Source: Desulforegulaceae bacterium | Lineage (GTDB): Bacteria > Desulfobacterota > Desulfobacteria > Desulfobacterales > JACKCP01 | NCBI GenBank assembly: GCA_034006035.1 | Contig: JAVETN010000001.1 | Span: 228,392-252,391 of the forward strand | Length of the DNA stretch: 24,000 nucleotides | Direction of reading: 5' to 3' | Part shown: positions 1 through 24,000 of the stretch, in pieces | How the letters are laid out: every line of letters starts with the position of its first letter | Numbering within the stretch: the stretch's first letter is position 1 | Notes under the pieces: model-generated | Database searches by the model: none | The model's input: only the letters and a program-made list of their open reading frames with translations | Told to the model about the DNA's origin: nothing | Program-made: the position numbers and the translations under genes

Positions 1-104
1 TTTTTTCCGAAAATAGAAATTGCTGCATCTATTATAAGATTTTTTTTCTTTTGTTTTTCTTCCTCCTTTAATTGCTGAAGAATATTTTTTTTTGACTTTA
101 CCAT
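1..104 (-). CDS. Partial CDS (N-terminus only, runs off the left edge): probable TetR/AcrR-family regulator
   Basis: Absent from the ORF track because it is truncated. My minus-strand translation from ATG 104..102 gives MVKSKKNILQQLKEEEKQKKKNLIIDAAISIFGK. The IIDAAISIFGK stretch resembles the start of a TetR-type HTH. GGAG (114..111 on minus) lies 6 nt upstream of the ATG. Confidence 0.4.
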   Translation of the reverse strand, partial: MVKSKKNILQQLKEEEKQKKKNLIIDAAISIFGK

Positions 105-120
105 GTTTTTCTCCGAAAAC

Positions 121-2376
121 TTAAAATAAAGAGTTGATAAAACAGCTTGAACTTCCGCTTGATGATTTCATAGGTTTTGGATCTGGGACATTGTAATATT
201 CACTTGTGATGGCTATTCCTCCTTCTGATTCAGCAGAAAAAAGAAGGGAATCGCTTAAGGTGACTTTCAAAACTTTTCCTCTTGAAGGTAATTCTTTTTT
301 TAGAGTTCTATTAAAACTATAGATATTTATTCCTTTATCGGTTCCCGCATAAATAAAATCTTTACTTGCTGAAATTGTATTTACCTTTGTTTTGGCATCA
401 ATTCTATTTGTTTGTATAAGGTCTGTGCTGTTTAATGTATAAATAAGCTTTCCTGCTGCTACAAAAAGAGTTGAATTTTTACAATAAATATCTGTAATTT
501 CATTTTCGGGATTAAATTCTTCTGCTTTGAAAAGAAGGTAAGGGGCTTCAGAATTATCAAGACTTAAACTTTTAAGAGTTTTATCAGAGCCTGTAAAAAG
601 AGTTTTTGAATTTTTATCAATAAATAATGACTGAAATTTTTGGTCCTTTTTAAAAGTTTCTCCAACCGACAAAATTTCAGAATTTTCATATTTATAAATT
701 TCAATTCCTTTTTCAGTCCCAAGATAAATGTATGGTTCATTAACTGCCAATGAAAGAGGCGTTGAGGTAATATCAAATGATTTTTCAATTTTAGGGTCTG
801 ATTCAATATTTCCAAAAAGTAAAATTTTGTTTTCACTTACACCAACAAAACTTTCTGAGAATTTTTTAATGAAAAGAGGGTTATCTTTTTTAATCAATTT
901 AATCAGTTTTAATTGTGTGTCATCAGATAAATCAAAAAATAAAAACCCTGAGTTGCCAGATTTAGAGCTGATTGCGGATAAAATGTTTTTGTTTTTTTCG
1001 ATTTGGGAAAATGAGTAAAAAGGATTTGTTGATTTTACTGTGCTGGGCTCTGAATTGACTGGGACATTAATTTTTGAAATACCCTTTGAAATATCAGAGA
1101 TAAAAACTGAGGCGTTTTCATGTGTTAATGAATCATATTTTAATGAATAAGAATAGCTGAACCCGTTTTTATATTCTGTAGTTTTATAAATATTTACCCC
1201 TTCACCATCTTTGTCTGAAGTTGTGTTTGATATCACTGAGTAGTCGACAATTTGCAAGCCTTTTTCACCATCTGCAATAAAAGCCAATGAGCCGGATTCA
1301 TTTAGATCTAAAGAGTTCCCTGCTAAAATATCCTGGCTTCTTCCTAGATTCTCAGGCCTTTTTTCCCCTTGATTTTCAAGTAAATTCCCTTTATCATCAA
1401 ACACTTTAAACTTAAACAAAGCTGTTTTTTGATTATTCTGGTAGTCATAGGGACTTGTAATAAAAATAAAAATATTCGACTCAATTTCTTTAGCTTTTAT
1501 ATCTTTAGCAAGACTTATTGTGTTAAAATTAACTATTCTTAGATCCCTTTTAGATACTGGTTCAGGTTGGTCTTGAATTTTTTTTAATTCTTCAATTTTT
1601 TCAGGAGAATCAGGAAGAGGAGTGTTAATCGGCAACTGAGTATTTATAAGAGCTGTTTTTTTCTTATCCGATTGTTTGTAGTCTTTTGTTAGATCAAAAA
1701 TTTTTAATCCATAATTACGATCAAGAATTGCTAAATAATCTTTTCCACCAAAGGAGAAAAAATCAATGTCAAAATATCCCCCTGTTGTTAATTCTTTTTC
1801 TGATAAGCCGTTTTGCCTATAACCGCCTAAATATTCGAATTCCAGGTTGTTAGCTCCTTTATCTACTTTAACTATTCTGAAACCATAGTTATAATCTGCA
1901 ATATAAAGATAGTCTCCGTTAAGAGCAAGGCCATGAGCGTCTATTTCAGCTAAGCCCTCCAAGGTCTTTCTTGGTTTACCTTTGAGGAAGCCTGGATCAA
2001 CACCAATGCTTTTAATGTTTTTTATTTCATCTTCGTTAATGTTTTTAATATCTTTGTCGTTGTAATCATAAACAAAAACCCCTGATTTACCCGCAGCTAA
2101 ATATAAGATTTTATTTGTATTATCAGTAATAACAGCGGTAATGGAATTGGAAGGACTTATATCAAAAGAACTTTTGAGGTTTAATTCTTTGTCATAAATT
2201 TTCAATATGGTTCCAAGGCCATGGAAAACATAATTGTCATCTATTGCCACAGCGTCATCTGAAAAATGAGGCCAACTATTAGTGTTTAATAGTTCAAATG
2301 AATGAATGGAAAAACTGGAAAATCCCATGAATAAAACAAGTAAAACTATTTTTTTAAAATTTAATTTGAGCTTCAA
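121..2376 (-). CDS. Secreted beta-propeller surface protein with LVIVD-like repeats and a C-terminal poly-Ser + CFINSLF tail
   Basis: 751-aa ORF with signal peptide MKLKLNFKKIVLLVLFMGFSSFSIHS. The unit Y-x-A-x3-4-G-(L/I/F)-x-I-x-D/Y recurs (YLYIADYNYGFRIVKV, LAILDRNYGLKIFDL, AFIADGEKGLQIVDY, IYLGTEKGIEIYKY, IYAGTDKGINIYSF). The start codon is TTG at 2376..2374, preceded by GAGGGGG. It overlaps the upstream gene by 23 nt. The protein ends SSSGSSSCFINSLF. Confidence 0.85.
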   Translation of the reverse strand: MKLKLNFKKIVLLVLFMGFSSFSIHSFELLNTNSWPHFSDDAVAIDDNYVFHGLGTILKIYDKELNLKSSFDISPSNSITAVITDNTNKILYLAAGKSGVFVYDYNDKDIKNINEDEIKNIKSIGVDPGFLKGKPRKTLEGLAEIDAHGLALNGDYLYIADYNYGFRIVKVDKGANNLEFEYLGGYRQNGLSEKELTTGGYFDIDFFSFGGKDYLAILDRNYGLKIFDLTKDYKQSDKKKTALINTQLPINTPLPDSPEKIEELKKIQDQPEPVSKRDLRIVNFNTISLAKDIKAKEIESNIFIFITSPYDYQNNQKTALFKFKVFDDKGNLLENQGEKRPENLGRSQDILAGNSLDLNESGSLAFIADGEKGLQIVDYSVISNTTSDKDGEGVNIYKTTEYKNGFSYSYSLKYDSLTHENASVFISDISKGISKINVPVNSEPSTVKSTNPFYSFSQIEKNKNILSAISSKSGNSGFLFFDLSDDTQLKLIKLIKKDNPLFIKKFSESFVGVSENKILLFGNIESDPKIEKSFDITSTPLSLAVNEPYIYLGTEKGIEIYKYENSEILSVGETFKKDQKFQSLFIDKNSKTLFTGSDKTLKSLSLDNSEAPYLLFKAEEFNPENEITDIYCKNSTLFVAAGKLIYTLNSTDLIQTNRIDAKTKVNTISASKDFIYAGTDKGINIYSFNRTLKKELPSRGKVLKVTLSDSLLFSAESEGGIAITSEYYNVPDPKPMKSSSGSSSCFINSLF

Positions 2377-3205
2377 AACTTACCCCCTCTTCATCTCCAA
2401 TACGCTTTTGGATTGCGAGTGAATATCTGTCTTTGGCAAAAAAACTGATTCCAAAAATCCACCCAATATTTTTTGAGGTTTTAATTTTTTCTTCATATAA
2501 AAAGTCTTCTTTTTCAATATAAAGTTTTTCATCTCCTGTTATACTTGAAACTCTTGGTCCCAAAAAAACTTTTATATGATCAGTCGAGCCAGTCAGTACC
2601 ACCCCTGCTTGAAGTTCATCAAGATCTGCTTCATAAGTTAGATTGTTTCTTCCCTGTTTTTTAGCATCTATGGTTATTTTATTGTATTTAAAATCAAGAT
2701 GGGCATTTAGATGTTTGAAAATTGAATTAACTTCTTTTTCAAACATTTTAAAGGCCAATCCTCCTCCAAAGCTGACCATTGAATCATCTTTTACATGAAA
2801 TTTACTTGGAGAGGTATACAAACCACTTATTGTTTCGTCCAGTATCATTAAGTCTGATTCAAATTTCCCAAAACCTGCTTTACCGTAAATTAAAAAATTG
2901 TCAAAAAATAAAAAACCTGCCTCAACTTCATTGAGATCAAAGGTATTATTGGAGCTCCTTGTTCTGGAATAATGCCTGTGATCATCTGTAGAGTTCTTGG
3001 GTTTGTGCAAGAATGTTTTTATTTGTTTTGGAAAATCGTTTTCTTGGTGATCTCTTCTGATAAGGATCTGAAACCCCGATAAAAATTTACTATCCTTGTT
3101 TTCAGTGTAAGAAAAAGAATTGATTCCTGAAACAGGGGCAGATAAAACTGAAACAGAACTTAATGGATATAATAATATAGAAATGAGTAACCATATTTTT
3201 TTCAA
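2354..3205 (-). CDS. Outer-membrane beta-barrel protein (OmpA/porin-like small barrel)
   Basis: 283-aa ORF with signal peptide MKKIWLLISILLYPLSSVSVLSA. It shows alternating amphipathic strands and a C-terminal VSFEAQIKF ending in Phe, typical of an OMP beta-signal. The start is TTG (3205..3203) with GGAGG 8 nt upstream. Confidence 0.8.
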   Translation of the reverse strand: MKKIWLLISILLYPLSSVSVLSAPVSGINSFSYTENKDSKFLSGFQILIRRDHQENDFPKQIKTFLHKPKNSTDDHRHYSRTRSSNNTFDLNEVEAGFLFFDNFLIYGKAGFGKFESDLMILDETISGLYTSPSKFHVKDDSMVSFGGGLAFKMFEKEVNSIFKHLNAHLDFKYNKITIDAKKQGRNNLTYEADLDELQAGVVLTGSTDHIKVFLGPRVSSITGDEKLYIEKEDFLYEEKIKTSKNIGWIFGISFFAKDRYSLAIQKRIGDEEGVSFEAQIKF

Positions 3206-3250
3206 AAAAAGAACCTCCTTGATGTAAAAATTTGTTTGGAGGCAAAAAAC

Positions 3251-3760
3251 TTAATCATTGAAAGATGATATTCTTATATTGCCTGAAATTTCGGCTTTAA
3301 ACCCTTCCACAGTGATGCTGCCAAAACTCTTCCCGTCATTCATGAATTTGACACCGTCTTCCCCTTGAATTGTTATTGATCCAATATGGTATCTGTCTAT
3401 TTGGACCAAAGACTTGTCCAGTTCCACATTTATTCCACTGGTCAATCTACCTGTATAAGGATCAATTGAAGTGGTTTGATTTATGGAAACTGGATTGTCG
3501 AGGAAGGTCTTTCCTGAATACACAATTCCTTTAATCAGCAAAGACGCAGGATTCCCGTCGGTGCCGTCGTCATCCCTGAAAATTAAGTTCTCTGCAGTCC
3601 AGTCAATTCCAAGAATATTGTCACTGCTAATTCTAATTCCTGACTGTCCTGTCAAGGTCTTCATTTTTTCAGGAGAAACCGGCGAAAGAGCAATGGCTTG
3701 TCCAGCGGTAAGGATTATTATAGATACCATTATTGTTGCTATGTATGAAAACTTGGTCAT
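3251..3760 (-). CDS. Small secreted GQxG-motif protein (fifth paralogue of the cargo family)
   Basis: The ORF track starts at a TTG at 3799, but ATG 3760..3758 has a perfect AGGAGG 6 nt upstream and yields a clean signal peptide, MTKFSYIATIMVSIIILTAGQAIA. After the signal peptide comes SPEKMKTLTGQSGIRISSDN and later DDDGTDG. Both motifs are shared with the genes at 10746..13886. Confidence 0.8.
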   Translation of the reverse strand: MTKFSYIATIMVSIIILTAGQAIALSPVSPEKMKTLTGQSGIRISSDNILGIDWTAENLIFRDDDGTDGNPASLLIKGIVYSGKTFLDNPVSINQTTSIDPYTGRLTSGINVELDKSLVQIDRYHIGSITIQGEDGVKFMNDGKSFGSITVEGFKAEISGNIRISSFND

Positions 3761-3794
3761 AGCTGACCTCCTATCTGTAAGATCAAATCTCACA

Positions 3795-4110
3795 GGCAAC
3801 CCGGCTAGCCTTAAATTAATAAGGTCCCGCAGCTTTCCGTCCCGGAATTACTTCCGGTTTGGCTAAAGAGGGCGGCCCGGCTGACCATAAATTCTGGCCC
3901 CGTGGCTTTCCGTCCCATGGTCACCCAGTGGTTTGGCTAGTTATTCTGACTCTCTTGGCAACTCGGCTGACCTGAAAAATTCAGGCCCCGTAGCTTTCCG
4001 TCCCGGGATTACTCCCGGTTTGGTTTTTACAAAGTGTACAGGTGGCTAGGCTGACCTTGAGTAAACAAGGTCCCTTGGCTTTCCGTCCCGGAGTTACCTC
4101 CGGTTTGGCT
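3795..4110 (-). repeat. Four tandem copies of a GC-rich structured RNA element in the 5' leader of 3251..3760
   Basis: Units lie at 3795..3864, 3871..3938, 3957..4025 and 4041..4110. The minus-strand consensus is AGCCAAAC-[P1 hairpin with GNRA loop]-GACGGAAAGCY-RYGGG-[P2 hairpin]-CAGCC. P1 variants are CCGGAG-GUAA-CUCCGG, CCGGGA-GUAA-UCCCGG, CCGGAA-GUAA-UUCCGG and CCACUGG-GUGA-CCAUGG, so the stem changes are compensatory. Unit 4 is about 57% G+C by hand count, against AT-rich flanks. Confidence 0.75.
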
Positions 4111-4155
4111 CTGGTATCCTTTGGTTTGAATTTCACCCTTAATCGTTTTTTGCCT

Positions 4156-4205
4156 CCATGCAGATTTTTTTATTTTCATAAAAAGATCTGCATGGCAGTT
4201 TTTTT
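4156..4205 (+). terminator. Strong hairpin plus T-run; canonical intrinsic terminator only in the plus orientation, function unclear
   Basis: ccatgcagat (4156..4165) pairs perfectly with atctgcatgg (4186..4195), and T/A pairs extend the stem inward. A T-run at 4199..4205 follows on the plus strand. On the minus strand the stem is followed by AGGCAAAAAACG, with no U-run. No plus-strand gene lies upstream. Confidence 0.4.
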
Positions 4206-4257
4206 CAAAGAACAGTTCTTACCTGAACATTGCTTTTACAGCAATTGGCCTGAAGCC

Positions 4258-4287
4258 GGAACAAAGACCTGATAATTTAATCAGGCT
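4258..4287 (-). terminator. Weak candidate terminator after the TolB-like gene
   Basis: Minus strand: CCUGAU-UAAAUU-AUCAGG (arms 4280..4285 and 4268..4273), followed by UCUUUGUU. The stem is short and the U-tract imperfect. Confidence 0.3.
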
Positions 4288-4364
4288 AAGTCTTTATCTA
4301 ACAAGCTAAATCTTAACTTTTATAGATAATAAGAAAAAGAGCCTTAATTGATTAATTATCTGAT

Positions 4365-5846
4365 TTATTTAATTATACATTGATATTTAACAAAATCCAA
4401 TCCATTTACACCAAGAGAATGAAATTTGTTTTCAGATTCAAAAATTATTGGAAATTTTGATATAAAATTGTCTATTGGTGTTTTTGTTTCAATACCGTCA
4501 ATATTTAAGATCCATTTTTTATCATCATGGCTTGCACAATAAGCAAGGCGATTTCCTTTGGGACTGAACTTGGGCAGGCCGGTGATAGCCTTGTATTTTC
4601 TTCCCTCATTTTCATTTTTTACCATTACAACGTTTTTTCCATCAAATGCCATATAGGCAATTTCATTTTTTACAGGATTAAATATTGGCTGTTTTACATC
4701 AAAATAGGCTTTGCCTTCTTTTTTATCCCAAACTACAAACCATCCCTTTTGTTTTAAAAAAGCTCTATAAGCGTAGTTTCTACCATCGGTTGAAAACTTA
4801 ATAAGACCTGAAGAGTCGTACTCTTTTTCTTTTTTACCGTTTATCACAATTGTGGGTTTGTCTTTTTTTATTCCCGGATATCCGTATGAATTTCCAGTAT
4901 CAGAATATGCAATAGGACCAAGAGTATCGAATTTGAATTCTTTTTTTCCGTTTACAACCATCTGCCAGTCTTTTCCTGTGTTTGCAGGATAGGAAAGAAT
5001 TGTTCCTTGCGGGTTGTAAAAAGGTTCGCCAATGGTCTTGTAGGGCGGGTGTTCATTAAAGTTTTCTAGCAAAATGAGGTTGTCTTTATCATTTTGAACC
5101 ACACAGGCGAAATTGCCCAATTTGGAAAATTTTAAAAGTATGGCATTTTTATAAGGTTTTGATTCTTTTTCATCAATAAAGACCTGCCAGCCATTGTCCT
5201 TAAAAGCTATGAACCCTAGCTTTGAAGAATCAGGGCTGAAAACAAGTTCATTTATATTTTTGAAAGGCCCATATTTTTTGTCCTGGCAAATTACATATCC
5301 TTTGTGTCTGCCTTCAAAGGCAATATAGGCCAGTCTTTTTCCGTCAGGACTGAAAACAGGGTCATTTTTAAATCCGTCAAAACTTTTGCCTTCTCTTCCA
5401 TTTATTACAACAAATTGTTTGTCACCTTTTTGGGCTATATAGGCAAAGTTTTTACCATCATTACTTGTTACAAGATTGCCTGTACCATCATATTTTTTTT
5501 GTTCCTCCCCATTGATTACTGCAAAATAATTGGAGTTAGAAATTGCTGTAAAAGCAGAGATTCCTGAAAAAGGAGCAAAAAATGGGGTGCCTTTCCCAAG
5601 GCTTTGATAGGGTCCATAGACTTTTGAATTTATCTGGGCAAACATTTTTTTATCTTTTAAAAGGGTTATTCCTAGTTTGTCGTAATCAGGAAAGTTTGAG
5701 GAAATATCAAGAATATTTGATTGCTCTGGAGGTGTTGATAAGCTTATTATTTTTTCATTTATTTCAAGGATTTCGGCATTAATCAGGGGGGAATAAATTA
5801 ATGACAGGGCAAAGACAATGGTTGGAACATTAAATCTGATTTTCAT
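4365..5846 (-). CDS. Periplasmic TolB-like (PD40/WD40-like) beta-propeller repeat protein
   Basis: 493-aa ORF with signal peptide MKIRFNVPTIVFALSLIYSPLINA. A unit of about 45 aa repeats: FSPDGKRLAYIAFEG, FSPDSSKLGFIAFKD, SNDGKNFAYIAQKG, FSTDGRNYAYRAF, FNPVKNEIAYMAF, FSPKGNRLAYCAS. Each is followed by (V/I)INGKE-x-K-x-(Y/F)D. Confidence 0.8.
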   Translation of the reverse strand: MKIRFNVPTIVFALSLIYSPLINAEILEINEKIISLSTPPEQSNILDISSNFPDYDKLGITLLKDKKMFAQINSKVYGPYQSLGKGTPFFAPFSGISAFTAISNSNYFAVINGEEQKKYDGTGNLVTSNDGKNFAYIAQKGDKQFVVINGREGKSFDGFKNDPVFSPDGKRLAYIAFEGRHKGYVICQDKKYGPFKNINELVFSPDSSKLGFIAFKDNGWQVFIDEKESKPYKNAILLKFSKLGNFACVVQNDKDNLILLENFNEHPPYKTIGEPFYNPQGTILSYPANTGKDWQMVVNGKKEFKFDTLGPIAYSDTGNSYGYPGIKKDKPTIVINGKKEKEYDSSGLIKFSTDGRNYAYRAFLKQKGWFVVWDKKEGKAYFDVKQPIFNPVKNEIAYMAFDGKNVVMVKNENEGRKYKAITGLPKFSPKGNRLAYCASHDDKKWILNIDGIETKTPIDNFISKFPIIFESENKFHSLGVNGLDFVKYQCIIK

Positions 5847-7647
5847 GGTTTATCTGATCCTTTTCTACTTTTTTATCTTTTTTAAATGGATTTAATTTTT
5901 TTAAAAATTTTTTTACTTTACCTGCAGCGTGGTGGAGCATTTCCTGCTGATGATGCAGCATTTCCATTTGAACAGAAAGGGGCATGGTAACTCCAAAAAG
6001 TGCAATATAAAGATAGGTTTCCTGCTCATAATCCAGCCCTGCATAGGGATTGTAAACTATTTTGGTAAAATCTGTTGAGTTCATATTGGTGCTTGAGTTG
6101 TTTGGAACTTTAAGTGAATCATTAAACAAATAGCCAAAGCCAAAATCCAGGGTAACATTTTTAGGCAGATGAAGGGAAAATCCAGCAGCATAAAAAGTCA
6201 TATCAGGGAGAAAATAAAGTGCATCAATTTTATCTTTTGGAAGAGATGCAGGTCGAAATTCATAACCGCATCTTAAAGTAAGCCAGTCTTTTGGATAAAC
6301 TTCAAGACCAACTCCCCAATGCCAGGTATCTTCCATTTCCCTTTTAACAATAAGATTATTATCTCCGCCTGTATATCCAAGAAGTTTAGCTATCCTGAAA
6401 AGCTGAATTCTTTGATCAAAAGTAAATTTATCTTCTTTTAAAGCAGCCCAGTTTGACCAGTGGAGATCTGCTGTGATCTGAATTTTTGACCAGGGTTTTA
6501 GTTTTATACCCATATCAATTCTTCTTGGAAAAAGCTGGGTTGCTGTCACTCTTCCAGTTTGAGAAGGCACTGCTTTGTAGGGCATATCAAGCATCCCTGC
6601 TGTTGTCATTGTATATTCTGTGCTTCCGTTCCAGGCAATCTGTCGCTGCCATTGTTCACTATAGGTAAATTTGTATTTTCCTGAAAGTTTTGCTTTTGCC
6701 TGACTCTGGTAAGAAAGGCCAAATCCAAACCAATGGGTTGGTTCCCATAAAAGACCAAGATTTACCGAAGGGGTAAAGTCATCTCTTAGGTCCATTTCCA
6801 TGCTTGTGTTGTGCTCATAGGGACCAAGTCCGCCTCCAAGCCAGGGGGCTGGAAGAGTCAATTGTGAAACAACAGGTATTTCAAGATCTCTTGTTGCATC
6901 ACCAATAACCCTTGTAAGTCCGACAAGCTCGTTTGGGGTTCTTTGATCAAGGGATATTCCCATTGCTGTTTGTCCAAATCCCACTGAAATTCCAAGTGAG
7001 AGTTGGTCTGAGGCTTTATAGCTCAAAGTTGGAGCAGCATAAATAAGATGCTGAAGGTAAAGAGATTTACATCCAAAACGAAGAGGATCCCCTGGATCAT
7101 TATGGGTCATCCCTCCTCCGTAGGGAGCGTAGTTTGTGTATGCAAAAGTCCACTTTGAGTCAGGCTTTCTATGGGATAGTCCAAGGCTCACAGCAGCAAG
7201 AAAATCTATTGGACCAAGAAAAGGGATGTACATTTTGGTTGAGGAGTTTGTGCCTTTTGTATTCCTTAATGGATCAGGGCCTCCATGGTTTGAATCCGGG
7301 TCATTTATATTAGGTTCAGCATTTGGCCCCCATTTGTCGCCCATAAAACCTTTAAAGTCTTTATTTTCTTTAAAGCTCCCTTTTCTTTTAATTATAGGTA
7401 TACCAAAACCGTTGGAAAACATTGCTCCTTCATCAATTTTTGATAATCCTGCAGGATTGAAATGAGCAGACATATGACCAGGAGGAGAGGCTGTGCATGC
7501 ATTTGCAAGACCTAAAGCTCTTGCATCAATTGCAGGGTTTTCATTGAAGGTTGCCAATGTTTCTTTTGATAAAAACAAAACAAGAACAATTGTAATTAAA
7601 AGTTTTTTTATTCTCATGTTTTTTGTTTTTGGGCTAAGGAGTTTCAT
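5830..7647 (-). CDS. FadL/OMPP1/TodX-family outer-membrane transport barrel with an unusual basic/His-rich C-terminal extension
   Basis: 605-aa ORF. Its N-terminal region ARALGLANACTASPPGHMSAHFNPAGLS matches the FadL hatch-domain pattern (G-x-A ... NPAG-L). The body is long and beta-strand-rich. An alternative start is M11 (ATG 7617..7615, giving MRIKKLLITIVLVLFL); neither start has a clear SD. It overlaps the next gene by 17 nt. Confidence 0.8.
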   Translation of the reverse strand: MKLLSPKTKNMRIKKLLITIVLVLFLSKETLATFNENPAIDARALGLANACTASPPGHMSAHFNPAGLSKIDEGAMFSNGFGIPIIKRKGSFKENKDFKGFMGDKWGPNAEPNINDPDSNHGGPDPLRNTKGTNSSTKMYIPFLGPIDFLAAVSLGLSHRKPDSKWTFAYTNYAPYGGGMTHNDPGDPLRFGCKSLYLQHLIYAAPTLSYKASDQLSLGISVGFGQTAMGISLDQRTPNELVGLTRVIGDATRDLEIPVVSQLTLPAPWLGGGLGPYEHNTSMEMDLRDDFTPSVNLGLLWEPTHWFGFGLSYQSQAKAKLSGKYKFTYSEQWQRQIAWNGSTEYTMTTAGMLDMPYKAVPSQTGRVTATQLFPRRIDMGIKLKPWSKIQITADLHWSNWAALKEDKFTFDQRIQLFRIAKLLGYTGGDNNLIVKREMEDTWHWGVGLEVYPKDWLTLRCGYEFRPASLPKDKIDALYFLPDMTFYAAGFSLHLPKNVTLDFGFGYLFNDSLKVPNNSSTNMNSTDFTKIVYNPYAGLDYEQETYLYIALFGVTMPLSVQMEMLHHQQEMLHHAAGKVKKFLKKLNPFKKDKKVEKDQINHENQI

Positions 7648-7661
7648 TTCAAATCTTTAAA

Positions 7662-8807
7662 TTAGAGTTTAAAATCAAAGGGTATGCTTAAACTAAAACT
7701 TACATCTGAGTTACTATTGAAAAGTCCTATATTTAAACTTGTATTAACTGAGCGGGTGCTTGAAATTCTCCAATTTGTGCCTATGGAAAGTGAAGATGAA
7801 TAAGATGTGGGAGAAGTGCTTTTTCCTATGTTCCTCCAATAGTAATCCGTTGAGTAGCTATATGTATACTGAAACCCCACACTAACTGAAACAAGATATG
7901 ATAGGGAATAACCCATCCCAAGATTGGCACTTATTTGGTTTCCCGGACTTACTTTTTCAATATAAATTCCCTGTTCTTTTTGTTCTTTGTCGGTATTGTA
8001 CTTTGCATCGTCCACATCCATATTTTTGTAAAAAGAAATTCCGCCAAAGGCAATAACCGGGTCAATTGATTTGCTGAAATTTGCACCGGCAAAGACAGTG
8101 TAGTATCCATTTCCTATTGCAACCTCATCATCACCGTCCATTTTATAGGGATTGTCTCCAAGGGGGACAATTATCCCTGCATTGAGAATTGTTGTTGGAA
8201 TTCCTTCTCTTGGCTTGAAGGGTTGGTATTGGATGTTAAAGCTTGGGTCTCCTATTCCACTTCCGTTTTTTGAACCTTTTTGACTGTCTATATATTCATA
8301 GGAAAAGGGGATATTTGAAGAAAGGGTGAGGTTTTTTAAAATCGGTACTTTAAATGAAAGAGAATTGGAAAGTTTATGGGAGTTTAAATGCTTTACCATG
8401 GTGCTTGTTCTTCCGTTTTCATCTTCAACTGATTGCAATTGGTCATAGGTGTCTCCTGTATAGCTTATTGAATAGGAAATGTTTAAAAGACCTGGAGTTG
8501 CAAGAGTGTATTCACGGCCGGCAGCATCAAGAATATCTTCGTCTTTTTGTTTTTTTTCTTCATCAGTTTGTTTAAGCTCGCTCATTACTTCCGAAGCTTT
8601 TTGTTTTTTTTCAATCTCAAGTAAGAGCTGTTCAAGCTTTTCCAGTCTTTCTTTTATTTCTGGAGAATTTTTACGATCGATTTCATCTGCATTGAGGTTT
8701 GAATAAACTGGTAAAAGAATAAATAATAAAATTATTAAATAGAAAAAAGGAAGTTTTTTGGTTGCTAATTGAAGTTTTGTAGCCATTTGCCTTTGCTTTC
8801 CAATCAA
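7662..8807 (-). CDS. Outer-membrane beta-barrel with N-terminal coiled coil (FapF-like architecture), paralogue B
   Basis: 381-aa ORF. After the signal peptide comes a heptad-like charged helix (EIKERLEKLEQLLLEIEKKQKA), then AAGREYTL and an amphipathic-strand barrel containing a GIGDP motif; it ends IPFDFKL. The codon at 8807 is TTG. ATG at 8786..8784 (MATKLQLATKK...) is an equally good or better start. Confidence 0.8.
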   Translation of the reverse strand: MIGKQRQMATKLQLATKKLPFFYLIILLFILLPVYSNLNADEIDRKNSPEIKERLEKLEQLLLEIEKKQKASEVMSELKQTDEEKKQKDEDILDAAGREYTLATPGLLNISYSISYTGDTYDQLQSVEDENGRTSTMVKHLNSHKLSNSLSFKVPILKNLTLSSNIPFSYEYIDSQKGSKNGSGIGDPSFNIQYQPFKPREGIPTTILNAGIIVPLGDNPYKMDGDDEVAIGNGYYTVFAGANFSKSIDPVIAFGGISFYKNMDVDDAKYNTDKEQKEQGIYIEKVSPGNQISANLGMGYSLSYLVSVSVGFQYTYSYSTDYYWRNIGKSTSPTSYSSSLSIGTNWRISSTRSVNTSLNIGLFNSNSDVSFSLSIPFDFKL

Positions 8808-9904
8808 AGAATAAAATTAAAAGGTATTCTGAATTTAAAACTAAAATCTTCGTCATTATTTGTGAGCCCAATACCCAGTTCCATATAAATTTTTCTTTTT
8901 TCTGTGATTTGCCAGGCAGTTCCTAGCAAGAAAAGCGAGCTGGTGGTTGAAGAAGAAGAAAGTTTTCCTCTTCCTCTCCAAGTATAATCAGTTGGGAATT
9001 GATAAATAAATTTACATCCAAAGCTTATGGATACATTTTCTGAAATAACATAGCCCATTCCAGCATTAAAACCAGCCTCATCTCCAGGGTTTATTTTTTT
9101 TAAATATTCACCTGTTTCGCCAAGGTAAATTGAGTTTTTAAAATCCAGTCTTGAGTTTTTAAATTTGTATGAGTAAAAAAAGCTTCCATAAACAAGGGTA
9201 GGGGAGACTTTTTTACTCATCCCAAGTCCTAGGTTGAATGTATAAACACCTTCTCCTGTTGGGAATTCTGTTTGGGGGTTTATTTCATAGGGGCTTCTTC
9301 CCATGGGAAAGGTAAAACCAGAACTTATTGTAAACCCGGGTTTGTTGTCTTGTTTTTTGAAGGGCTGGAATAAAATTCCCATATAGGGGTCTCCAAAATC
9401 ATCCATATCAGCAGTTTCCCCCTGAATATCATCATAGATTGATACAAAAGGCAGATCAATTAGAAAGGAAAGATTGTTTTTTAAAGGATATTCAATTGAA
9501 ACAGTATTTACCATTCTGTGAGTTGCTTCACGCTCAAATGAAGTCCCTGATTCTTCTGCTGAACTTATTTGGTCATAGGTTTTTCCATAATATGAAAAAC
9601 TATAATCTACTCCGACTACTCCTTTGGGTCTCAGTGTATATTCACGGCCCGCAGCAGATAAAAGTTTTGAATACTCGTCTTGTTCAGATAAAAAATCTTT
9701 TTTGGTTTTTTCGGTCAGAGTTTTTTTGTTTAGTTCTTCTGCACGTTTTTCAAGCTCTATGATTTGTTTATCAAGAAGGTCTTGGTTGATATCTATTTCA
9801 TCTGCAAAACAGGCAACAAAGGGCAGGGTTAAAAAACACAAGAAATAAAAAACATATAATTTGCTGAATTTATTGGCCTTGATCATTTTTTGTAAGTCTT
9901 CCAT
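8804..9904 (-). CDS. Outer-membrane beta-barrel with N-terminal coiled coil (FapF-like architecture), paralogue A
   Basis: 366-aa ORF, colinear with 7662..8807 (both have AAGREYTL; DFGDPY vs GIGDPS; the ends are RIPFNFIL vs SIPFDFKL). The coiled-coil segment is LLDKQIIELEKRAEELNKK. An alternative start at ATG 9886..9884 (MIKANKFSKLYVF...) forms an ATGA overlap with the C39 stop, suggesting translational coupling. Confidence 0.8.
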   Translation of the reverse strand: MEDLQKMIKANKFSKLYVFYFLCFLTLPFVACFADEIDINQDLLDKQIIELEKRAEELNKKTLTEKTKKDFLSEQDEYSKLLSAAGREYTLRPKGVVGVDYSFSYYGKTYDQISSAEESGTSFEREATHRMVNTVSIEYPLKNNLSFLIDLPFVSIYDDIQGETADMDDFGDPYMGILFQPFKKQDNKPGFTISSGFTFPMGRSPYEINPQTEFPTGEGVYTFNLGLGMSKKVSPTLVYGSFFYSYKFKNSRLDFKNSIYLGETGEYLKKINPGDEAGFNAGMGYVISENVSISFGCKFIYQFPTDYTWRGRGKLSSSSTTSSLFLLGTAWQITEKRKIYMELGIGLTNNDEDFSFKFRIPFNFIL

Positions 9905-10626
9905 GGTCCTGTTTCATCCAGCCTGTAGGTTTCAATTTTATGGGTTGGATCTATTGAGGGAGTCATCAGGGTTTCCTGAAATTCTTTGTCAATATATCTT
10001 AAATCTCTTCTTGAAAGCTTAAGGTTTGAGATTGTTTTTTCTTTATCTGCCCAGATGATGAACATTATATTGTCATCCCAGATTTTTTTAAATTTATCCA
10101 TTGAGTAGCTGGAATTCCCCAGGAAAGGATCAGCAAGAAAAACATGATCTTTATAAATTCCTTTTAAAACAACAAAATGTTTATAATTGTATACCTTGAT
10201 TGGAAGGATACAAGGCCAGTACTCATTGTTATTCAAGTCTTCCAGTTTAGCTTTGTAGCCCCCGCTTTTATAGCCTATGGCGTCGAGAAACTGCTGCATA
10301 TCCCATAAAGAAAAAGCTCTGAGTTGTCTAATCTGCTCTTTATCGCCAAATTCCATGAGACCTCTTATAACTTGTTTTTCGCTTAAGTTTTCGTTGAGAT
10401 AAAAGTTTAAAAGAGTTGCAAGAGCAGCAGAACCGCAGCTGAAATCATGCTCCTGCTTTACTATATGTCTGAAGTTTTCTTCAGTAAAAGGGATGATATC
10501 TTCTCTGATGCGAATTTCACCTTTATAGCCTGAAGAAAAAATAGCAATTTTTTTATCTGCTCCTGCTTCAGGAAAAAAATTTGGGATTAAAGCAATTAAA
10601 ATTGCAAAACCTATGGCAAAGTGCAT
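9883..10626 (-). CDS. Stand-alone exported C39-family cysteine peptidase (FapD/FilB-like), catalytic residues intact
   Basis: 247-aa ORF. Q58-x5-C64-G (VKQEHDFSCGSAALATLLNFY) matches the C39 oxyanion Gln plus the nucleophile Cys. H150 and D166 sit in KHFVVLKGIYKDHVFLADP, the C39 pattern H-f-v-V ... DP. It has a hydrophobic N-terminus (FAIGFAILIALIPNFF) and is not fused to an ABC transporter. Confidence 0.85.
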   Translation of the reverse strand: MHFAIGFAILIALIPNFFPEAGADKKIAIFSSGYKGEIRIREDIIPFTEENFRHIVKQEHDFSCGSAALATLLNFYLNENLSEKQVIRGLMEFGDKEQIRQLRAFSLWDMQQFLDAIGYKSGGYKAKLEDLNNNEYWPCILPIKVYNYKHFVVLKGIYKDHVFLADPFLGNSSYSMDKFKKIWDDNIMFIIWADKEKTISNLKLSRRDLRYIDKEFQETLMTPSIDPTHKIETYRLDETGPWKTYKK

Positions 10627-10745
10627 TTTTTTAATTAATCTTTTTTTAAAGTTTTTATGTTCTCATATCCTAAACACAATTTATCTTTCGGGCAACAAAA
10701 ATCTGCATTGAATCCTTGTTAATACAAAAAGTTTTTTATATAAAT

Positions 10746-11399
10746 TTAAGGCTGATCCCACCAATGGTTTGGAGCAAAAGCGTTTTGAATATTTCCTTCA
10801 CTAAAACCAAGAACAGAATGAATTCCCTGATTTCCTGCCTGGGGATTTAGAATAAGAAAAAAACCCTGTCTTTCTGAACTTGAGTCAAAAGAAAAGTTTT
10901 TGGAGCCCAGGTTTTCTCTTGAATATTCCAGCGGAGGAGAGTTCCCACCTTCAAGAGCTGGGTGAAATGTTCCTGTAAATGAGTTGAAATTACCGGAAAT
11001 GTTTCCATTGAGCATATTGGAACCTATTATAAGTCTTTTAAGGGTTGGATTGGCAGAGTTTAAATCGTCAAAATCCGCTTTTATAATAAGTCCGTCAATT
11101 GTTAAATTTGCAGTATTTGTTCCAATACTTATATTTGTCCAGTTTTGATCCCAGCCGTTTGCACCTTCTTTTGCATAATAGCCAAGCTTGATGGATTCAA
11201 TTTCTGTAAAGGTTTCAATATGGGTATTTAAAAATATTCTTGTTGTTGTGTTAGTGGTGGTAAAATCTGAAAAAGAAATTTGTCCTGTGGTTGTTTTCAT
11301 TTTTTCTTTTGAAAGTTCCTCAAGGGCAAAAGAAAAATTTACAAAAATACTGAAGAAAACAATTAGAATAAAAAGAAAGAATAGTTTAGTTTTAATCAT
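10746..11399 (-). CDS. Small secreted GQxG-motif family protein (divergent member)
   Basis: 217-aa ORF with signal peptide MIKTKLFFLFILIVFFSIFVNFSFA, followed by LEELSKEKMKTTTGQISFSDF. Its ATG forms a 4-nt ATGA overlap with the upstream stop (11396..11399). Confidence 0.8.
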   Translation of the reverse strand: MIKTKLFFLFILIVFFSIFVNFSFALEELSKEKMKTTTGQISFSDFTTTNTTTRIFLNTHIETFTEIESIKLGYYAKEGANGWDQNWTNISIGTNTANLTIDGLIIKADFDDLNSANPTLKRLIIGSNMLNGNISGNFNSFTGTFHPALEGGNSPPLEYSRENLGSKNFSFDSSSERQGFFLILNPQAGNQGIHSVLGFSEGNIQNAFAPNHWWDQP

Positions 11400-12292
11400 A
11401 GATTACCCAAGTTTCTTCCAGGCACTTCAATTGTTAGTCTATGTATATTTATTCCGTCAATTGCAACGGCACCAAAATCTTTATTTCCCAAGTGGATATT
11501 TTCAATTCTTAGAGAGCCAGTGATTGGGGCTGAAACATAAATAACTGGTTCTGTATCAGATCCTGTTGGATCATTGGTTGCTCTTTGTCCTATATCAAAG
11601 GTGGCAGGAGAGTTGGTTTTAAAATTACCTAATTTAAATTTCCCTGAAGGCTGCCAGGTTGAAGGGTTTTCAGGAATGCCTGAAAACGAATCTGCAATAA
11701 ATAGGTTTTGAAATCCAAGCCAGTTTCCATTGGCTTCCGGTCCGTAGTCAAATTTAAATGAATCTACCTTAAGCTGGAATCCTGTCTCAAAATCTATGCC
11801 TGAACCATGACCTCCAAAGTAAAGATTCCATTTTGGAAAACCTGTTCCTATGATCTCCATGCTTCCAATGGCTGATTGGTTAAATTCCAGTTCACCAATT
11901 TTAATAAAGGACTGAACCTCAAAATCATCAGATTCAATTGAAATATAGGGGTTTGGATATCCGCCTGAAGCTGGGTCAGAAGGGCTGGCTATATCAATGA
12001 GGATTTCTCCCATAATTCCGTCATTGTCAAAATCAACATTGCCTGTATTATAAGTGGTTAAGGTTTTTACGTTTTTAAAATTGAGATAACCCGGGGTTGG
12101 TTTATTTAAGTCATCAATTAATTTGATTTGTGAATCTTCATTGTAAAAAACTGCATTGTCAATGGCAATAGAAATACCTGCCTGGGCAGTTTGAGATTTT
12201 AACTCGTTTTCACTCATCAAGGATATTGCGAATAGACTTGAATTTGTCAGGCAGATAAAAATTATAATTGTAGTAAGGTTTTGTAAAAACAT
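11396..12292 (-). CDS. Small secreted GQAG-motif family protein
   Basis: 298-aa ORF with a hydrophobic N-terminus, then MSENELKSQTAQAGISIAIDNAVFY and DFDNDG. GGAAG lies 5 nt upstream of the ATG. Confidence 0.8.
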   Translation of the reverse strand: MFLQNLTTIIIFICLTNSSLFAISLMSENELKSQTAQAGISIAIDNAVFYNEDSQIKLIDDLNKPTPGYLNFKNVKTLTTYNTGNVDFDNDGIMGEILIDIASPSDPASGGYPNPYISIESDDFEVQSFIKIGELEFNQSAIGSMEIIGTGFPKWNLYFGGHGSGIDFETGFQLKVDSFKFDYGPEANGNWLGFQNLFIADSFSGIPENPSTWQPSGKFKLGNFKTNSPATFDIGQRATNDPTGSDTEPVIYVSAPITGSLRIENIHLGNKDFGAVAIDGINIHRLTIEVPGRNLGNL

Positions 12293-12310
12293 AAAGACTT
12301 CCTATTTTCT

Positions 12311-13036
12311 TTATTTGTTTGGACTTACTTCAACAGTGCCTCCAAAAATTACCTGGGTGGCAGGGCCCTTTTCAATTGTAAGAAGAGTCTGGTTGCTGTT
12401 CATTGCCTCAAAATCAGATCCAGTAAAAAAAACTATGCTTTTTGTTGAGTGTCCAGTTGTGGCTTCAATGGAAGGAAGTTTTGAAATAATTCCTCCTTTT
12501 ATAAGGTTTGGTTCCACTGGGAGAATCCTTGAAATCTCTTTGAGGCCTGAATTTATAACACCCATTGCTGTAAGAAGAGGGCAAAAGTCTGTTGTTTCAA
12601 TTATCAGGGGAGAAAAGTTAACTCCTTTTTCTTTTGTTGATTTCTTATTTTCTTCCCTGTGTATTTTATTAATTTCTGAATTATAATTTTTAATTAAATT
12701 TTTATTTAAACTAAGATTCCCGATTTGTTCACCAAAATCTTTTTTAAGTTTGGCATTGGAATATTTTCCAAAATCAGTTACAGGTTTGAAGTATAATCTA
12801 GAACCTTGATCATCTGAAATTATCTTTATTCCTGCTTTTTTAATTGAGCCGTATCCGTCGGTGTCAGTATAGATTATGGTACCATATTTAACTTTTACTA
12901 TAATTTCTTCTAGCTCAATTGCTATTCCAGCCTGGCCTCTTATTTTTTTCAAATCATCCTGGTGAAGTATTTCTTTTGAGAAACAGGGAAAAATAAAAAC
13001 AGAAAAAATAATTAATGTTGCAATTGTTTTTTTCAT
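12311..13036 (-). CDS. Small secreted GQAG-motif family protein (closest paralogue of the major-subunit candidate)
   Basis: 241-aa ORF with signal peptide MKKTIATLIIFSVFIFPCFS, then HQDDLKKIRGQAGIAIELEE and YTDTDGYG. Its C-terminus LLTIEKGPATQVIFGGTVEVSPNK parallels ALITIEKSGTSTMAILGGTLEIAPH of 13113..13886. GGAGA SD. Confidence 0.85.
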   Translation of the reverse strand: MKKTIATLIIFSVFIFPCFSKEILHQDDLKKIRGQAGIAIELEEIIVKVKYGTIIYTDTDGYGSIKKAGIKIISDDQGSRLYFKPVTDFGKYSNAKLKKDFGEQIGNLSLNKNLIKNYNSEINKIHREENKKSTKEKGVNFSPLIIETTDFCPLLTAMGVINSGLKEISRILPVEPNLIKGGIISKLPSIEATTGHSTKSIVFFTGSDFEAMNSNQTLLTIEKGPATQVIFGGTVEVSPNK

Positions 13037-13061
13037 TTTTTTTTCTCCTTGGTTCAGGTTG

Positions 13062-13095
13062 AAAAAAACCCCGCCTTTATATTAAAGACGGGGTT
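13062..13095 (-). terminator. Intrinsic terminator immediately after the major-subunit candidate gene
   Basis: Minus strand: AACCCCG-UCUUUA-AUA-UAAAGG-CGGGGUU (arms 13089..13095 and 13067..13073, with inner pairing), followed by a run of U (13062..13068 are A on the plus strand). It sits between 13113..13886 and 12311..13036. Confidence 0.75.
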
Positions 13096-13112
13096 AGTTT
13101 ATGACTTACTTA

Positions 13113-13886
13113 TTAATGAGGAGCTATTTCAAGGGTTCCACCTAGGATAGCCATTGTTGATGTACCTGATTTTTCAATTGTGATTAGGGCATGATTTGCG
13201 TTAAAGTGTTCCTGGTCAGCTGTTCCGTATGAATCTGTAACTATACCAGCAGCCGCATCCCAGGTACCGTTTCTTAATTTAATGGTTTTGAAATCTACTG
13301 TTGAATAGGTTTTGATTTCAACTGTAGGAAGACCGATTACAACACCACCAACTGCAAGAGCTGATGCAGGAAGAGTTGCTGCGTCCATTCCAGTTGTATT
13401 GTAGTTCCATCCAGCTGTAAGGGCCTTACATGTTCCAACATCAATTGTTAGTGGAGAAATACCTGTTGTAGTTCCTGCCATCTGGCCATTTGTAGGATCT
13501 AGAGTGCCACCGGCAATAGCTGCTGCAACACCAGCTGATTCGATAATACCAATGTCTTCTGTGTTACCAAATGTGGCTCTTAGTGCATCTACTCCATAAA
13601 TATCTGCATTAAGTATTGCATTTATTGTTATAAGTTTTTGCATTTCTTCTGCCTGGTCTATCATGATACCGGCTGCACCAGTCATTCCGTTTACACCATC
13701 GGTATCCCAGAATGTGCTGTCTGCTAAACTTTTTTGATAAATTACAATACCATCAACTGCAATAGAAACCCCAGCCTGACCTGTTGCAGATCTAAGCTGT
13801 GAATTGTCCATTTTTTCAAGTGCTGATGCTGCCATTGGCATGGTGAGAATTGCTGCTACTGCTAAACCTACGATAAAACGTTTCAT
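13113..13886 (-). CDS. Secreted Ala/Gly/Thr-rich GQAG-motif protein; candidate major structural subunit
   Basis: 257-aa ORF with signal peptide MKRFIVGLAVAAILTMPMAASA, then LEKMDNSQLRSATGQAGVSIAVDGIVIY and FWDTDGVNG. It is first in the block, with a strong SD (AGGAGGAG), its own structured leader and its own terminator. It is visibly more GC-rich than its neighbours. Confidence 0.85.
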   Translation of the reverse strand: MKRFIVGLAVAAILTMPMAASALEKMDNSQLRSATGQAGVSIAVDGIVIYQKSLADSTFWDTDGVNGMTGAAGIMIDQAEEMQKLITINAILNADIYGVDALRATFGNTEDIGIIESAGVAAAIAGGTLDPTNGQMAGTTTGISPLTIDVGTCKALTAGWNYNTTGMDAATLPASALAVGGVVIGLPTVEIKTYSTVDFKTIKLRNGTWDAAAGIVTDSYGTADQEHFNANHALITIEKSGTSTMAILGGTLEIAPH

Positions 13887-13940
13887 AAAAATCTCCTCCT
13901 AGACAGGTTAGTTAAAAAAAGTTTGTTCCAACCTACCAGA

Positions 13941-14028
13941 GGCAGCCTGGCCATCCTTAAAGTCTTTTCAAGTCAGTGCATTAAGGACCCGTTTGGCTTT
14001 CCGACCCCCGATTACCCGAGGTGTGGCT
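13941..14028 (-). ncRNA. Fifth copy of the two-hairpin RNA element, in the 5' leader of 13113..13886
   Basis: Minus strand: AGCCACA-CCUCGG-GUAA-UCGGGG-GUCGGAAAGCC-AAACGGG-UCCUUAA-(19-nt loop)-UUAAGGA-UGGCCAGGCUGCC. The order of elements is the same as in units 3795..4110. P1 contains U-G and G-U pairs that would be C-A and A-C mismatches on the plus strand. Confidence 0.7.
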
Positions 14029-14149
14029 TTTTCTTGGCATTTTTAATTTTGTTTCCGTTTGTTAAATTTAAAGGTTAATTCCTTTTCAGTATATAATCTT
14101 TTTGGCGGAAGGTTATCCTACTGATTTTTATTTAGCTACGGAAACACTC

Positions 14150-14190
14150 TAAATTAAAAAGAACAGTGTTTACTGCTTGAGTGAAAGATT
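14150..14190. repeat. Box A of a duplicated intergenic sequence (core TGTTTACTGCTT at 14167..14178)
   Basis: aaattaaaaagaacagTGTTTACTGCTTgagtgaaag resembles box B. It contains the near-palindrome AACA-G-TGTT. Confidence 0.5.
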
Positions 14191-14471
14191 CTCATAACCA
14201 GGGTTTTGATGTCAATAAAAAAAATAATAAAAAGTGGATTTTTTTTAGTCTTATTTTTAAATATTTGAAATTAATAGGAATAACATTGTTTATATTTCAC
14301 AGATTTTTAGTGTGAAAACTCTTTTTAAGAAATAAATTGGAACTTAGGGGTCATTTTGGAGGGGTGCTGTTAAATTTTTTAGTTTGGAGTTTGGGCTTTT
14401 ATTAGGATAAGTTTCAACTGGATTTGTACAAAAAATTGTTTAGGGAATCTGAGGTTAAAATACAAATAAAT

Positions 14472-14512
14472 TTAATTTAAAAAAACAATGTTTACTGCTT
14501 ATGTTCAAAAGT
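14472..14512. repeat. Box B of the duplicated intergenic sequence (core TGTTTACTGCTT at 14489..14500)
   Basis: aatttaaaaaaacaaTGTTTACTGCTTatgttcaaaag carries an 11-bp palindrome, AAACA-A-TGTTT. Both boxes are followed by shared words (aaataataaaaagt; ccagggtt), though in a different order. Confidence 0.5.
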
Positions 14513-14628
14513 TTTAAATTTAGAAATAATAAAAAGTTAGTTTGACTAACCTGATCCCAGGGTTAATTCCTGAAATCAGGTTGTTTATTGTGATGATTGT
14601 AAATTCAGTCAGTTTTTTTACTTAAAGA

Positions 14629-15078
14629 TTATTTGACCATTGAAAAAGCTTTGATGAGATCTTTTCTTGTAACAATTCCAACAAGTTTTTTGTCTTTTAC
14701 AACAGGAATCCTTTTCAGGTTCCTGTTGCCCATGAGTTCAACAAGGGCTGTTAAGCTTGAATCAGCACTGATTGTAACTGGATCTTTTGTCATAACTTTG
14801 TCAAGGGGGTGGTCTTTTACCTCTCTGTATATTTTCTCAATGTTTCCCCTGTATGCGGTTTTGCCAAAAAGCATTCTAATAGAAGCCATTGCACGGGGAA
14901 TATTAGCGTCTTTTCCAACAAAATCAGATTCTGTCAAGATTCCCAGGAGCTTATTGTCTGAGTCAACAACAGGAAGAACGCTTATGTTTTTTTCCAGCAT
15001 CAGGTCAGCAGCGTCTTTGAGAGTTTTATCAACGTTACAGCTAATGACATCAGTTGTCATAAATTCAGAAATTTTCAT
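14629..15078 (-). CDS. CBS-domain pair protein
   Basis: 149-aa ORF with two CBS-like modules (MTTDVISCNVDKTLKDAADLMLEKNISVLPVVDSDNKLLGILTESD and MTKDPVTISADSSLTALVELMGNRNLKRIPVVKDKKLVGIVTRKDL). GGAGGATGAA lies upstream of the ATG. Confidence 0.9.
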   Translation of the reverse strand: MKISEFMTTDVISCNVDKTLKDAADLMLEKNISVLPVVDSDNKLLGILTESDFVGKDANIPRAMASIRMLFGKTAYRGNIEKIYREVKDHPLDKVMTKDPVTISADSSLTALVELMGNRNLKRIPVVKDKKLVGIVTRKDLIKAFSMVK

Positions 15079-15175
15079 TCATCCTCCAAAAAGTTAAGCA
15101 AAATATTTTTATCTAAACACAAGATAATTTTTATTTATTAAATATTGCAAGGGAAAACTAAAATTATTAAAATAA

Positions 15176-15205
15176 AAAATATGACACGGTGTAGAAATTT
15201 GTCAA
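15176..15205 (-). promoter_or_regulatory. Candidate sigma70-type promoter for the CBS gene
   Basis: Minus strand: TTGACA (15205..15200), an 18-nt spacer, then TATTTT (15181..15176), about 95 nt upstream of the ATG. This rests on a pattern match only. Confidence 0.3.
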
Positions 15206-15454
15206 GACAAATACTTAAAAAATAAGACTGGAAGATTTAATCTATTTTGGAATTCTATTGACAGAGAAAACTTTTAATTACTATTTATTTTGTAATTACT
15301 TTGTCTAAACTGAAAGTTTCATGTATTTGAAAGAAAATATTTGAAGATTTTCAAAGTTTTTTGGTTTAACCGCAAGTTGTGGCAAATGTATAAATGGTTC
15401 AGTTCATTTTAGAATCTGAATAAAATATTATCAGGAATATAAGAGGAGGAATTA

Positions 15455-16762
15455 ATGAGCCCCACATCGATTCAGGTAATAGGAACAGTTATTTTTAGTA
15501 TAGCTGTTATTCACACTTTTTTGGCTAATCCCATTGTGGCCTATTCCCATAAGTTTAAAGAAGGTTCAATGGCTAACCGGCTTCTTCATTTTTTGGGGGA
15601 AGTTGAAGCTATCTTTGGTATTTGGTCAATTATATTTATAGTGTTTTATGCAGCGATCGAAGGATTTATGATAGTTGACGAAGCCAATCGTATAATTGGT
15701 GGGGCAATTCACTATATTGACAGCGTTAACTACACAGAGCCGGCTTTTGTTTTTGTAATTATGTGTATGGCAGGTACAAAGCCTATTTTAGGGTTTGCCG
15801 AAAAGTTAATTAAGTTTATTGCAAATCTTATCCCCGCCAATGGAAAAATGTCTTTTTATATTTCAGCTATGATTTTTGGTCCTCTTCTTGGTTCTTTTAT
15901 TACAGAGCCTGCTGCAATGACAGTTACAGCTCTTCTTCTTCTCAAATTTTATTATTCTGAAGAAATGAGCCAGAAGTTTAAGTATGCAACAATAGGAACC
16001 TTGTTTGTAAATGTTTCTGTTGGAGGTACTCTTACACACTTTGCAGCACCTCCCGTTCTTATGGTTGCGGCGAAATGGGGTTGGGGAATGTCGCATATGA
16101 TGACCAATTTCGGCTATAAGGCTGCTACTGGAGTTATTGTGGTAACCCTTGTTACTTCATTTTTATTCAGGAATGAGCTTCAAGGAGACCTTGCAGAAAG
16201 TGAAGACTCAAGTCAGGATTCAGTTCCTTTCTGGATTATTGCAATCCATATAGTTTTTATTGCTCTTGTTGTTGTAACTGCTCACCACCCAAAGTTTTTC
16301 CTTGGTCTTTTTCTCTTTTTTATTGGAATGACCCATATCACCCACGAACATCAGGATCAGCTTAAATTAAAAGAATCTTTACTTGTAGGTTTTTTTCTTG
16401 CAGGTCTTGTTACTCTTGGAGGAATGCAGGGATGGTGGCTTCAGGATCTGATTGCCAAACTTCCTGATCTAGCTTTATTTTATGGTACAACTGTACTTAC
16501 AGGGGTAACAGATAATGCTGCTCTTACCTATCTTGGTACACTTGTTGAAGGTTTAACCGAATCTGCCAAGTACTATCTTGTTGCAGGTGCTGTTGCAGGC
16601 GGTGGTCTTACAGTAATTGCCAATGCTCCAAACCCAGCTGGATACGGAATTTTAAATGCTCAGTTTGATAAAGGAGGAATAAATCCCCTTTATCTTTTAA
16701 TAAGTTCTCTTTTTCCTACAGCAATTATGCTTGTTTGCTATCAGTTTCTTCCAAGTTTATAA
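15455..16762 (+). CDS. Multi-pass integral membrane transporter (ion-transporter-like, possibly Na+/H+-antiporter-related; family not established)
   Basis: 435-aa ORF, hydrophobic throughout with about 11-12 predicted helices. It has a two-halves organisation split by a charged loop (RNELQGDLAESEDSSQDS). AGGAGG lies 6 nt upstream of the ATG, and a strong terminator follows. The family name is a guess from the architecture. Confidence 0.85.
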   Translation: MSPTSIQVIGTVIFSIAVIHTFLANPIVAYSHKFKEGSMANRLLHFLGEVEAIFGIWSIIFIVFYAAIEGFMIVDEANRIIGGAIHYIDSVNYTEPAFVFVIMCMAGTKPILGFAEKLIKFIANLIPANGKMSFYISAMIFGPLLGSFITEPAAMTVTALLLLKFYYSEEMSQKFKYATIGTLFVNVSVGGTLTHFAAPPVLMVAAKWGWGMSHMMTNFGYKAATGVIVVTLVTSFLFRNELQGDLAESEDSSQDSVPFWIIAIHIVFIALVVVTAHHPKFFLGLFLFFIGMTHITHEHQDQLKLKESLLVGFFLAGLVTLGGMQGWWLQDLIAKLPDLALFYGTTVLTGVTDNAALTYLGTLVEGLTESAKYYLVAGAVAGGGLTVIANAPNPAGYGILNAQFDKGGINPLYLLISSLFPTAIMLVCYQFLPSL

Positions 16763-16781
16763 GATAATTAGCTAAAATAAA

Positions 16782-16815
16782 GGGCCGCTTCTTTTTGGCG
16801 GCCTTTTTGTTTTTT
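16782..16815 (+). terminator. Intrinsic terminator after the transporter gene
   Basis: GGGCCGC (16782..16788), an 8-9-nt loop and GCGGCCU (16798..16804), followed by TTTTGTTTTTT. Confidence 0.8.
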
Positions 16816-16881
16816 AATTCCCCTTTCTTGATTGTAAATAACCTCTTGAAGTTTTTTATCCAGATTTAAAAATTAAAATTT

Positions 16882-16910
16882 TTGACCATGATTTTTTCCC
16901 TAATTATAAA
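16882..16910 (+). promoter_or_regulatory. Candidate sigma70-type promoter for the sigma54-activator gene
   Basis: TTGACC (16882..16887), a 17-nt spacer, then TATAAA (16905..16910), about 120 nt upstream of ATG 17031. This rests on a pattern match only. Confidence 0.35.
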
Positions 16911-17030
16911 AGTATAGAATTTAATTTAATTCAAAGCTTGGTGCTTGGGTTTTTTATCATCTTTGTTGATTTATTAATATTTTTTTGGTTGTATAGTTGT
17001 TTACTCGAAAGGTTTAAGGAATAAAATTTG

Positions 17031-18749
17031 ATGAAGAAACCTCGAATACTGTTTGTTTGTGAAAAAGATTTTAAAACTTTGAAGCTGGCAGTTCAAATAG
17101 CCTTGGATAAATATGGTGAACACGCTGGTTTTGAGGGATGTTTTACAGGAGAAGTTTCAAACAAATTATCTGATAAAAAACTTGAAGATTTTAATTTAAA
17201 AACTCCTTTTGCGTTCAATGGCAAATCCTTTGACATTATAATTTCACTTTGTAGTACAAAATCAGAAAAGTTTCGCCAGTTTGCAGGATTTCCTGTGATT
17301 GTTGACTGGTCTGATAAAATTGAGTCCGCGGTTAAAGAAAAAGCCCTTGGCCCAATACTTGAAAAAGAACTTCAATGCTTTTTTGACTCAGGTTATTTTT
17401 CCGGGATAAAAAATTATAAGTTCAATATGGATCTTATAATAAACTCTCTTGGAGATGCGGTAATAGCCCATGATTTGAATAGAAGGATTTATTATTTTAA
17501 TAAAACAGCAGAACAGATTACAGGATACACTCAGGAAGAAGTTTTGGGTAATGATTGTCATGATGTTTTCCCTTCTCCAATTTGTGGGAAAAACTGTTCT
17601 TTTTGTGTAGGGCTATCTCCTGATCAAAGTTTTAAAAGCAAATCCTATAAAACAACATTTCATGATAAGTCAGGAACAAGAAAAGAGCTTAAGGTAAATA
17701 TAATTCCAATCAGGGATTCTTTTAATATTCTAAGGGGAGTAACTGCTTCTATTAAAGACCTTACTGAACTTAATCTTGCCAAGGAGCAAATACTTAAAGA
17801 GCAGAATTTTAATGGAATTATAGGTAAAGATCCTGAAATGCTAAAAGTTTTTCAGCAGATAAAAGATCTTGCACTCTATGATACACCGGCTCATATCTAT
17901 GGTGAAACAGGAACAGGAAAAGAGCTGGTGGCAAGGGCAATCCACAATGAAAGTATAAGAAGTTCTCTGCCTTTTGTTCCTATAAACTGTGGAGCACTTC
18001 CCGAGGGCTTAATTGAAAGTGAACTTTTCGGTCATGTAAAAGGTGCTTTTTCCGGAGCTATAAGAGATAAAAAAGGAAGATTTGAGCTTGCAGATAAAGG
18101 GACAATTTTTCTTGATGAAGTTGGTGAACTCCCTAAAAATATTCAGGTAAAGCTTTTAAGGGTTTTGCAGGAAGGGACATTTGAAAAGGTCGGTGGAGAA
18201 TCAACTATCAAGGTTGACGTAAGAGTTTTAAGTGCAACAAATAGAAATTTGAAACAGGCTGTTCAAAAAGGTGAGTTTAGAGATGATCTTTATTATCGTC
18301 TTAATGTTGTTCCTATTTACCTTGTGCCCCTTAAAAAAAGAAAAAACGATATCCCGGTTTTGTGTGCCCATTTTCTCAAAAAAATTGCCAGCCGCCATAA
18401 ACAGGAAAAACTTGATATTTCCAAAAGAGCCTTAAGTGCACTAATGGACTATGACTGGCCTGGAAATGTAAGAGAGCTTGAAAATATTATTGAATATTCA
18501 ATTATCCATTCTTTAGGTTCTGTGATTGATTTAGAAAGTCTTCCTGAAGAAATTCAAGAAGTTGCCAAAAATAGAGATAAAACCCTTAGAACCAATAAAT
18601 CAAGGGGAAAACTTAACCGGGCTGCTGTTATTTATGCTCTTGAAAAAACCGGAGGAAATAAAACCAAAGCCGCCAAGATTTTAGGTGTTGGGCGGGCTAC
18701 TCTTTATAGATATTTGAATAACAATTCTGTTGATTTTGAAATCGATTGA
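17031..18749 (+). CDS. Sigma54-dependent transcriptional activator (bacterial enhancer-binding protein): N-terminal domain + Cys-rich PAS + AAA+ + Fis-type HTH
   Basis: Walker A is GETGTGKELVARAIH, the sigma54 contact loop is GAFSGA (a GAFTGA variant) and Walker B is IFLDEVGE, with ESELFGH also present. The C-terminal HTH is GGNKTKAAKILGVGRATLYRYL. A PAS-like segment is DAVIAHDLNRRIYYFNKTAEQITGYTQEEVLG. The ORF track begins at TTG 17028; ATG 17031 with AAGGA upstream is the likelier start. Confidence 0.92.
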   Translation: MKKPRILFVCEKDFKTLKLAVQIALDKYGEHAGFEGCFTGEVSNKLSDKKLEDFNLKTPFAFNGKSFDIIISLCSTKSEKFRQFAGFPVIVDWSDKIESAVKEKALGPILEKELQCFFDSGYFSGIKNYKFNMDLIINSLGDAVIAHDLNRRIYYFNKTAEQITGYTQEEVLGNDCHDVFPSPICGKNCSFCVGLSPDQSFKSKSYKTTFHDKSGTRKELKVNIIPIRDSFNILRGVTASIKDLTELNLAKEQILKEQNFNGIIGKDPEMLKVFQQIKDLALYDTPAHIYGETGTGKELVARAIHNESIRSSLPFVPINCGALPEGLIESELFGHVKGAFSGAIRDKKGRFELADKGTIFLDEVGELPKNIQVKLLRVLQEGTFEKVGGESTIKVDVRVLSATNRNLKQAVQKGEFRDDLYYRLNVVPIYLVPLKKRKNDIPVLCAHFLKKIASRHKQEKLDISKRALSALMDYDWPGNVRELENIIEYSIIHSLGSVIDLESLPEEIQEVAKNRDKTLRTNKSRGKLNRAAVIYALEKTGGNKTKAAKILGVGRATLYRYLNNNSVDFEID

Positions 18750-19174
18750 TTTTTTAAATCCAGCAATTCTCTCCAATGGGCACAACCATCAAAACTAACA
18801 ATTTTATACAAACCAACAACTGATCTAAGTTTTTTGGTTTATCTGGATGTACTATGTTTACTTATCTGCATGGCTTTTGTTTGATTAATAAGGTTTGATT
18901 TGCTTAAGTTTTGTTAAATTTAAGTAAAGACTGAACCTTGTTTTATAAAAACCATGGAAAATAAAATTCTTGGTTTAGTCTTATGCCTAAAGCTTCTTAG
19001 GGTGTTGCTATTTAGACGGCTGTCAATTAAATGGCCTGAGTTCAAAGGCTTTTAAAAGATTTTACGGATGAATTTACTTGTAATTTTTCAATAAGAAATT
19101 AGACTCAAATAATATAAAGGCATTTAATGTGAGTGCTCGTTAGAGAAAATAATTATTGATCACGGAGGCGGTAA

Positions 19175-19750
19175 ATGAGGAAAACAATTTTTAAGATTTT
19201 TACTATTGTATTTTTGGTAGCGACTATTTCAATTCCTTCTTCAGTAGTGGCAGATCAGGGTAAGTTTTATTTGGGTCCGGCCATGGGTTATAATATGGAT
19301 GCTTTTAATGGAGAAATGGACAGAGATAATGCCTTTGGGTTTAATTTTGCAGTTGGTTATGATTTTACTGAACGTTTAACTCTAGAAGCACAATTTGATA
19401 AGATAAGAGAAATTGGTACAAAAAACCCAGCTTCACATGATGAGGTTGACCTTCAGGCTTATTCATTAAATTTAAAGTTTTATCCAGCCCAGACCAAAGA
19501 AAAAATTAACGGCTATGTAACTTTTGGTCTTGGATGGATGGAAGCAAAAGCTCCAGGAAAATGTTCTGATTCAATCAAAAAAGGCAGGGGAAAAGAGGAA
19601 GACTTTTGGGGTAAGTTTGGAGTAGGAAGTGATTTTATTGTATCAGATAAAATATCTTTTTTTATTGAAGCTGACTATTCCCAGGGTTTTAAGGACTTGA
19701 ATCCCATTGATTTTTTCTCAGCTAAAATAGGTTTTAAAATATATCCTTGA
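19175..19750 (+). CDS. Small outer-membrane beta-barrel protein (8-strand OmpW/OmpA-like porin family)
   Basis: 191-aa ORF with signal peptide MRKTIFKIFTIVFLVATISIPSSVVA. It has alternating aromatic/glycine strand patterns (GFNFAVGYDF, YVTFGLGWME, KFGVGSDFIV) and a C-terminal strand KIGFKIYP. GGAGG SD. Confidence 0.8.
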   Translation: MRKTIFKIFTIVFLVATISIPSSVVADQGKFYLGPAMGYNMDAFNGEMDRDNAFGFNFAVGYDFTERLTLEAQFDKIREIGTKNPASHDEVDLQAYSLNLKFYPAQTKEKINGYVTFGLGWMEAKAPGKCSDSIKKGRGKEEDFWGKFGVGSDFIVSDKISFFIEADYSQGFKDLNPIDFFSAKIGFKIYP

Positions 19751-19798
19751 AATTAAGATGTTTAAAGTTGAAGTTTTGTCCGGTTTATTAAAAGAATT

Positions 19799-19840
19799 TA
19801 CCCTTCCAAACATATTATGTTTGGAAGGGTAGTTTTTATT
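19799..19840. terminator. Bidirectional intrinsic terminator between convergent genes
   Basis: A 15-bp perfect stem pairs tacccttccaaacat (19799..19813) with atgtttggaagggta (19817..19831). T-run GTTTTTATTT lies on the plus side and an A-rich tract on the other side. Confidence 0.8.
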
Positions 19841-19845
19841 TAAAG

Positions 19846-22635
19846 CTAAAAAAAAGAGTTGATAAAGCAGGAGCTTGATGAATTGTTGCTTTTTGAAGAA
19901 GACTCTTCCTTTGTTTCAGCCTCAAGGTTACTTCCAAGCCCTGAGACAGTTCTTATAATTTTTTTGTTCGGATTAAGATCGTAAATCCCGTTATCTTCAA
20001 TGTTTATAAAAACTTGGTCTTTTGAATGGTTGAAGTAGGCTCCGTTTGTTAAGGGAGTATTGGAGTCAGTCATTTCTTGCCATCCTTTTGCACTATTTTC
20101 CTGATACCATTTCTGATTGTCCAAAGCTCGCTCAGGCAAATGAATTATTAATTGAGCTGCTGTTTCATCATCTTCAAGATGTTTTTCAATATCTAAAAGG
20201 TTATAGAAGATTTTATGGGGCCTGTTTCTTGGATCTGAGCCCGGAGTCTTTATCTTTACTTGTGAAAGACCCTCAATATATTTAATTCCGTAAAAATTGG
20301 ATTTTTCTCCTGATTCAACAGGTATAATTCCCAAAGAGTCAAACTGATCATTTTTTTCCCTGATTATAAAATCAAATATATGTTTTGACTCAGCTTGATC
20401 TATATTTTTTATTTTAAGTATAGCAGTGTATTTTTCATTTCCTTTGACAGGGGGAGCAACAAATTTTGCTTTTTTAGAATTCTTTCTTGAAAGATATACA
20501 GGAGGATTTCCGTTTATCACCTCCCAGTGCCAGGAAATTATTCCTTTGTCATCATTAGATTCAGAAGCGTCGAGAACAAGATTGTCTCCTTCGTAAGCCA
20601 GGTTTGTTTTAAGATTATTTTTTGTCATAAATCCTTTTGCATGGGGAAAAGAAATATTGTTATCAAAAACTTTTGCTATAATAGAGAAAGTGTTTATTGT
20701 GTTTTTGTCTGTAACAAAGATTTCACTTTCACCTTTTAGTTTTCCTGTAACAGTTACTGTTCTTCCAAGAACCGAGGTTGAAGCTATATCCGCCCTTCTT
20801 GAGGAGGTTTTGAAAGGAGGGATTCCACCGTATATTTCAAAAACATCAGTTGAACCTTTTCTTATATAAATCAGATTTTTATCAGGAAACATTTCCTTGA
20901 TAATTATTTTTACCTCATCTTTTCCCTTTGAGTTTCCTGAATCTTTTACGGTAAGTTTTATTAAATGGGTTCCGCTTTTTAAATTATTTAATTTAAAAGA
21001 GTTCCCATTCCCAAGCTTTGTTATTTCTCCGTTAAGGTCTGAACTCCAGAAAAGATTTTCCGGAGGAAGATCTCCGTCTTCCATGTCTATTCCTATTCCA
21101 TGAAAAACAACATCCTCCCCTCTTTCATATTCAGGATAGTCAGGGAAATCAGGTAGTGATTTGTCTGGTTTGAGTATTTTGGCAATAGGAGGCGTATTTC
21201 CGTATATTATTGTTGTTTCAGTGGTTGCTGAGGCACCGTATGAATCTGTGGCTTTTAAGCTTATTGTATGGATTCCAGCACTTAGATTCGGATTGAAAAT
21301 TACTTCTCCAGTTCCTAAATAGCCGTCTCTGCTTGAGTTCCATTCAAGAGCTGTTCCCGGAATCATACCGTCTTCATAATCTTTTGCCTTTCCTGAAAGT
21401 TCAACCAGTTCCTTCTCGTCAAAAACAGTATTGTTTTTAGGAGAAATAATTTCAGGTACAGGGTACTTATTCCCAGTAACAATTGTAATTGAGGTGGAAT
21501 TTTCAAATCCGTCACTATCTGTTGCTTTAAGGGTTATTGTGTGGTTTCCTGGGCTGAGATTTCGTGGTTTAATTTCTGTCCCTGTTCCAATGAACCCGCC
21601 AATATCTGAAAACCATTCAAGCCCGGCTCCTGTTATATAACCGTCCTCTTTGTCTGAAGCATTACCTGAAAAAACAATGGATTCATTTTCATTGAAAATT
21701 TTATTGTTTAAAGGGGAGCTTATTATAGGGAGAGGTCCTTCATTAGTTATTTCAATTGTGATTTGTGTTGGGTCACTCAAAAAACCGCTTGAATCTTTTA
21801 CTGTAAGTGAAATTTTGTGTGTTCCTGGAGAAAGCTTGTCTGTATATACAAGAGGGCCGATTCCAAACTTACCGTCAAGATTTGAAACCCAAATTAATGT
21901 TTCATTTTGGATATCGGGTTCTTCAGCATCTTCTCCCCAGCCCTGAAAAAGGATTGTGTCCTGGGAAGTAAATTCAGAGTTATCATCAGGAGACTTTATT
22001 ATTGCAACTGGTTTTGTGTTTATTACTTCTATAGTAACAGATTCCTGGGTTGTTTCACCGCCCGGGTCTGTTACAGTTAATGTGATTTTGTGGCTTCCCG
22101 GAGAAAGGGTGGAGACTTGAAAGTTTGCCCCGGTTCCAATGCTTCCGTCAATATCTGAAGTCCATTTCAGATACTTGTCTGGCAGACTGGTGTCACCATC
22201 TGAAGCATTTCCCTGAAACGTTATTTTGTTGTTAGCATTATACTTTTCCTCTTTCTCTGGAGAAAGGATGTTTACTGTGGGGGGAGTATTGACTATTGTT
22301 ATTTTTATTTGAGCACTGGCTGTTTCTCCAGCTTCGTTTTTTACAGTAAGTGTAATAGTGTGAGTACCAACGCCAAGGTCAGATCTTGTCAGATTTTGAC
22401 CGTTGCCAAGAGCTCCTTTTTCACTTGAGTTCCAGGTAAGAGAGTTTTCTATAATAGGAATTTCCTGTGCATCTGGGTCATGTGCATTTCCTTCAAAATA
22501 TATAAATTGTCCCAGCTCAAAAGTTTTACTGTCTGCTGGTTTTGTTATTGTTACTATAGGAGGGGCTGTAAAACCAAGACGGGATAAAGCATTTAAAAAA
22601 AACAATATAAATAACAAATACTTAAGTTTATTCAT
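19846..22635 (-). CDS. Large secreted surface protein: six tandem Ig-like repeats, further Ig/PKD-like modules, a C-terminal domain and a poly-Ser + CFINSFF tail
   Basis: 929-aa ORF with signal peptide MNKLKYLLFILFFLNALSRLGFTA. Six units of about 90 aa share F-x-G-x-A-x-D ... L-x-W-x-S-x-x-D-G-x-(L/I/F)-G-x-G ... L-S-x-G-x-H-x-I-T-L-x-(V/A)-x-D. A PKD-like signature is LVLDASESNDDKGIISWHWEV. The protein ends SSSKSNNSSSSCFINSFF. Confidence 0.85.
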   Translation of the reverse strand: MNKLKYLLFILFFLNALSRLGFTAPPIVTITKPADSKTFELGQFIYFEGNAHDPDAQEIPIIENSLTWNSSEKGALGNGQNLTRSDLGVGTHTITLTVKNEAGETASAQIKITIVNTPPTVNILSPEKEEKYNANNKITFQGNASDGDTSLPDKYLKWTSDIDGSIGTGANFQVSTLSPGSHKITLTVTDPGGETTQESVTIEVINTKPVAIIKSPDDNSEFTSQDTILFQGWGEDAEEPDIQNETLIWVSNLDGKFGIGPLVYTDKLSPGTHKISLTVKDSSGFLSDPTQITIEITNEGPLPIISSPLNNKIFNENESIVFSGNASDKEDGYITGAGLEWFSDIGGFIGTGTEIKPRNLSPGNHTITLKATDSDGFENSTSITIVTGNKYPVPEIISPKNNTVFDEKELVELSGKAKDYEDGMIPGTALEWNSSRDGYLGTGEVIFNPNLSAGIHTISLKATDSYGASATTETTIIYGNTPPIAKILKPDKSLPDFPDYPEYERGEDVVFHGIGIDMEDGDLPPENLFWSSDLNGEITKLGNGNSFKLNNLKSGTHLIKLTVKDSGNSKGKDEVKIIIKEMFPDKNLIYIRKGSTDVFEIYGGIPPFKTSSRRADIASTSVLGRTVTVTGKLKGESEIFVTDKNTINTFSIIAKVFDNNISFPHAKGFMTKNNLKTNLAYEGDNLVLDASESNDDKGIISWHWEVINGNPPVYLSRKNSKKAKFVAPPVKGNEKYTAILKIKNIDQAESKHIFDFIIREKNDQFDSLGIIPVESGEKSNFYGIKYIEGLSQVKIKTPGSDPRNRPHKIFYNLLDIEKHLEDDETAAQLIIHLPERALDNQKWYQENSAKGWQEMTDSNTPLTNGAYFNHSKDQVFINIEDNGIYDLNPNKKIIRTVSGLGSNLEAETKEESSSKSNNSSSSCFINSFF

Positions 22636-22649
22636 TTTGTATCCGCAAA

Positions 22650-23645
22650 TCAGTTTATTGTGATGGTTATATCATCAGTATCAACTGCACCATTTTTGTC
22701 AGTAACAGTGAGGGTGATAGTATGAGTGTCGATTGGAAGAAAATTTATTGCAAGATCTCTTCCTTGACCAAAATTACCGTAAACATTTGATCGCCATTTA
22801 AGTTCTGAACCGTAAAGCTCCCCGTCTTCATTATCCCAGCCTTCTCCGTTGAAAGTTATTGTATCTTTCAGATTAAAAGAAGAACCGTCCTGAGGATAGG
22901 TTATTTTGGCTTCAGGTCTTGTGTTTTTAATTGTTATTGTAACAGGGTCTGCAAAAGCCTGTAAACCTTTTGAGTCTTCTGCAATAAGGGTTATGGTGTG
23001 GGTTCCTCCGGAAAGATCGTCCCTGATTAAGGTTCCACCTTCTCCAAGTTCTTTATCTATATTTGAAAACCATTTTAGCCTTTTCCCTGAAAGATTACCA
23101 TCCTCTAGATCTTCTGCGGTCCCTTCAAATAAAATCAGGTCTCCTGAATTGTATTCAGCATTTTGATAAGGCAATCTTAAAAAAACAGAATGGGGCGGAG
23201 TGTTTTGGTCGTCTTCTTGGAGAGAAAATTTGATTTTTGCCATGCCAAGATTCCCTTGAGCATCATTAGCTATGAGTGTTATTTCGTGAGTTCCATCACT
23301 TAAATATTTTGGATTAAGCAGATTCCCATTACCAAGATGATCATCTTGACTTGAAGTCCATATCAGGTTTGAGCCTGAAATGGGCAGCCCTTTATGATCA
23401 TAGGCATTTCCAAAAAAAGTTATAAATGATCCTGAATTGTAAACAGCTCCGTCACTTGGAGATATTATTGAAACTGCAGGGGTAACTTCTGTATTTTCAG
23501 GAGATTCAGAGTCTTCTGTTTTGTTCTCCTTGGTAACACTGCTTGAACTGCTGCCCCCTCCGCTGGCAATTATGGTAAAAAGCCCGAAAAGAGTTATTAA
23601 AATTAAAATAATTTTTTTTGTTATGTCTTTATTTTTTTCTGACAT
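22650..23645 (-). CDS. Secreted or anchored protein with three Ig-like repeats of the same family
   Basis: 331-aa ORF. Its N-terminal hydrophobic segment KKIILILITLFGLFTIIASGGGSSSSS contains no Cys, so it is not a classical lipoprotein. Three units carry L-x-W-x-S and G-T-H-x-I-T-L motifs. Confidence 0.85.
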   Translation of the reverse strand: MSEKNKDITKKIILILITLFGLFTIIASGGGSSSSSVTKENKTEDSESPENTEVTPAVSIISPSDGAVYNSGSFITFFGNAYDHKGLPISGSNLIWTSSQDDHLGNGNLLNPKYLSDGTHEITLIANDAQGNLGMAKIKFSLQEDDQNTPPHSVFLRLPYQNAEYNSGDLILFEGTAEDLEDGNLSGKRLKWFSNIDKELGEGGTLIRDDLSGGTHTITLIAEDSKGLQAFADPVTITIKNTRPEAKITYPQDGSSFNLKDTITFNGEGWDNEDGELYGSELKWRSNVYGNFGQGRDLAINFLPIDTHTITLTVTDKNGAVDTDDITITIN

Positions 23646-24000
23646 AAGTTCTCACCTTTGTAAAATAAAAAACAATTGATCTTGATAAAATCAGAAATAT
23701 CAGTCCTGATAACCCACCTGCAACAGCCATGCCAATATCCATGGGATCATAGGTACCCTTTTTAAAGTAGTTGTTTAAAGGCAAAAATATACCAGCAGAA
23801 AAAACTTTATTGAAAAAATCAGGATATTTTTGGCCGATTTCAAAAAATATTTGAATTGCTATCCATGAAAAACTTAAAAAAAACAAGGAACTTATCTTTT
23901 TTTTTATAAAAGGTGAAGAAATTAGAATCATTGAAAAAGTGTGAAAAAAAACAGGTGATGAAAACTTTATAAGACCAGGTAGATTAAATGAAAGTTCCTT
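23629..24000 (-). CDS. Small integral membrane protein, probably partial (reading frame open to the right window edge); possibly VanZ-like
   Basis: The ORF track starts at M (23931). My translation of the same frame upstream gives KELSFNLPGLIKFSSPVFFHTFS with no stop before position 24000, and no SD precedes 23931. The protein has hydrophobic helices, and YDPMDIGMAVAGGLSGLIF weakly recalls the VanZ D-x2-D ... G motif. It overlaps the next gene by 17 nt. Confidence 0.55.
   Translation of the reverse strand, partial: KELSFNLPGLIKFSSPVFFHTFSMILISSPFIKKKISSLFFLSFSWIAIQIFFEIGQKYPDFFNKVFSAGIFLPLNNYFKKGTYDPMDIGMAVAGGLSGLIFLILSRSIVFYFTKVRTYVRKK

Follow-up and report, generated by a model that had tools for sequence, protein, structure and literature searches.

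The window, by which we mean the whole 24-kb stretch of DNA that was analysed, belongs to a sulfate-reducer-like bacterium and contains two genes for large exported proteins of surface type, here termed P1 and P2, which end in almost the same short peptide. The two genes, their tails and the neighbours of P2 are as follows.

121..2376, (-) strand: P1, a 751-aa exported tandem β-propeller protein (LVIVD-type, Pfam) with a TTG start, last gene of a Fil/Fap-like locus
124..192, (-) strand: residues 729-751 of P1, linker NVPDPKPMKSSSGSSS plus tail, after the last propeller blade, predicted to be disordered (AlphaFold2)
121..165, (-) strand: tail of P1, SSSGSSS-C-FINSLF and stop (stop codon 121-123; Cys codon TGT 142-144)
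19846..22635, (-) strand: P2, a 929-aa exported PKD/Big_7 Ig-repeat protein (Pfam), with a C-terminal domain followed by linker and tail
19846..19887, (-) strand: tail of P2, NNSSSS-C-FINSFF and stop (stop codon 19846-19848)
22650..23645, (-) strand: a 331-aa Ig-like protein directly upstream of P2 in the same operon; same gene order in loci L001 and L128
19175..19750, (+) strand: a 191-aa OmpA-like, 8-strand-type β-barrel gene convergent with P2, which also adjoins the P2 orthologue in L124/L128

On the reverse strand, window positions 121-165 read TCA TCA AGC GGA AGT TCA AGC TGT TTT ATC AAC TCT TTA TTT TAA and encode SSSGSSSCFINSLF, such that P1 (ORF 121..2376(-), 751 aa) ends in ...SSSGSSSCFINSLF. 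P2 (ORF 19846..22635(-), 929 aa) ends in ...NNSSSSCFINSFF (...SSSKSNNSSSSCFINSFF). In neither tail is there a transmembrane segment and only six residues follow the Cys, just as an earlier, sequence-only reading of this DNA had stated. Pfam likewise agrees with the labels LVIVD/β-propeller and PKD/Big_7 Ig-like that it had given to the two proteins. Judged from their hydrophobic N-termini, both proteins appear to carry Sec-type signal peptides, namely MKLKLNFKKIVLLVLFMGFSSFSIHS from the TTG start of P1 and MNKLKYLLFILFFLNALSRLGFTA... in P2. An AlphaFold2 model of P1 is confident for the propeller, has a folded core that stops near residue 724 and falls below a pLDDT of 50 at residues 729-751; it thus predicts the tail to be a flexible appendage. 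The structure is that of a generic tandem seven-bladed propeller, whose best PDB matches are eukaryotic WD40 proteins and offer no functional clue. For the C-terminal domain of P2 no sequence relative was found in the PDB, and residues 824-888, the domain preceding the tail, weakly match choice-of-anchor U. In the 331-aa Ig-like protein (22650..23645) GGGSSSSS comes after a hydrophobic anchor at the N-terminus, and there is no CFI tail. A bidirectional terminator (19798..19832) lies between the 191-aa β-barrel gene and P2.

P1 and P2 are identical at 9/10 terminal residues, and the last 27 nt of their genes agree at 22 positions (consensus TGYTTTATCAACTCTTTWTTTTAR). When stop-to-stop ORFs of 80 aa or more within the window are compared two by two (820 pairs), the next best pair has 5 of the last 10 residues in common, while composition leads one to expect ~1.4e-7 pairs with at least 9 of 10. 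BLASTP of P1 against P2 returned the tail itself as the best local match and found no similarity outside it. The observation that began this work, a common tail with near-identical DNA on two otherwise unrelated large proteins, is therefore sound. The same reading had named a recent local duplication of a 3′ end as what might undo its proposal, and one rival explanation is that the shared tail is a functionless by-product of such a duplication, or of gene conversion. Both tails in the window share the minority codons ATC-AAC-TCT (in this genome ATC encodes 16% of Ile residues and AAC 38% of Asn residues) where orthologues elsewhere have ATT-AAT, which hints at some concerted evolution. However, the peptide is kept in both families, with different codons, in genomes whose proteins are 36-60% identical; no stretch of the P1 family is better conserved than the tail; and an independently built curated model, described below, has the same motif. 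Comparison of orthologues thus effectively refutes duplication, and we consider a functionless by-product highly improbable.

Eight P1 orthologues with a mean identity of 48.5% are 100% identical over their last nine residues, the only invariant 9-column window of the 780 in their alignment, and the linker before the tail is ~50% identical with indels. Relatives of P2 terminate in CFINSFF, CFINSLF, CFIDNLF or CFISSMF, the last three being endings seen in homologues of its C-terminal domain. Across both families CFI and a terminal Phe are present in the two proteins and all homologues, and exactly six residues follow the Cys in every one of at least 12 distinct sequences. These alignments show very strong purifying selection on the tail, whose spacing from the C-terminus does not vary. 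Its unrelated exported carriers, variable Ser/Gly-rich linker, top conservation and apparent flexibility together support the view that it acts like a functional C-terminal tag.

We then asked how widely this tail occurs. A scan of GTDB genomes with back-translated DNA for CFINS[LF]F-stop gave at least 120 matches; among the 120 listed, 118 are chance matches in AT-rich DNA and two (L122 and L124) are real, both being orthologues of P1 or P2. A stricter scan of JGI metagenomes, with four small-residue codons before the tail, gave five matches, of which two are real and again orthologues. An exhaustive search of representatives with a 30-aa tail profile recovered three P1 orthologues and nothing else at E <= 1e-3, the limit to which that search lists hits and beyond which weaker tail-only matches fall. 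A 40-aa profile recruited 35 candidates, none of which scored, the known orthologues likewise being unscored, and ~118 kb of related loci held no further tail. A general sorting signal would be expected on several unrelated proteins per genome. Two unrelated carriers lie within the 24 kb, every further example found is an orthologue of one or the other, and no third tail-bearing family was found among the GTDB matches listed, the JGI metagenomes, the representative profile search or the ~118 kb of related loci. The sequence-only reading had named restriction of the tail to these two proteins as something that would refute its proposal; the examples found in what was searched would agree with a restriction to the two proteins and their orthologues.

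Model and Pfam searches place P1 next to a set of genes resembling those of Fil and Fap fibre systems.

3251..13886, (-) strand: Fil/Fap-like fibre locus, which includes five DUF6160/FilA-like genes
9883..10626, (-) strand: periplasmic C39 peptidase, FilB/FapD-like, in this locus
8804..9904 and 7662..8807, (-) strand: two FilC/FapF-like barrels, in this locus
5830..7647, (-) strand: FilD/FadL-like barrel, in this locus
4365..5846, (-) strand: PD40 propeller, in this locus
2354..3205, (-) strand: gene for a 283-aa predicted outer-membrane β-barrel (weak OMP_b-brl match), always found before P1 orthologues

Scores against the curated models are 192 for FilB (cutoff 475), 145 and 112 for FilC (630), 309 for FilD (970) and 20-25 for FilA (220). 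All lie far below the cutoffs and the locus is therefore a distant relative of Fil/Fap; P1 itself matches no Fil or Fap model. A finding that is new here is that the propeller protein is always the terminal gene of this conserved locus, in the window and equally in L133/L134, L136 and L138. The end of the 283-aa gene overlaps the start of P1 by 23 nt. We also considered whether each CFI protein is paired with a homologous small outer-membrane protein and rejected this, as the 283-aa and 191-aa proteins are unrelated. The PD40 protein of the locus has a conserved Cys near its own C-terminus (...KYQCIIK). The sole protease gene in the window is that for the C39 peptidase, and a GG-type (Gly-Gly) site is not conserved in the linkers; no sortase, exosortase, rhombosortase/rhomboid or CPBP-type gene was found in the 24 kb.

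In a rival reading the carboxyl end is what matters. The invariant distance from Cys to end and the invariant terminal Phe, seen in every sequence, suggest that the carboxyl end itself is recognised, in which case a free, carboxylate-terminated F-I-x-x-hydrophobic-F would serve as a non-covalent docking or secretion signal for the Fil/Fap-like outer-membrane machinery, with the Cys forming at most a disulfide. Candidate partners would be a FilC/FapF-like channel, the FilD/FadL-like barrel, the small outer-membrane protein encoded next door or a periplasmic chaperone, much as chaperones, BAM or PDZ domains read the C-terminal residues of pilins or outer-membrane proteins. It is in keeping with such docking that P1 is fixed in the locus and translationally coupled to a small outer-membrane protein gene, that a gene of this kind adjoins P2 too, and that the tail has no transmembrane helix by which it could be held at an enzyme of the inner membrane. 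However, the hydrophobic pattern of F-I-N-S-L-F does not alternate as it does in the β-signal of outer-membrane proteins, the DUF6160 fibre subunits lack the tail and the two adjacent small outer-membrane proteins are not homologous. Moreover, no Fil locus lies near the P2 orthologue in L124/L128, over ~13 kb upstream and 7 kb downstream, and an invariant Cys behind a Ser/Gly-rich linker is more typical of signals for covalent attachment. On balance we hold docking to be possible though somewhat doubtful.

Other roles can be imagined for such a tail: a degron or quality-control tag for a periplasmic tail-specific protease, a redox or metal ligand, or a cross-link within the fibre matrix. Periplasmic PDZ proteases recognise hydrophobic C-termini, and the C-terminal Cys of the PD40 protein could be a disulfide partner. 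Nevertheless, it would be surprising for a degron to be better conserved than anything else on two large structural proteins, and the curated annotation and the Ser/Gly-rich tether favour sorting, and we regard this group of roles as unlikely.

The sequence-only reading had described the tail as a possibly unrecognised tag and had proposed a check for an existing NCBIfam model. Such a model exists, which the reading itself had named as something that would refute its proposal and which does so in part, and the idea of an unrecognised tag is accordingly not supported: NF041763.1, “CFI-box putative sorting motif”, covers the same Cys-Phe-Ile core and Ser/Gly-rich linker. All 14 positions of this HMM (1-14/14) align to residues 738-751 of the 751 of P1, and it aligns at the exact C-terminus of P1 orthologues too. 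The likeness extends to a Ser/Gly-rich run, Cys-Phe-Ile, four more residues and a model end that coincides with the protein C-terminus. The fit to P1 is thus end to end, although the model itself speaks only of a “putative” motif and the scores are sub-threshold. Against a curated cutoff of 15.9 bits, full-length P1 reaches 13.6 bits and its orthologues P0007, P0010 and P0011 reach 13.7, 13.4 and 8.8 bits, and no match was reported for full-length P2; window proteins and orthologues thus differ from the curated class in staying, at 8.8-13.7 bits where they match full-length, under the cutoff. Tails submitted alone score 19.4 bits for P1, 12.0 bits for P2 and 12.2-19.9 bits for relatives, with P1 and its orthologues at 18.5-19.9 bits. 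The P2 tail alone aligns to model positions 4-12 and leaves its FF ending unaligned. When the P1 tail was probed, changing C to A or F to A abolished the match and I to A cost 6.9 bits. Replacing its linker by AEDKAED lowered the score from 19.4 to 14.3 bits, the Ser/Gly-rich linker being worth ~5 bits, whereas an all-Gly linker kept 18.7 bits. Full-length scores lie below the cutoff and pipelines therefore leave these proteins as “hypothetical protein”, the name under which they are deposited in public records.

A second model, NF041770.1 “CFI-box-CTERM domain” (69 positions, of the CFIATAAYGS... type), also opens with a Ser/Gly-rich linker and a Cys-Phe-Ile box, but its domain runs ~65 residues past the box where the window proteins stop four residues after CFI. 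It did not match the window proteins; a synthetic example of its type scored 119 bits. We found no description of the motif in the literature searched, and the NF041763 database entry names no sorting enzyme. To our knowledge no sorting enzyme is associated with the CFI-box motif. On these scores P1 and P2 are borderline members, below the threshold, of a class of tags already known but not yet characterised. The tag matches a motif already listed in an NCBI database; it is therefore real but not newly discovered.

As the best explanation we propose that the tail is a short C-terminal sorting or anchoring tag of the CFI-box kind with the Cys as attachment point, a proposal to which we give about an even chance of being correct. 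In this design a Ser/Gly-rich tether, itself flexible, would lead to an invariant Cys-Phe-Ile, after which come four residues that end in a hydrophobic residue and Phe at a free C-terminus. P1 and P2 would pass the inner membrane via Sec by their N-terminal signal peptides, whereupon a dedicated periplasmic partner would recognise the exposed heptapeptide C-F-I-x-x-hydrophobic-F-COOH. The invariant Cys thiol would be the attachment point, through a lipid or other covalent link and with or without removal of FINSLF; this proposal follows the example of other signals that contain a Cys, MYXO-CTERM among them. In this way the protein would be retained at the cell surface or outer membrane, probably alongside the Fil/Fap-like fibre apparatus, of which P1 is a conserved component. 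We infer, beyond what the sequences and models display, that the tail sorts, that its Cys is modified and who may read it; as mechanism, either the Cys would be modified or the free C-terminus would dock. In favour of a tag we count the unrelated exported carriers, the fit to NF041763, the invariant terminus, the predicted disorder of the P1 tail, the weak choice-of-anchor U domain, the likeness of linker and Cys to MYXO-CTERM and the linkage to the Fil/Fap-like locus. Against it we count the full-length scores below cutoff, the failure to find a third family, the lack of a sorting-enzyme gene in the window and the lack of a transmembrane helix to hold the tail at a membrane enzyme.

Time and again, C-terminal sorting tags have pointed the way to new processing enzymes, among them sortase, exosortase, rhombosortase and myxosortase. 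To the listed motif our analysis adds that selection bears more strongly on the complete heptapeptide, and on its exact spacing from the C-terminus, than on any other part of the protein, that NF041763 misses such members at its cutoff, and that one of the carrier families belongs invariably to a Fil/Fap-like locus, which supplies a short and testable list of candidate partners. Tentatively, and with confidence well below even, we suggest that the CFI tail is a mechanistically new surface-sorting signal of diderms that has no membrane-spanning segment. A free heptapeptide, carboxylate-terminated and on a flexible tether, would be read in the periplasm by the Fil/Fap-like fibre machinery of the outer membrane or by an as yet undiscovered enzyme that modifies the Cys. 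If so, large folded proteins, here a tandem propeller and an adhesin of Ig repeats, would be attached by it to a fibre or to the cell surface. A tag that works without a membrane-spanning segment would also widen the repertoire of surface-anchoring mechanisms in Gram-negative bacteria.

How does this tail compare with other C-terminal signals? With Fap and Fil systems the likeness is one of neighbouring genes, namely those for the periplasmic C39 peptidase, the barrels of FapF/FilC type and the FilD/FadL-like barrel. A C-terminal Cys tag is not described for Fap substrates in the Fap literature examined, nor did we find there a conserved C-terminal Cys secretion signal in such substrates. The C-terminal β-signal of outer-membrane proteins was considered and rejected: the tail does end in Phe, but it has polar residues (N-S or D-N) at positions -2 and -3, and it follows a disordered linker rather than a barrel. 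The eukaryotic CaaX box is prenylated and then cleaved by Rce1. It too has a Cys at a fixed short distance from a free C-terminus followed by mostly hydrophobic residues, but the Cys of our tail lies seven residues from the end, not four. P1 and P2 appear to be exported by Sec and, if they are, cytosolic prenyltransferases therefore cannot act on them.

MYXO-, PEP-, GlyGly- and PGF-CTERM and LPXTG share a tripartite signature of motif, transmembrane helix and basic cluster, which the tails lack. In line with the sequence-only reading, which saw no fit to any of these five classes, no such model matches the natural tails. There is a parallel with MYXO-CTERM (TIGR03901) and related tripartite signals with a Cys, which CPBP-family myxosortases process: exported surface proteins likewise carry at their C-terminal end a low-complexity Gly/Ser tether and then an invariant Cys. 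For MYXO-CTERM the Cys of the signal region is reported to be required, and lipid attachment followed by cleavage distal to the Cys is proposed (10.1101/2023.06.07.544157; see also PMC11980579). The tails of P1 and P2 differ in having neither transmembrane helix nor basic cluster, and the window has no CPBP protease gene. When a transmembrane helix and RRRR were artificially added to the tail, the MYXO-CTERM model fired at 28.1 bits, whereas natural tails gave no match. Therefore, the linker-plus-Cys front end of the tail resembles that of the MYXO-CTERM class.

The reverse complement of positions 121-165 of the window reads SSSGSSSCFINSLF followed by a stop codon, and forms the C-terminal end of P1, a 751-aa ORF (121..2376, minus strand). 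P2, a 929-aa ORF (19846..22635, minus strand), ends in ...SSSKSNNSSSSCFINSFF. Pfam describes P1 as an LVIVD/beta-propeller protein and P2 as carrying PKD/Big_7 Ig-like repeats, in agreement with the labels of the sequence-only reading, and BLASTP revealed no similarity between the two beyond the tail. Nine of their last 10 residues are shared, compared with 5 in the next best ORF pair (820 window ORF pairs compared); the chance expectation for such a pair is ~1.4e-7 from the amino-acid composition of the window. At the DNA level, the two genes agree at 22/27 positions over their final 27 nt. The match is thereby confirmed as far above chance, and the earlier observation of a shared tail on two unrelated proteins is borne out.

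The P1 orthologues that we found (P0005-P0010, 36-53% identical to P1, and proteins in related loci L122 and L129) all end ...SSCFINSLF. Eight aligned P1-family sequences, averaging 48.5% pairwise identity, agree completely over the final nine columns, and no other 9-column window among the 780 is fully invariant; identity drops to ~50%, with indels, in the 31 columns before these nine. Orthologues of P2 and homologues of its C-terminal domain end CFINSFF, CFIDNLF, CFINSLF or CFISSMF after a poly-Ser or poly-Gly run, and in every sequence the Cys is followed by exactly six residues, with a terminal Phe. Ile-Asn-Ser in the tails of both window genes (133..147 and 19858..19872, both minus strand) is encoded by the minority codons ATC-AAC-TCT, and orthologue tails in other genomes use ATT-AAT for Ile-Asn. 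The tail codons thus differ between genomes, and it is the peptide that is under selection. Matching P1 and P2 codons within one genome hint that gene conversion may occasionally occur between the two 3′ ends. Given the orthologue comparison, a recent duplication without function can effectively be dismissed as the origin of the tail. The tail-bearing relatives come from Desulfobacterales-type MAGs (Desulforegulaceae, Desulfobacteraceae). Nearly identical P1 orthologues are filed under a 'Candidatus Muiribacteriota' MAG and a 'Nanobdellota archaeon' MAG (L122, JBNJGP010000128.1, a contig from the Y22_30dBSe2 bin, and cluster member P0014); these are probably mis-binned Desulfobacterales contigs.

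No third tail-bearing protein family was found in genome, metagenome, profile and related-locus searches. Two of the 120 matches listed from a GTDB genome DNA scan were real, as were 2/5 from a JGI metagenome scan with a stricter pattern, and ~118 kb of related loci yielded no further tail. Among 1.84 billion representatives searched exhaustively with a profile, only P1 orthologues came up at E <= 1e-3. When a 40-aa tail profile was used in a word-indexed search of 5.8 billion clusters, 35 candidates were recruited and none of them reached E <= 10; P1 orthologues had scored 36-51 bits against a similar 30-aa profile in the exhaustive search. These searches were limited to near-exact CFI[ND]S[LF]F tails or strong E-values, and other carriers are therefore compatible with the results.

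Both N-termini have the basic n-region and hydrophobic h-region typical of Sec signal peptides, which in P1 needs a TTG start at 2376. With this start, P1 shares 23 nt with the upstream OMP gene and has an N-terminus resembling those of P0005 and the L122 orthologue; the public gene call (P0004, 735 aa) takes an internal Met as its start and lacks the signal peptide (window 2329..2376, minus strand). AlphaFold2, using an alignment built from seven orthologues, predicted P1 to be an all-beta tandem propeller with pLDDT ~90 over residues 500-690 and a folded core that stops near residue 724. For residues 729-751 pLDDT falls below 50, and this stretch is therefore predicted to be a flexible appendage. 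A fold search with P1 returned generic tandem WD40-type propellers and nothing else. The region of P2 directly N-terminal to its linker gave a weak "choice-of-anchor U" match (20.6 bits against a cutoff of 32). Just upstream of P2 lies the gene for a 331-aa Ig-like protein (22650..23645, minus strand) with an N-terminal hydrophobic anchor and then GGGSSSSS. This run mirrors the Ser-rich C-terminal tether of P2, which suggests that the two may be a pair tethered at opposite ends.

The sequence-only reading regarded the tag as possibly unrecognised and proposed a check for an existing NCBIfam model. One was found: NF041763.1, "CFI-box putative sorting motif-containing protein", already covers the tail as a putative motif. 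This 14-position HMM (cutoff 15.9 bits) aligns over positions 1-14 to P1 residues 738-751, such that model end and protein end coincide. P1 scores 13.6 bits at full length and 19.4 bits as the tail alone; P2 is not reported at full length and its tail alone scores 12.0 bits. P1 and P2 are sub-threshold new members of the NF041763 motif, and the tag is not a new class. When P1-tail point variants were run against the model, the match disappeared if either the Cys or the Phe directly after it was changed to Ala. Ile to Ala lowered the score by 6.9 bits and a non-Ser/Gly linker by ~5 bits, and the final four positions carried little weight. Therefore, the anatomy of the curated motif is that of the P1 tail (S/G tether, C-F-I, four more residues). 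NF041770, the 69-position "CFI-box-CTERM domain", differs in covering a longer CFIATAAYGS... type domain; it matched no window protein and gave 119 bits on a synthetic CFIATAAYGS-type example. None of the PEP-CTERM, LPXTG, MYXO-CTERM, GlyGly-CTERM and other tripartite-signal models matches the natural tails, and the MYXO-CTERM model reached 28 bits only once an artificial TM helix and RRRR were appended. The orthologues are all labelled "hypothetical protein" in public records, consistent with the sub-threshold NF041763.1 scores, and we found no mention of the CFI-box in the searched literature, including a 2023 preprint on Cys-containing C-terminal signals (10.1101/2023.06.07.544157).

In the best-supported reading, exported surface-type proteins carry the tail as a functional C-terminal tag that belongs to the CFI-box class. 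Evidence for a tag is strong: the tail is common to unrelated proteins, sits on a flexible tether, is extremely conserved and keeps a constant spacing to the C-terminus. As a general idea, a tag for sorting or anchoring, as the sequence-only reading had it, is reasonable. MYXO-CTERM-type signals require a Cys in the signal region, and their proposed course is lipid attachment and then distal cleavage (10.1101/2023.06.07.544157). By analogy, the invariant Cys of the tail may be modified, and the hexapeptide perhaps removed. Genes of the sortase-like, rhomboid or CPBP type are absent from the window.

The minus-strand stretch 13886..2354 is distantly related to the Fil and Fap fibre loci and contains:

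13113..13886, 12311..13036, 11396..12292, 10746..11399 and 3251..3799, minus strand: five DUF6160/FilA-like paralogues
9883..10626, minus strand: periplasmic C39 peptidase (FilB 192 bits, FapD 121 bits)
within the locus, minus strand: two FilC/FapF-like barrels
within the locus, minus strand: FilD/FadL-like barrel
4365..5846, minus strand: PD40 propeller
within the locus, minus strand: gene for a 283-aa beta-barrel, its end overlapping the start of P1

The same gene order, closed by a P1 orthologue and then a TetR gene, recurs in L133/L134, L136 and L138, which makes P1 a constant component at the end of the locus. Each DUF6160/FilA-like paralogue has a signal peptide and then a conserved L/M-x-x-x-T-G-Q-(A/S)-G-(I/V) motif. 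Since this motif resembles a double-glycine-type leader, these proteins may be substrates of the C39 peptidase. A hairpin with an 18-bp stem (4156..4195) lies within the 565-nt gap separating the PD40 gene and the fifth DUF6160 gene. The PD40 propeller ends ...FVKYQCIIK, with a CaaX-like look (Cys four residues from the end) and without an S/G linker, and its orthologue in L133 (6153..7625) ends identically; this Cys might be a disulfide partner of the CFI Cys, or unrelated.

As an alternative to Cys modification, the Fil/Fap-like outer-membrane machinery may recognise the free C-terminal peptide non-covalently; the unvarying distance to the carboxyl end and the fixed place of P1 in the locus suggest this. 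P2 belongs to a separate three-gene operon ~6 kb from the locus and faces a convergent gene for a 191-aa OmpA-like barrel; no Fil locus was found near the P2 orthologue in L124/L128 within the sequence at hand. A bidirectional terminator with a 15-16-bp stem (19798..19832) separates P2 from the convergent OMP gene.

What is added here to the catalogued CFI-box motif is a conservation analysis and a link to the Fil/Fap-like locus, and with that link come testable candidates for the putative partner of the tail. All Fil and Fap model scores in the window are far below cutoff, and the locus is apparently a distant Desulfobacterales version of the Fil/Fap systems, undescribed so far.

Follow-up and report, generated by a model that had tools for sequence, protein, structure and literature searches.

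A putative distant and expanded relative of the Acinetobacter Fil fimbria system, with predicted c-di-GMP riboswitches, in a Desulforegulaceae bacterium

The window, a 24,000-nucleotide stretch of a Desulforegulaceae contig, carries 12 co-directional open reading frames on its minus strand, from 13886 down to 121. As previously proposed, a subunit gene with a long leader and a terminator is followed by three paralogues, a C39 peptidase, two barrels, a FadL-type barrel, a PD40 propeller and a fifth paralogue. The block and its 3' genes comprise the following features:

13113..13886, minus strand: A1, canonical FilA/DUF6160 major subunit, 257 aa (Pfam DUF6160 9.5e-8; NCBIfam FilA 1.3e-5)
13067..13095, minus strand: intrinsic terminator or attenuator directly 3' of the A1 gene (13 bp stem, 6 G-C pairs, then a T-run)
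12311..13036, minus strand: A2, full-length A1 paralogue (27% identity), ending ...VEVSPNK, without the terminal His
11396..12292, minus strand: A3, DUF6160-leader paralogue, 298 aa, with orthologues in most Desulfobacterota loci
10746..11399, minus strand: A4, leader-bearing paralogue, 217 aa, motif TTGQIS, with conserved orthologues
9883..10626, minus strand: FilB/FapD-type periplasmic C39 cysteine peptidase (NCBIfam FilB 1.1e-56, FapD 3.3e-35)
8804..9904, minus strand: C1, outer-membrane barrel of the FilC/FapF type whose N-terminal region is charged and helical (NCBIfam FilC 4.8e-32, FapF 2.3e-17)
7662..8807, minus strand: C2, second FilC/FapF-type barrel (NCBIfam FilC 3.7e-42; PDB FapF 5o67 1.3e-7)
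5830..7647, minus strand: FilD-type OmpP1/FadL-family barrel (NCBIfam FilD 3.5e-92, Pfam Toluene_X 1.6e-40)
4365..5846, minus strand: periplasmic PD40 (TolB-like) beta-propeller (Pfam PD40, NCBIfam TolB/TmcD repeat matches)
3251..3760, minus strand: A5, short DUF6160-leader paralogue (Pfam, NCBIfam)
2354..3205, minus strand: small outer-membrane beta-barrel (Pfam OMP_b-brl, weak match)
121..2376, minus strand: secreted LVIVD-repeat beta-propeller protein, 751 aa (domain search and synteny)

A heuristic Kyte-Doolittle scan found one hydrophobic 19-mer region, at the N-terminus, in each of the 12 proteins, the sole exception to this single-region pattern being a marginal internal segment in A1. 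The pattern fits Sec signal peptides on proteins that include no membrane-spanning component, and Pfam and NCBIfam searches found no ATPase or cytoplasmic domain among the block's proteins. Together with the open reading frame map, these results bear out the earlier note, which described 12 consecutive same-strand genes for signal-peptide proteins and no ATPase or inner-membrane component. Its reading of the junctions as ATGA holds at 11396..11399 (A3/A4) and, provided that the barrel starts at its second Met, at 9883..9886 (C39 peptidase/C1), where the junction sequence makes a C1 start at 9886 possible; 8804..8807 (C1/C2) instead reads TTGA, and ATG at 8786 is an alternative C2 start. The span then given, 3251..13886, was too small: the full unit runs from about 14043 (a riboswitch) or 14215 (a promoter-like site) down to 121.

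The NCBIfam matches mark the machinery as a clear but distant homologue of Acinetobacter FilB, FilC and FilD, and more remotely of FapD and FapF, as had been proposed, with scores all far under the curated cut-offs (for FilB, 192 bits vs 475). The earlier note was right that the Acinetobacter filA-F locus pairs its small subunit with a peptidase of the C39 type, and the NCBIfam FilB model is itself named 'putative pilus system C39 family peptidase'. Catalytic residues Gln58, Cys64, His150 and Asp166 of the C39 peptidase are invariant across 20 homologues, and the protein can be aligned to the LahT150 and PCAT1 peptidase domains. C1 and C2 are 35% identical; residues 54-59 of C2 (R-L-E-K-L-E) form a trimerisation-type motif, matching the R-h-x-x-h-E motif described elsewhere (PMC6173795). 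The FilD-type barrel ends in a Lys/His-rich tail of about 55 aa that extends past the FilD profile. This barrel, earlier regarded as an extra component, is the FilD counterpart: each of the 76 fetched loci whose contig reaches far enough links its gene to those for the C39 peptidase and FilC.

The wider neighbourhood also proved to be conserved across Desulfobacterota, where the A1, A3, A4 and PD40 propeller genes are linked. The propeller is particular to the Desulfobacterota form of the system: 16 loci of the Desulfobacterota type have a linked orthologue, and gammaproteobacterial loci have none. No homologue of the MalM-domain protein was detected here with a query from a Pseudomonas locus, used as a stand-in for FilE/FilF, the gamma-type downstream partner. 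Downstream of A5, the small barrel is linked to the system by synteny in loci L001, L002, L005, L007 and L020, as is the LVIVD propeller (phmmer for L005, L007 and L020; Pfam gene tables for L001 and L002).

The GQ(A/S)G cargo belongs to the DUF6160/FilA family; the FilA match scores 25 bits vs a curated cut-off of 220. Gammaproteobacterial FilA-like proteins have the leader and the TGQxG motif in common with the cargo and end ...GH-COOH, a C-terminal His found also in A1; the earlier description of the cargo as unrelated is therefore wrong as to Fil. A1, compared in a 60-sequence alignment, combines a Sec signal peptide and 15-aa leader with the invariant TGQAGVSI motif and ends ...LEIAPH-COOH; its gene has a strong AGGAGG ribosome-binding site. 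An AGGAGG site also precedes the probable A5 start, ATG at 3760, whereas TTG at 3799 falls within the last aptamer of an upstream array. The claim of five paralogues stands in full for A1 and A2, which align over their whole length; the others share only their N-terminal 30-100 residues. The AlphaFold2 model of A1 (pLDDT 81, no segment below 50) consists of a helix at residues 28-35 followed by an all-beta body. It matches no solved pilin or fibre fold (best Foldseek hit E 0.045, TM below 0.2), and no PDB sequence relative was found.

In the cargo proteins the Sec signal peptide is followed by a 15-residue leader, which has hydrophobic residues at -15, -12, -7 and -4, ahead of an invariant G-Q. 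Among 104 distinct N-termini, one of LIVMF occupies -15 in 90%, -12 in 95% and -7 in 95%, V/A/I occupies -4 in 87%, G occupies -2 in 84% and Q occupies -1 in 100%, with an A-x-A site just upstream of position -15. This register is that of double-glycine leaders, which marks the leader as a likely substrate of the C39 peptidase. However, known C39 substrates have Gly, Ala or Ser at -1, and with Gln at this position the cut site, and even leader cleavage, are putative only. The locus points to the target cut by the periplasmic protease of Fil/Fap-type systems; FapD is a periplasmic C39 peptidase that is catalytically required and whose target is unknown (PMC5557850). Furthermore, some family members are tandem fusions in which the C-terminal A-P-H of one domain is joined to the post-leader strand of the next, x-x-x-G-(hydrophobic)-D-I-x-(hydrophobic)-D-D, which hints at head-to-tail assembly of the subunits.

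Predicted c-di-GMP riboswitches, a feature absent from the earlier note, precede both A1 and A5:

14188..14215, minus strand: sigma-70-like promoter candidate (TTGACA-16-GAGAAT), consensus match only, about 150 nt upstream of the leader aptamer
13938..14037, minus strand: c-di-GMP-I (GEMM-I) aptamer in the 5' leader of the A1 gene (Rfam RF01051, 43.9 bits, E 1e-5)
13891..13943, minus strand: predicted expression platform, a helix in the minimum-free-energy and centroid folds
3788..4125, minus strand: four contiguous c-di-GMP-I-type aptamers upstream of A5 (Rfam and a model from this analysis)
about 4038-4119, 3953-4033, 3874-3952 and 3792-3873, minus strand: the individual aptamers of this array, the second with A at the G20 column

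The leader aptamer, scored on the whole window against a gathering score of 35, has G at the G20 column; with the related GGC model it reaches 49.6 bits (E 1e-10) on the sub-region. Orthologous aptamers lie upstream of A1 orthologues in L001, L002, L005, L006, L007, L008, L012 and L020. The predicted platform helix forms between the 3' tail of the aptamer (CCUCU, 13942..13938, plus GGUAGGUUGG) and CUAACCUGUCUAGGAGG, a segment that takes in the Shine-Dalgarno sequence (13900..13895); as a whole, the platform fold has no significant z-score. From this pairing we infer an ON switch. Promoter-type matches in the region are not above shuffled expectation, and the promoter assignment is therefore weak. 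In the A5 array, three of the four aptamers exceed the Rfam gathering scores (53.9, 74.9 and 56.9 bits); the fourth retains all invariant core bases, its helices kept by compensatory changes, and scores 80.9 bits on the model built in this analysis. Related genomes have multi-aptamer arrays of this kind too, five aptamers being the largest number.

By sequence comparison, the locus appears to be related, distantly and in expanded form, to the little-studied Fil fimbria system of Acinetobacter and to the Pseudomonas Fap system, and its components score better on Fil than on Fap models. FilA came to light through Edman degradation, and the Fil fimbriae of Acinetobacter sp. Tol 5, which are long and curved, were 'deduced' and not shown by immunolabelling (PMC3498257, PMC11784438). 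Calling the system undescribed was thus too strong, as the Fil fimbria already has a name; what is new here is its Desulfobacterota variant.

We consider it probable that this variant is a Fil-type, Sec-dependent, ATPase-free outer-membrane secretion/assembly system for DUF6160/FilA subunits under cyclic-dinucleotide riboswitch control. Its most likely cargo, exported with no ATPase involved, is surface-fibre subunits, which are predicted to polymerise. Alternatively, the same machinery would make no fibre: the DUF6160 proteins could be exported as surface-exposed or secreted monomers or oligomers that might bind or import hydrophobic substrates (long-chain fatty acids, lipids or hydrocarbons, for example), and the FadL-type barrel would work alongside them in uptake. 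In favour of this reading, the putative Tol 5 fibres were seen on cells grown with triacylglycerol (PMC3498257). The FilD-like protein here truly belongs to the FadL/Toluene_X family, a Pseudomonas FilD-like protein weakly matches the alkane-uptake protein AupA, and the A1 model is unlike any known pilin. Fil-type loci are also common in oil- and lipid-degrading genera (Marinobacter, Bermanella, Oleiphilaceae and the fatty-acid-oxidising Desulforegula, Desulfoluna and Desulfobotulus groups). However, we regard a non-fibre product as rather unlikely, given the absence of linked catabolic or fatty-acid activation genes in the window and related loci, the fibre-like layout of one major subunit, a terminator and conserved minor paralogues, the head-to-tail tandem fusions, and c-di-GMP control, which is typical of adhesive matrix components. 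The recovery of Acinetobacter FilA in the fibre fraction (PMC3498257) argues in the same direction.

Pfam names (Phenol_MetA_deg barrels, PF13557 at 7.6e-7 and 6.2e-7; Toluene_X, PF03349 at 1.6e-40) would instead suggest that the operon serves to take up aromatic or aliphatic hydrocarbons through the outer membrane, an outcome that the earlier note had itself raised against its proposal. This is very unlikely, since the same proteins score much better on FilC, FilD, FapF and the FapF crystal structure, the barrels are always encoded alongside leader-bearing DUF6160 proteins and a C39 peptidase of the periplasm, control would run through c-di-GMP riboswitches and not a substrate-responsive regulator, and degradation genes are absent nearby. 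It is exceedingly unlikely that the GQ(A/S)G proteins are amyloid subunits of a Fap-type system: despite FapD and FapF homology and an envelope-only, ATPase-free organisation like that of Fap (PMC5557850), Pfam and NCBIfam searches found no FapA, FapB, FapC or FapE homologues, the cargo has no Asn/Gln-rich imperfect repeats, A1 is modelled as a confident globular beta fold, and Fil models outscore Fap models.

In the Fil-type system that we favour, c-di-GMP binding by the leader aptamer would free the A1 ribosome-binding site, and the terminator after A1 would hold A2-A4, the minor paralogues, below the level of the major subunit. All components would cross the inner membrane via Sec, and on the subunits signal peptidase cleavage after A-x-A would leave the 15-residue amphipathic leader, which the periplasmic C39 peptidase may dock through its four hydrophobic positions and cut at or beside the invariant T-G-Q/A-G. 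By homology, the two FapF-like barrels, probably trimeric, would take unfolded subunits through the outer membrane; more speculatively, the FilD barrel may anchor or hand over subunits and the PD40 propeller may hold them in the periplasm. Processed subunits would then join head to tail into a surface fibre, as the Acinetobacter Fil fimbriae and the natural tandem fusions suggest. A5, the small barrel and the LVIVD propeller may form a separate module gated by the four-aptamer array, which would respond only to a sharp c-di-GMP threshold.

The minus-strand locus of the window very likely encodes an outer-membrane export system of the Fil type, which handles DUF6160 proteins and is controlled by cyclic dinucleotides. 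Such a system is not categorically new, because it has already been named and current profile libraries can recognise its homology. Fil has been named in vaccine and biofilm papers on Acinetobacter baumannii. What is new is the architecture in Desulfobacterota, control by riboswitches with aptamer arrays of unusual length, a leader of canonical register that is probably the peptidase substrate, and a hint of assembly geometry provided by natural fusions. The system is widespread, and sulfate-reducing Desulfobacterota have a distinct, expanded version of it.

The locus comprises 12 consecutive ORFs, running from 13886 down to 121.

Genes of the Fil-type locus
13113..13886, minus strand, DUF6160/FilA-type cargo paralogue A1
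12311..13036, minus strand, cargo paralogue A2
11396..12292, minus strand, cargo paralogue A3
10746..11399, minus strand, cargo paralogue A4
9883..10626, minus strand, FilB-type C39 peptidase (NCBIfam FilB 1.1e-56, 192 bits against a cut-off of 475; FapD 3.3e-35)
8804..9904, minus strand, FilC-type barrel C1 (NCBIfam FilC 4.8e-32, 112 bits against a cut-off of 630)
7662..8807, minus strand, FilC-type barrel C2 (NCBIfam FilC 3.7e-42, 145 bits against a cut-off of 630)
5830..7647, minus strand, FilD-type barrel of the OmpP1/FadL family (NCBIfam FilD 3.5e-92, 309 bits against a cut-off of 970)
4365..5846, minus strand, PD40 propeller
3251..3760, minus strand, cargo paralogue A5
2354..3205, minus strand, small barrel
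121..2376, minus strand, LVIVD propeller

Each of the 12 products has a single N-terminal hydrophobic stretch, from which signal peptides were assigned heuristically, and the only other membrane-spanning candidate is a marginal internal segment in A1. Pfam and NCBIfam searches of the 12 gave no ATPase, inner-membrane protein or cytoplasmic domain. ORF calls, hydrophobicity and these null searches therefore bear out the envelope-only, co-directional block of 12 genes described in an earlier note, although several of its details require adjustment. The genes are arranged as it described, but the unit extends on both sides beyond the 3251-13886 it had assigned to the block. Overlapping ATGA junctions are present at 11396..11399 and 9883..9886, whereas the third proposed overlap, at 8804..8807, reads TTGA and has an alternative ATG start at 8786. 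The five proposed paralogues do have their N-terminal 30-100 residues in common, but a full-length alignment is obtained only between A1 and A2 (27% identity). A terminator with a 13-bp stem lies directly 3' of the A1 gene.

The cargo, which had been regarded as unrelated to that of known systems, belongs to a recognisable family: the GQ(A/S)G proteins match DUF6160/FilA, and their N-terminal pattern is common to gammaproteobacterial FilA-like proteins. Pfam DUF6160 is matched by four of the five, all but A4, with the gathering score reached only by A1 and A2; A1, A3 and A5 weakly match NCBIfam FilA. For A1 the values are 9.5e-8 for DUF6160, over the gathering score, and 1.3e-5 for FilA (24.8 bits against a cut-off of 220). 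An alignment of 60 A1 homologues contains an invariant T-G-Q-A-G-V-S-I, the conserved blocks S-P-L-T-I-D-V-G-T-C and G-V-V-I-G-L-P-T-V-E-I, and a C-terminus of the form ...M-A-I-L-G-G-x-L-E-I-A-P-H, whose last residue is always His. The N-terminal pattern is the same in FilA-like proteins whose genes lie upstream of FilB in Pseudomonas, Marinobacter and relatives; these proteins end in ...V-W-G-H, ...I-Y-G-H or ...V-Y-A-H. Within the window, A2-A5 carry the leader and lack the terminal His. Because A1 alone has this residue, and because the ribosome-binding site of its gene is the strongest and the gene is followed by a terminator of its own, we infer that A1 is the major subunit and the other paralogues are minor subunits.

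A profile of the A1 subfamily retrieved 739 cluster representatives at E <= 1e-3 among 1.84 billion. The AlphaFold2 model of A1 (mean pLDDT 81, no segment below 50) consists of a helix at residues 28-35 followed by an all-beta body. In the PDB, Foldseek matched this model only through long hairpins, none of them significant (gasdermin and MACPF pores, and a cave 'pilus-like' entry at E 0.078), and a profile search of PDB sequences found nothing. One 375-aa A1 homologue (P0013; 66% identity across half of the query), which a transcriptome collection lists under the eukaryote Chilomastix cuspidata, is most likely bacterial contamination.

All Fil scores lie far below the curated NCBIfam cut-offs, and we regard these proteins, by sequence, as homologues of the Fil components and not as equivalents. 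The FapD and FapF matches are significant, with scores likewise far under their equivalog cut-offs and below the Fil scores; the two FilC-type barrels match FapF at 2.3e-17 and 4.8e-12, more weakly than they match FilC. C2 also matches FapF crystal structures at 1.3e-7 (PDB 5o67), and its R-L-E-K-L-E corresponds to the R-h-x-x-h-E trimerisation motif described for FapF, a trimeric 12-stranded barrel (PMC6173795). The C39 peptidase has an N-terminal hydrophobic segment and aligns to the double-glycine protease domains of LahT and PCAT1, and its Gln58, Cys64, His150 and Asp166 are invariant in 20 homologues. The barrel at 5830..7647 is a FadL-family member in Pfam, has no PDB sequence relative at E <= 1e-3, and shows a weak NCBIfam PorV-family match (2.2e-8) in its N-terminal hatch region. 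PorV of type IX secretion is a FadL-family barrel that carries secreted cargo, and the FilD-like protein resembles it as a FadL-family barrel inside a protein-secretion system. No other type IX component is present in the window, and PorV-like cargo handling by the FilD-like barrel would be an analogy only. The C-terminus of this barrel, at 5830-6000 (-), extends about 55 residues past the FilD profile as a Lys/His-rich tail (...MEMLHHQQEMLHHAAGKVKKFLKKLNPFKKDKK...), which replaces the usual aromatic final residue.

We compared the locus with Acinetobacter Fil (filABCDEF; NCBIfam NF050077-NF050080) and with the FilA-D-like loci of Pseudomonas, Marinobacter and Bermanella. The likeness extends to a colinear DUF6160 subunit, periplasmic C39 peptidase, FapF-like barrel and FadL-type barrel, and to cargo with a Sec signal, a 15-aa leader, a TGQxG motif and a final His. 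Unlike Fil, the window has five subunit paralogues instead of one, a duplicated FilC barrel, and a PD40 propeller, small barrel and LVIVD propeller in place of the MalM-domain and other downstream proteins of the gammaproteobacterial type; riboswitches stand where the Pseudomonas loci have a LuxR/MalT-type regulator. Pseudomonas Fap resembles the locus in its Sec-exported substrates, its periplasmic C39 peptidase, predicted here to be catalytically competent, and its lack of an envelope ATPase (PMC5557850), as well as in a barrel with an N-terminal coiled coil and an R-h-x-x-h-E-type motif. In contrast to Fap, the window has an additional FadL-type barrel, and its cargo, for which a globular fold is predicted, has no relationship to FapB, FapC or FapE. 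The window gave no Pfam or NCBIfam match to FapC/FapB-type Asn/Gln-rich imperfect-repeat subunits, FapA or FapE.

A degenerate-pattern scan of one genome per GTDB species yielded at least 594 loci with peptidase relatives, and 80 loci were fetched. In all 76 fetched loci whose flanks reach far enough, the peptidase gene precedes a FilC-like gene, which in turn precedes a FilD-like one, and in Desulfobacterota loci orthologues of A1, A3 and A4 lie upstream of the peptidase. The neighbourhood of these genes is kept across the phylum. The PD40 propeller of Desulfobacterota loci follows FilD, or precedes the peptidase in Geobacter-type loci, and the small barrel and LVIVD propeller also occur in several of them. 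One locus from a Deltaproteobacteria MAG (L001) reproduces the gene order of the window without A2. The propeller is absent from the fetched gammaproteobacterial loci, which instead have a gene for a MalM-domain protein and further genes; no homologue of these could be detected in the window. The remaining window proteins had no NCBIfam match that would make them FilE or FilF equivalents, and two downstream Pseudomonas proteins used as stand-ins for these (a MalM-domain protein of 393 aa and one of 476 aa) retrieved nothing in the window at E up to 10. Beyond close orthologues, searches with the PD40 propeller recovered only generic PD40 repeat proteins. The genome of Desulfoluna limicola has two Fil-type loci, L010 (2.06 Mb) and L002 (1.41 Mb); in L010, two tandem aptamers (~14758-14960) lie after the FilD-like gene and not before the peptidase, which implies a different order of cargo genes.

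The cargo N-termini offer a candidate substrate for the C39 peptidase. We collected 104 distinct DUF6160 N-termini from the alignment, from orthologues of all five paralogues and from gammaproteobacterial proteins. Counting back from an invariant Gln at -1 (100%), a residue of the set LIVMF occupies -15 (90%), -12 (95%) and -7 (95%), V/A/I occupies -4 (87%), Thr -3 (88%), and Gly (84%) or Ala (14%) -2; Ala or another small residue follows the Gln, then Gly at +2 (97%). A signal-peptidase-type A-x-A site stands directly before -15. On these sequences, the register of the leader is that of double-glycine leaders (hydrophobic register in PMC6363468), and the C39 peptidase likely removes the 15 residues. 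Gln fills -1 in all 104 N-termini, so that Gly-Gly, Gly-Ala or Gly-Ser is never found at -2/-1, and the exact scissile bond is uncertain because known substrates have Gly, Ala or Ser at -1. A cut after the A-G two residues later would break the hydrophobic register. The parallel with the substrates of LahT, ComA and PCAT1 (PCAT/AMS; PMC6363468) includes a leader that is helical at residues 28-35 in the A1 model, hydrophobic residues at -4, -7 and -12 (and -15), Gly at -2, and a homologous peptidase with a Gln/Cys/His/Asp active site. Unlike those systems, the leader follows a Sec signal peptide, processing would be periplasmic, no ABC transporter is present, -1 is Gln, and the substrate is a protein of 200-300 aa instead of a peptide. 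FapD of Pseudomonas Fap is periplasmic and catalytically required for secretion, and its target is an acknowledged open question (PMC5557850). The Fil-type cargo has an obvious candidate recognition leader, and thus provides an explicit, directly testable candidate on which periplasmic C39 peptidases may act.

Proteins in which two or three DUF6160 domains are naturally fused (P0378, P0381, P0405, P0424, P0435 and P0436) bear on how processed subunits might be arranged. In these proteins the signal peptide and leader are confined to the first domain. Internal junctions read ...A-P-H, three residues, then G-(hydrophobic)-(D/S/N)-(I/L/M)-x-(hydrophobic)-D-D, and the strand after the junction is the one that follows the leader in single-domain proteins, so the domain boundary coincides with the predicted processing site. 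The fusions show that domains joined head to tail by a very short link are structurally tolerated, and hint at head-to-tail polymerisation of processed subunits, with which they agree.

An earlier reading of the window had missed its riboswitches: Rfam c-di-GMP-I aptamers are present at two sites, with four matches at or over the gathering threshold of GEMM-I (RF01051, clan CL00126).

c-di-GMP-I aptamers of the window
13938..14037, minus strand, aptamer in the leader of the A1 gene, over the Rfam gathering score
4038..4119, minus strand, array aptamer (565-nt gap before A5), over the Rfam gathering score
3953..4033, minus strand, array aptamer, over the Rfam gathering score
~3874..3952, minus strand, fourth array copy, under Rfam detection, with every invariant core base and the helices kept
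3792..3873, minus strand, array aptamer, over the Rfam gathering score

In an alignment of the five copies, compensatory changes affect 10 of the 23 predicted pairs. The array, at 3788-4125 (-), consists of four contiguous copies with cores 85, 87 and 74 nt apart, too close together for each to have an expression platform of its own. A5, which the array precedes, would form a riboswitch-gated module with the small barrel and the LVIVD propeller. A covariance model built from the window's copies and run on the fetched loci found aptamers before DUF6160 genes in many Desulfobacterota Fil-type loci, and none in gammaproteobacterial ones. Arrays also precede the A5 orthologue in L001 (four copies, 18897-19235) and in a Desulfobotulus MAG (L020; five copies, 15446-15850); in all three cases the aptamers are 72-91 nt apart and upstream of a short DUF6160 paralogue. 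For c-di-GMP-I, a 2022 survey of tandem riboswitches listed 347 doublets and 12 triplets with multiple expression platforms (PMC9481103). In contrast to these, the window and L001 have four aptamers and L020 five, without separate platforms, which exceeds the catalogued doublets and triplets and provides a natural test case for highly cooperative RNA switches. The Bacillus thuringiensis Bc3-5 triplet (PMC4759541) is of the same aptamer class and is likewise associated with surface/adhesion genes.

Four of the five window aptamers have G at the G20 column, assigned, like C92, by inference from Rfam variant models; the copy at 3953..4033 has A there and C at the C92 column. An A at G20 with C92 kept is also seen in the aptamer before the major subunit in two related loci (L006, ~5275; L007, ~7358). 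A-for-G20 is typical of cGAMP-binding or bispecific GEMM-Ib variants (PMC6140456). With this A20-type aptamer as its second unit and G20 in the others, the window's array may respond to two signals. In the A1 leader, the 3' tail of the aptamer pairs with the Shine-Dalgarno sequence in minimum-free-energy and centroid folds (a single predicted structure, with a z-score short of significance). The ribosome-binding site would be freed once ligand stabilises the closed aptamer, and we therefore predict an ON switch. The riboswitches tie the Fil-type system to c-di-GMP, and possibly cGAMP, signalling. An 18-bp-stem hairpin at 4156-4195, between the propeller gene and the array, is followed by a plus-strand T-run without a nearby plus-strand gene.

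Tentatively, and with rather less than even confidence in the whole, we propose that Fil/DUF6160 systems form a distinct class of surface filament, set apart from chaperone-usher, type IV, curli/Fap, type V and sortase pili. A periplasmic protease of the double-glycine (C39) type would strip the 15-residue leader from Sec-exported subunits, and its removal would license passage through the pair of FapF-like and FadL-like barrels. Head-to-tail polymerisation would come next, as the C-terminal ...A-P-H of one subunit meets the freshly exposed N-terminal strand of the following one. In Desulfobacterota, four to five cyclic-dinucleotide aptamers arrayed on a single platform, one of them possibly cGAMP-responsive, would control an accessory module of the pathway and so probably its commitment step. 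If true, this array would act in a more switch-like way than any RNA device so far described.

The inference of fibre formation rests on the Acinetobacter literature, the layout of one major and several minor subunits, and the tandem fusions. In Acinetobacter, Edman degradation identified FilA, and long curved fibres were deduced to be Fil fimbriae (PMC3498257, PMC11784438). This literature covers Acinetobacter sp. Tol 5 only, with fibres 'deduced' (PMC3498257); no mechanistic study of DUF6160, the fil operon or FapF-like systems was found in the literature. The main rival keeps the same machinery and makes its product a non-fibrous surface protein linked to hydrophobic substrates, which fits both the FadL relationship of the FilD-like barrel and the lifestyles of many host genera. 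A hydrocarbon-uptake operon, as the Pfam names Phenol_MetA_deg and Toluene_X might suggest, is disfavoured because the Fil/Fap matches are far better and the gene context differs: FadL/TodX-type uptake operons would have linked catabolic or activation genes for the substrate, whereas the neighbours here and in related loci are secretion components. Covalent, sortase-like polymerisation by the C39 peptidase was also considered and rejected, because the acyl-enzyme would hold the leader and not the subunit.

Several features of the surrounding sequence deserve mention. A sigma-54 promoter was sought before the operon, and no match better than chance was found near 13886-14640, though a gene for a PAS-domain sigma-54 activator lies at 17028-18749 (+), between the Fil-type locus and two large PKD/Big-domain surface-protein genes (19846-23645, -). 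The best sigma-54-type match in the window (23719-23734, -; TGGCATGGCTGTTGCA, one mismatch) is about 75 nt upstream of these two genes. Upstream of A1, a 27-nt motif (14152-14178 and 14474-14500; 89% identical) and a 14-nt motif (14222-14235 and 14524-14537; identical) are each duplicated, with copies some 300-320 nt apart. A small palindrome, CAGTAAACACTG, is contained in the 27-mer, one copy of which follows closely on a promoter-like site; the motifs may represent a regulator binding site or a partial promoter duplication. At the other end of the locus, the 751-aa LVIVD propeller terminates (121-160, -) in a Ser/Gly-rich stretch followed by C-F-I-N-S-L-F, which may serve as a sorting or anchoring signal.

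Follow-up and report, generated by a model that had tools for sequence, protein, structure and literature searches.

No riboswitch class is found in tandem more often than that for c-di-GMP, and the two published censuses describe its tandems, which reach triplets at most, as series of complete switches that act independently. For c-di-GMP-I, 347 doublets and 12 triplets were counted by Sherlock et al. (2022), and a quadruplet was reported in neither census, the other one dating from 2025. The Bc3-5 triple riboswitch of Bacillus thuringiensis repeats with a period of ~160 nt and carries a terminator in each unit (Zhou et al. 2016; PMC4759541). In Vc2 of Vibrio cholerae, the type example of c-di-GMP-I, stable ligand binding depends on P1a helix length (PMC11705072), and the title of Inuzuka et al. 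2018, cited in that paper, names translational repression by ribosome-binding site masking. An A or a G at position 20 separates cGAMP-preferring from c-di-GMP-preferring variants (PMC9481103); PMC6140456 describes A20 aptamers as still able to bind c-di-GMP.

The window analyzed here (the whole stretch of DNA, 24,000 nucleotides) contains, at 3791-4118 on the minus strand, four adjacent c-di-GMP-I (GEMM-I) riboswitch aptamers (Rfam RF01051, clan CL00126) in the leader of gene 3251-3760. An earlier note, made from the letters alone, had recognized no named RNA family at this site, which the Rfam check overturned; its proposal of a structured cis-regulatory element in this 5′ leader is supported. 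The units, numbered along the RNA, and the gene are as follows:

4037..4118, minus strand: aptamer U1, c-di-GMP-I; G20-equivalent 4109, A47-equivalent 4082, C92-equivalent 4042; P2 loop GUAA

3953..4033, minus strand: aptamer U2, c-di-GMP-I clan; A at the G20-equivalent (4024), A47 and C92 retained; P2 loop GUAA

3873..3946, minus strand: aptamer U3; G/A/C contacts; P2 with a bulged C and a GUGA loop

3791..3872, minus strand: aptamer U4; G/A/C contacts, G20-equivalent 3863, C92-equivalent 3796; P2 loop GUAA; adjoins the expression platform

3251..3760, minus strand: regulated gene, encoding a 169-aa secreted DUF6160/FilA-like protein with an N-terminal signal peptide

Three of the four units exceeded Rfam gathering scores in a covariance-model search of the window, and U3 fell below. 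Against RF01051 (gathering score 35), U1 reached 53.9 bits, U4 56.9 bits, and a single copy elsewhere in the window 43.9 bits; U2 reached 74.9 bits against RF03168 (gathering score 65.9). U3 was absent from the whole-window Rfam scan and was recovered by a narrow search on the unit alone, with a sub-threshold 37.7 bits against RF03167 (E = 4.3e-8; gathering score 59). The R1 model gave 82.7 bits for U1, 65.7 for U3, 82.5 for U4, and 61.2 for the single copy. Exactly five copies were found in the 24-kb window by a filter-free model search, every one in a 5′ leader on the coding strand, and all covariance-model matches lay on the minus strand, in agreement with the strand that the earlier note had chosen from G-U pairs. 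The composite motif CCAAACC-N10-20-GGGACGGAAAGC occurred four times vs 0.00 expected (100 shuffles), and the array has a G+C content of 54% vs 35% for the window. The array was not reported by Tandem Repeats Finder, because its units are too diverged. Two small minus-strand ORFs that overlap the array (3981-4136 and 4027-4179) were rejected as coding, since orthologous spacings differ by non-multiples of 3 and conservation tracks RNA pairing.

Each unit folds into two hairpins, the first with a GUAA, GUAA, GUGA, and GUAA loop in U1 to U4, and the stems vary with pairing retained. Across 17 aptamers (the window and three orthologous arrays), 95.9% of cells were paired and 9 of 22 pairs showed a compensatory change, a level reached by 0 of 500 shuffles (slid-partner controls were 17-55% paired); the four two-hairpin units with compensatory changes described earlier are thereby confirmed. 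Their dimensions had to be revised: unit length is about 80 nt (not about 70), and core-to-core spacings along the RNA, 5′ to 3′, are 85, 88, and 73 nt (not 76, 86, and 84). The first stem of U3, given before as CACUGG/CCAUGG, pairs in the form CCA(C)UGG/CCAUGG with the C bulged. This bulged P2 is the hallmark of unit 3 in all orthologues, and orthologous U3 units are 84-94% identical. The invariant CGGAAAGC had been called unpaired, which holds only in part: the CC of CCAAACC is the pairing partner of its GG, and its AGC opens the second hairpin. It is the GEMM-I ligand-pocket junction, housing the ligand-intercalating adenine (A47 equivalent). At the ligand contacts (G20/A47/C92 in Vc2 numbering, mapped by inference from how the GGC and UAU variant models of Rfam differ), U1, U3, U4, and the single copy carry G/A/C and U2 carries A/A/C; the AAA linker is invariant across units.

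With Vc2 and c-di-GMP-I in general, the array shares the two-hairpin core, the GNRA (here GYRA) tetraloop, the CC...GG clamp, the AAA linker, the G20, A47, and C92 contacts, and a place in the 5′ UTR of a surface or fibre gene; the translational type of control reported for Vc2, ribosome-binding site masking, is also the one proposed below. It differs from the standard form in that four copies are fused head-to-tail, the internal units have no room for a private P1 or platform, and in the last unit a 3′ hairpin takes the usual position of the P1 3′ strand. Like Bc3-5 and the other tandems, it places several same-ligand aptamers in one leader, an arrangement expected to make the response sharper and more digital. 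The published tandems, however, are complete switches with their own terminators, whereas here four aptamers (five in relatives) share one Shine-Dalgarno (SD) platform; the spacers between units are 8-21 nt long, and no minus-strand terminator was found within 3791-4119, which sets the array apart from the published doublets and triplets. The glycine riboswitch is similar in having adjacent same-ligand aptamers, a short conserved linker, and one expression platform, but it has another aptamer fold, two units rather than four, and demonstrated inter-aptamer tertiary contacts and cooperativity; between units of the array, the coupling predicted is shared-strand complementarity of the spacers.

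Between and around the aptamers lie the following elements of the platform, spacers, and flanks:

3866..3871, minus strand: anti-Shine-Dalgarno (anti-SD) tract in the U3-U4 spacer, directly 3′ of the U3 C92-equivalent; CCUCUU here, CCUCCU in orthologues

3775..3795, minus strand: conserved hairpin P4 (CUGUGAGAU-UUG-AUCUUACAG), beginning one base past the U4 C92-equivalent, the usual place of the P1 3′ strand

3767..3772, minus strand: Shine-Dalgarno AGGAGG, 6 nt 5′ of the ATG at 3758-3760

4111..4124, minus strand: 5′ flank A (CCAAAGGAUACCAG), proposed 5′ strand of the U1 P1 helix

4025..4041, minus strand: U1-U2 spacer B (CUGUACACUUUGUAAAA), with complementarity to flank A as well as the U2-U3 spacer, so that P1 of U1 and P1 of U2 would be alternatives

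3938..3958, minus strand: U2-U3 spacer A-prime (CCAAGAGAGUCAGAAUAACUA), which nearly repeats flank A

4156..4195, unstranded: long hairpin 5′ of the array, with a T-run on the plus strand only

4267..4286, minus strand: terminator-like hairpin 3′ of the PD40-repeat gene that lies upstream, marking the upstream limit for the leader promoter

One anti-SD/SD element follows the last unit; it is common to all units and conserved across orthologues. Its pairing was predicted in the RNAalifold consensus fold and in the minimum free energy (MFE) folds of five related loci (L004, L007, L124, L129, and L103), and also in L008 when the aptamers were forced native. The helix was paired in 94% of cells vs 34-49% with partners slid, and P4 showed 100% pairing across 6 orthologues. 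In other lineages, the P4 position holds a different hairpin sequence on the same CUG...CAG base, and in Syntrophales and other Desulfobacterales the CCUCC tract, last aptamer, CUG...CAG hairpin, and SD keep the same layout with different hairpin sequences. Forcing native aptamer folds reduced SD accessibility from 0.54 to 0.12 in L008, from 0.14 to 0.02 in L129, and from 0.09 to 0.02 in L004; that of the window itself was ~0.56-0.60 in every modelled state, which counts against the repression proposed below. These values come from thermodynamic folding, which takes no account of tertiary contacts, the energy of the ligand, or kinetics during transcription. The duplex of flank A with the U1-U2 spacer had a dG of -8.4 kcal/mol in the window (-4.9 to -12.9 across six sequences), with z-scores of -2.6 to -5.3 vs shuffles (the exception being L008, z -1.4) and 90% of cells paired, and the complementarity of spacer B is conserved. 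No significant covariation was detected in the inter-unit helices among 6 nearly invariant sequences, and the SD core cannot covary. Upstream of the array, no sigma-70 consensus was found, nor, by eye, a sigma-54 -24/-12 match.

The reading that we favor, with a probability of about 0.6, is that the four-aptamer array has a single translational output through anti-SD:SD pairing, with probable repression at high c-di-GMP; one output is implied by the conserved CCUCC tract of the U3-U4 spacer, which is complementary to the SD. In the proposed mechanism, the CCUCC-type tract of the U3-U4 spacer would pair with the SD, and the resulting short helix would enclose U4 and P4. As P4 appears to take the position of the U4 P1 3′ strand, the anti-SD helix would begin right after the U3 C92-equivalent; reaching to 2-4 nt 5′ of the U4 G20-equivalent, it would have a ligand pocket on either side. 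In GEMM-I, P1 forms in a manner coupled to the binding of ligand, and binding would most likely stabilize the anti-SD helix and so reduce translation of the DUF6160 gene. We infer from this that translation is probably lower at high c-di-GMP. The P1 helices of U1 and U2, which would share one spacer, probably sharpen or gate the response.

The opposite direction is possible, on the doubtful side: the anti-SD tract could serve as the 3′ strand of U3 P1, so that c-di-GMP-bound U3 frees the SD and translation rises. In folds of the window, the anti-SD tract, weakened to CCUCUU, prefers AAGAGAG (3949-3955) of the U2-U3 spacer, a pairing by which unit 3 would act as an ON switch. The window MFE with native aptamers likewise has AAGAGA paired, around U3, to bases of the UCUUU(C) type, with the SD for the most part open, and L004 has AAGGA/UCCUU at this place, two compensatory changes relative to the window. 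The single GEMM-I aptamer of the locus has exactly such a design, and surface fibres are commonly induced by c-di-GMP. This P1 for U3 was, however, found only in the window and L004; the U2-U3 spacers of L007/L124, L008, and L129 are without a usable anti-SD complement (dG +0.2 to -1.5 kcal/mol, z > 0), whereas the anti-SD:SD pairing is conserved everywhere. In another, unlikely reading, the array would be a coupled device and not a repeat of independent sensors, one in which neighboring aptamers share P1 strands and pocket occupancy is relayed onward to give an ultrasensitive or band-pass translational response; the U1-U2 spacer would close either U1 or U2, and the anti-SD helix would stand between the U3 and U4 pockets. 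If so, it would be an undescribed class of riboswitch architecture, with 4-5-unit arrays recurring in Desulfobacterales, Syntrophales, and Clostridia, and lineages with A20 in the second unit could integrate c-di-GMP with 3′,3′-cGAMP.

It is distinctly improbable that U4 alone controls translation while U1-U3, depending on ligand, protect the leader against the loading of Rho or against RNases, or buffer ligand locally. The leader is >330 nt long, its C-rich CCAAACC segments are single-stranded and repeated when unfolded, and 4-5-unit arrays recur with just one SD platform; against such a passive bulk, the spacers are conserved in a unit-specific way and A:B and B:A-prime are complementary, which suggests coupled folding. 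A series of four independent complete riboswitches, each making its own termination decision and together giving a more digital response as in the published pseudo-cooperative model, is the sole architecture so far described for tandem c-di-GMP-I (PMC9481103, PMC12452182, PMC4759541). Here it is highly improbable and largely refuted by the sequence already: the spacers span 8-21 nt, the RNA strand has no terminator-like site between units, and the period is 73-88 nt vs the ~160 nt of Bc3-5. An idea of the earlier note, favored by repeated GGA-containing motifs and several hairpins, was a leader that may titrate CsrA/RsmA, with a REP/BIME-like repeat as the finding that would speak against it; either is barely conceivable. 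ACGGAAAGC is the GEMM-I core, where the GGA belongs to the paired clamp (its GG) and the junction, and the apical loops are GNRA (GUAA/GUGA) or AU-rich and lack GGA. Scatter of the REP/BIME type was not seen in the window, where merely 5 copies occur in 24 kb, all in coding-strand 5′ leaders.

Returning to the favored single output with repression, the gene it would act on (3251-3760) sits at the end of a Fil/Fap-like fibre-secretion locus. Its product matched DUF6160 of Pfam at E = 1e-5 and pilus_FilA of NCBIfam at E = 2e-5, in each case short of the curated cut-off; orthologues carry a precomputed PF19657 assignment, and synteny is conserved. The AlphaFold model of the protein has a pLDDT of 57, and a literature search on DUF6160 and Fil pili returned nothing useful. 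The fifth copy in the window precedes another gene of the locus:

13937..14036, minus strand: c-di-GMP-I aptamer in single copy, 5′ of the first FilA-like gene (13113-13886), with the anti-SD within its own P1 3′ strand

The placement of this anti-SD predicts an ON switch, and in the folding model a forced P1 lifted SD accessibility from 0.18 to 0.54. Cyclic di-GMP usually switches adhesins on. This speaks against lower translation from the array; the single aptamer is predicted to follow the usual induction. If both predictions are true (array OFF, single aptamer ON), the response to c-di-GMP within the locus would be reciprocal, a hint of opposite control over two subunit genes.

Four units in the same order were present in every orthologous locus with a complete leader (L004/L080, L007/L124, L008, and L129; the L130 sequence ends within the array), with downstream protein identity down to 48%. 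Units in the same position were 85% identical vs 78% within one genome, and the array was kept unit-for-unit in all related Desulfobacterales loci recovered. Four to five abutting aptamers were also found in Syntrophales and Clostridia/Bacillota. The A at the U2 G20-equivalent (4024), which only this unit of the four carries, is the GEMM-Ib/cGAMP-type signature shared with the c-AMP-GMP (3′,3′-cGAMP) riboswitches of Geobacter; the U2 sequence is identical in an independent assembly (L001), whereas the closest orthologous U2 units carry G, and ligand selectivity is not inferable from this single base alone. The second unit of three Syntrophales arrays also has A at this position.

The RNA family is ordinary, indeed textbook, so that the advance lies in the architecture and not in a new RNA class: four or five packed c-di-GMP-I aptamers with a single output are previously undescribed. 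One RNA would then sense a second messenger at several sites, in a more elaborate way than has been assumed. The array raises the questions of cooperative binding in fused GEMM-I aptamers and of the steepness of a threshold made by RNA, and it ties c-di-GMP to the almost uncharacterized Fil/DUF6160 fibre systems.

A scan of metagenomes with a probe for the unit-3 hallmark recovered 4 loci (2 of them new), too few for a test of spacer covariation. A pattern census (GACGNAAAGC x3) returned many chains of constant period (13 copies in L044, 10 in L101, 8 in L032, and 7 in L075), which were rejected as non-GEMM repeats, probably CRISPR or coding; they had zero R1 matches, and L044, L032, and L019 were also Rfam-negative. 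Ahead of the array, the long hairpin at 4156..4195 is kept in L004, L080, and L008, and in L007 and L124 it has an insertion of ~190 nt in its loop.

In the leader of the gene at 3251-3760, four aptamers precede one predicted expression platform in a conserved and recurrent arrangement that appears to be new, although the RNA family itself is well known. The array was confirmed on the minus strand, and by Rfam its units are members of the clan of c-di-GMP-I (GEMM-I) riboswitch aptamers, a named family, where the earlier note had recognised none:

4037-4118, minus strand: U1
3953-4033, minus strand: U2
3873-3946, minus strand: U3
3791-3872, minus strand: U4

U1 and U4 matched RF01051 at 53.9 and 56.9 bits (gathering score 35) and U2 the variant model RF03168 at 74.9 bits (gathering score 65.9); U3, which was not reported in the whole-window Rfam scan, reached 37.7 bits (E = 4e-8) when searched alone. 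The composite motif CCAAACC-N10-20-GGGACGGAAAGC occurred four times versus 0.00 expected from shuffles, and G+C was 54% in the array versus 35% in the window. Core-to-core distances were 85, 88 and 73 nt, which replace the spacings of 76, 86 and 84 nt given previously. The units carry GYRA tetraloops (GUAA, GUAA, GUGA and GUAA on the first hairpins of U1 to U4, with a bulged C in the U3 stem) and share an invariant AAA linker, both features having been described by Weinberg et al. 2007 (PMC1950547). The supposedly invariant, unpaired CGGAAAGC is the GEMM-I junction, in which the A after GG is the ligand-intercalating A47-equivalent; the GG itself is paired with the CC of CCAAACC.

Pairing was evaluated in an alignment of 17 aptamers (the four array units, 12 orthologous units and the fifth window copy). 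Standard pairs filled 95.9% of the cells of the two-hairpin structure and compensatory changes were found in 9 of its 22 pairs, bearing out the compensation with kept pairing described in the earlier note; none of 500 shuffles matched these values, and slid partners left 17-55% paired. A filter-free search of the 24 kb window using R1, our own covariance model, returned exactly five copies, all in coding-strand 5' leaders, and a REP-like repeat, the dispersal named in the earlier note as its refutation, was therefore excluded. The cis-regulatory leader proposed in that note held, whereas the CsrA-type sites found no support, as no GGA was present in the apical loops of the units.

The window derives from a Desulforegulaceae MAG and contains a Fil/Fap-like fibre-secretion locus with all listed genes on the minus strand:

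~13937-14037, minus strand: single c-di-GMP-I (GEMM-I) aptamer (43.9 bits in the Rfam scan), 5' of the FilA-like gene 13113-13886
13113-13886 and 11396-12292, minus strand: FilA-like DUF6160 proteins
12311-13036 and 10746-11399, minus strand: proteins sharing, by eye, an N-terminal motif with the FilA-like proteins; no family match
9883-10626, minus strand: FilB, C39 peptidase
8804-9904 and 7662-8807, minus strand: two FilC (FapF-like) barrels
5830-7647, minus strand: FilD, FadL-like
4365-5846, minus strand: PD40-repeat protein
3791-4118, minus strand: four-aptamer array
3251-3760, minus strand: DUF6160/FilA-like secreted protein, 169 aa
2354-3205, minus strand: outer-membrane beta-barrel, weak match below the Pfam cut-off
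121-2376, minus strand: beta-propeller/LVIVD-repeat protein, weak matches

AlphaFold gave an all-beta model of the 169-aa protein past its signal peptide, at low confidence (pLDDT 57). A C-terminal tail is shared by two large secreted repeat proteins (121-2376, minus strand, ...SSSGSSSCFINSLF; 19846-22635, minus strand, ...SNNSSSSCFINSFF); it is matched by none of the NCBIfam sorting-signal models and may be an undescribed sorting or anchoring tag. A sigma-54-dependent PAS-domain activator is encoded ~3 kb away from the fibre locus (17028-18749, plus strand), and no sigma-54 promoter was recognised close to the array.

Orthologous loci were L004 and L080 (Desulfobacteraceae MAG), L007 and L124 (Desulforegulaceae MAG), L008 (GCA_002754915), L129 and L130 (partial). 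Gene order and leader are common to all, downstream protein identity ranges from 70% to 48%, and four units are present wherever the leader is complete. The bulged U3, the spacers, a 9-bp hairpin 3' of U4 and a long hairpin 5' of the array are likewise kept. Because units are more alike by position between genomes (85%) than inside one genome (78%), the array is, on sequence identity, older than these species. The conserved 5' hairpin (4156-4195, 18 bp) has a T-run on the plus strand only and so looks like an intrinsic terminator pointing at the array from the antisense side; candidate roles are a 5' stem-loop, a promoter element or an antisense terminator. In L007 and L124 its loop holds a ~190-nt insertion.

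Tandem GEMMs were already on record in 2007, and a third of the delta-proteobacterial GEMMs are tandem (PMC1950547). Sherlock et al. 2022 counted 347 c-di-GMP-I doublets and 12 triplets, classed them as "multiple expression platforms" and reported no quadruplet (PMC9481103), and a 2025 census describes c-di-GMP tandems, enriched in Thermodesulfobacteriota, as complete sensor-plus-regulatory units, with "adjacent aptamers" a glycine speciality (PMC12452182). The sole characterised triple system, Bc3-5 of Bacillus thuringiensis, has a period of ~160 nt and a terminator per unit (PMC4759541), whereas the spacers here are 8-21 nt and no terminator-like site was found between units on the RNA strand. 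Three tightly spaced cores were sought in one genome per species; at least 120 stretches matched, and matches were then checked with R1 and Rfam.

Arrays among the census matches listed (spans of five aptamers in brackets)
L035, L057, L076, L107, L112: Bacillota MAGs, four abutting aptamers
L049, L064, L085: Syntrophales, four abutting aptamers
L105: Syntrophales, two model matches, spacing as in four-unit arrays
L096: Thermodesulfobacteriota, four abutting aptamers
L103 (4563-4960), L119 (5673-6068): Desulfobacteraceae, Desulforapulum, five abutting aptamers
L048 (2015-2437), L031 (6680-7208): one Clostridia MAG, at least five abutting aptamers

Among these matches, Desulfobacterota arrays repeatedly lie 5' of a ~160-170-aa DUF6160-like gene type (166-167 aa for L103 and L119), while L048, L031 and L111 are separate arrays of the one Clostridia MAG with large surface proteins downstream. 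Given this recurrence, and published tandems made of complete units only, the window array is one of a recurrent and apparently undescribed set of "poly-aptamer, single-platform" arrangements. Chains with GACGNAAAGC in L044, L101, L032 and L075 (7-13 copies each, period constant or near-constant) had no R1 matches and were rejected as GEMM-I; L044, L032 and L019 were negative against Rfam. CRISPR arrays or coding repeats probably account for the four chains, which are a warning for censuses based on motifs only.

Immediately 3' of the U3 C92-equivalent (Vc2 numbering) lies a CCUCC-type tract (CCUCUU at 3866-3871 in the window, CCUCCU in orthologues) complementary to the Shine-Dalgarno (SD) sequence AGGAGG (3767-3772). 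RNAalifold predicted the tract:SD helix from six leaders, enclosing natively folded U4 and hairpin P4 (3775-3795), and in MFE structures the SD paired with this tract in L004, L007, L124, L129 and L103, as well as in L008 once the aptamers were forced native. Such forcing lowered SD accessibility from 0.54 to 0.12 in L008, from 0.14 to 0.02 in L129 and from 0.09 to 0.02 in L004. Helix pairing was ~94% versus 34-53% when slid; no significant covariation was found in these helices among six sequences, and the SD core cannot covary. P4 starts one base past the U4 C92-equivalent with CUG and ends with CAG, the closing pairs of U1's P1, and other lineages have a hairpin there of different sequence that shares the CUG...CAG base. 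P4 is read as a substitute for P1, which would leave the 5' strand available as anti-SD. Since c-di-GMP-I ligand binding is coupled to P1 formation (PMC11705072), and Vc2, the Vibrio cholerae type example, is reported to repress translation by ribosome-binding-site masking (Inuzuka 2018, cited in PMC11705072), we infer that the most conserved features favour a sequestered SD at high c-di-GMP.

The array would instead be an ON switch if the tract paired with the U2-U3 spacer as a P1 for U3. On folding, the weakened window tract prefers AAGAGAG of this spacer, with SD accessibility ~0.6 in every modelled state, and L004 also has an alternative pairing (AAGGA/UCCUU), but this pairing is missing in L007, L008 and L129. 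A small hairpin (3755-3768, minus strand, GGUCAGCUAUGACC) pairs the last two SD bases with the start-codon surroundings in the window and L004, and is not found in L007, L008 or L129. For the single aptamer, the anti-SD CCUCU lies within its own P1 3' strand, and forcing P1 opened an SD that was sequestered in the free fold (accessibility 0.18 to 0.54), which predicts a translational ON switch for 13113-13886. Should sequestration at high c-di-GMP apply to the array, making it an OFF switch, two subunit genes would answer c-di-GMP reciprocally.

Three ligand-contact positions were mapped using the differences between the Rfam GGC and UAU variant models. U1, U3 and U4 carry the c-di-GMP signature G/A/C and U2 carries A/A/C; the A at its G20-equivalent recurs in an independent assembly, and the closest orthologues have G. 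All three Syntrophales arrays parallel U2 with an A in the second unit (L049, 1040-1107; L085, 3607-3675; L064, 2304-2372) and G in the others. Clostridial arrays (L048) are also variable here. This position tells c-di-GMP from c-AMP-GMP (PMC9481103), A-variants can reportedly still bind c-di-GMP (PMC6140456), and G-to-A in Bc3-5 reduced the c-di-GMP response (PMC4759541). It is possible that the array senses two ligands.

Two segments show complementarity to the U1-U2 spacer (CUGAU...CUUUG): the conserved 5' flank (CAAAGGAU-CCAG; duplex dG -4.9 to -12.9 kcal/mol, z -2.6 to -5.3 except -1.4 in L008) and the U2-U3 spacer (CAAAAGGAUCAG; z -0.9 to -3.9), which is near-identical to that flank. This double complementarity is suggestive of one strand common to alternative P1 helices of U1 or U2. 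Spacers are diverged in the window and in L008, yet both pairings are retained.

Follow-up and report, generated by a model that had tools for sequence, protein, structure and literature searches.

On balance, the window (the whole 24,000-nt stretch of DNA analysed here, from a Desulforegulaceae bacterium, GCA_034006035.1, contig JAVETN010000001.1, positions 228,392-252,391 of the forward strand) probably holds an operon of the Fil/DUF6160 type for the biogenesis of a pilus or surface filament, in which an adjoining C39 peptidase removes a leader from the subunits. The locus is distantly related to filABCD of Acinetobacter and to the Fap system for amyloid secretion in Pseudomonas, and its genes are ordered as DUF6160/FilA-like subunits, a stand-alone C39 peptidase (FilB/FapD-like), a pair of FapF-like barrels, one FadL-like barrel and a beta-propeller. 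On this reading, a pilus pathway that is widespread but uncharacterised, and that is also present in Pseudomonas aeruginosa, would include a step of leader removal not described before.

The first-pass annotation had placed a double-glycine-type motif directly after the predicted signal peptide in five paralogues, and this arrangement was recovered in full. All five open reading frames are present on the minus strand, and each has an AxA-type signal peptide site followed by 15 residues that end in T-[G/A]-Q, a length that assumes that signal peptidase cuts at the AxA-like site. An HMM built from the first 75 residues of homologous proteins matches the five with E 5e-34 to 6e-7. A beta-strand comes next in paralogues 1, 2, 3 and 5, which agrees with the (A/S)G(I/V) strand that had been described after the Q, but paralogue 4 lacks it.

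Paralogue 1 (13113..13886, minus strand) is a DUF6160/FilA-like subunit of 257 aa that ends in ...LEIAPH (Pfam DUF6160 32.6 bits, cutoff 27) and has a 100% identical counterpart in a Desulforegulaceae MAG. Its start codon is preceded by a strong RBS, and the signal peptide of 22 aa (13821..13886) is followed by the leader LEKMDNSQLRSATGQ (residues 23-37, 13776..13820) and then by AGVSIAVD, with the proposed cut after Q37 (codon 13776..13778). A terminator-like hairpin, a 13-bp stem followed by a T-run, lies directly after the gene (13067..13095, minus strand), which would fit the usual arrangement of a major-subunit gene with an attenuating terminator. Because this terminator follows it and because it carries the C-terminal His of the family, paralogue 1 is probably the major subunit.

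The remaining paralogues are also encoded on the minus strand. Paralogue 2 (12311..13036, 241 aa) is DUF6160-like (Pfam 27.9 bits), matches the paralogue-1 profile over its full length (E 9e-35), and has a signal peptide of 20 aa, the leader KEILHQDDLKKIRGQ (12932..12976) and then AGIAIELE. Paralogue 3 (11396..12292, 298 aa) is DUF6160-like at a score just below the Pfam cutoff (26.8 bits) and matches the N-terminal HMM with E 1.5e-14; its signal peptide of 22 aa is followed by ISLMSENELKSQTAQ (12182..12226), with A at -2, and AGISIAID, and its orthologues occupy the same position in loci L001-L008. Paralogue 5 (3251..3760, 169 aa from the ATG at 3760) is a small DUF6160-like protein (25.7 bits) with a signal peptide of 24 aa, the leader LSPVSPEKMKTLTGQ (3644..3688) and then SGIRISSD; residues 8-166 match the small-subunit profile A5 (E 3e-11), and orthologues are found at the same position in L001, L004 and L007. 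Paralogue 4 (10746..11399, 217 aa) has a signal peptide of 25 aa, the leader LEELSKEKMKTTTGQ (11280..11324) and then ISFSDFTT, and the HMM matches its residues 7-40 only. Its mature domain, which ends in WWDxP, showed no homology to DUF6160 when its alignment (A6) was compared by hhalign (probability 0.2-0.3%), and the orthologues found in 12 loci have in common with the other paralogues only the signal peptide and the leader. We propose that the leader is a modular tag and that one or more cargo domains of unrelated type, that of paralogue 4 among them, are routed by it too.

Conservation of the leader was surveyed in 223 family members drawn from 120 database homologues and 84 related loci. 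The pattern hydrophobic(-7)..[G/A/C]Q is present in 206 of the 223, and about 11 further members keep the leader with Q replaced by E, R, K, H, T or A. Overall, some 95% of the relatives, which number more than 200 and range from Desulfobacterota to Pseudomonas (P. aeruginosa among them), have the module. Position percentages were taken from 63 non-redundant leaders at positions not used for selection: L/M/V/I at -12 in 100%, a hydrophobic residue at -15 in 86%, V/I/L in 67% and A in 17% at -4, D/E at -10 in 70% and T at -3 in 76%. On the far side of the proposed site, +1 is A/S/G in 78%, +2 is G in 90%, and +3, +5 and +7 are hydrophobic. The consensus is L(-15)-E-x-M(-12)-s-D(-10)-x-x-L(-7)-k-x-V(-4)-T-G(-2)-Q(-1). 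Given the N-terminal HMM scores and this conservation, the presence of the motif in the five proteins is not due to chance.

The alignment with the classical double-glycine consensus that had been drawn from the five sequences stands in part. The homologues uphold the hydrophobic -7 and -4 positions and the small -2 (A in paralogue 3), and an AF2 model of paralogue 1 (pLDDT 84) has a helix at residues 28-34, which is exactly -10 to -4 (pLDDT ~62); E(-8), however, is not conserved, and the acidic position is -10. Curated GG-leader HMMs gave no match to the leader, even when Q was changed to G in silico. The data support a leader that is a module of its own and keeps to the double-glycine register, with a small residue at -2 and hydrophobic residues at -4, -7, -12 and -15, which are the positions by which double-glycine leaders are inserted into C39 peptidases. 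The D-x-D-G motif noted downstream is likewise a family feature, with little or no variation at D61, D63 and G64.

The adjoining gene (9883..10626, minus strand) encodes a stand-alone, FilB/FapD-like C39 cysteine peptidase of 247 aa (Pfam C39 63.8 bits, cutoff 22; NCBIfam FilB 1e-56, FapD 3e-35) that consists of a hydrophobic N-terminal helix (residues 2-17), a disordered linker, the core (47-192) and a conserved tail. The catalytic Q/C/H/D set is intact, as had been claimed: Q58 (10453..10455), C64 (10435..10437), H150 (10177..10179) and D166 (10129..10131, all codons on the minus strand) are invariant in 49 homologues. A profile search of the PDB matched LahT150 and PCAT1, and the AF2 model of the enzyme resembled ComA (TM 0.83) and 6mpz (TM 0.80) by Foldseek. 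The docking helix RAFSLWDM (residues 103-110) belongs to an invariant motif, RAFSL[L/W]DM, which is the most conserved non-catalytic motif of this peptidase family and aligns with A55..I59 of PCAT1, where A55 and I59 make a hydrophobic knot with leader residues L-7 and L-12 (PMC6959990). In solved C39-leader complexes, the critical positions are -4, -7 and -12, the helix spans -10 to -4, E at -8 can be dispensed with and T is accepted at -4 (PMC6363468, PMC6959990). Gln at P1 lies outside the known C39 specificity (G/A/S), and in the enzymes of known structure the cleft is narrow at P1/P2 (PMC6959990).

The peptidase had also been credited with an export signal of its own. The N-terminal hydrophobic helix is there, but it looks like an uncleaved signal-anchor and not like a classical signal peptide. 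The charge distribution and the precedent of FapD suggest a periplasm-facing topology. A periplasmic stand-alone C39 enzyme is not new, since FapD is one; secretion requires its activity and catalytic Cys, and no substrate has been assigned to it as yet (PMC5557850).

From these features, we infer that the leader is cleaved by the C39 enzyme in a two-step maturation. The subunits would be exported by Sec and cut by signal peptidase I at the predicted AxA site, which would leave the 15-residue leader at the N-terminus of the protein. The leader, as an amphipathic helix of two turns, would then dock in a hydrophobic groove that is conserved in the neighbouring C39 enzyme. This enzyme, presumably tethered to the inner membrane and facing the periplasm, would cut after Q, so that the mature protein would start with (A/S/D)-G-(V/I)-(S/T)-I, a strand that had been put forward as a donor or nucleating strand and is at most a candidate for that role. 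By analogy with Fap, the mature protein may pass the outer membrane by way of the FapF-like barrels, the FadL-like barrel or both, and then build a helical filament like PDB 9XFV, filament formation having been shown for this homologue only.

PDB 9XFV (EMD-66838) is pilus-like-alpha, a native filament from karst-cave water whose model was built from density and used only to validate handedness determination; the paper does not discuss a leader, a peptidase or a gene cluster (PMC12956863). It belongs to the same protein family, as it matches the small-subunit profile (E 4.7e-10), which is in turn homologous over its full length to the paralogue-1 family profile (hhalign 99.5%, E 1e-22). 9XFV has in common with the family the YTDTD motif, IDV and GLP-like motifs and a C-terminal ..WAH, and its last residue is the family's C-terminal His. 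It comes from another organism and represents another subtype (173 aa), and its similarity to the AF2 model of paralogue 1 was weak by Foldseek (probability 0.54, TM 0.2-0.28). When the 9XFV chain (DGVSIAGD...) is aligned with the profile and with five precursors from Pseudomonas, its residue 1 falls at +1, directly behind TGQ.

The genes downstream of the peptidase are all on the minus strand as well. The first FilC/FapF-like outer-membrane barrel (8804..9904, 366 aa; NCBIfam FilC 5e-32, FapF 2e-17; Pfam Phenol_MetA_deg) has an N-terminal coiled coil followed by the motif LSAAGREYTL, and its gene overlaps the C39 gene by 22 nt. It is followed by a second such barrel (7662..8807, 381 aa; FilC 4e-42, FapF 5e-12), by FilD, a FadL/TodX-family outer-membrane barrel (5830..7647, 605 aa; Pfam Toluene_X 1.6e-40, NCBIfam FilD 3.5e-92), and by an exported PD40/TolB-like beta-propeller protein (4365..5846, 493 aa) whose position is kept in Desulfobacterota loci. 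A small outer-membrane beta-barrel protein (2354..3205, 283 aa) has a weak Pfam OMP_b-brl match and orthologues in L001-L011, and the final conserved gene of the cluster encodes an LVIVD-repeat beta-propeller protein of 751 aa with the C-terminal tag SSSCFINSLF (121..2376). C39, FilC and FilD occur together in 45 of the 48 related loci with enough downstream sequence. Leader-bearing genes directly precede the C39 gene in 48 loci chosen via C39, and this upstream linkage was also seen in loci chosen via the subunit.

A possible, if rather unlikely, alternative is that the 15 residues are an uncleaved N-terminal targeting or anti-aggregation signal, like N22 of curli CsgA, that is read by the FapF-like/FadL-like machinery or a chaperone, while the C39 enzyme processes a component of the machinery or another protein. 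About 19 related C39-FilC-FilD loci, each with at least 2 kb of upstream sequence, have no leader-bearing gene nearby, so the enzyme may have another, universal target; for FapD, FapE or FapF has been proposed as the substrate (PMC5557850). Conservation also passes the proposed site into the first strand (TGQ-AGVSI), and the start of 9XFV at +1 could reflect an invisible flexible tail, as its sequence covers the density-modelled part only. Against this, the hydrophobic register relative to the small-residue pair fits the C39 docking geometry exactly, the peptidase keeps the leader-docking helix, and 9XFV starts at +1 to the residue. The FilC proteins, moreover, have no GG-like site; their conserved motif in 62 homologues is (V/I)(F/L)xAA(E/G)(K/R)xY(S/T)L. 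The 9XFV start, the modularity seen in paralogue 4 and the competent C39 enzyme favour real leader removal.

If the leader is removed, the bond or the enzyme could still differ from those proposed, for example if the cut were made at TG|Q and the new N-terminal Gln then turned into pyroglutamate, or if it were made after (A/S)G, with a different role for C39. N-terminal Q cyclises readily, +1/+2 is also a small pair, and 9XFV may hide one unmodelled residue. We consider this improbable, because the distance from groove to active site is fixed and sets -4/-7/-12, and a shift by -1 or +2 takes the hydrophobic residues off that register; 9XFV also retains the +1/+2 residues D-G. Signal peptidase I is a poor candidate, as the site lies ~14 residues past the h-region, which is too far, and Q at -1 breaks its established rule; Pfam and NCBIfam annotation of the cluster genes revealed no further protease beyond C39.

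It is very unlikely that the motif merely belongs to the DUF6160 fold or goes back to the common ancestry of the paralogues, with no processing role and a coincidental likeness to double-glycine leaders. Amphipathic i/i+3/i+4 patterns are common and the GG-leader HMMs are silent, but the leader also precedes the unrelated mature domain of paralogue 4, lies outside the core of the AF2 model at lower confidence and is absent from the solved 9XFV subunit. Modification of the Gln side chain by a transglutaminase- or deamidase-like enzyme, which would cross-link or modify subunits with no backbone cut, is barely credible: transglutaminases do have the same Cys-His-Asp papain-like core and small residues flank Q on both sides, but the subunit family has no invariant Lys, Q is replaced in the ~11 paralogues described above, the enzyme is structurally close to true leader peptidases, and Q is absent from 9XFV.

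Leader removal by C39 as proposed here resembles several known systems. The C39 domains of PCAT/AMS ABC transporters (LahT150, PCAT1, ComA) have the same fold, catalytic residues and docking helix, and their leaders have the same hydrophobic -4/-7/-12/-15 positions, small -2 and helix from -10 to -4. In contrast, the present enzyme has no ABC transporter fused to it and would face the periplasm; its substrates additionally bear a Sec signal and are folded proteins of 15-40 kDa instead of peptides; at P1 there is Gln, or in rare cases E, R, K or H, where the known leaders have G/A/S; and the leaders lack E(-8) and match no GG-leader HMM. Here conservation straddles the site, whereas the P' side of classical leader/core systems varies. 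The PilD membrane peptidase cuts a short N-terminal leader off pilus subunits next to a conserved Gly. It is an analogy only, as this dedicated type IV prepilin peptidase is of the unrelated aspartyl class and acts on the cytoplasmic face, and the type IV leader stands in for the Sec signal instead of coming after it.

Fap also has a stand-alone exported C39 enzyme next to a FapF-family barrel with an N-terminal coiled coil, and its substrates are Sec-dependent. However, the FapD and FapF scores here are far under the equivalog cutoffs (121 vs 330; 63 vs 700), and the locus has no FapA, FapB, FapC or FapE homologues and no Q/N-rich amyloid repeats; instead, it has an extra FadL-family barrel and a beta-propeller, its substrates are folded DUF6160 subunits, and its leader motif is defined, while the substrate and site of FapD are unknown. 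A further relative is Fil, the putative pilus system of Acinetobacter (NCBIfam FilA-FilD, NF050077-NF050080), for which no published mechanism was found in the literature. The order of subunit(s), C39, FapF-like barrel and FadL-like barrel is shared, the best NCBIfam matches of all four components are Fil models, and the leader with the first strand alone matches FilA model positions 21-43, although all scores are well under cutoff (FilA 25 vs 220, FilB 192 vs 475, FilC 145 vs 630, FilD 309 vs 970). Unlike Fil, the present locus has five subunit paralogues and a duplicated FilC, and the PD40 propeller, the small outer-membrane protein and the LVIVD protein replace FilE and FilF.

All five leader motifs quoted in the first-pass annotation were found in the window, and, assuming that signal peptidase I cleaves at the AxA-like site, the segment that ends with the Gln (position -1) has exactly 15 residues in all five paralogues. 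The genes belong to one minus-strand string (121..13886) in which neighbours are separated by short gaps or overlap by 4-22 nt. The string consists of the leader-bearing paralogues 1 to 4 (13886..13113, 13036..12311, 12292..11396 and 11399..10746), the stand-alone C39 peptidase (10626..9883), two paralogous FapF-like outer-membrane barrels (9904..8804 and 8807..7662), a FadL/TodX-family barrel (7647..5830), a PD40 beta-propeller (5846..4365), the fifth leader-bearing protein (paralogue 5, 3760..3251), a small outer-membrane protein that follows paralogue 5 in gene order and, at the end, a 751-aa LVIVD propeller (121..2376). No ABC transporter genes were found in the cluster with Pfam or NCBIfam models. 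Paralogue 1 is 100% identical to P0001, a protein of a Desulforegulaceae MAG. Against Pfam DUF6160 (PF19657; gathering threshold 27 bits), paralogues 1 and 2 scored above the threshold (32.6 and 27.9), paralogues 3 and 5 slightly under it (26.8 and 25.7), and paralogue 4 gave no match.

The conservation of the leader was determined using 120 database homologues of paralogue 1 and 84 loci encoding C39 relatives, in which open reading frames were called and searched with HMMs. A single-protein contig scan for C39 relatives returned only 4 close loci, and the diversity came from a metagenome scan with an alignment. The pattern hydrophobic(-7)..[G/A/C]Q was present in 206 of the 223 family members, and the leader motif is more than chance. 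The paralogue-1 subtype profile, when searched against 1.84 billion cluster representatives, matched 805 clusters at E<=1e-3, of which 289 reached E<=1e-10. Position statistics were taken from 63 non-redundant leaders, and the patterned positions lay outside the selection pattern. Position -16, which is the -1 position of signal peptidase, is A; hydrophobic residues occupy -15 in 86% and -12 in 100% of these leaders, an acidic residue is at -10 in 70%, and T is at -3 in 76%. Position -4 is hydrophobic in 67%, with A in a further 17% and T in 13%, and -2 is G in 67% and A in 32%. Beyond the Gln, +1 is A or S, +2 is G in 90%, and +3, +5 and +7 are hydrophobic, alternating as in a beta-strand. 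Position -7 is L or M throughout, including in 11 variants outside the regex selection. When the double-glycine consensus positions that had been assigned from the sequence were aligned across homologues, -7, -4 and -2 proved to be conserved and E(-8) did not. Pseudomonas members carry the same module, which in P. aeruginosa reads AHA, then DLKAMDDGALSDVTGQ, then AGISISG. For the peptidase of the window (9883..10626), LEKMDNSQLRSATGQAGVSIAVDG is a candidate substrate peptide.

Like double-glycine leaders, the family has hydrophobic residues at -4, -7, -12 and -15 and an invariant small residue at -2 when the Gln is counted as -1, and the register match to C39 leaders is lost when the cut is shifted by one or two residues. 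In classical double-glycine leaders, -2 is stricter and is G only. In contrast to the G, A or S that double-glycine leaders have at -1, the family has Gln there in about 95% of members and otherwise E, R, K, H, T or A; about 11 members beyond those with the pattern keep the leader with the Gln replaced in this way. C39 peptidases cleave after Gly-Gly, Gly-Ala or Gly-Ser, and the candidate site in the family is G/A-Q. In the LahT150 and PCAT1 complexes, leader residues -10 to -4 form a two-turn helix, positions -4, -7 and -12 enter a hydrophobic groove approximately 20 A from the active site, and -1 to -3 are extended in a narrow cleft (PMC6363468, PMC6959990). LahT150 does not require E-8 and accepts Thr at -4 (PMC6363468). 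The AF2 model of paralogue 1 (66-sequence alignment; mean pLDDT 84) contains the signal helix at residues 2-22, a short lower-confidence helix (pLDDT ~62) predicted at residues 28-34, which are exactly positions -10 to -4, and beta structure from residue 40 on. The leader did not match any of the curated GG-leader models (bacteriocin, Nif11 and NHLP types), in-silico Q-to-G variants included; the only model it matched was NCBIfam FilA, at positions 21-43.

The peptidase scores 63.8 bits (E 1.9e-17) with Pfam C39 (PF03412), for which the cutoff is 22. The intact Q/C/H/D set that had been read from its sequence was confirmed, as Q58, C64, H150 and D166 are invariant among 49 homologues and align with Q15, C21, H99 and D115 of PCAT1. 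The core of its AF2 model has pLDDT above 90, and a Foldseek search with this model returned ComA PEP (3k8u, TM 0.83, rmsd 2.6 A) and the LahT150-leader complex (6mpz, TM 0.80). Apart from the catalytic residues, the strongest motif of the family is RAFSL[L/W]DM (residues 103-110), which aligns with PCAT1 A55..I59; in PCAT1 these residues and L-7 and L-12 of the leader make up a "hydrophobic knot" (PMC6959990). No clear pattern of covariation between L/W108 of this docking helix and leader positions -7 and -12 was seen in 41 pairs. Whereas the classical C39 peptidase is the cytoplasmic N-terminal domain of an ABC exporter, the protein in the window is encoded on its own, by a 247-aa ORF, and carries a hydrophobic segment at its N-terminus. 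Because this N-terminus is hydrophobic from residue 2 and is followed by acidic residues, and because neither a basic n-region nor a consistent AxA site was found across homologues, the sequence suggests an uncleaved signal-anchor that would place the domain in the periplasm, consistent with FapD. A periplasmic C39 peptidase is already established for FapD (2017), whose catalytic Cys is needed for FapC secretion and whose substrate is unknown (PMC5557850).

The HMMs built in this analysis place paralogues 1, 2, 3 and 5 in a DUF6160-type family, while paralogue 4 is matched only over residues 7-40, which comprise its signal peptide and leader. Its mature domain (10746..11279, minus strand) shows no relationship to DUF6160 in hhalign (probability 0.2-0.3%), has no match in Pfam and is conserved in 12 loci with a C-terminal WWDxP; it forms a conserved family of its own. 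Since the same leader heads two unrelated cargo domains, the leader appears to behave as a recognition tag and not as a fold element. Other motifs of the paralogue 4 mature domain are TARxFLDIHxETYTEIDS and GWDQxW, and among the orthologues in loci L001-L024 the paralogue 4-type gene is always directly upstream of the C39 gene. Some family members are longer (550-630 aa) and contain 2-3 tandem stretches matching the subunit profile behind a single leader (homologues P0383, P0384, P0411 and P0414; L002 5483..7387; L007 6326..8008); these may be tip or adhesin variants. A 375-aa homologue, P0013, is attributed in EukProt to the eukaryote Chilomastix cuspidata and probably stems from bacteria contaminating that transcriptome.

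A solved relative was reached through the profile of the small family members (A5), which matches chain A of PDB 9XFV with E 4.7e-10; the paralogue-1 profile (A2) found no match when searched directly against PDB sequences. An hhalign comparison shows A2 and A5 to be homologous from end to end (99.5%, E 1e-22), and paralogue 5 has a direct match to A5 (E 3e-11). The 9XFV entry, "pilus-like-alpha", describes a native helical filament found in water from a karst cave; both the model and the sequence come from the density, with UniProt A0A257CJ09 as a guide (PMC12956863). The family therefore includes proteins that form extracellular filaments; filament formation is shown for the 9XFV homologue only. 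By both profile alignment and pairwise BLAST with five Pseudomonas precursors, residue 1 of 9XFV aligns at +1 after ...TGQ, and its last residue, H173, is the C-terminal His of the family. The C-termini of DUF6160/FilA-type subunits have the form hydrophobic-x-hydrophobic-x-[G/A/P]-His-COOH, as in LEIAPH of paralogue 1 (13113..13130, minus strand), KVWGH of the Pseudomonas homologue P0274 and MWAH of 9XFV, and the paralogue-1 alignment shows no exception to the terminal His.

The first-pass annotation proposed a two-step maturation by signal peptidase and then C39. This proposal is partly supported, by the Gln register of the leader and by independent structural data from the solved relative; E(-8) is not conserved, and no curated GG-leader model matches. 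In the pathway that we favor as fairly probable, the proteins would be exported by Sec and cut by signal peptidase, the 15-residue leader would dock on the membrane-tethered C39 peptidase and be cut off after the Gln, and the products would pass through the FapF-like and/or FadL-like barrels before filament assembly. The main rival is that the leader is a retained targeting signal and that C39 acts on something else. Findings that count against C39 cleavage include Gln at P1, which is outside known C39 specificity, and conservation that runs on across the proposed cut site. The ordered 9XFV subunit runs exactly from the proposed cut site to the C-terminus, and a flexible uncleaved leader would likewise be missing from it. 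Overall, we consider the retained-signal explanation unlikely. The FilC/FapF-like proteins were rejected as a canonical C39 target, as the conserved N-terminal motif seen in 62 homologues lacks a leader-like register. Transglutaminase-type chemistry on the Gln was rejected because the family has no invariant Lys, the Gln is replaceable and 9XFV is without it. A signal peptidase I cut between TG and Q was rejected as well, since it would be too far from the h-region and would violate the -1 rule.

If removal of the leader by C39 is correct, C39 specificity extends beyond Gly-Gly and double-glycine-style docking is reused outside ABC exporters. No description of a G/A-Gln leader as a periplasmic C39 substrate was found in the literature searched, and the family gives a testable hypothesis for the periplasmic C39 site, undefined since FapD, as a 15-residue leader that is cut after G/A-Gln. 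The filament of 9XFV, which was left without genetic context in its paper (PMC12956863), would also gain its biogenesis genes. We give an even chance to the broader proposal that DUF6160/Fil loci define a separate, widespread pathway for surface filaments, in which a modular 15-residue post-Sec leader is removed by a periplasmic C39 that is tethered to the inner membrane and has a new G/A-Gln specificity, cleavage licenses export through the FapF-like and FadL-like barrels, the tag, by also directing unrelated cargo domains, would be a general periplasm-to-surface signal, and the leader would provide the first defined substrate motif for FapD-type peptidases. As a modular periplasm-to-surface tag, it may serve as a surface-display tool.

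Paralogue 1 is probably the abundantly expressed major subunit because it has a strong RBS, a terminator directly after it, higher GC and the canonical C-terminal His. The terminator-like hairpin between paralogues 1 and 2 (13067..13095, minus strand) has a 13-bp stem with 6 GC pairs and is followed by a T-run, and GC is approximately 0.40 in the paralogue 1 and paralogue 5 regions compared to approximately 0.33 around them. Upstream of paralogue 1, a long AT-rich region contains two copies (14162..14178 and 14484..14500, about 320 nt apart) of a 17-nt sequence that reads AAGCAGTAAACA[C/T]TGTT on the minus strand and may be a regulator binding site. A sigma-70-like promoter match is located at 14215..14188. 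A sigma-54 promoter upstream of paralogue 1 was considered, as a sigma-54 activator is encoded at 17028..18749, and was rejected since the matches were no better than chance.

A near-invariant motif, (V/I)(F/L)xAA(E/G)(K/R)xY(S/T)L, connects the coiled coil to the barrel in both FapF-like proteins (8804..9904 and 7662..8807, minus strand) and in 62 homologues, and it may correspond to the plug region of FapF. In the window, the LVIVD propeller and a 929-aa PKD/Big adhesin (19846..22635, minus strand), which are large exported proteins unrelated to each other, end in CFINS(L/F)F-COOH after a Ser/Gly-rich stretch. Propeller orthologues in five other MAG loci (L001, L002, L003, L005 and L019) keep this ending, and the variants seen among the orthologues are CFINSLF, CFISTLF, CFINSASRDLF, CFIDSVSEGRLF and CFINSGRP. 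The CFINS-type ending is covered by no Pfam or NCBIfam model and may be an undescribed C-terminal sorting signal.

Leader-bearing genes were found directly upstream of C39 in 48 loci, with the same layout in subunit-seeded searches, and C39, FilC and FilD occurred together in 45 of 48 related loci with enough downstream sequence. Another 19 related loci, for which the upstream sequence covers at least 2 kb, have C39, FilC and FilD and no leader-bearing gene nearby; in these, either the substrate genes are located elsewhere or the peptidase acts on a different target. These subunit-less loci are of gammaproteobacterial type (L026, L033, L034, L038, L042, L044, L061, L075, L084 and others). In most of them a lipoprotein with YFTWVDxxGR (DUF4124/MalM-like) comes next, and the upstream region of several encodes a DksA/TraR-like zinc-finger protein and MalT/LuxR regulators.

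The system is present in tractable organisms, as P. aeruginosa has a cluster with the same leader and Acinetobacter FilA has the leader region in common. The P. aeruginosa locus (L089, contig MAZI01000039.1) has the same gene order, with two MalT/LuxR regulators, a DUF6160 subunit (P0274) carrying the same leader, C39, a FilC-like barrel, a FadL-like barrel and a DUF4124/MalM protein, and it adjoins genes for PAPS reductase, a HAD hydrolase and a chorismate-binding enzyme. This cluster presumably corresponds to PA1759 to PA1765. The only mention of PA1761 and PA1762 is in one microarray table, which lists them among co-induced genes as 'hypothetical proteins' (PMC12431658), and in the literature on Fil, DUF6160 and PA1761-65 only vaccine, expression and microarray studies were found to mention these proteins, with no mechanism described. 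The system belongs to Fil/DUF6160, a named family that is mechanistically blank and related to Fap.

The best NCBIfam matches of the genes in the window were to Acinetobacter Fil, namely FilA (weak, N-terminus only), FilB (1e-56), FilC (4e-42 and 5e-32) and FilD (3.5e-92), and the Pseudomonas amyloid models ranked next, with FapD at 3e-35 and FapF at 2e-17. However, the curated Fil cutoffs (NF050077-NF050080) were missed by FilA (<=25 vs 220), FilB (192 vs 475), FilC (145 and 112 vs 630) and FilD (309 vs 970), as were the Fap equivalog cutoffs (NF058616, NF058560) by FapD (121 bits vs 330) and FapF (63 and 45 vs 700). None of the Fap subunit models (FapB, FapC and FapE) matched the operon neighbours. 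Because all Fil and Fap scores are far under the curated cutoffs, the locus is, as judged from these profile scores, a distant relative of Fil and Fap and an equivalog of neither. The gene order of Fil is the same as that of the window, with the subunit followed by C39, the FapF-like barrel and the FadL-like barrel.

Follow-up and report, generated by a model that had tools for sequence, protein, structure and literature searches.

A c-di-GMP-I riboswitch precedes the first gene of a Fil/Fap-like operon in a Desulforegulaceae bacterium

Introduction

The 24,000-nt stretch of Desulforegulaceae DNA analyzed here (hereafter the window) carries a hairpin-bearing RNA element as a single copy in front of a gene for a secreted 257-aa protein and as a tandem array in front of a shorter relative. 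What this element is, what it would sense, in which direction it would act and whether it is dedicated to the gene family that it precedes, as an earlier note on this DNA proposed, are the questions addressed below.

Identity and extent of the element

The single-copy element is a class I c-di-GMP riboswitch aptamer and a genuine cis-regulatory RNA. It matched Rfam family RF01051 (c-di-GMP-I, GEMM-I) over the full model (positions 1–87 of 87) at 43.9 bits, compared with a gathering score of 35 (E = 9.9e-6 for the window). A covariance model of our own (R1) was built from the four Rfam-confirmed copies in the window, including 14037..13938, and run over the 24 kb with filters off. It returned exactly five sites, with the single copy at 75.1 bits and the array copies at 94.8, 92.7, 91.5 and 47.8 bits; the sixth-ranked site scored 10 bits. 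By these scores the single copy is real and not a chance resemblance, and the count of one versus four copies given in the earlier note is correct, with one array copy (3947..3874) degenerate. The features which that note had described (AGCCA, hairpins, junction and Shine-Dalgarno sequence, SD) are all present on the minus strand where it had placed them, and in the window the element occurs only before GQ(A/S)G (DUF6160) genes (5/5 copies).

The helices formerly named P1 and P2 are the two hairpins of the aptamer. The true outer P1 pairs 14039..14032 with 13940..13934, and the aptamer with this helix included spans 14039..13934 on the minus strand, slightly beyond the limits first given. Coordinates are collected in Table 1. 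The first hairpin of the single copy contains two wobble pairs (U-G and G-U), the second hairpin includes a C-A pair, and the Rfam score is the lowest among the Rfam-listed copies of the window. The overall folding energy of the leader did not stand out against shuffled sequences (z = -0.14) and for that reason was excluded as evidence.

Table 1. Features of the window, with positions counted from its first nucleotide
Feature	Position	Strand	Basis or remark
c-di-GMP-I (GEMM-I) riboswitch aptamer	13938..14037	-	RF01051, 43.9 bits; own model R1, 75.1 bits; covariation, n = 22
Outer helix P1, 5′ strand UGCCA(A)GA	14032..14039	-	duplex prediction; equivalent helix in 15/15 leaders
AGCCA	14028..14024	-	sequence
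G, equivalent of Vc2 G20, specificity nucleotide	14027	-	alignment to Rfam consensus and own alignment A3
2-bp helix CC/GG	14026-14025 with 14002-14001	-	part of aptamer
First hairpin, CCUCGG / GUAA loop / UCGGGG	14021..14016 / 14015..14012 / 14011..14006	-	sequence
Junction GUCGGAAAGCC	14005..13995	-	sequence
A, equivalent of Vc2 A47, intercalates between the two bases of the ligand	14000	-	Rfam alignment; A in 22/22 aptamers
Second hairpin, distal stem UCCUUAA / UUAAGGA, 20-nt terminal loop	13987..13981 / 13960..13954	-	sequence
C, equivalent of Vc2 C92, second ligand-pairing nucleotide	13942	-	also first nucleotide of anti-SD strand
Outer helix P1, 3′ strand UCUGGUA (predicted switching sequence)	13934..13940	-	common to SD-sequestering helix
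SD-sequestering hairpin (predicted OFF state)	13895..13942	-	minimum-free-energy folds
SD AGGAGGAG	13893..13900	-	sequence; ATG at 13886
Sigma-70-like promoter candidate, TTGACA-16-GAGAAT	14188..14215	-	consensus match only; leader would be ~300 nt
Putatively regulated gene, 257-aa secreted DUF6160/FilA-like protein, first of fil-like operon	13113..13886	-	Pfam PF19657 and weak NCBIfam FilA match
Intrinsic terminator, strong, 13-bp stem and T-run, immediately after this gene	13067..13095	-	terminator scan
Rest of fil-like operon	4365..13036	-	Pfam/NCBIfam matches
Carriers of the DUF6160 motif	13113..13886, 12311..13036, 11396..12292, 10746..11399, 3251..3760	-	
Array of four head-to-tail c-di-GMP-I aptamers before short DUF6160 gene (3760..3251)	3792..4119	-	Rfam and own model

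Conservation of the fold

The fold was assessed in an alignment of 22 aptamers from the window and 14 related genome loci. Standard pairs filled 96.3% of the pair cells, both-sided changes occurred at 13 of the 22 pairs, and none of 500 shuffles reached the observed pairing or covariation values; when the 3′ partners were slid by 1–3 columns, pairing fell to 22–48%. The enlarged second-hairpin loop of the single copy is kept in the closest orthologous loci (L001, L002), and across the single copy and these two loci the first hairpin varies as CCUCGG/UCGGGG, CCUCAG/CUGAGG and CCCCAG/CUGGGG. Such compensatory changes argue for selection on structure, and together with the retained loop they indicate a tolerated extension of the tip with no sign of decay. 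The single copy is a conserved c-di-GMP-I riboswitch that is probably functional.

The first hairpin is capped by a GUAA tetraloop, and gaps in the Rfam alignment show that the 11-nt tetraloop-receptor segment of the consensus is deleted. GEMM representatives that lack the tetraloop receptor exist, and this feature is not strictly defining. Two unpaired junction columns (window positions 14023 and 14004) also co-vary in alignments A3/A5, with A/A in 29 cases, C/C in 6, C/U in 1, C/A in 2 and G/A in 4, the single copy carrying C/U. This pattern suggests a non-canonical contact.

Expression platform

The SD lies 40 nt from the end of the element as the earlier note had delimited it and ~53 nt from the second hairpin. 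In minimum-free-energy folds it is enclosed in a hairpin whose 5′ arm, CCUCUGGUAGGUUGG (13942..13928), pairs with a 3′ arm at 13911..13895 that includes the GGAGG of the SD. Orthologous leaders share this layout: between a tail GCCUCU-GG and a downstream GGAGG lies a hairpin that is always present but unrelated in sequence. The CCUCU of the tail pairs with the GGAGG of the SD in the minimum-energy folds of the window, L001, L002, L004, L005, L006, L008 and L013, and in part in those of L015, L016 and L019; in the Desulfoluna leaders L010, L011 and L020 the simple energy model does not place the SD clearly within the tail helix.

Outer helix P1 was able to form in all 15 leaders by duplex prediction, and its strands co-vary across them (UGCC/GGUA, CGCC/GGCG, UGCCAUAG/CUAUGGUA). 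The single copy lies in a 5′-UTR where the 3′ strand of P1 coincides in part with the anti-SD strand, an arrangement conserved in the 15 leaders, and the expression platform competes with closure of the aptamer. Because UCUGGUA is common to both helices, the two states are mutually exclusive. When the tail of the window leader was forced into P1 in a simple energy model, the cost was 4.7 kcal/mol and the unpaired probability of the SD climbed from 0.18 to 0.45, with values of 0.45–0.61 reached in 10 of the 15 leaders. The terminator scan found no terminator-like site between the single-copy aptamer and the ATG. The sigma-70-like promoter candidate in Table 1 should be read with the count of such sites in the region, which is not above shuffled expectation.

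Ligand, direction and level of control

Position 20 of the aptamer goes with selectivity, G with c-di-GMP and A with c-AMP-GMP (PMC9481103). As the single copy has the canonical set G20/A47/C92, this rule predicts c-di-GMP as its ligand. It is very unlikely that the aptamer senses another cyclic dinucleotide, for example 3′,3′-c-AMP-GMP, instead. That reading draws on the presence of the same fold in c-AMP-GMP riboswitches, which are found in related deltaproteobacterial lineages (PMC9481103), and on A20 variants in this very gene context (array copy B of the window, L015 and L016), but the nucleotide at 14027 is G and not A, A47 and C92 are canonical, and the specificity nucleotide is likewise G in 12 of 14 orthologous leaders. 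The GGC and UAU variants (RF03167 and RF03168, defined by G47 or by U20 with U92) were considered and rejected, since A47 and C92 are invariant in the 22 aptamers and U20 is absent from all of them; the higher scores of some loci to these two models are due to other columns.

The exclusion between P1 and the anti-SD helix, with release of the SD in the energy model, makes a translational ON switch most likely. Without ligand, the tail C92-C-U-C-U-G-G-U-A... would be the 5′ arm of a long hairpin with the GGAGG of the SD in its 3′ arm, and ribosomes would be unable to bind the sequestered SD. With c-di-GMP bound, C92 would touch the ligand, and P1 would close through pairing between UCUGGUA and UGCCA(A)GA of the 5′ flank; closure would take the anti-SD strand away, free the SD and allow the subunit to be translated. 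High c-di-GMP is a signal of sessile, biofilm life, and under this scheme it would turn synthesis of the presumed fibre subunit on. Ligand binding, the ON direction and the translational level of control are thus what we infer from sequences and modelled folds. We consider it quite probable that the leader of the first gene of the Fil/Fap-like operon holds a riboswitch that acts as a ligand-activated translational ON switch.

The same aptamer and the same ON logic could instead operate on transcription, with the tail-SD hairpin and the U-run behind it as a ligand-free terminator and P1 as the anti-terminator, which we regard as possible but unlikely. A run of U5–U6, with at least five U in the 8 nt after the SD helix, is present in the window (AGAUUUUU), L005, L006, L008 and L013, where it adjoins a G+C-rich helix base, CCUCU/GGAGG, and many characterised c-di-GMP-I switches are transcriptional (PMC11218506, PMC9262584). 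Because of this U-run, termination may contribute to control or even dominate it, and the logic would still be ON. Against a terminator stand the empty terminator scan between aptamer and ATG and the shape of the window hairpin, with its two bulges, its loop of 16 nt and a 3-nt gap before the U-run. Moreover, 10 leaders out of 15 lack the U-run, completely so in L015 and L016, although the helix that would occlude the ribosome-binding site is kept in all, and a U-rich spacer between SD and AUG is common anyway in A+T-rich genomes. That the switch is repressed by its ligand, or that the single copy is a decayed, non-functional aptamer, appears highly improbable. OFF-type c-di-GMP-I switches do exist (PMC9262584), and the low Rfam score, the wobble pairs and the enlarged loop could be taken as marks of decay; however, the 3′ strand of P1 is the anti-SD strand, so a ligand-stabilised P1 could only free the SD, and the loop retained in L001 and L002 and the compensatory changes of the first hairpin speak for structural selection. 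Translational activation by c-di-GMP is kept as the preferred reading. The leader would then contain a compact c-di-GMP sensor, probably of the translational ON type, whose ligand-pairing C92 lies within the anti-SD strand, a possible natural design for a biosensor.

Genes behind the aptamer

In a scan of one genome per species, a relative of the 257-aa protein was encoded at 21 loci; one (L007) is cut at the 5′ end of the gene and was left out, so that 20 loci were assessable. Fifteen of these 20, in Desulfobacterales and relatives (hosts include Desulfoluna, Desulfobotulus, Desulfamplus, Desulforapulum and Desulfothermus), have an aptamer whose 3′ end lies 36–51 nt before the start codon of the FilA-like orthologue, and the aptamers of all 15 were confirmed at Rfam gathering scores. 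The leader thus travels with the FilA-like gene. Four loci have a second aptamer before the next DUF6160 paralog, and all 24 aptamers of the window and the orthologous loci precede DUF6160 genes.

The remaining 5 of the 20 assessable loci gave no aptamer, even with filters off, and replacement by another riboswitch class was rejected, Rfam having found none in them. Three (L014, L017 and L021, each at 5750-6000) share another conserved leader of ~200 nt, with the hairpin CC.UCGGC...UCGAAA..GGUUCG.CCG.CGAGGG before the SD; it matched no Rfam family.

To view the aptamer apart from this family, metagenome contigs were scanned for the aptamer core without regard to genes, giving at least 120 loci and 103 first downstream ORFs. 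Proportions are rough, given heuristic ORF calls and a search pattern confined to one aptamer subtype: among the matches listed, DUF6160 was the most frequent single Pfam family (10 of 103 ORFs), and the others included 6 Flp pilins, 5 proteins with a type IV pilin N-methylation motif and 4 response regulators, the remainder being varied. Most copies among the matches listed therefore stand before genes of other families, and the proposal of the earlier note that the element is dedicated to the GQ(A/S)G family has to be given up. The part of its proposal that stands is that the element is a regulatory RNA and not a random repeat; it is a general c-di-GMP-I riboswitch. These neighborhoods are consistent with a c-di-GMP regulon that covers surface structures in general and counts DUF6160 genes among its prominent members. 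The same aptamer subtype was also seen, among the matches listed, before small Cys-rich proteins with the motif C.FYRDSE...G.G.GYCD.D...C.GD..FCEKP and no Pfam assignment (L026, L027, L028, L085, L109, L126 and L140).

The putatively regulated gene and the fil-like operon

The 257-aa protein matched DUF6160 (PF19657) at 32.6 bits (gathering threshold 27) and is 100% identical to a protein of a Desulforegulaceae MAG. A homologue that is 66% identical (P0013) is labelled as coming from the transcriptome of a eukaryote, Chilomastix cuspidata, probably through bacterial contamination. Downstream, the operon encodes three more DUF6160-like paralogs, a FilB/FapD-like C39 peptidase (9883..10626), two FilC/FapF-like outer-membrane barrels, a FadL-like FilD protein and a PD40 propeller protein. 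NCBIfam scores were 24.8 (cut-off 220) for FilA, 192 (475) for FilB, 145 (630) for FilC and 309 (970) for FilD; all are below the equivalog cut-offs, and the operon is for this reason called Fil/Fap-like and not a member. By gene content and profile matches it is related to the fil operon of Acinetobacter, with the same gene set and with proteins that are not equivalogs.

A strong terminator behind the first gene is usual for abundant structural subunits, and the one found here suggests that the first gene is expressed in excess over those downstream. The 257-aa DUF6160 protein is the presumed major subunit of an extracellular fibre, a role assigned to it because its gene stands first, has a switch of its own and is followed by the terminator. 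Structure prediction and structural searches led to no fold assignment. An AlphaFold2 model from an alignment of 22 sequences had low confidence (pLDDT 66.8, pTM 0.41), no PDB sequence relatives were found at E up to 1, and Foldseek against PDB returned nothing meaningful for the model (best E 0.05, TM below 0.2).

After the signal peptide, the DUF6160 proteins share a conserved motif, L-x-x-M/L-x-(D/E)-x-x-L-x(4)-G-Q-(A/S)-G, that resembles a double-glycine leader (carriers in Table 1). With a C39 peptidase encoded in the operon, the motif may be the cleavage site of that enzyme. Two large surface-type proteins are encoded elsewhere in the window on the minus strand, one beta-propeller-like (121..2376) and one with PKD/Ig repeats (19846..22635). 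In both, a Ser-rich stretch leads into CFINS(L/F)F at the very C-terminus, an ending that could be a sorting signal; neither protein matched the sorting-domain models of NCBIfam.

Comparison with known systems

The single copy resembles Vc2, the c-di-GMP-I riboswitch of Vibrio cholerae, in its two hairpins, its GNRA-type tetraloop, the conserved junction ...ACGNAAAGCC... and G20/A47/C92, and resembles the class in its 5′-UTR location and in its association with surface and motility genes. It differs in that the 2-bp helix is CC/GG whereas the consensus has GC/GC, in the absence of the 11-nt tetraloop-receptor segment (CUAA...UAUG) and the presence of a 20-nt second-hairpin loop, and in a platform formed by an SD-sequestering helix that uses C92 itself. 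GEMM-Ib riboswitches for c-AMP-GMP have the same fold and occur in related deltaproteobacterial lineages (Geobacter, Desulfuromonas); they are predicted ON switches and control genes for extracellular appendages and electron transfer (PMC9481103). Their defining A20 is a G in the single copy and was found here only in array copy B, L015 and L016. In Clostridioides difficile, c-di-GMP acts directly on mRNA leaders of cell-surface and virulence factors as well (PMC6200980), but through class II riboswitches with an unrelated fold, in a Gram-positive host and for other surface structures.

Among secretion systems, the closest likeness is to the Fap functional-amyloid system of Pseudomonas (FapD C39 peptidase, FapF outer-membrane channel; PMC5557850) and to fil of Acinetobacter: a periplasmic C39 peptidase, FapF/FilC-like barrels and a FadL-like FilD are shared, and several small secreted subunit-like proteins adjoin the secretion genes. 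Unlike in Fap, the subunits are DUF6160 proteins and not FapB/FapC repeats. No riboswitch for fap or fil was reported in the literature searched. Nor did the literature on DUF6160, the FilA-D pilus and c-di-GMP riboswitches in Desulfobacterales or Fap describe the association, a weak negative given incomplete coverage. For riboswitch biology the single copy is an otherwise expected instance of a well-known class, and its main value is as a functional clue to DUF6160/Fil-like systems. It offers a handle on an uncharacterised family, placing these systems of sulfate-reducing Desulfobacterales under what would be direct c-di-GMP control, and such control argues for biofilm or adhesion fibres.

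The neighboring four-aptamer array

The four-aptamer array is more unusual than the single-copy element. Its periods of 85, 87 and 74 nt are too short for every aptamer to have an expression platform of its own, and the four share a single one. Three copies passed Rfam gathering scores. The copy at 3947..3874 (minus strand), which is marked by a GUGA loop and by a C bulged out of the first hairpin, was unlisted in both Rfam scans (at gathering scores, and over the array with E relaxed to 1) and was recovered by our own covariance model at the lowest of the five scores. Because flanks overlap, cmsearch under-counts tightly packed aptamers, and copies were recounted with a regular expression for the core. 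Among the matches listed, arrays of 3 to 5+ aptamers stand before short DUF6160 genes on nine metagenome contigs (L036, L051, L052, L061, L075, L093, L096, L117 and L122).

Several c-di-GMP-I aptamers in one adhesin or surface-protein leader are also found in Bc3-5, a triple tandem of Bacillus thuringiensis (PMC4759541), and a sharper, more digital response has been proposed for tandem c-di-GMP-I riboswitches (PMC4759541; PMC9481103). A 2022 survey of c-di-GMP-I tandems counted 347 doublets and 12 triplets and mentioned no quadruplets (PMC9481103), in contrast to the arrays of 4 to 5+ aptamers with periods down to 71–87 nt found here and in metagenomes. By analogy with tandem riboswitches (PMC9481103), the suggestion of the earlier note that one versus four copies could set different thresholds for the two transcripts is plausible. 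In the terminal platform of the arrays (window 3760..3800; L036-L122), a hairpin starts with the tail GCCUG(U/A/G) and closes 2–6 nt short of the SD; unlike that of the single copy, this tail is not paired with the SD. The two leaders thus differ in their expression platforms, and copy number is not all that separates them.

The second array aptamer (copy B) has A at the G20 position (window 4024, minus strand). Aptamers with A20 also occur before orthologues (L015:5265-5347 and L016:5871-5954), and their position-20 identity predicts that they sense c-AMP-GMP. Only tentatively, and with the odds against it, do we suggest a two-tier cyclic-dinucleotide code, in which a single ON switch would serve the long FilA-like subunit and an array with one platform, its second aptamer of the c-AMP-GMP type, would serve the short DUF6160 subunit. 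If true, the locus would represent a cooperative architecture of several aptamers, possibly for two ligands, of a kind not described in the c-di-GMP-I class. Among the matches listed, A20 is likewise in second place in two of the metagenomic arrays (L052:4040 and L075:3817).
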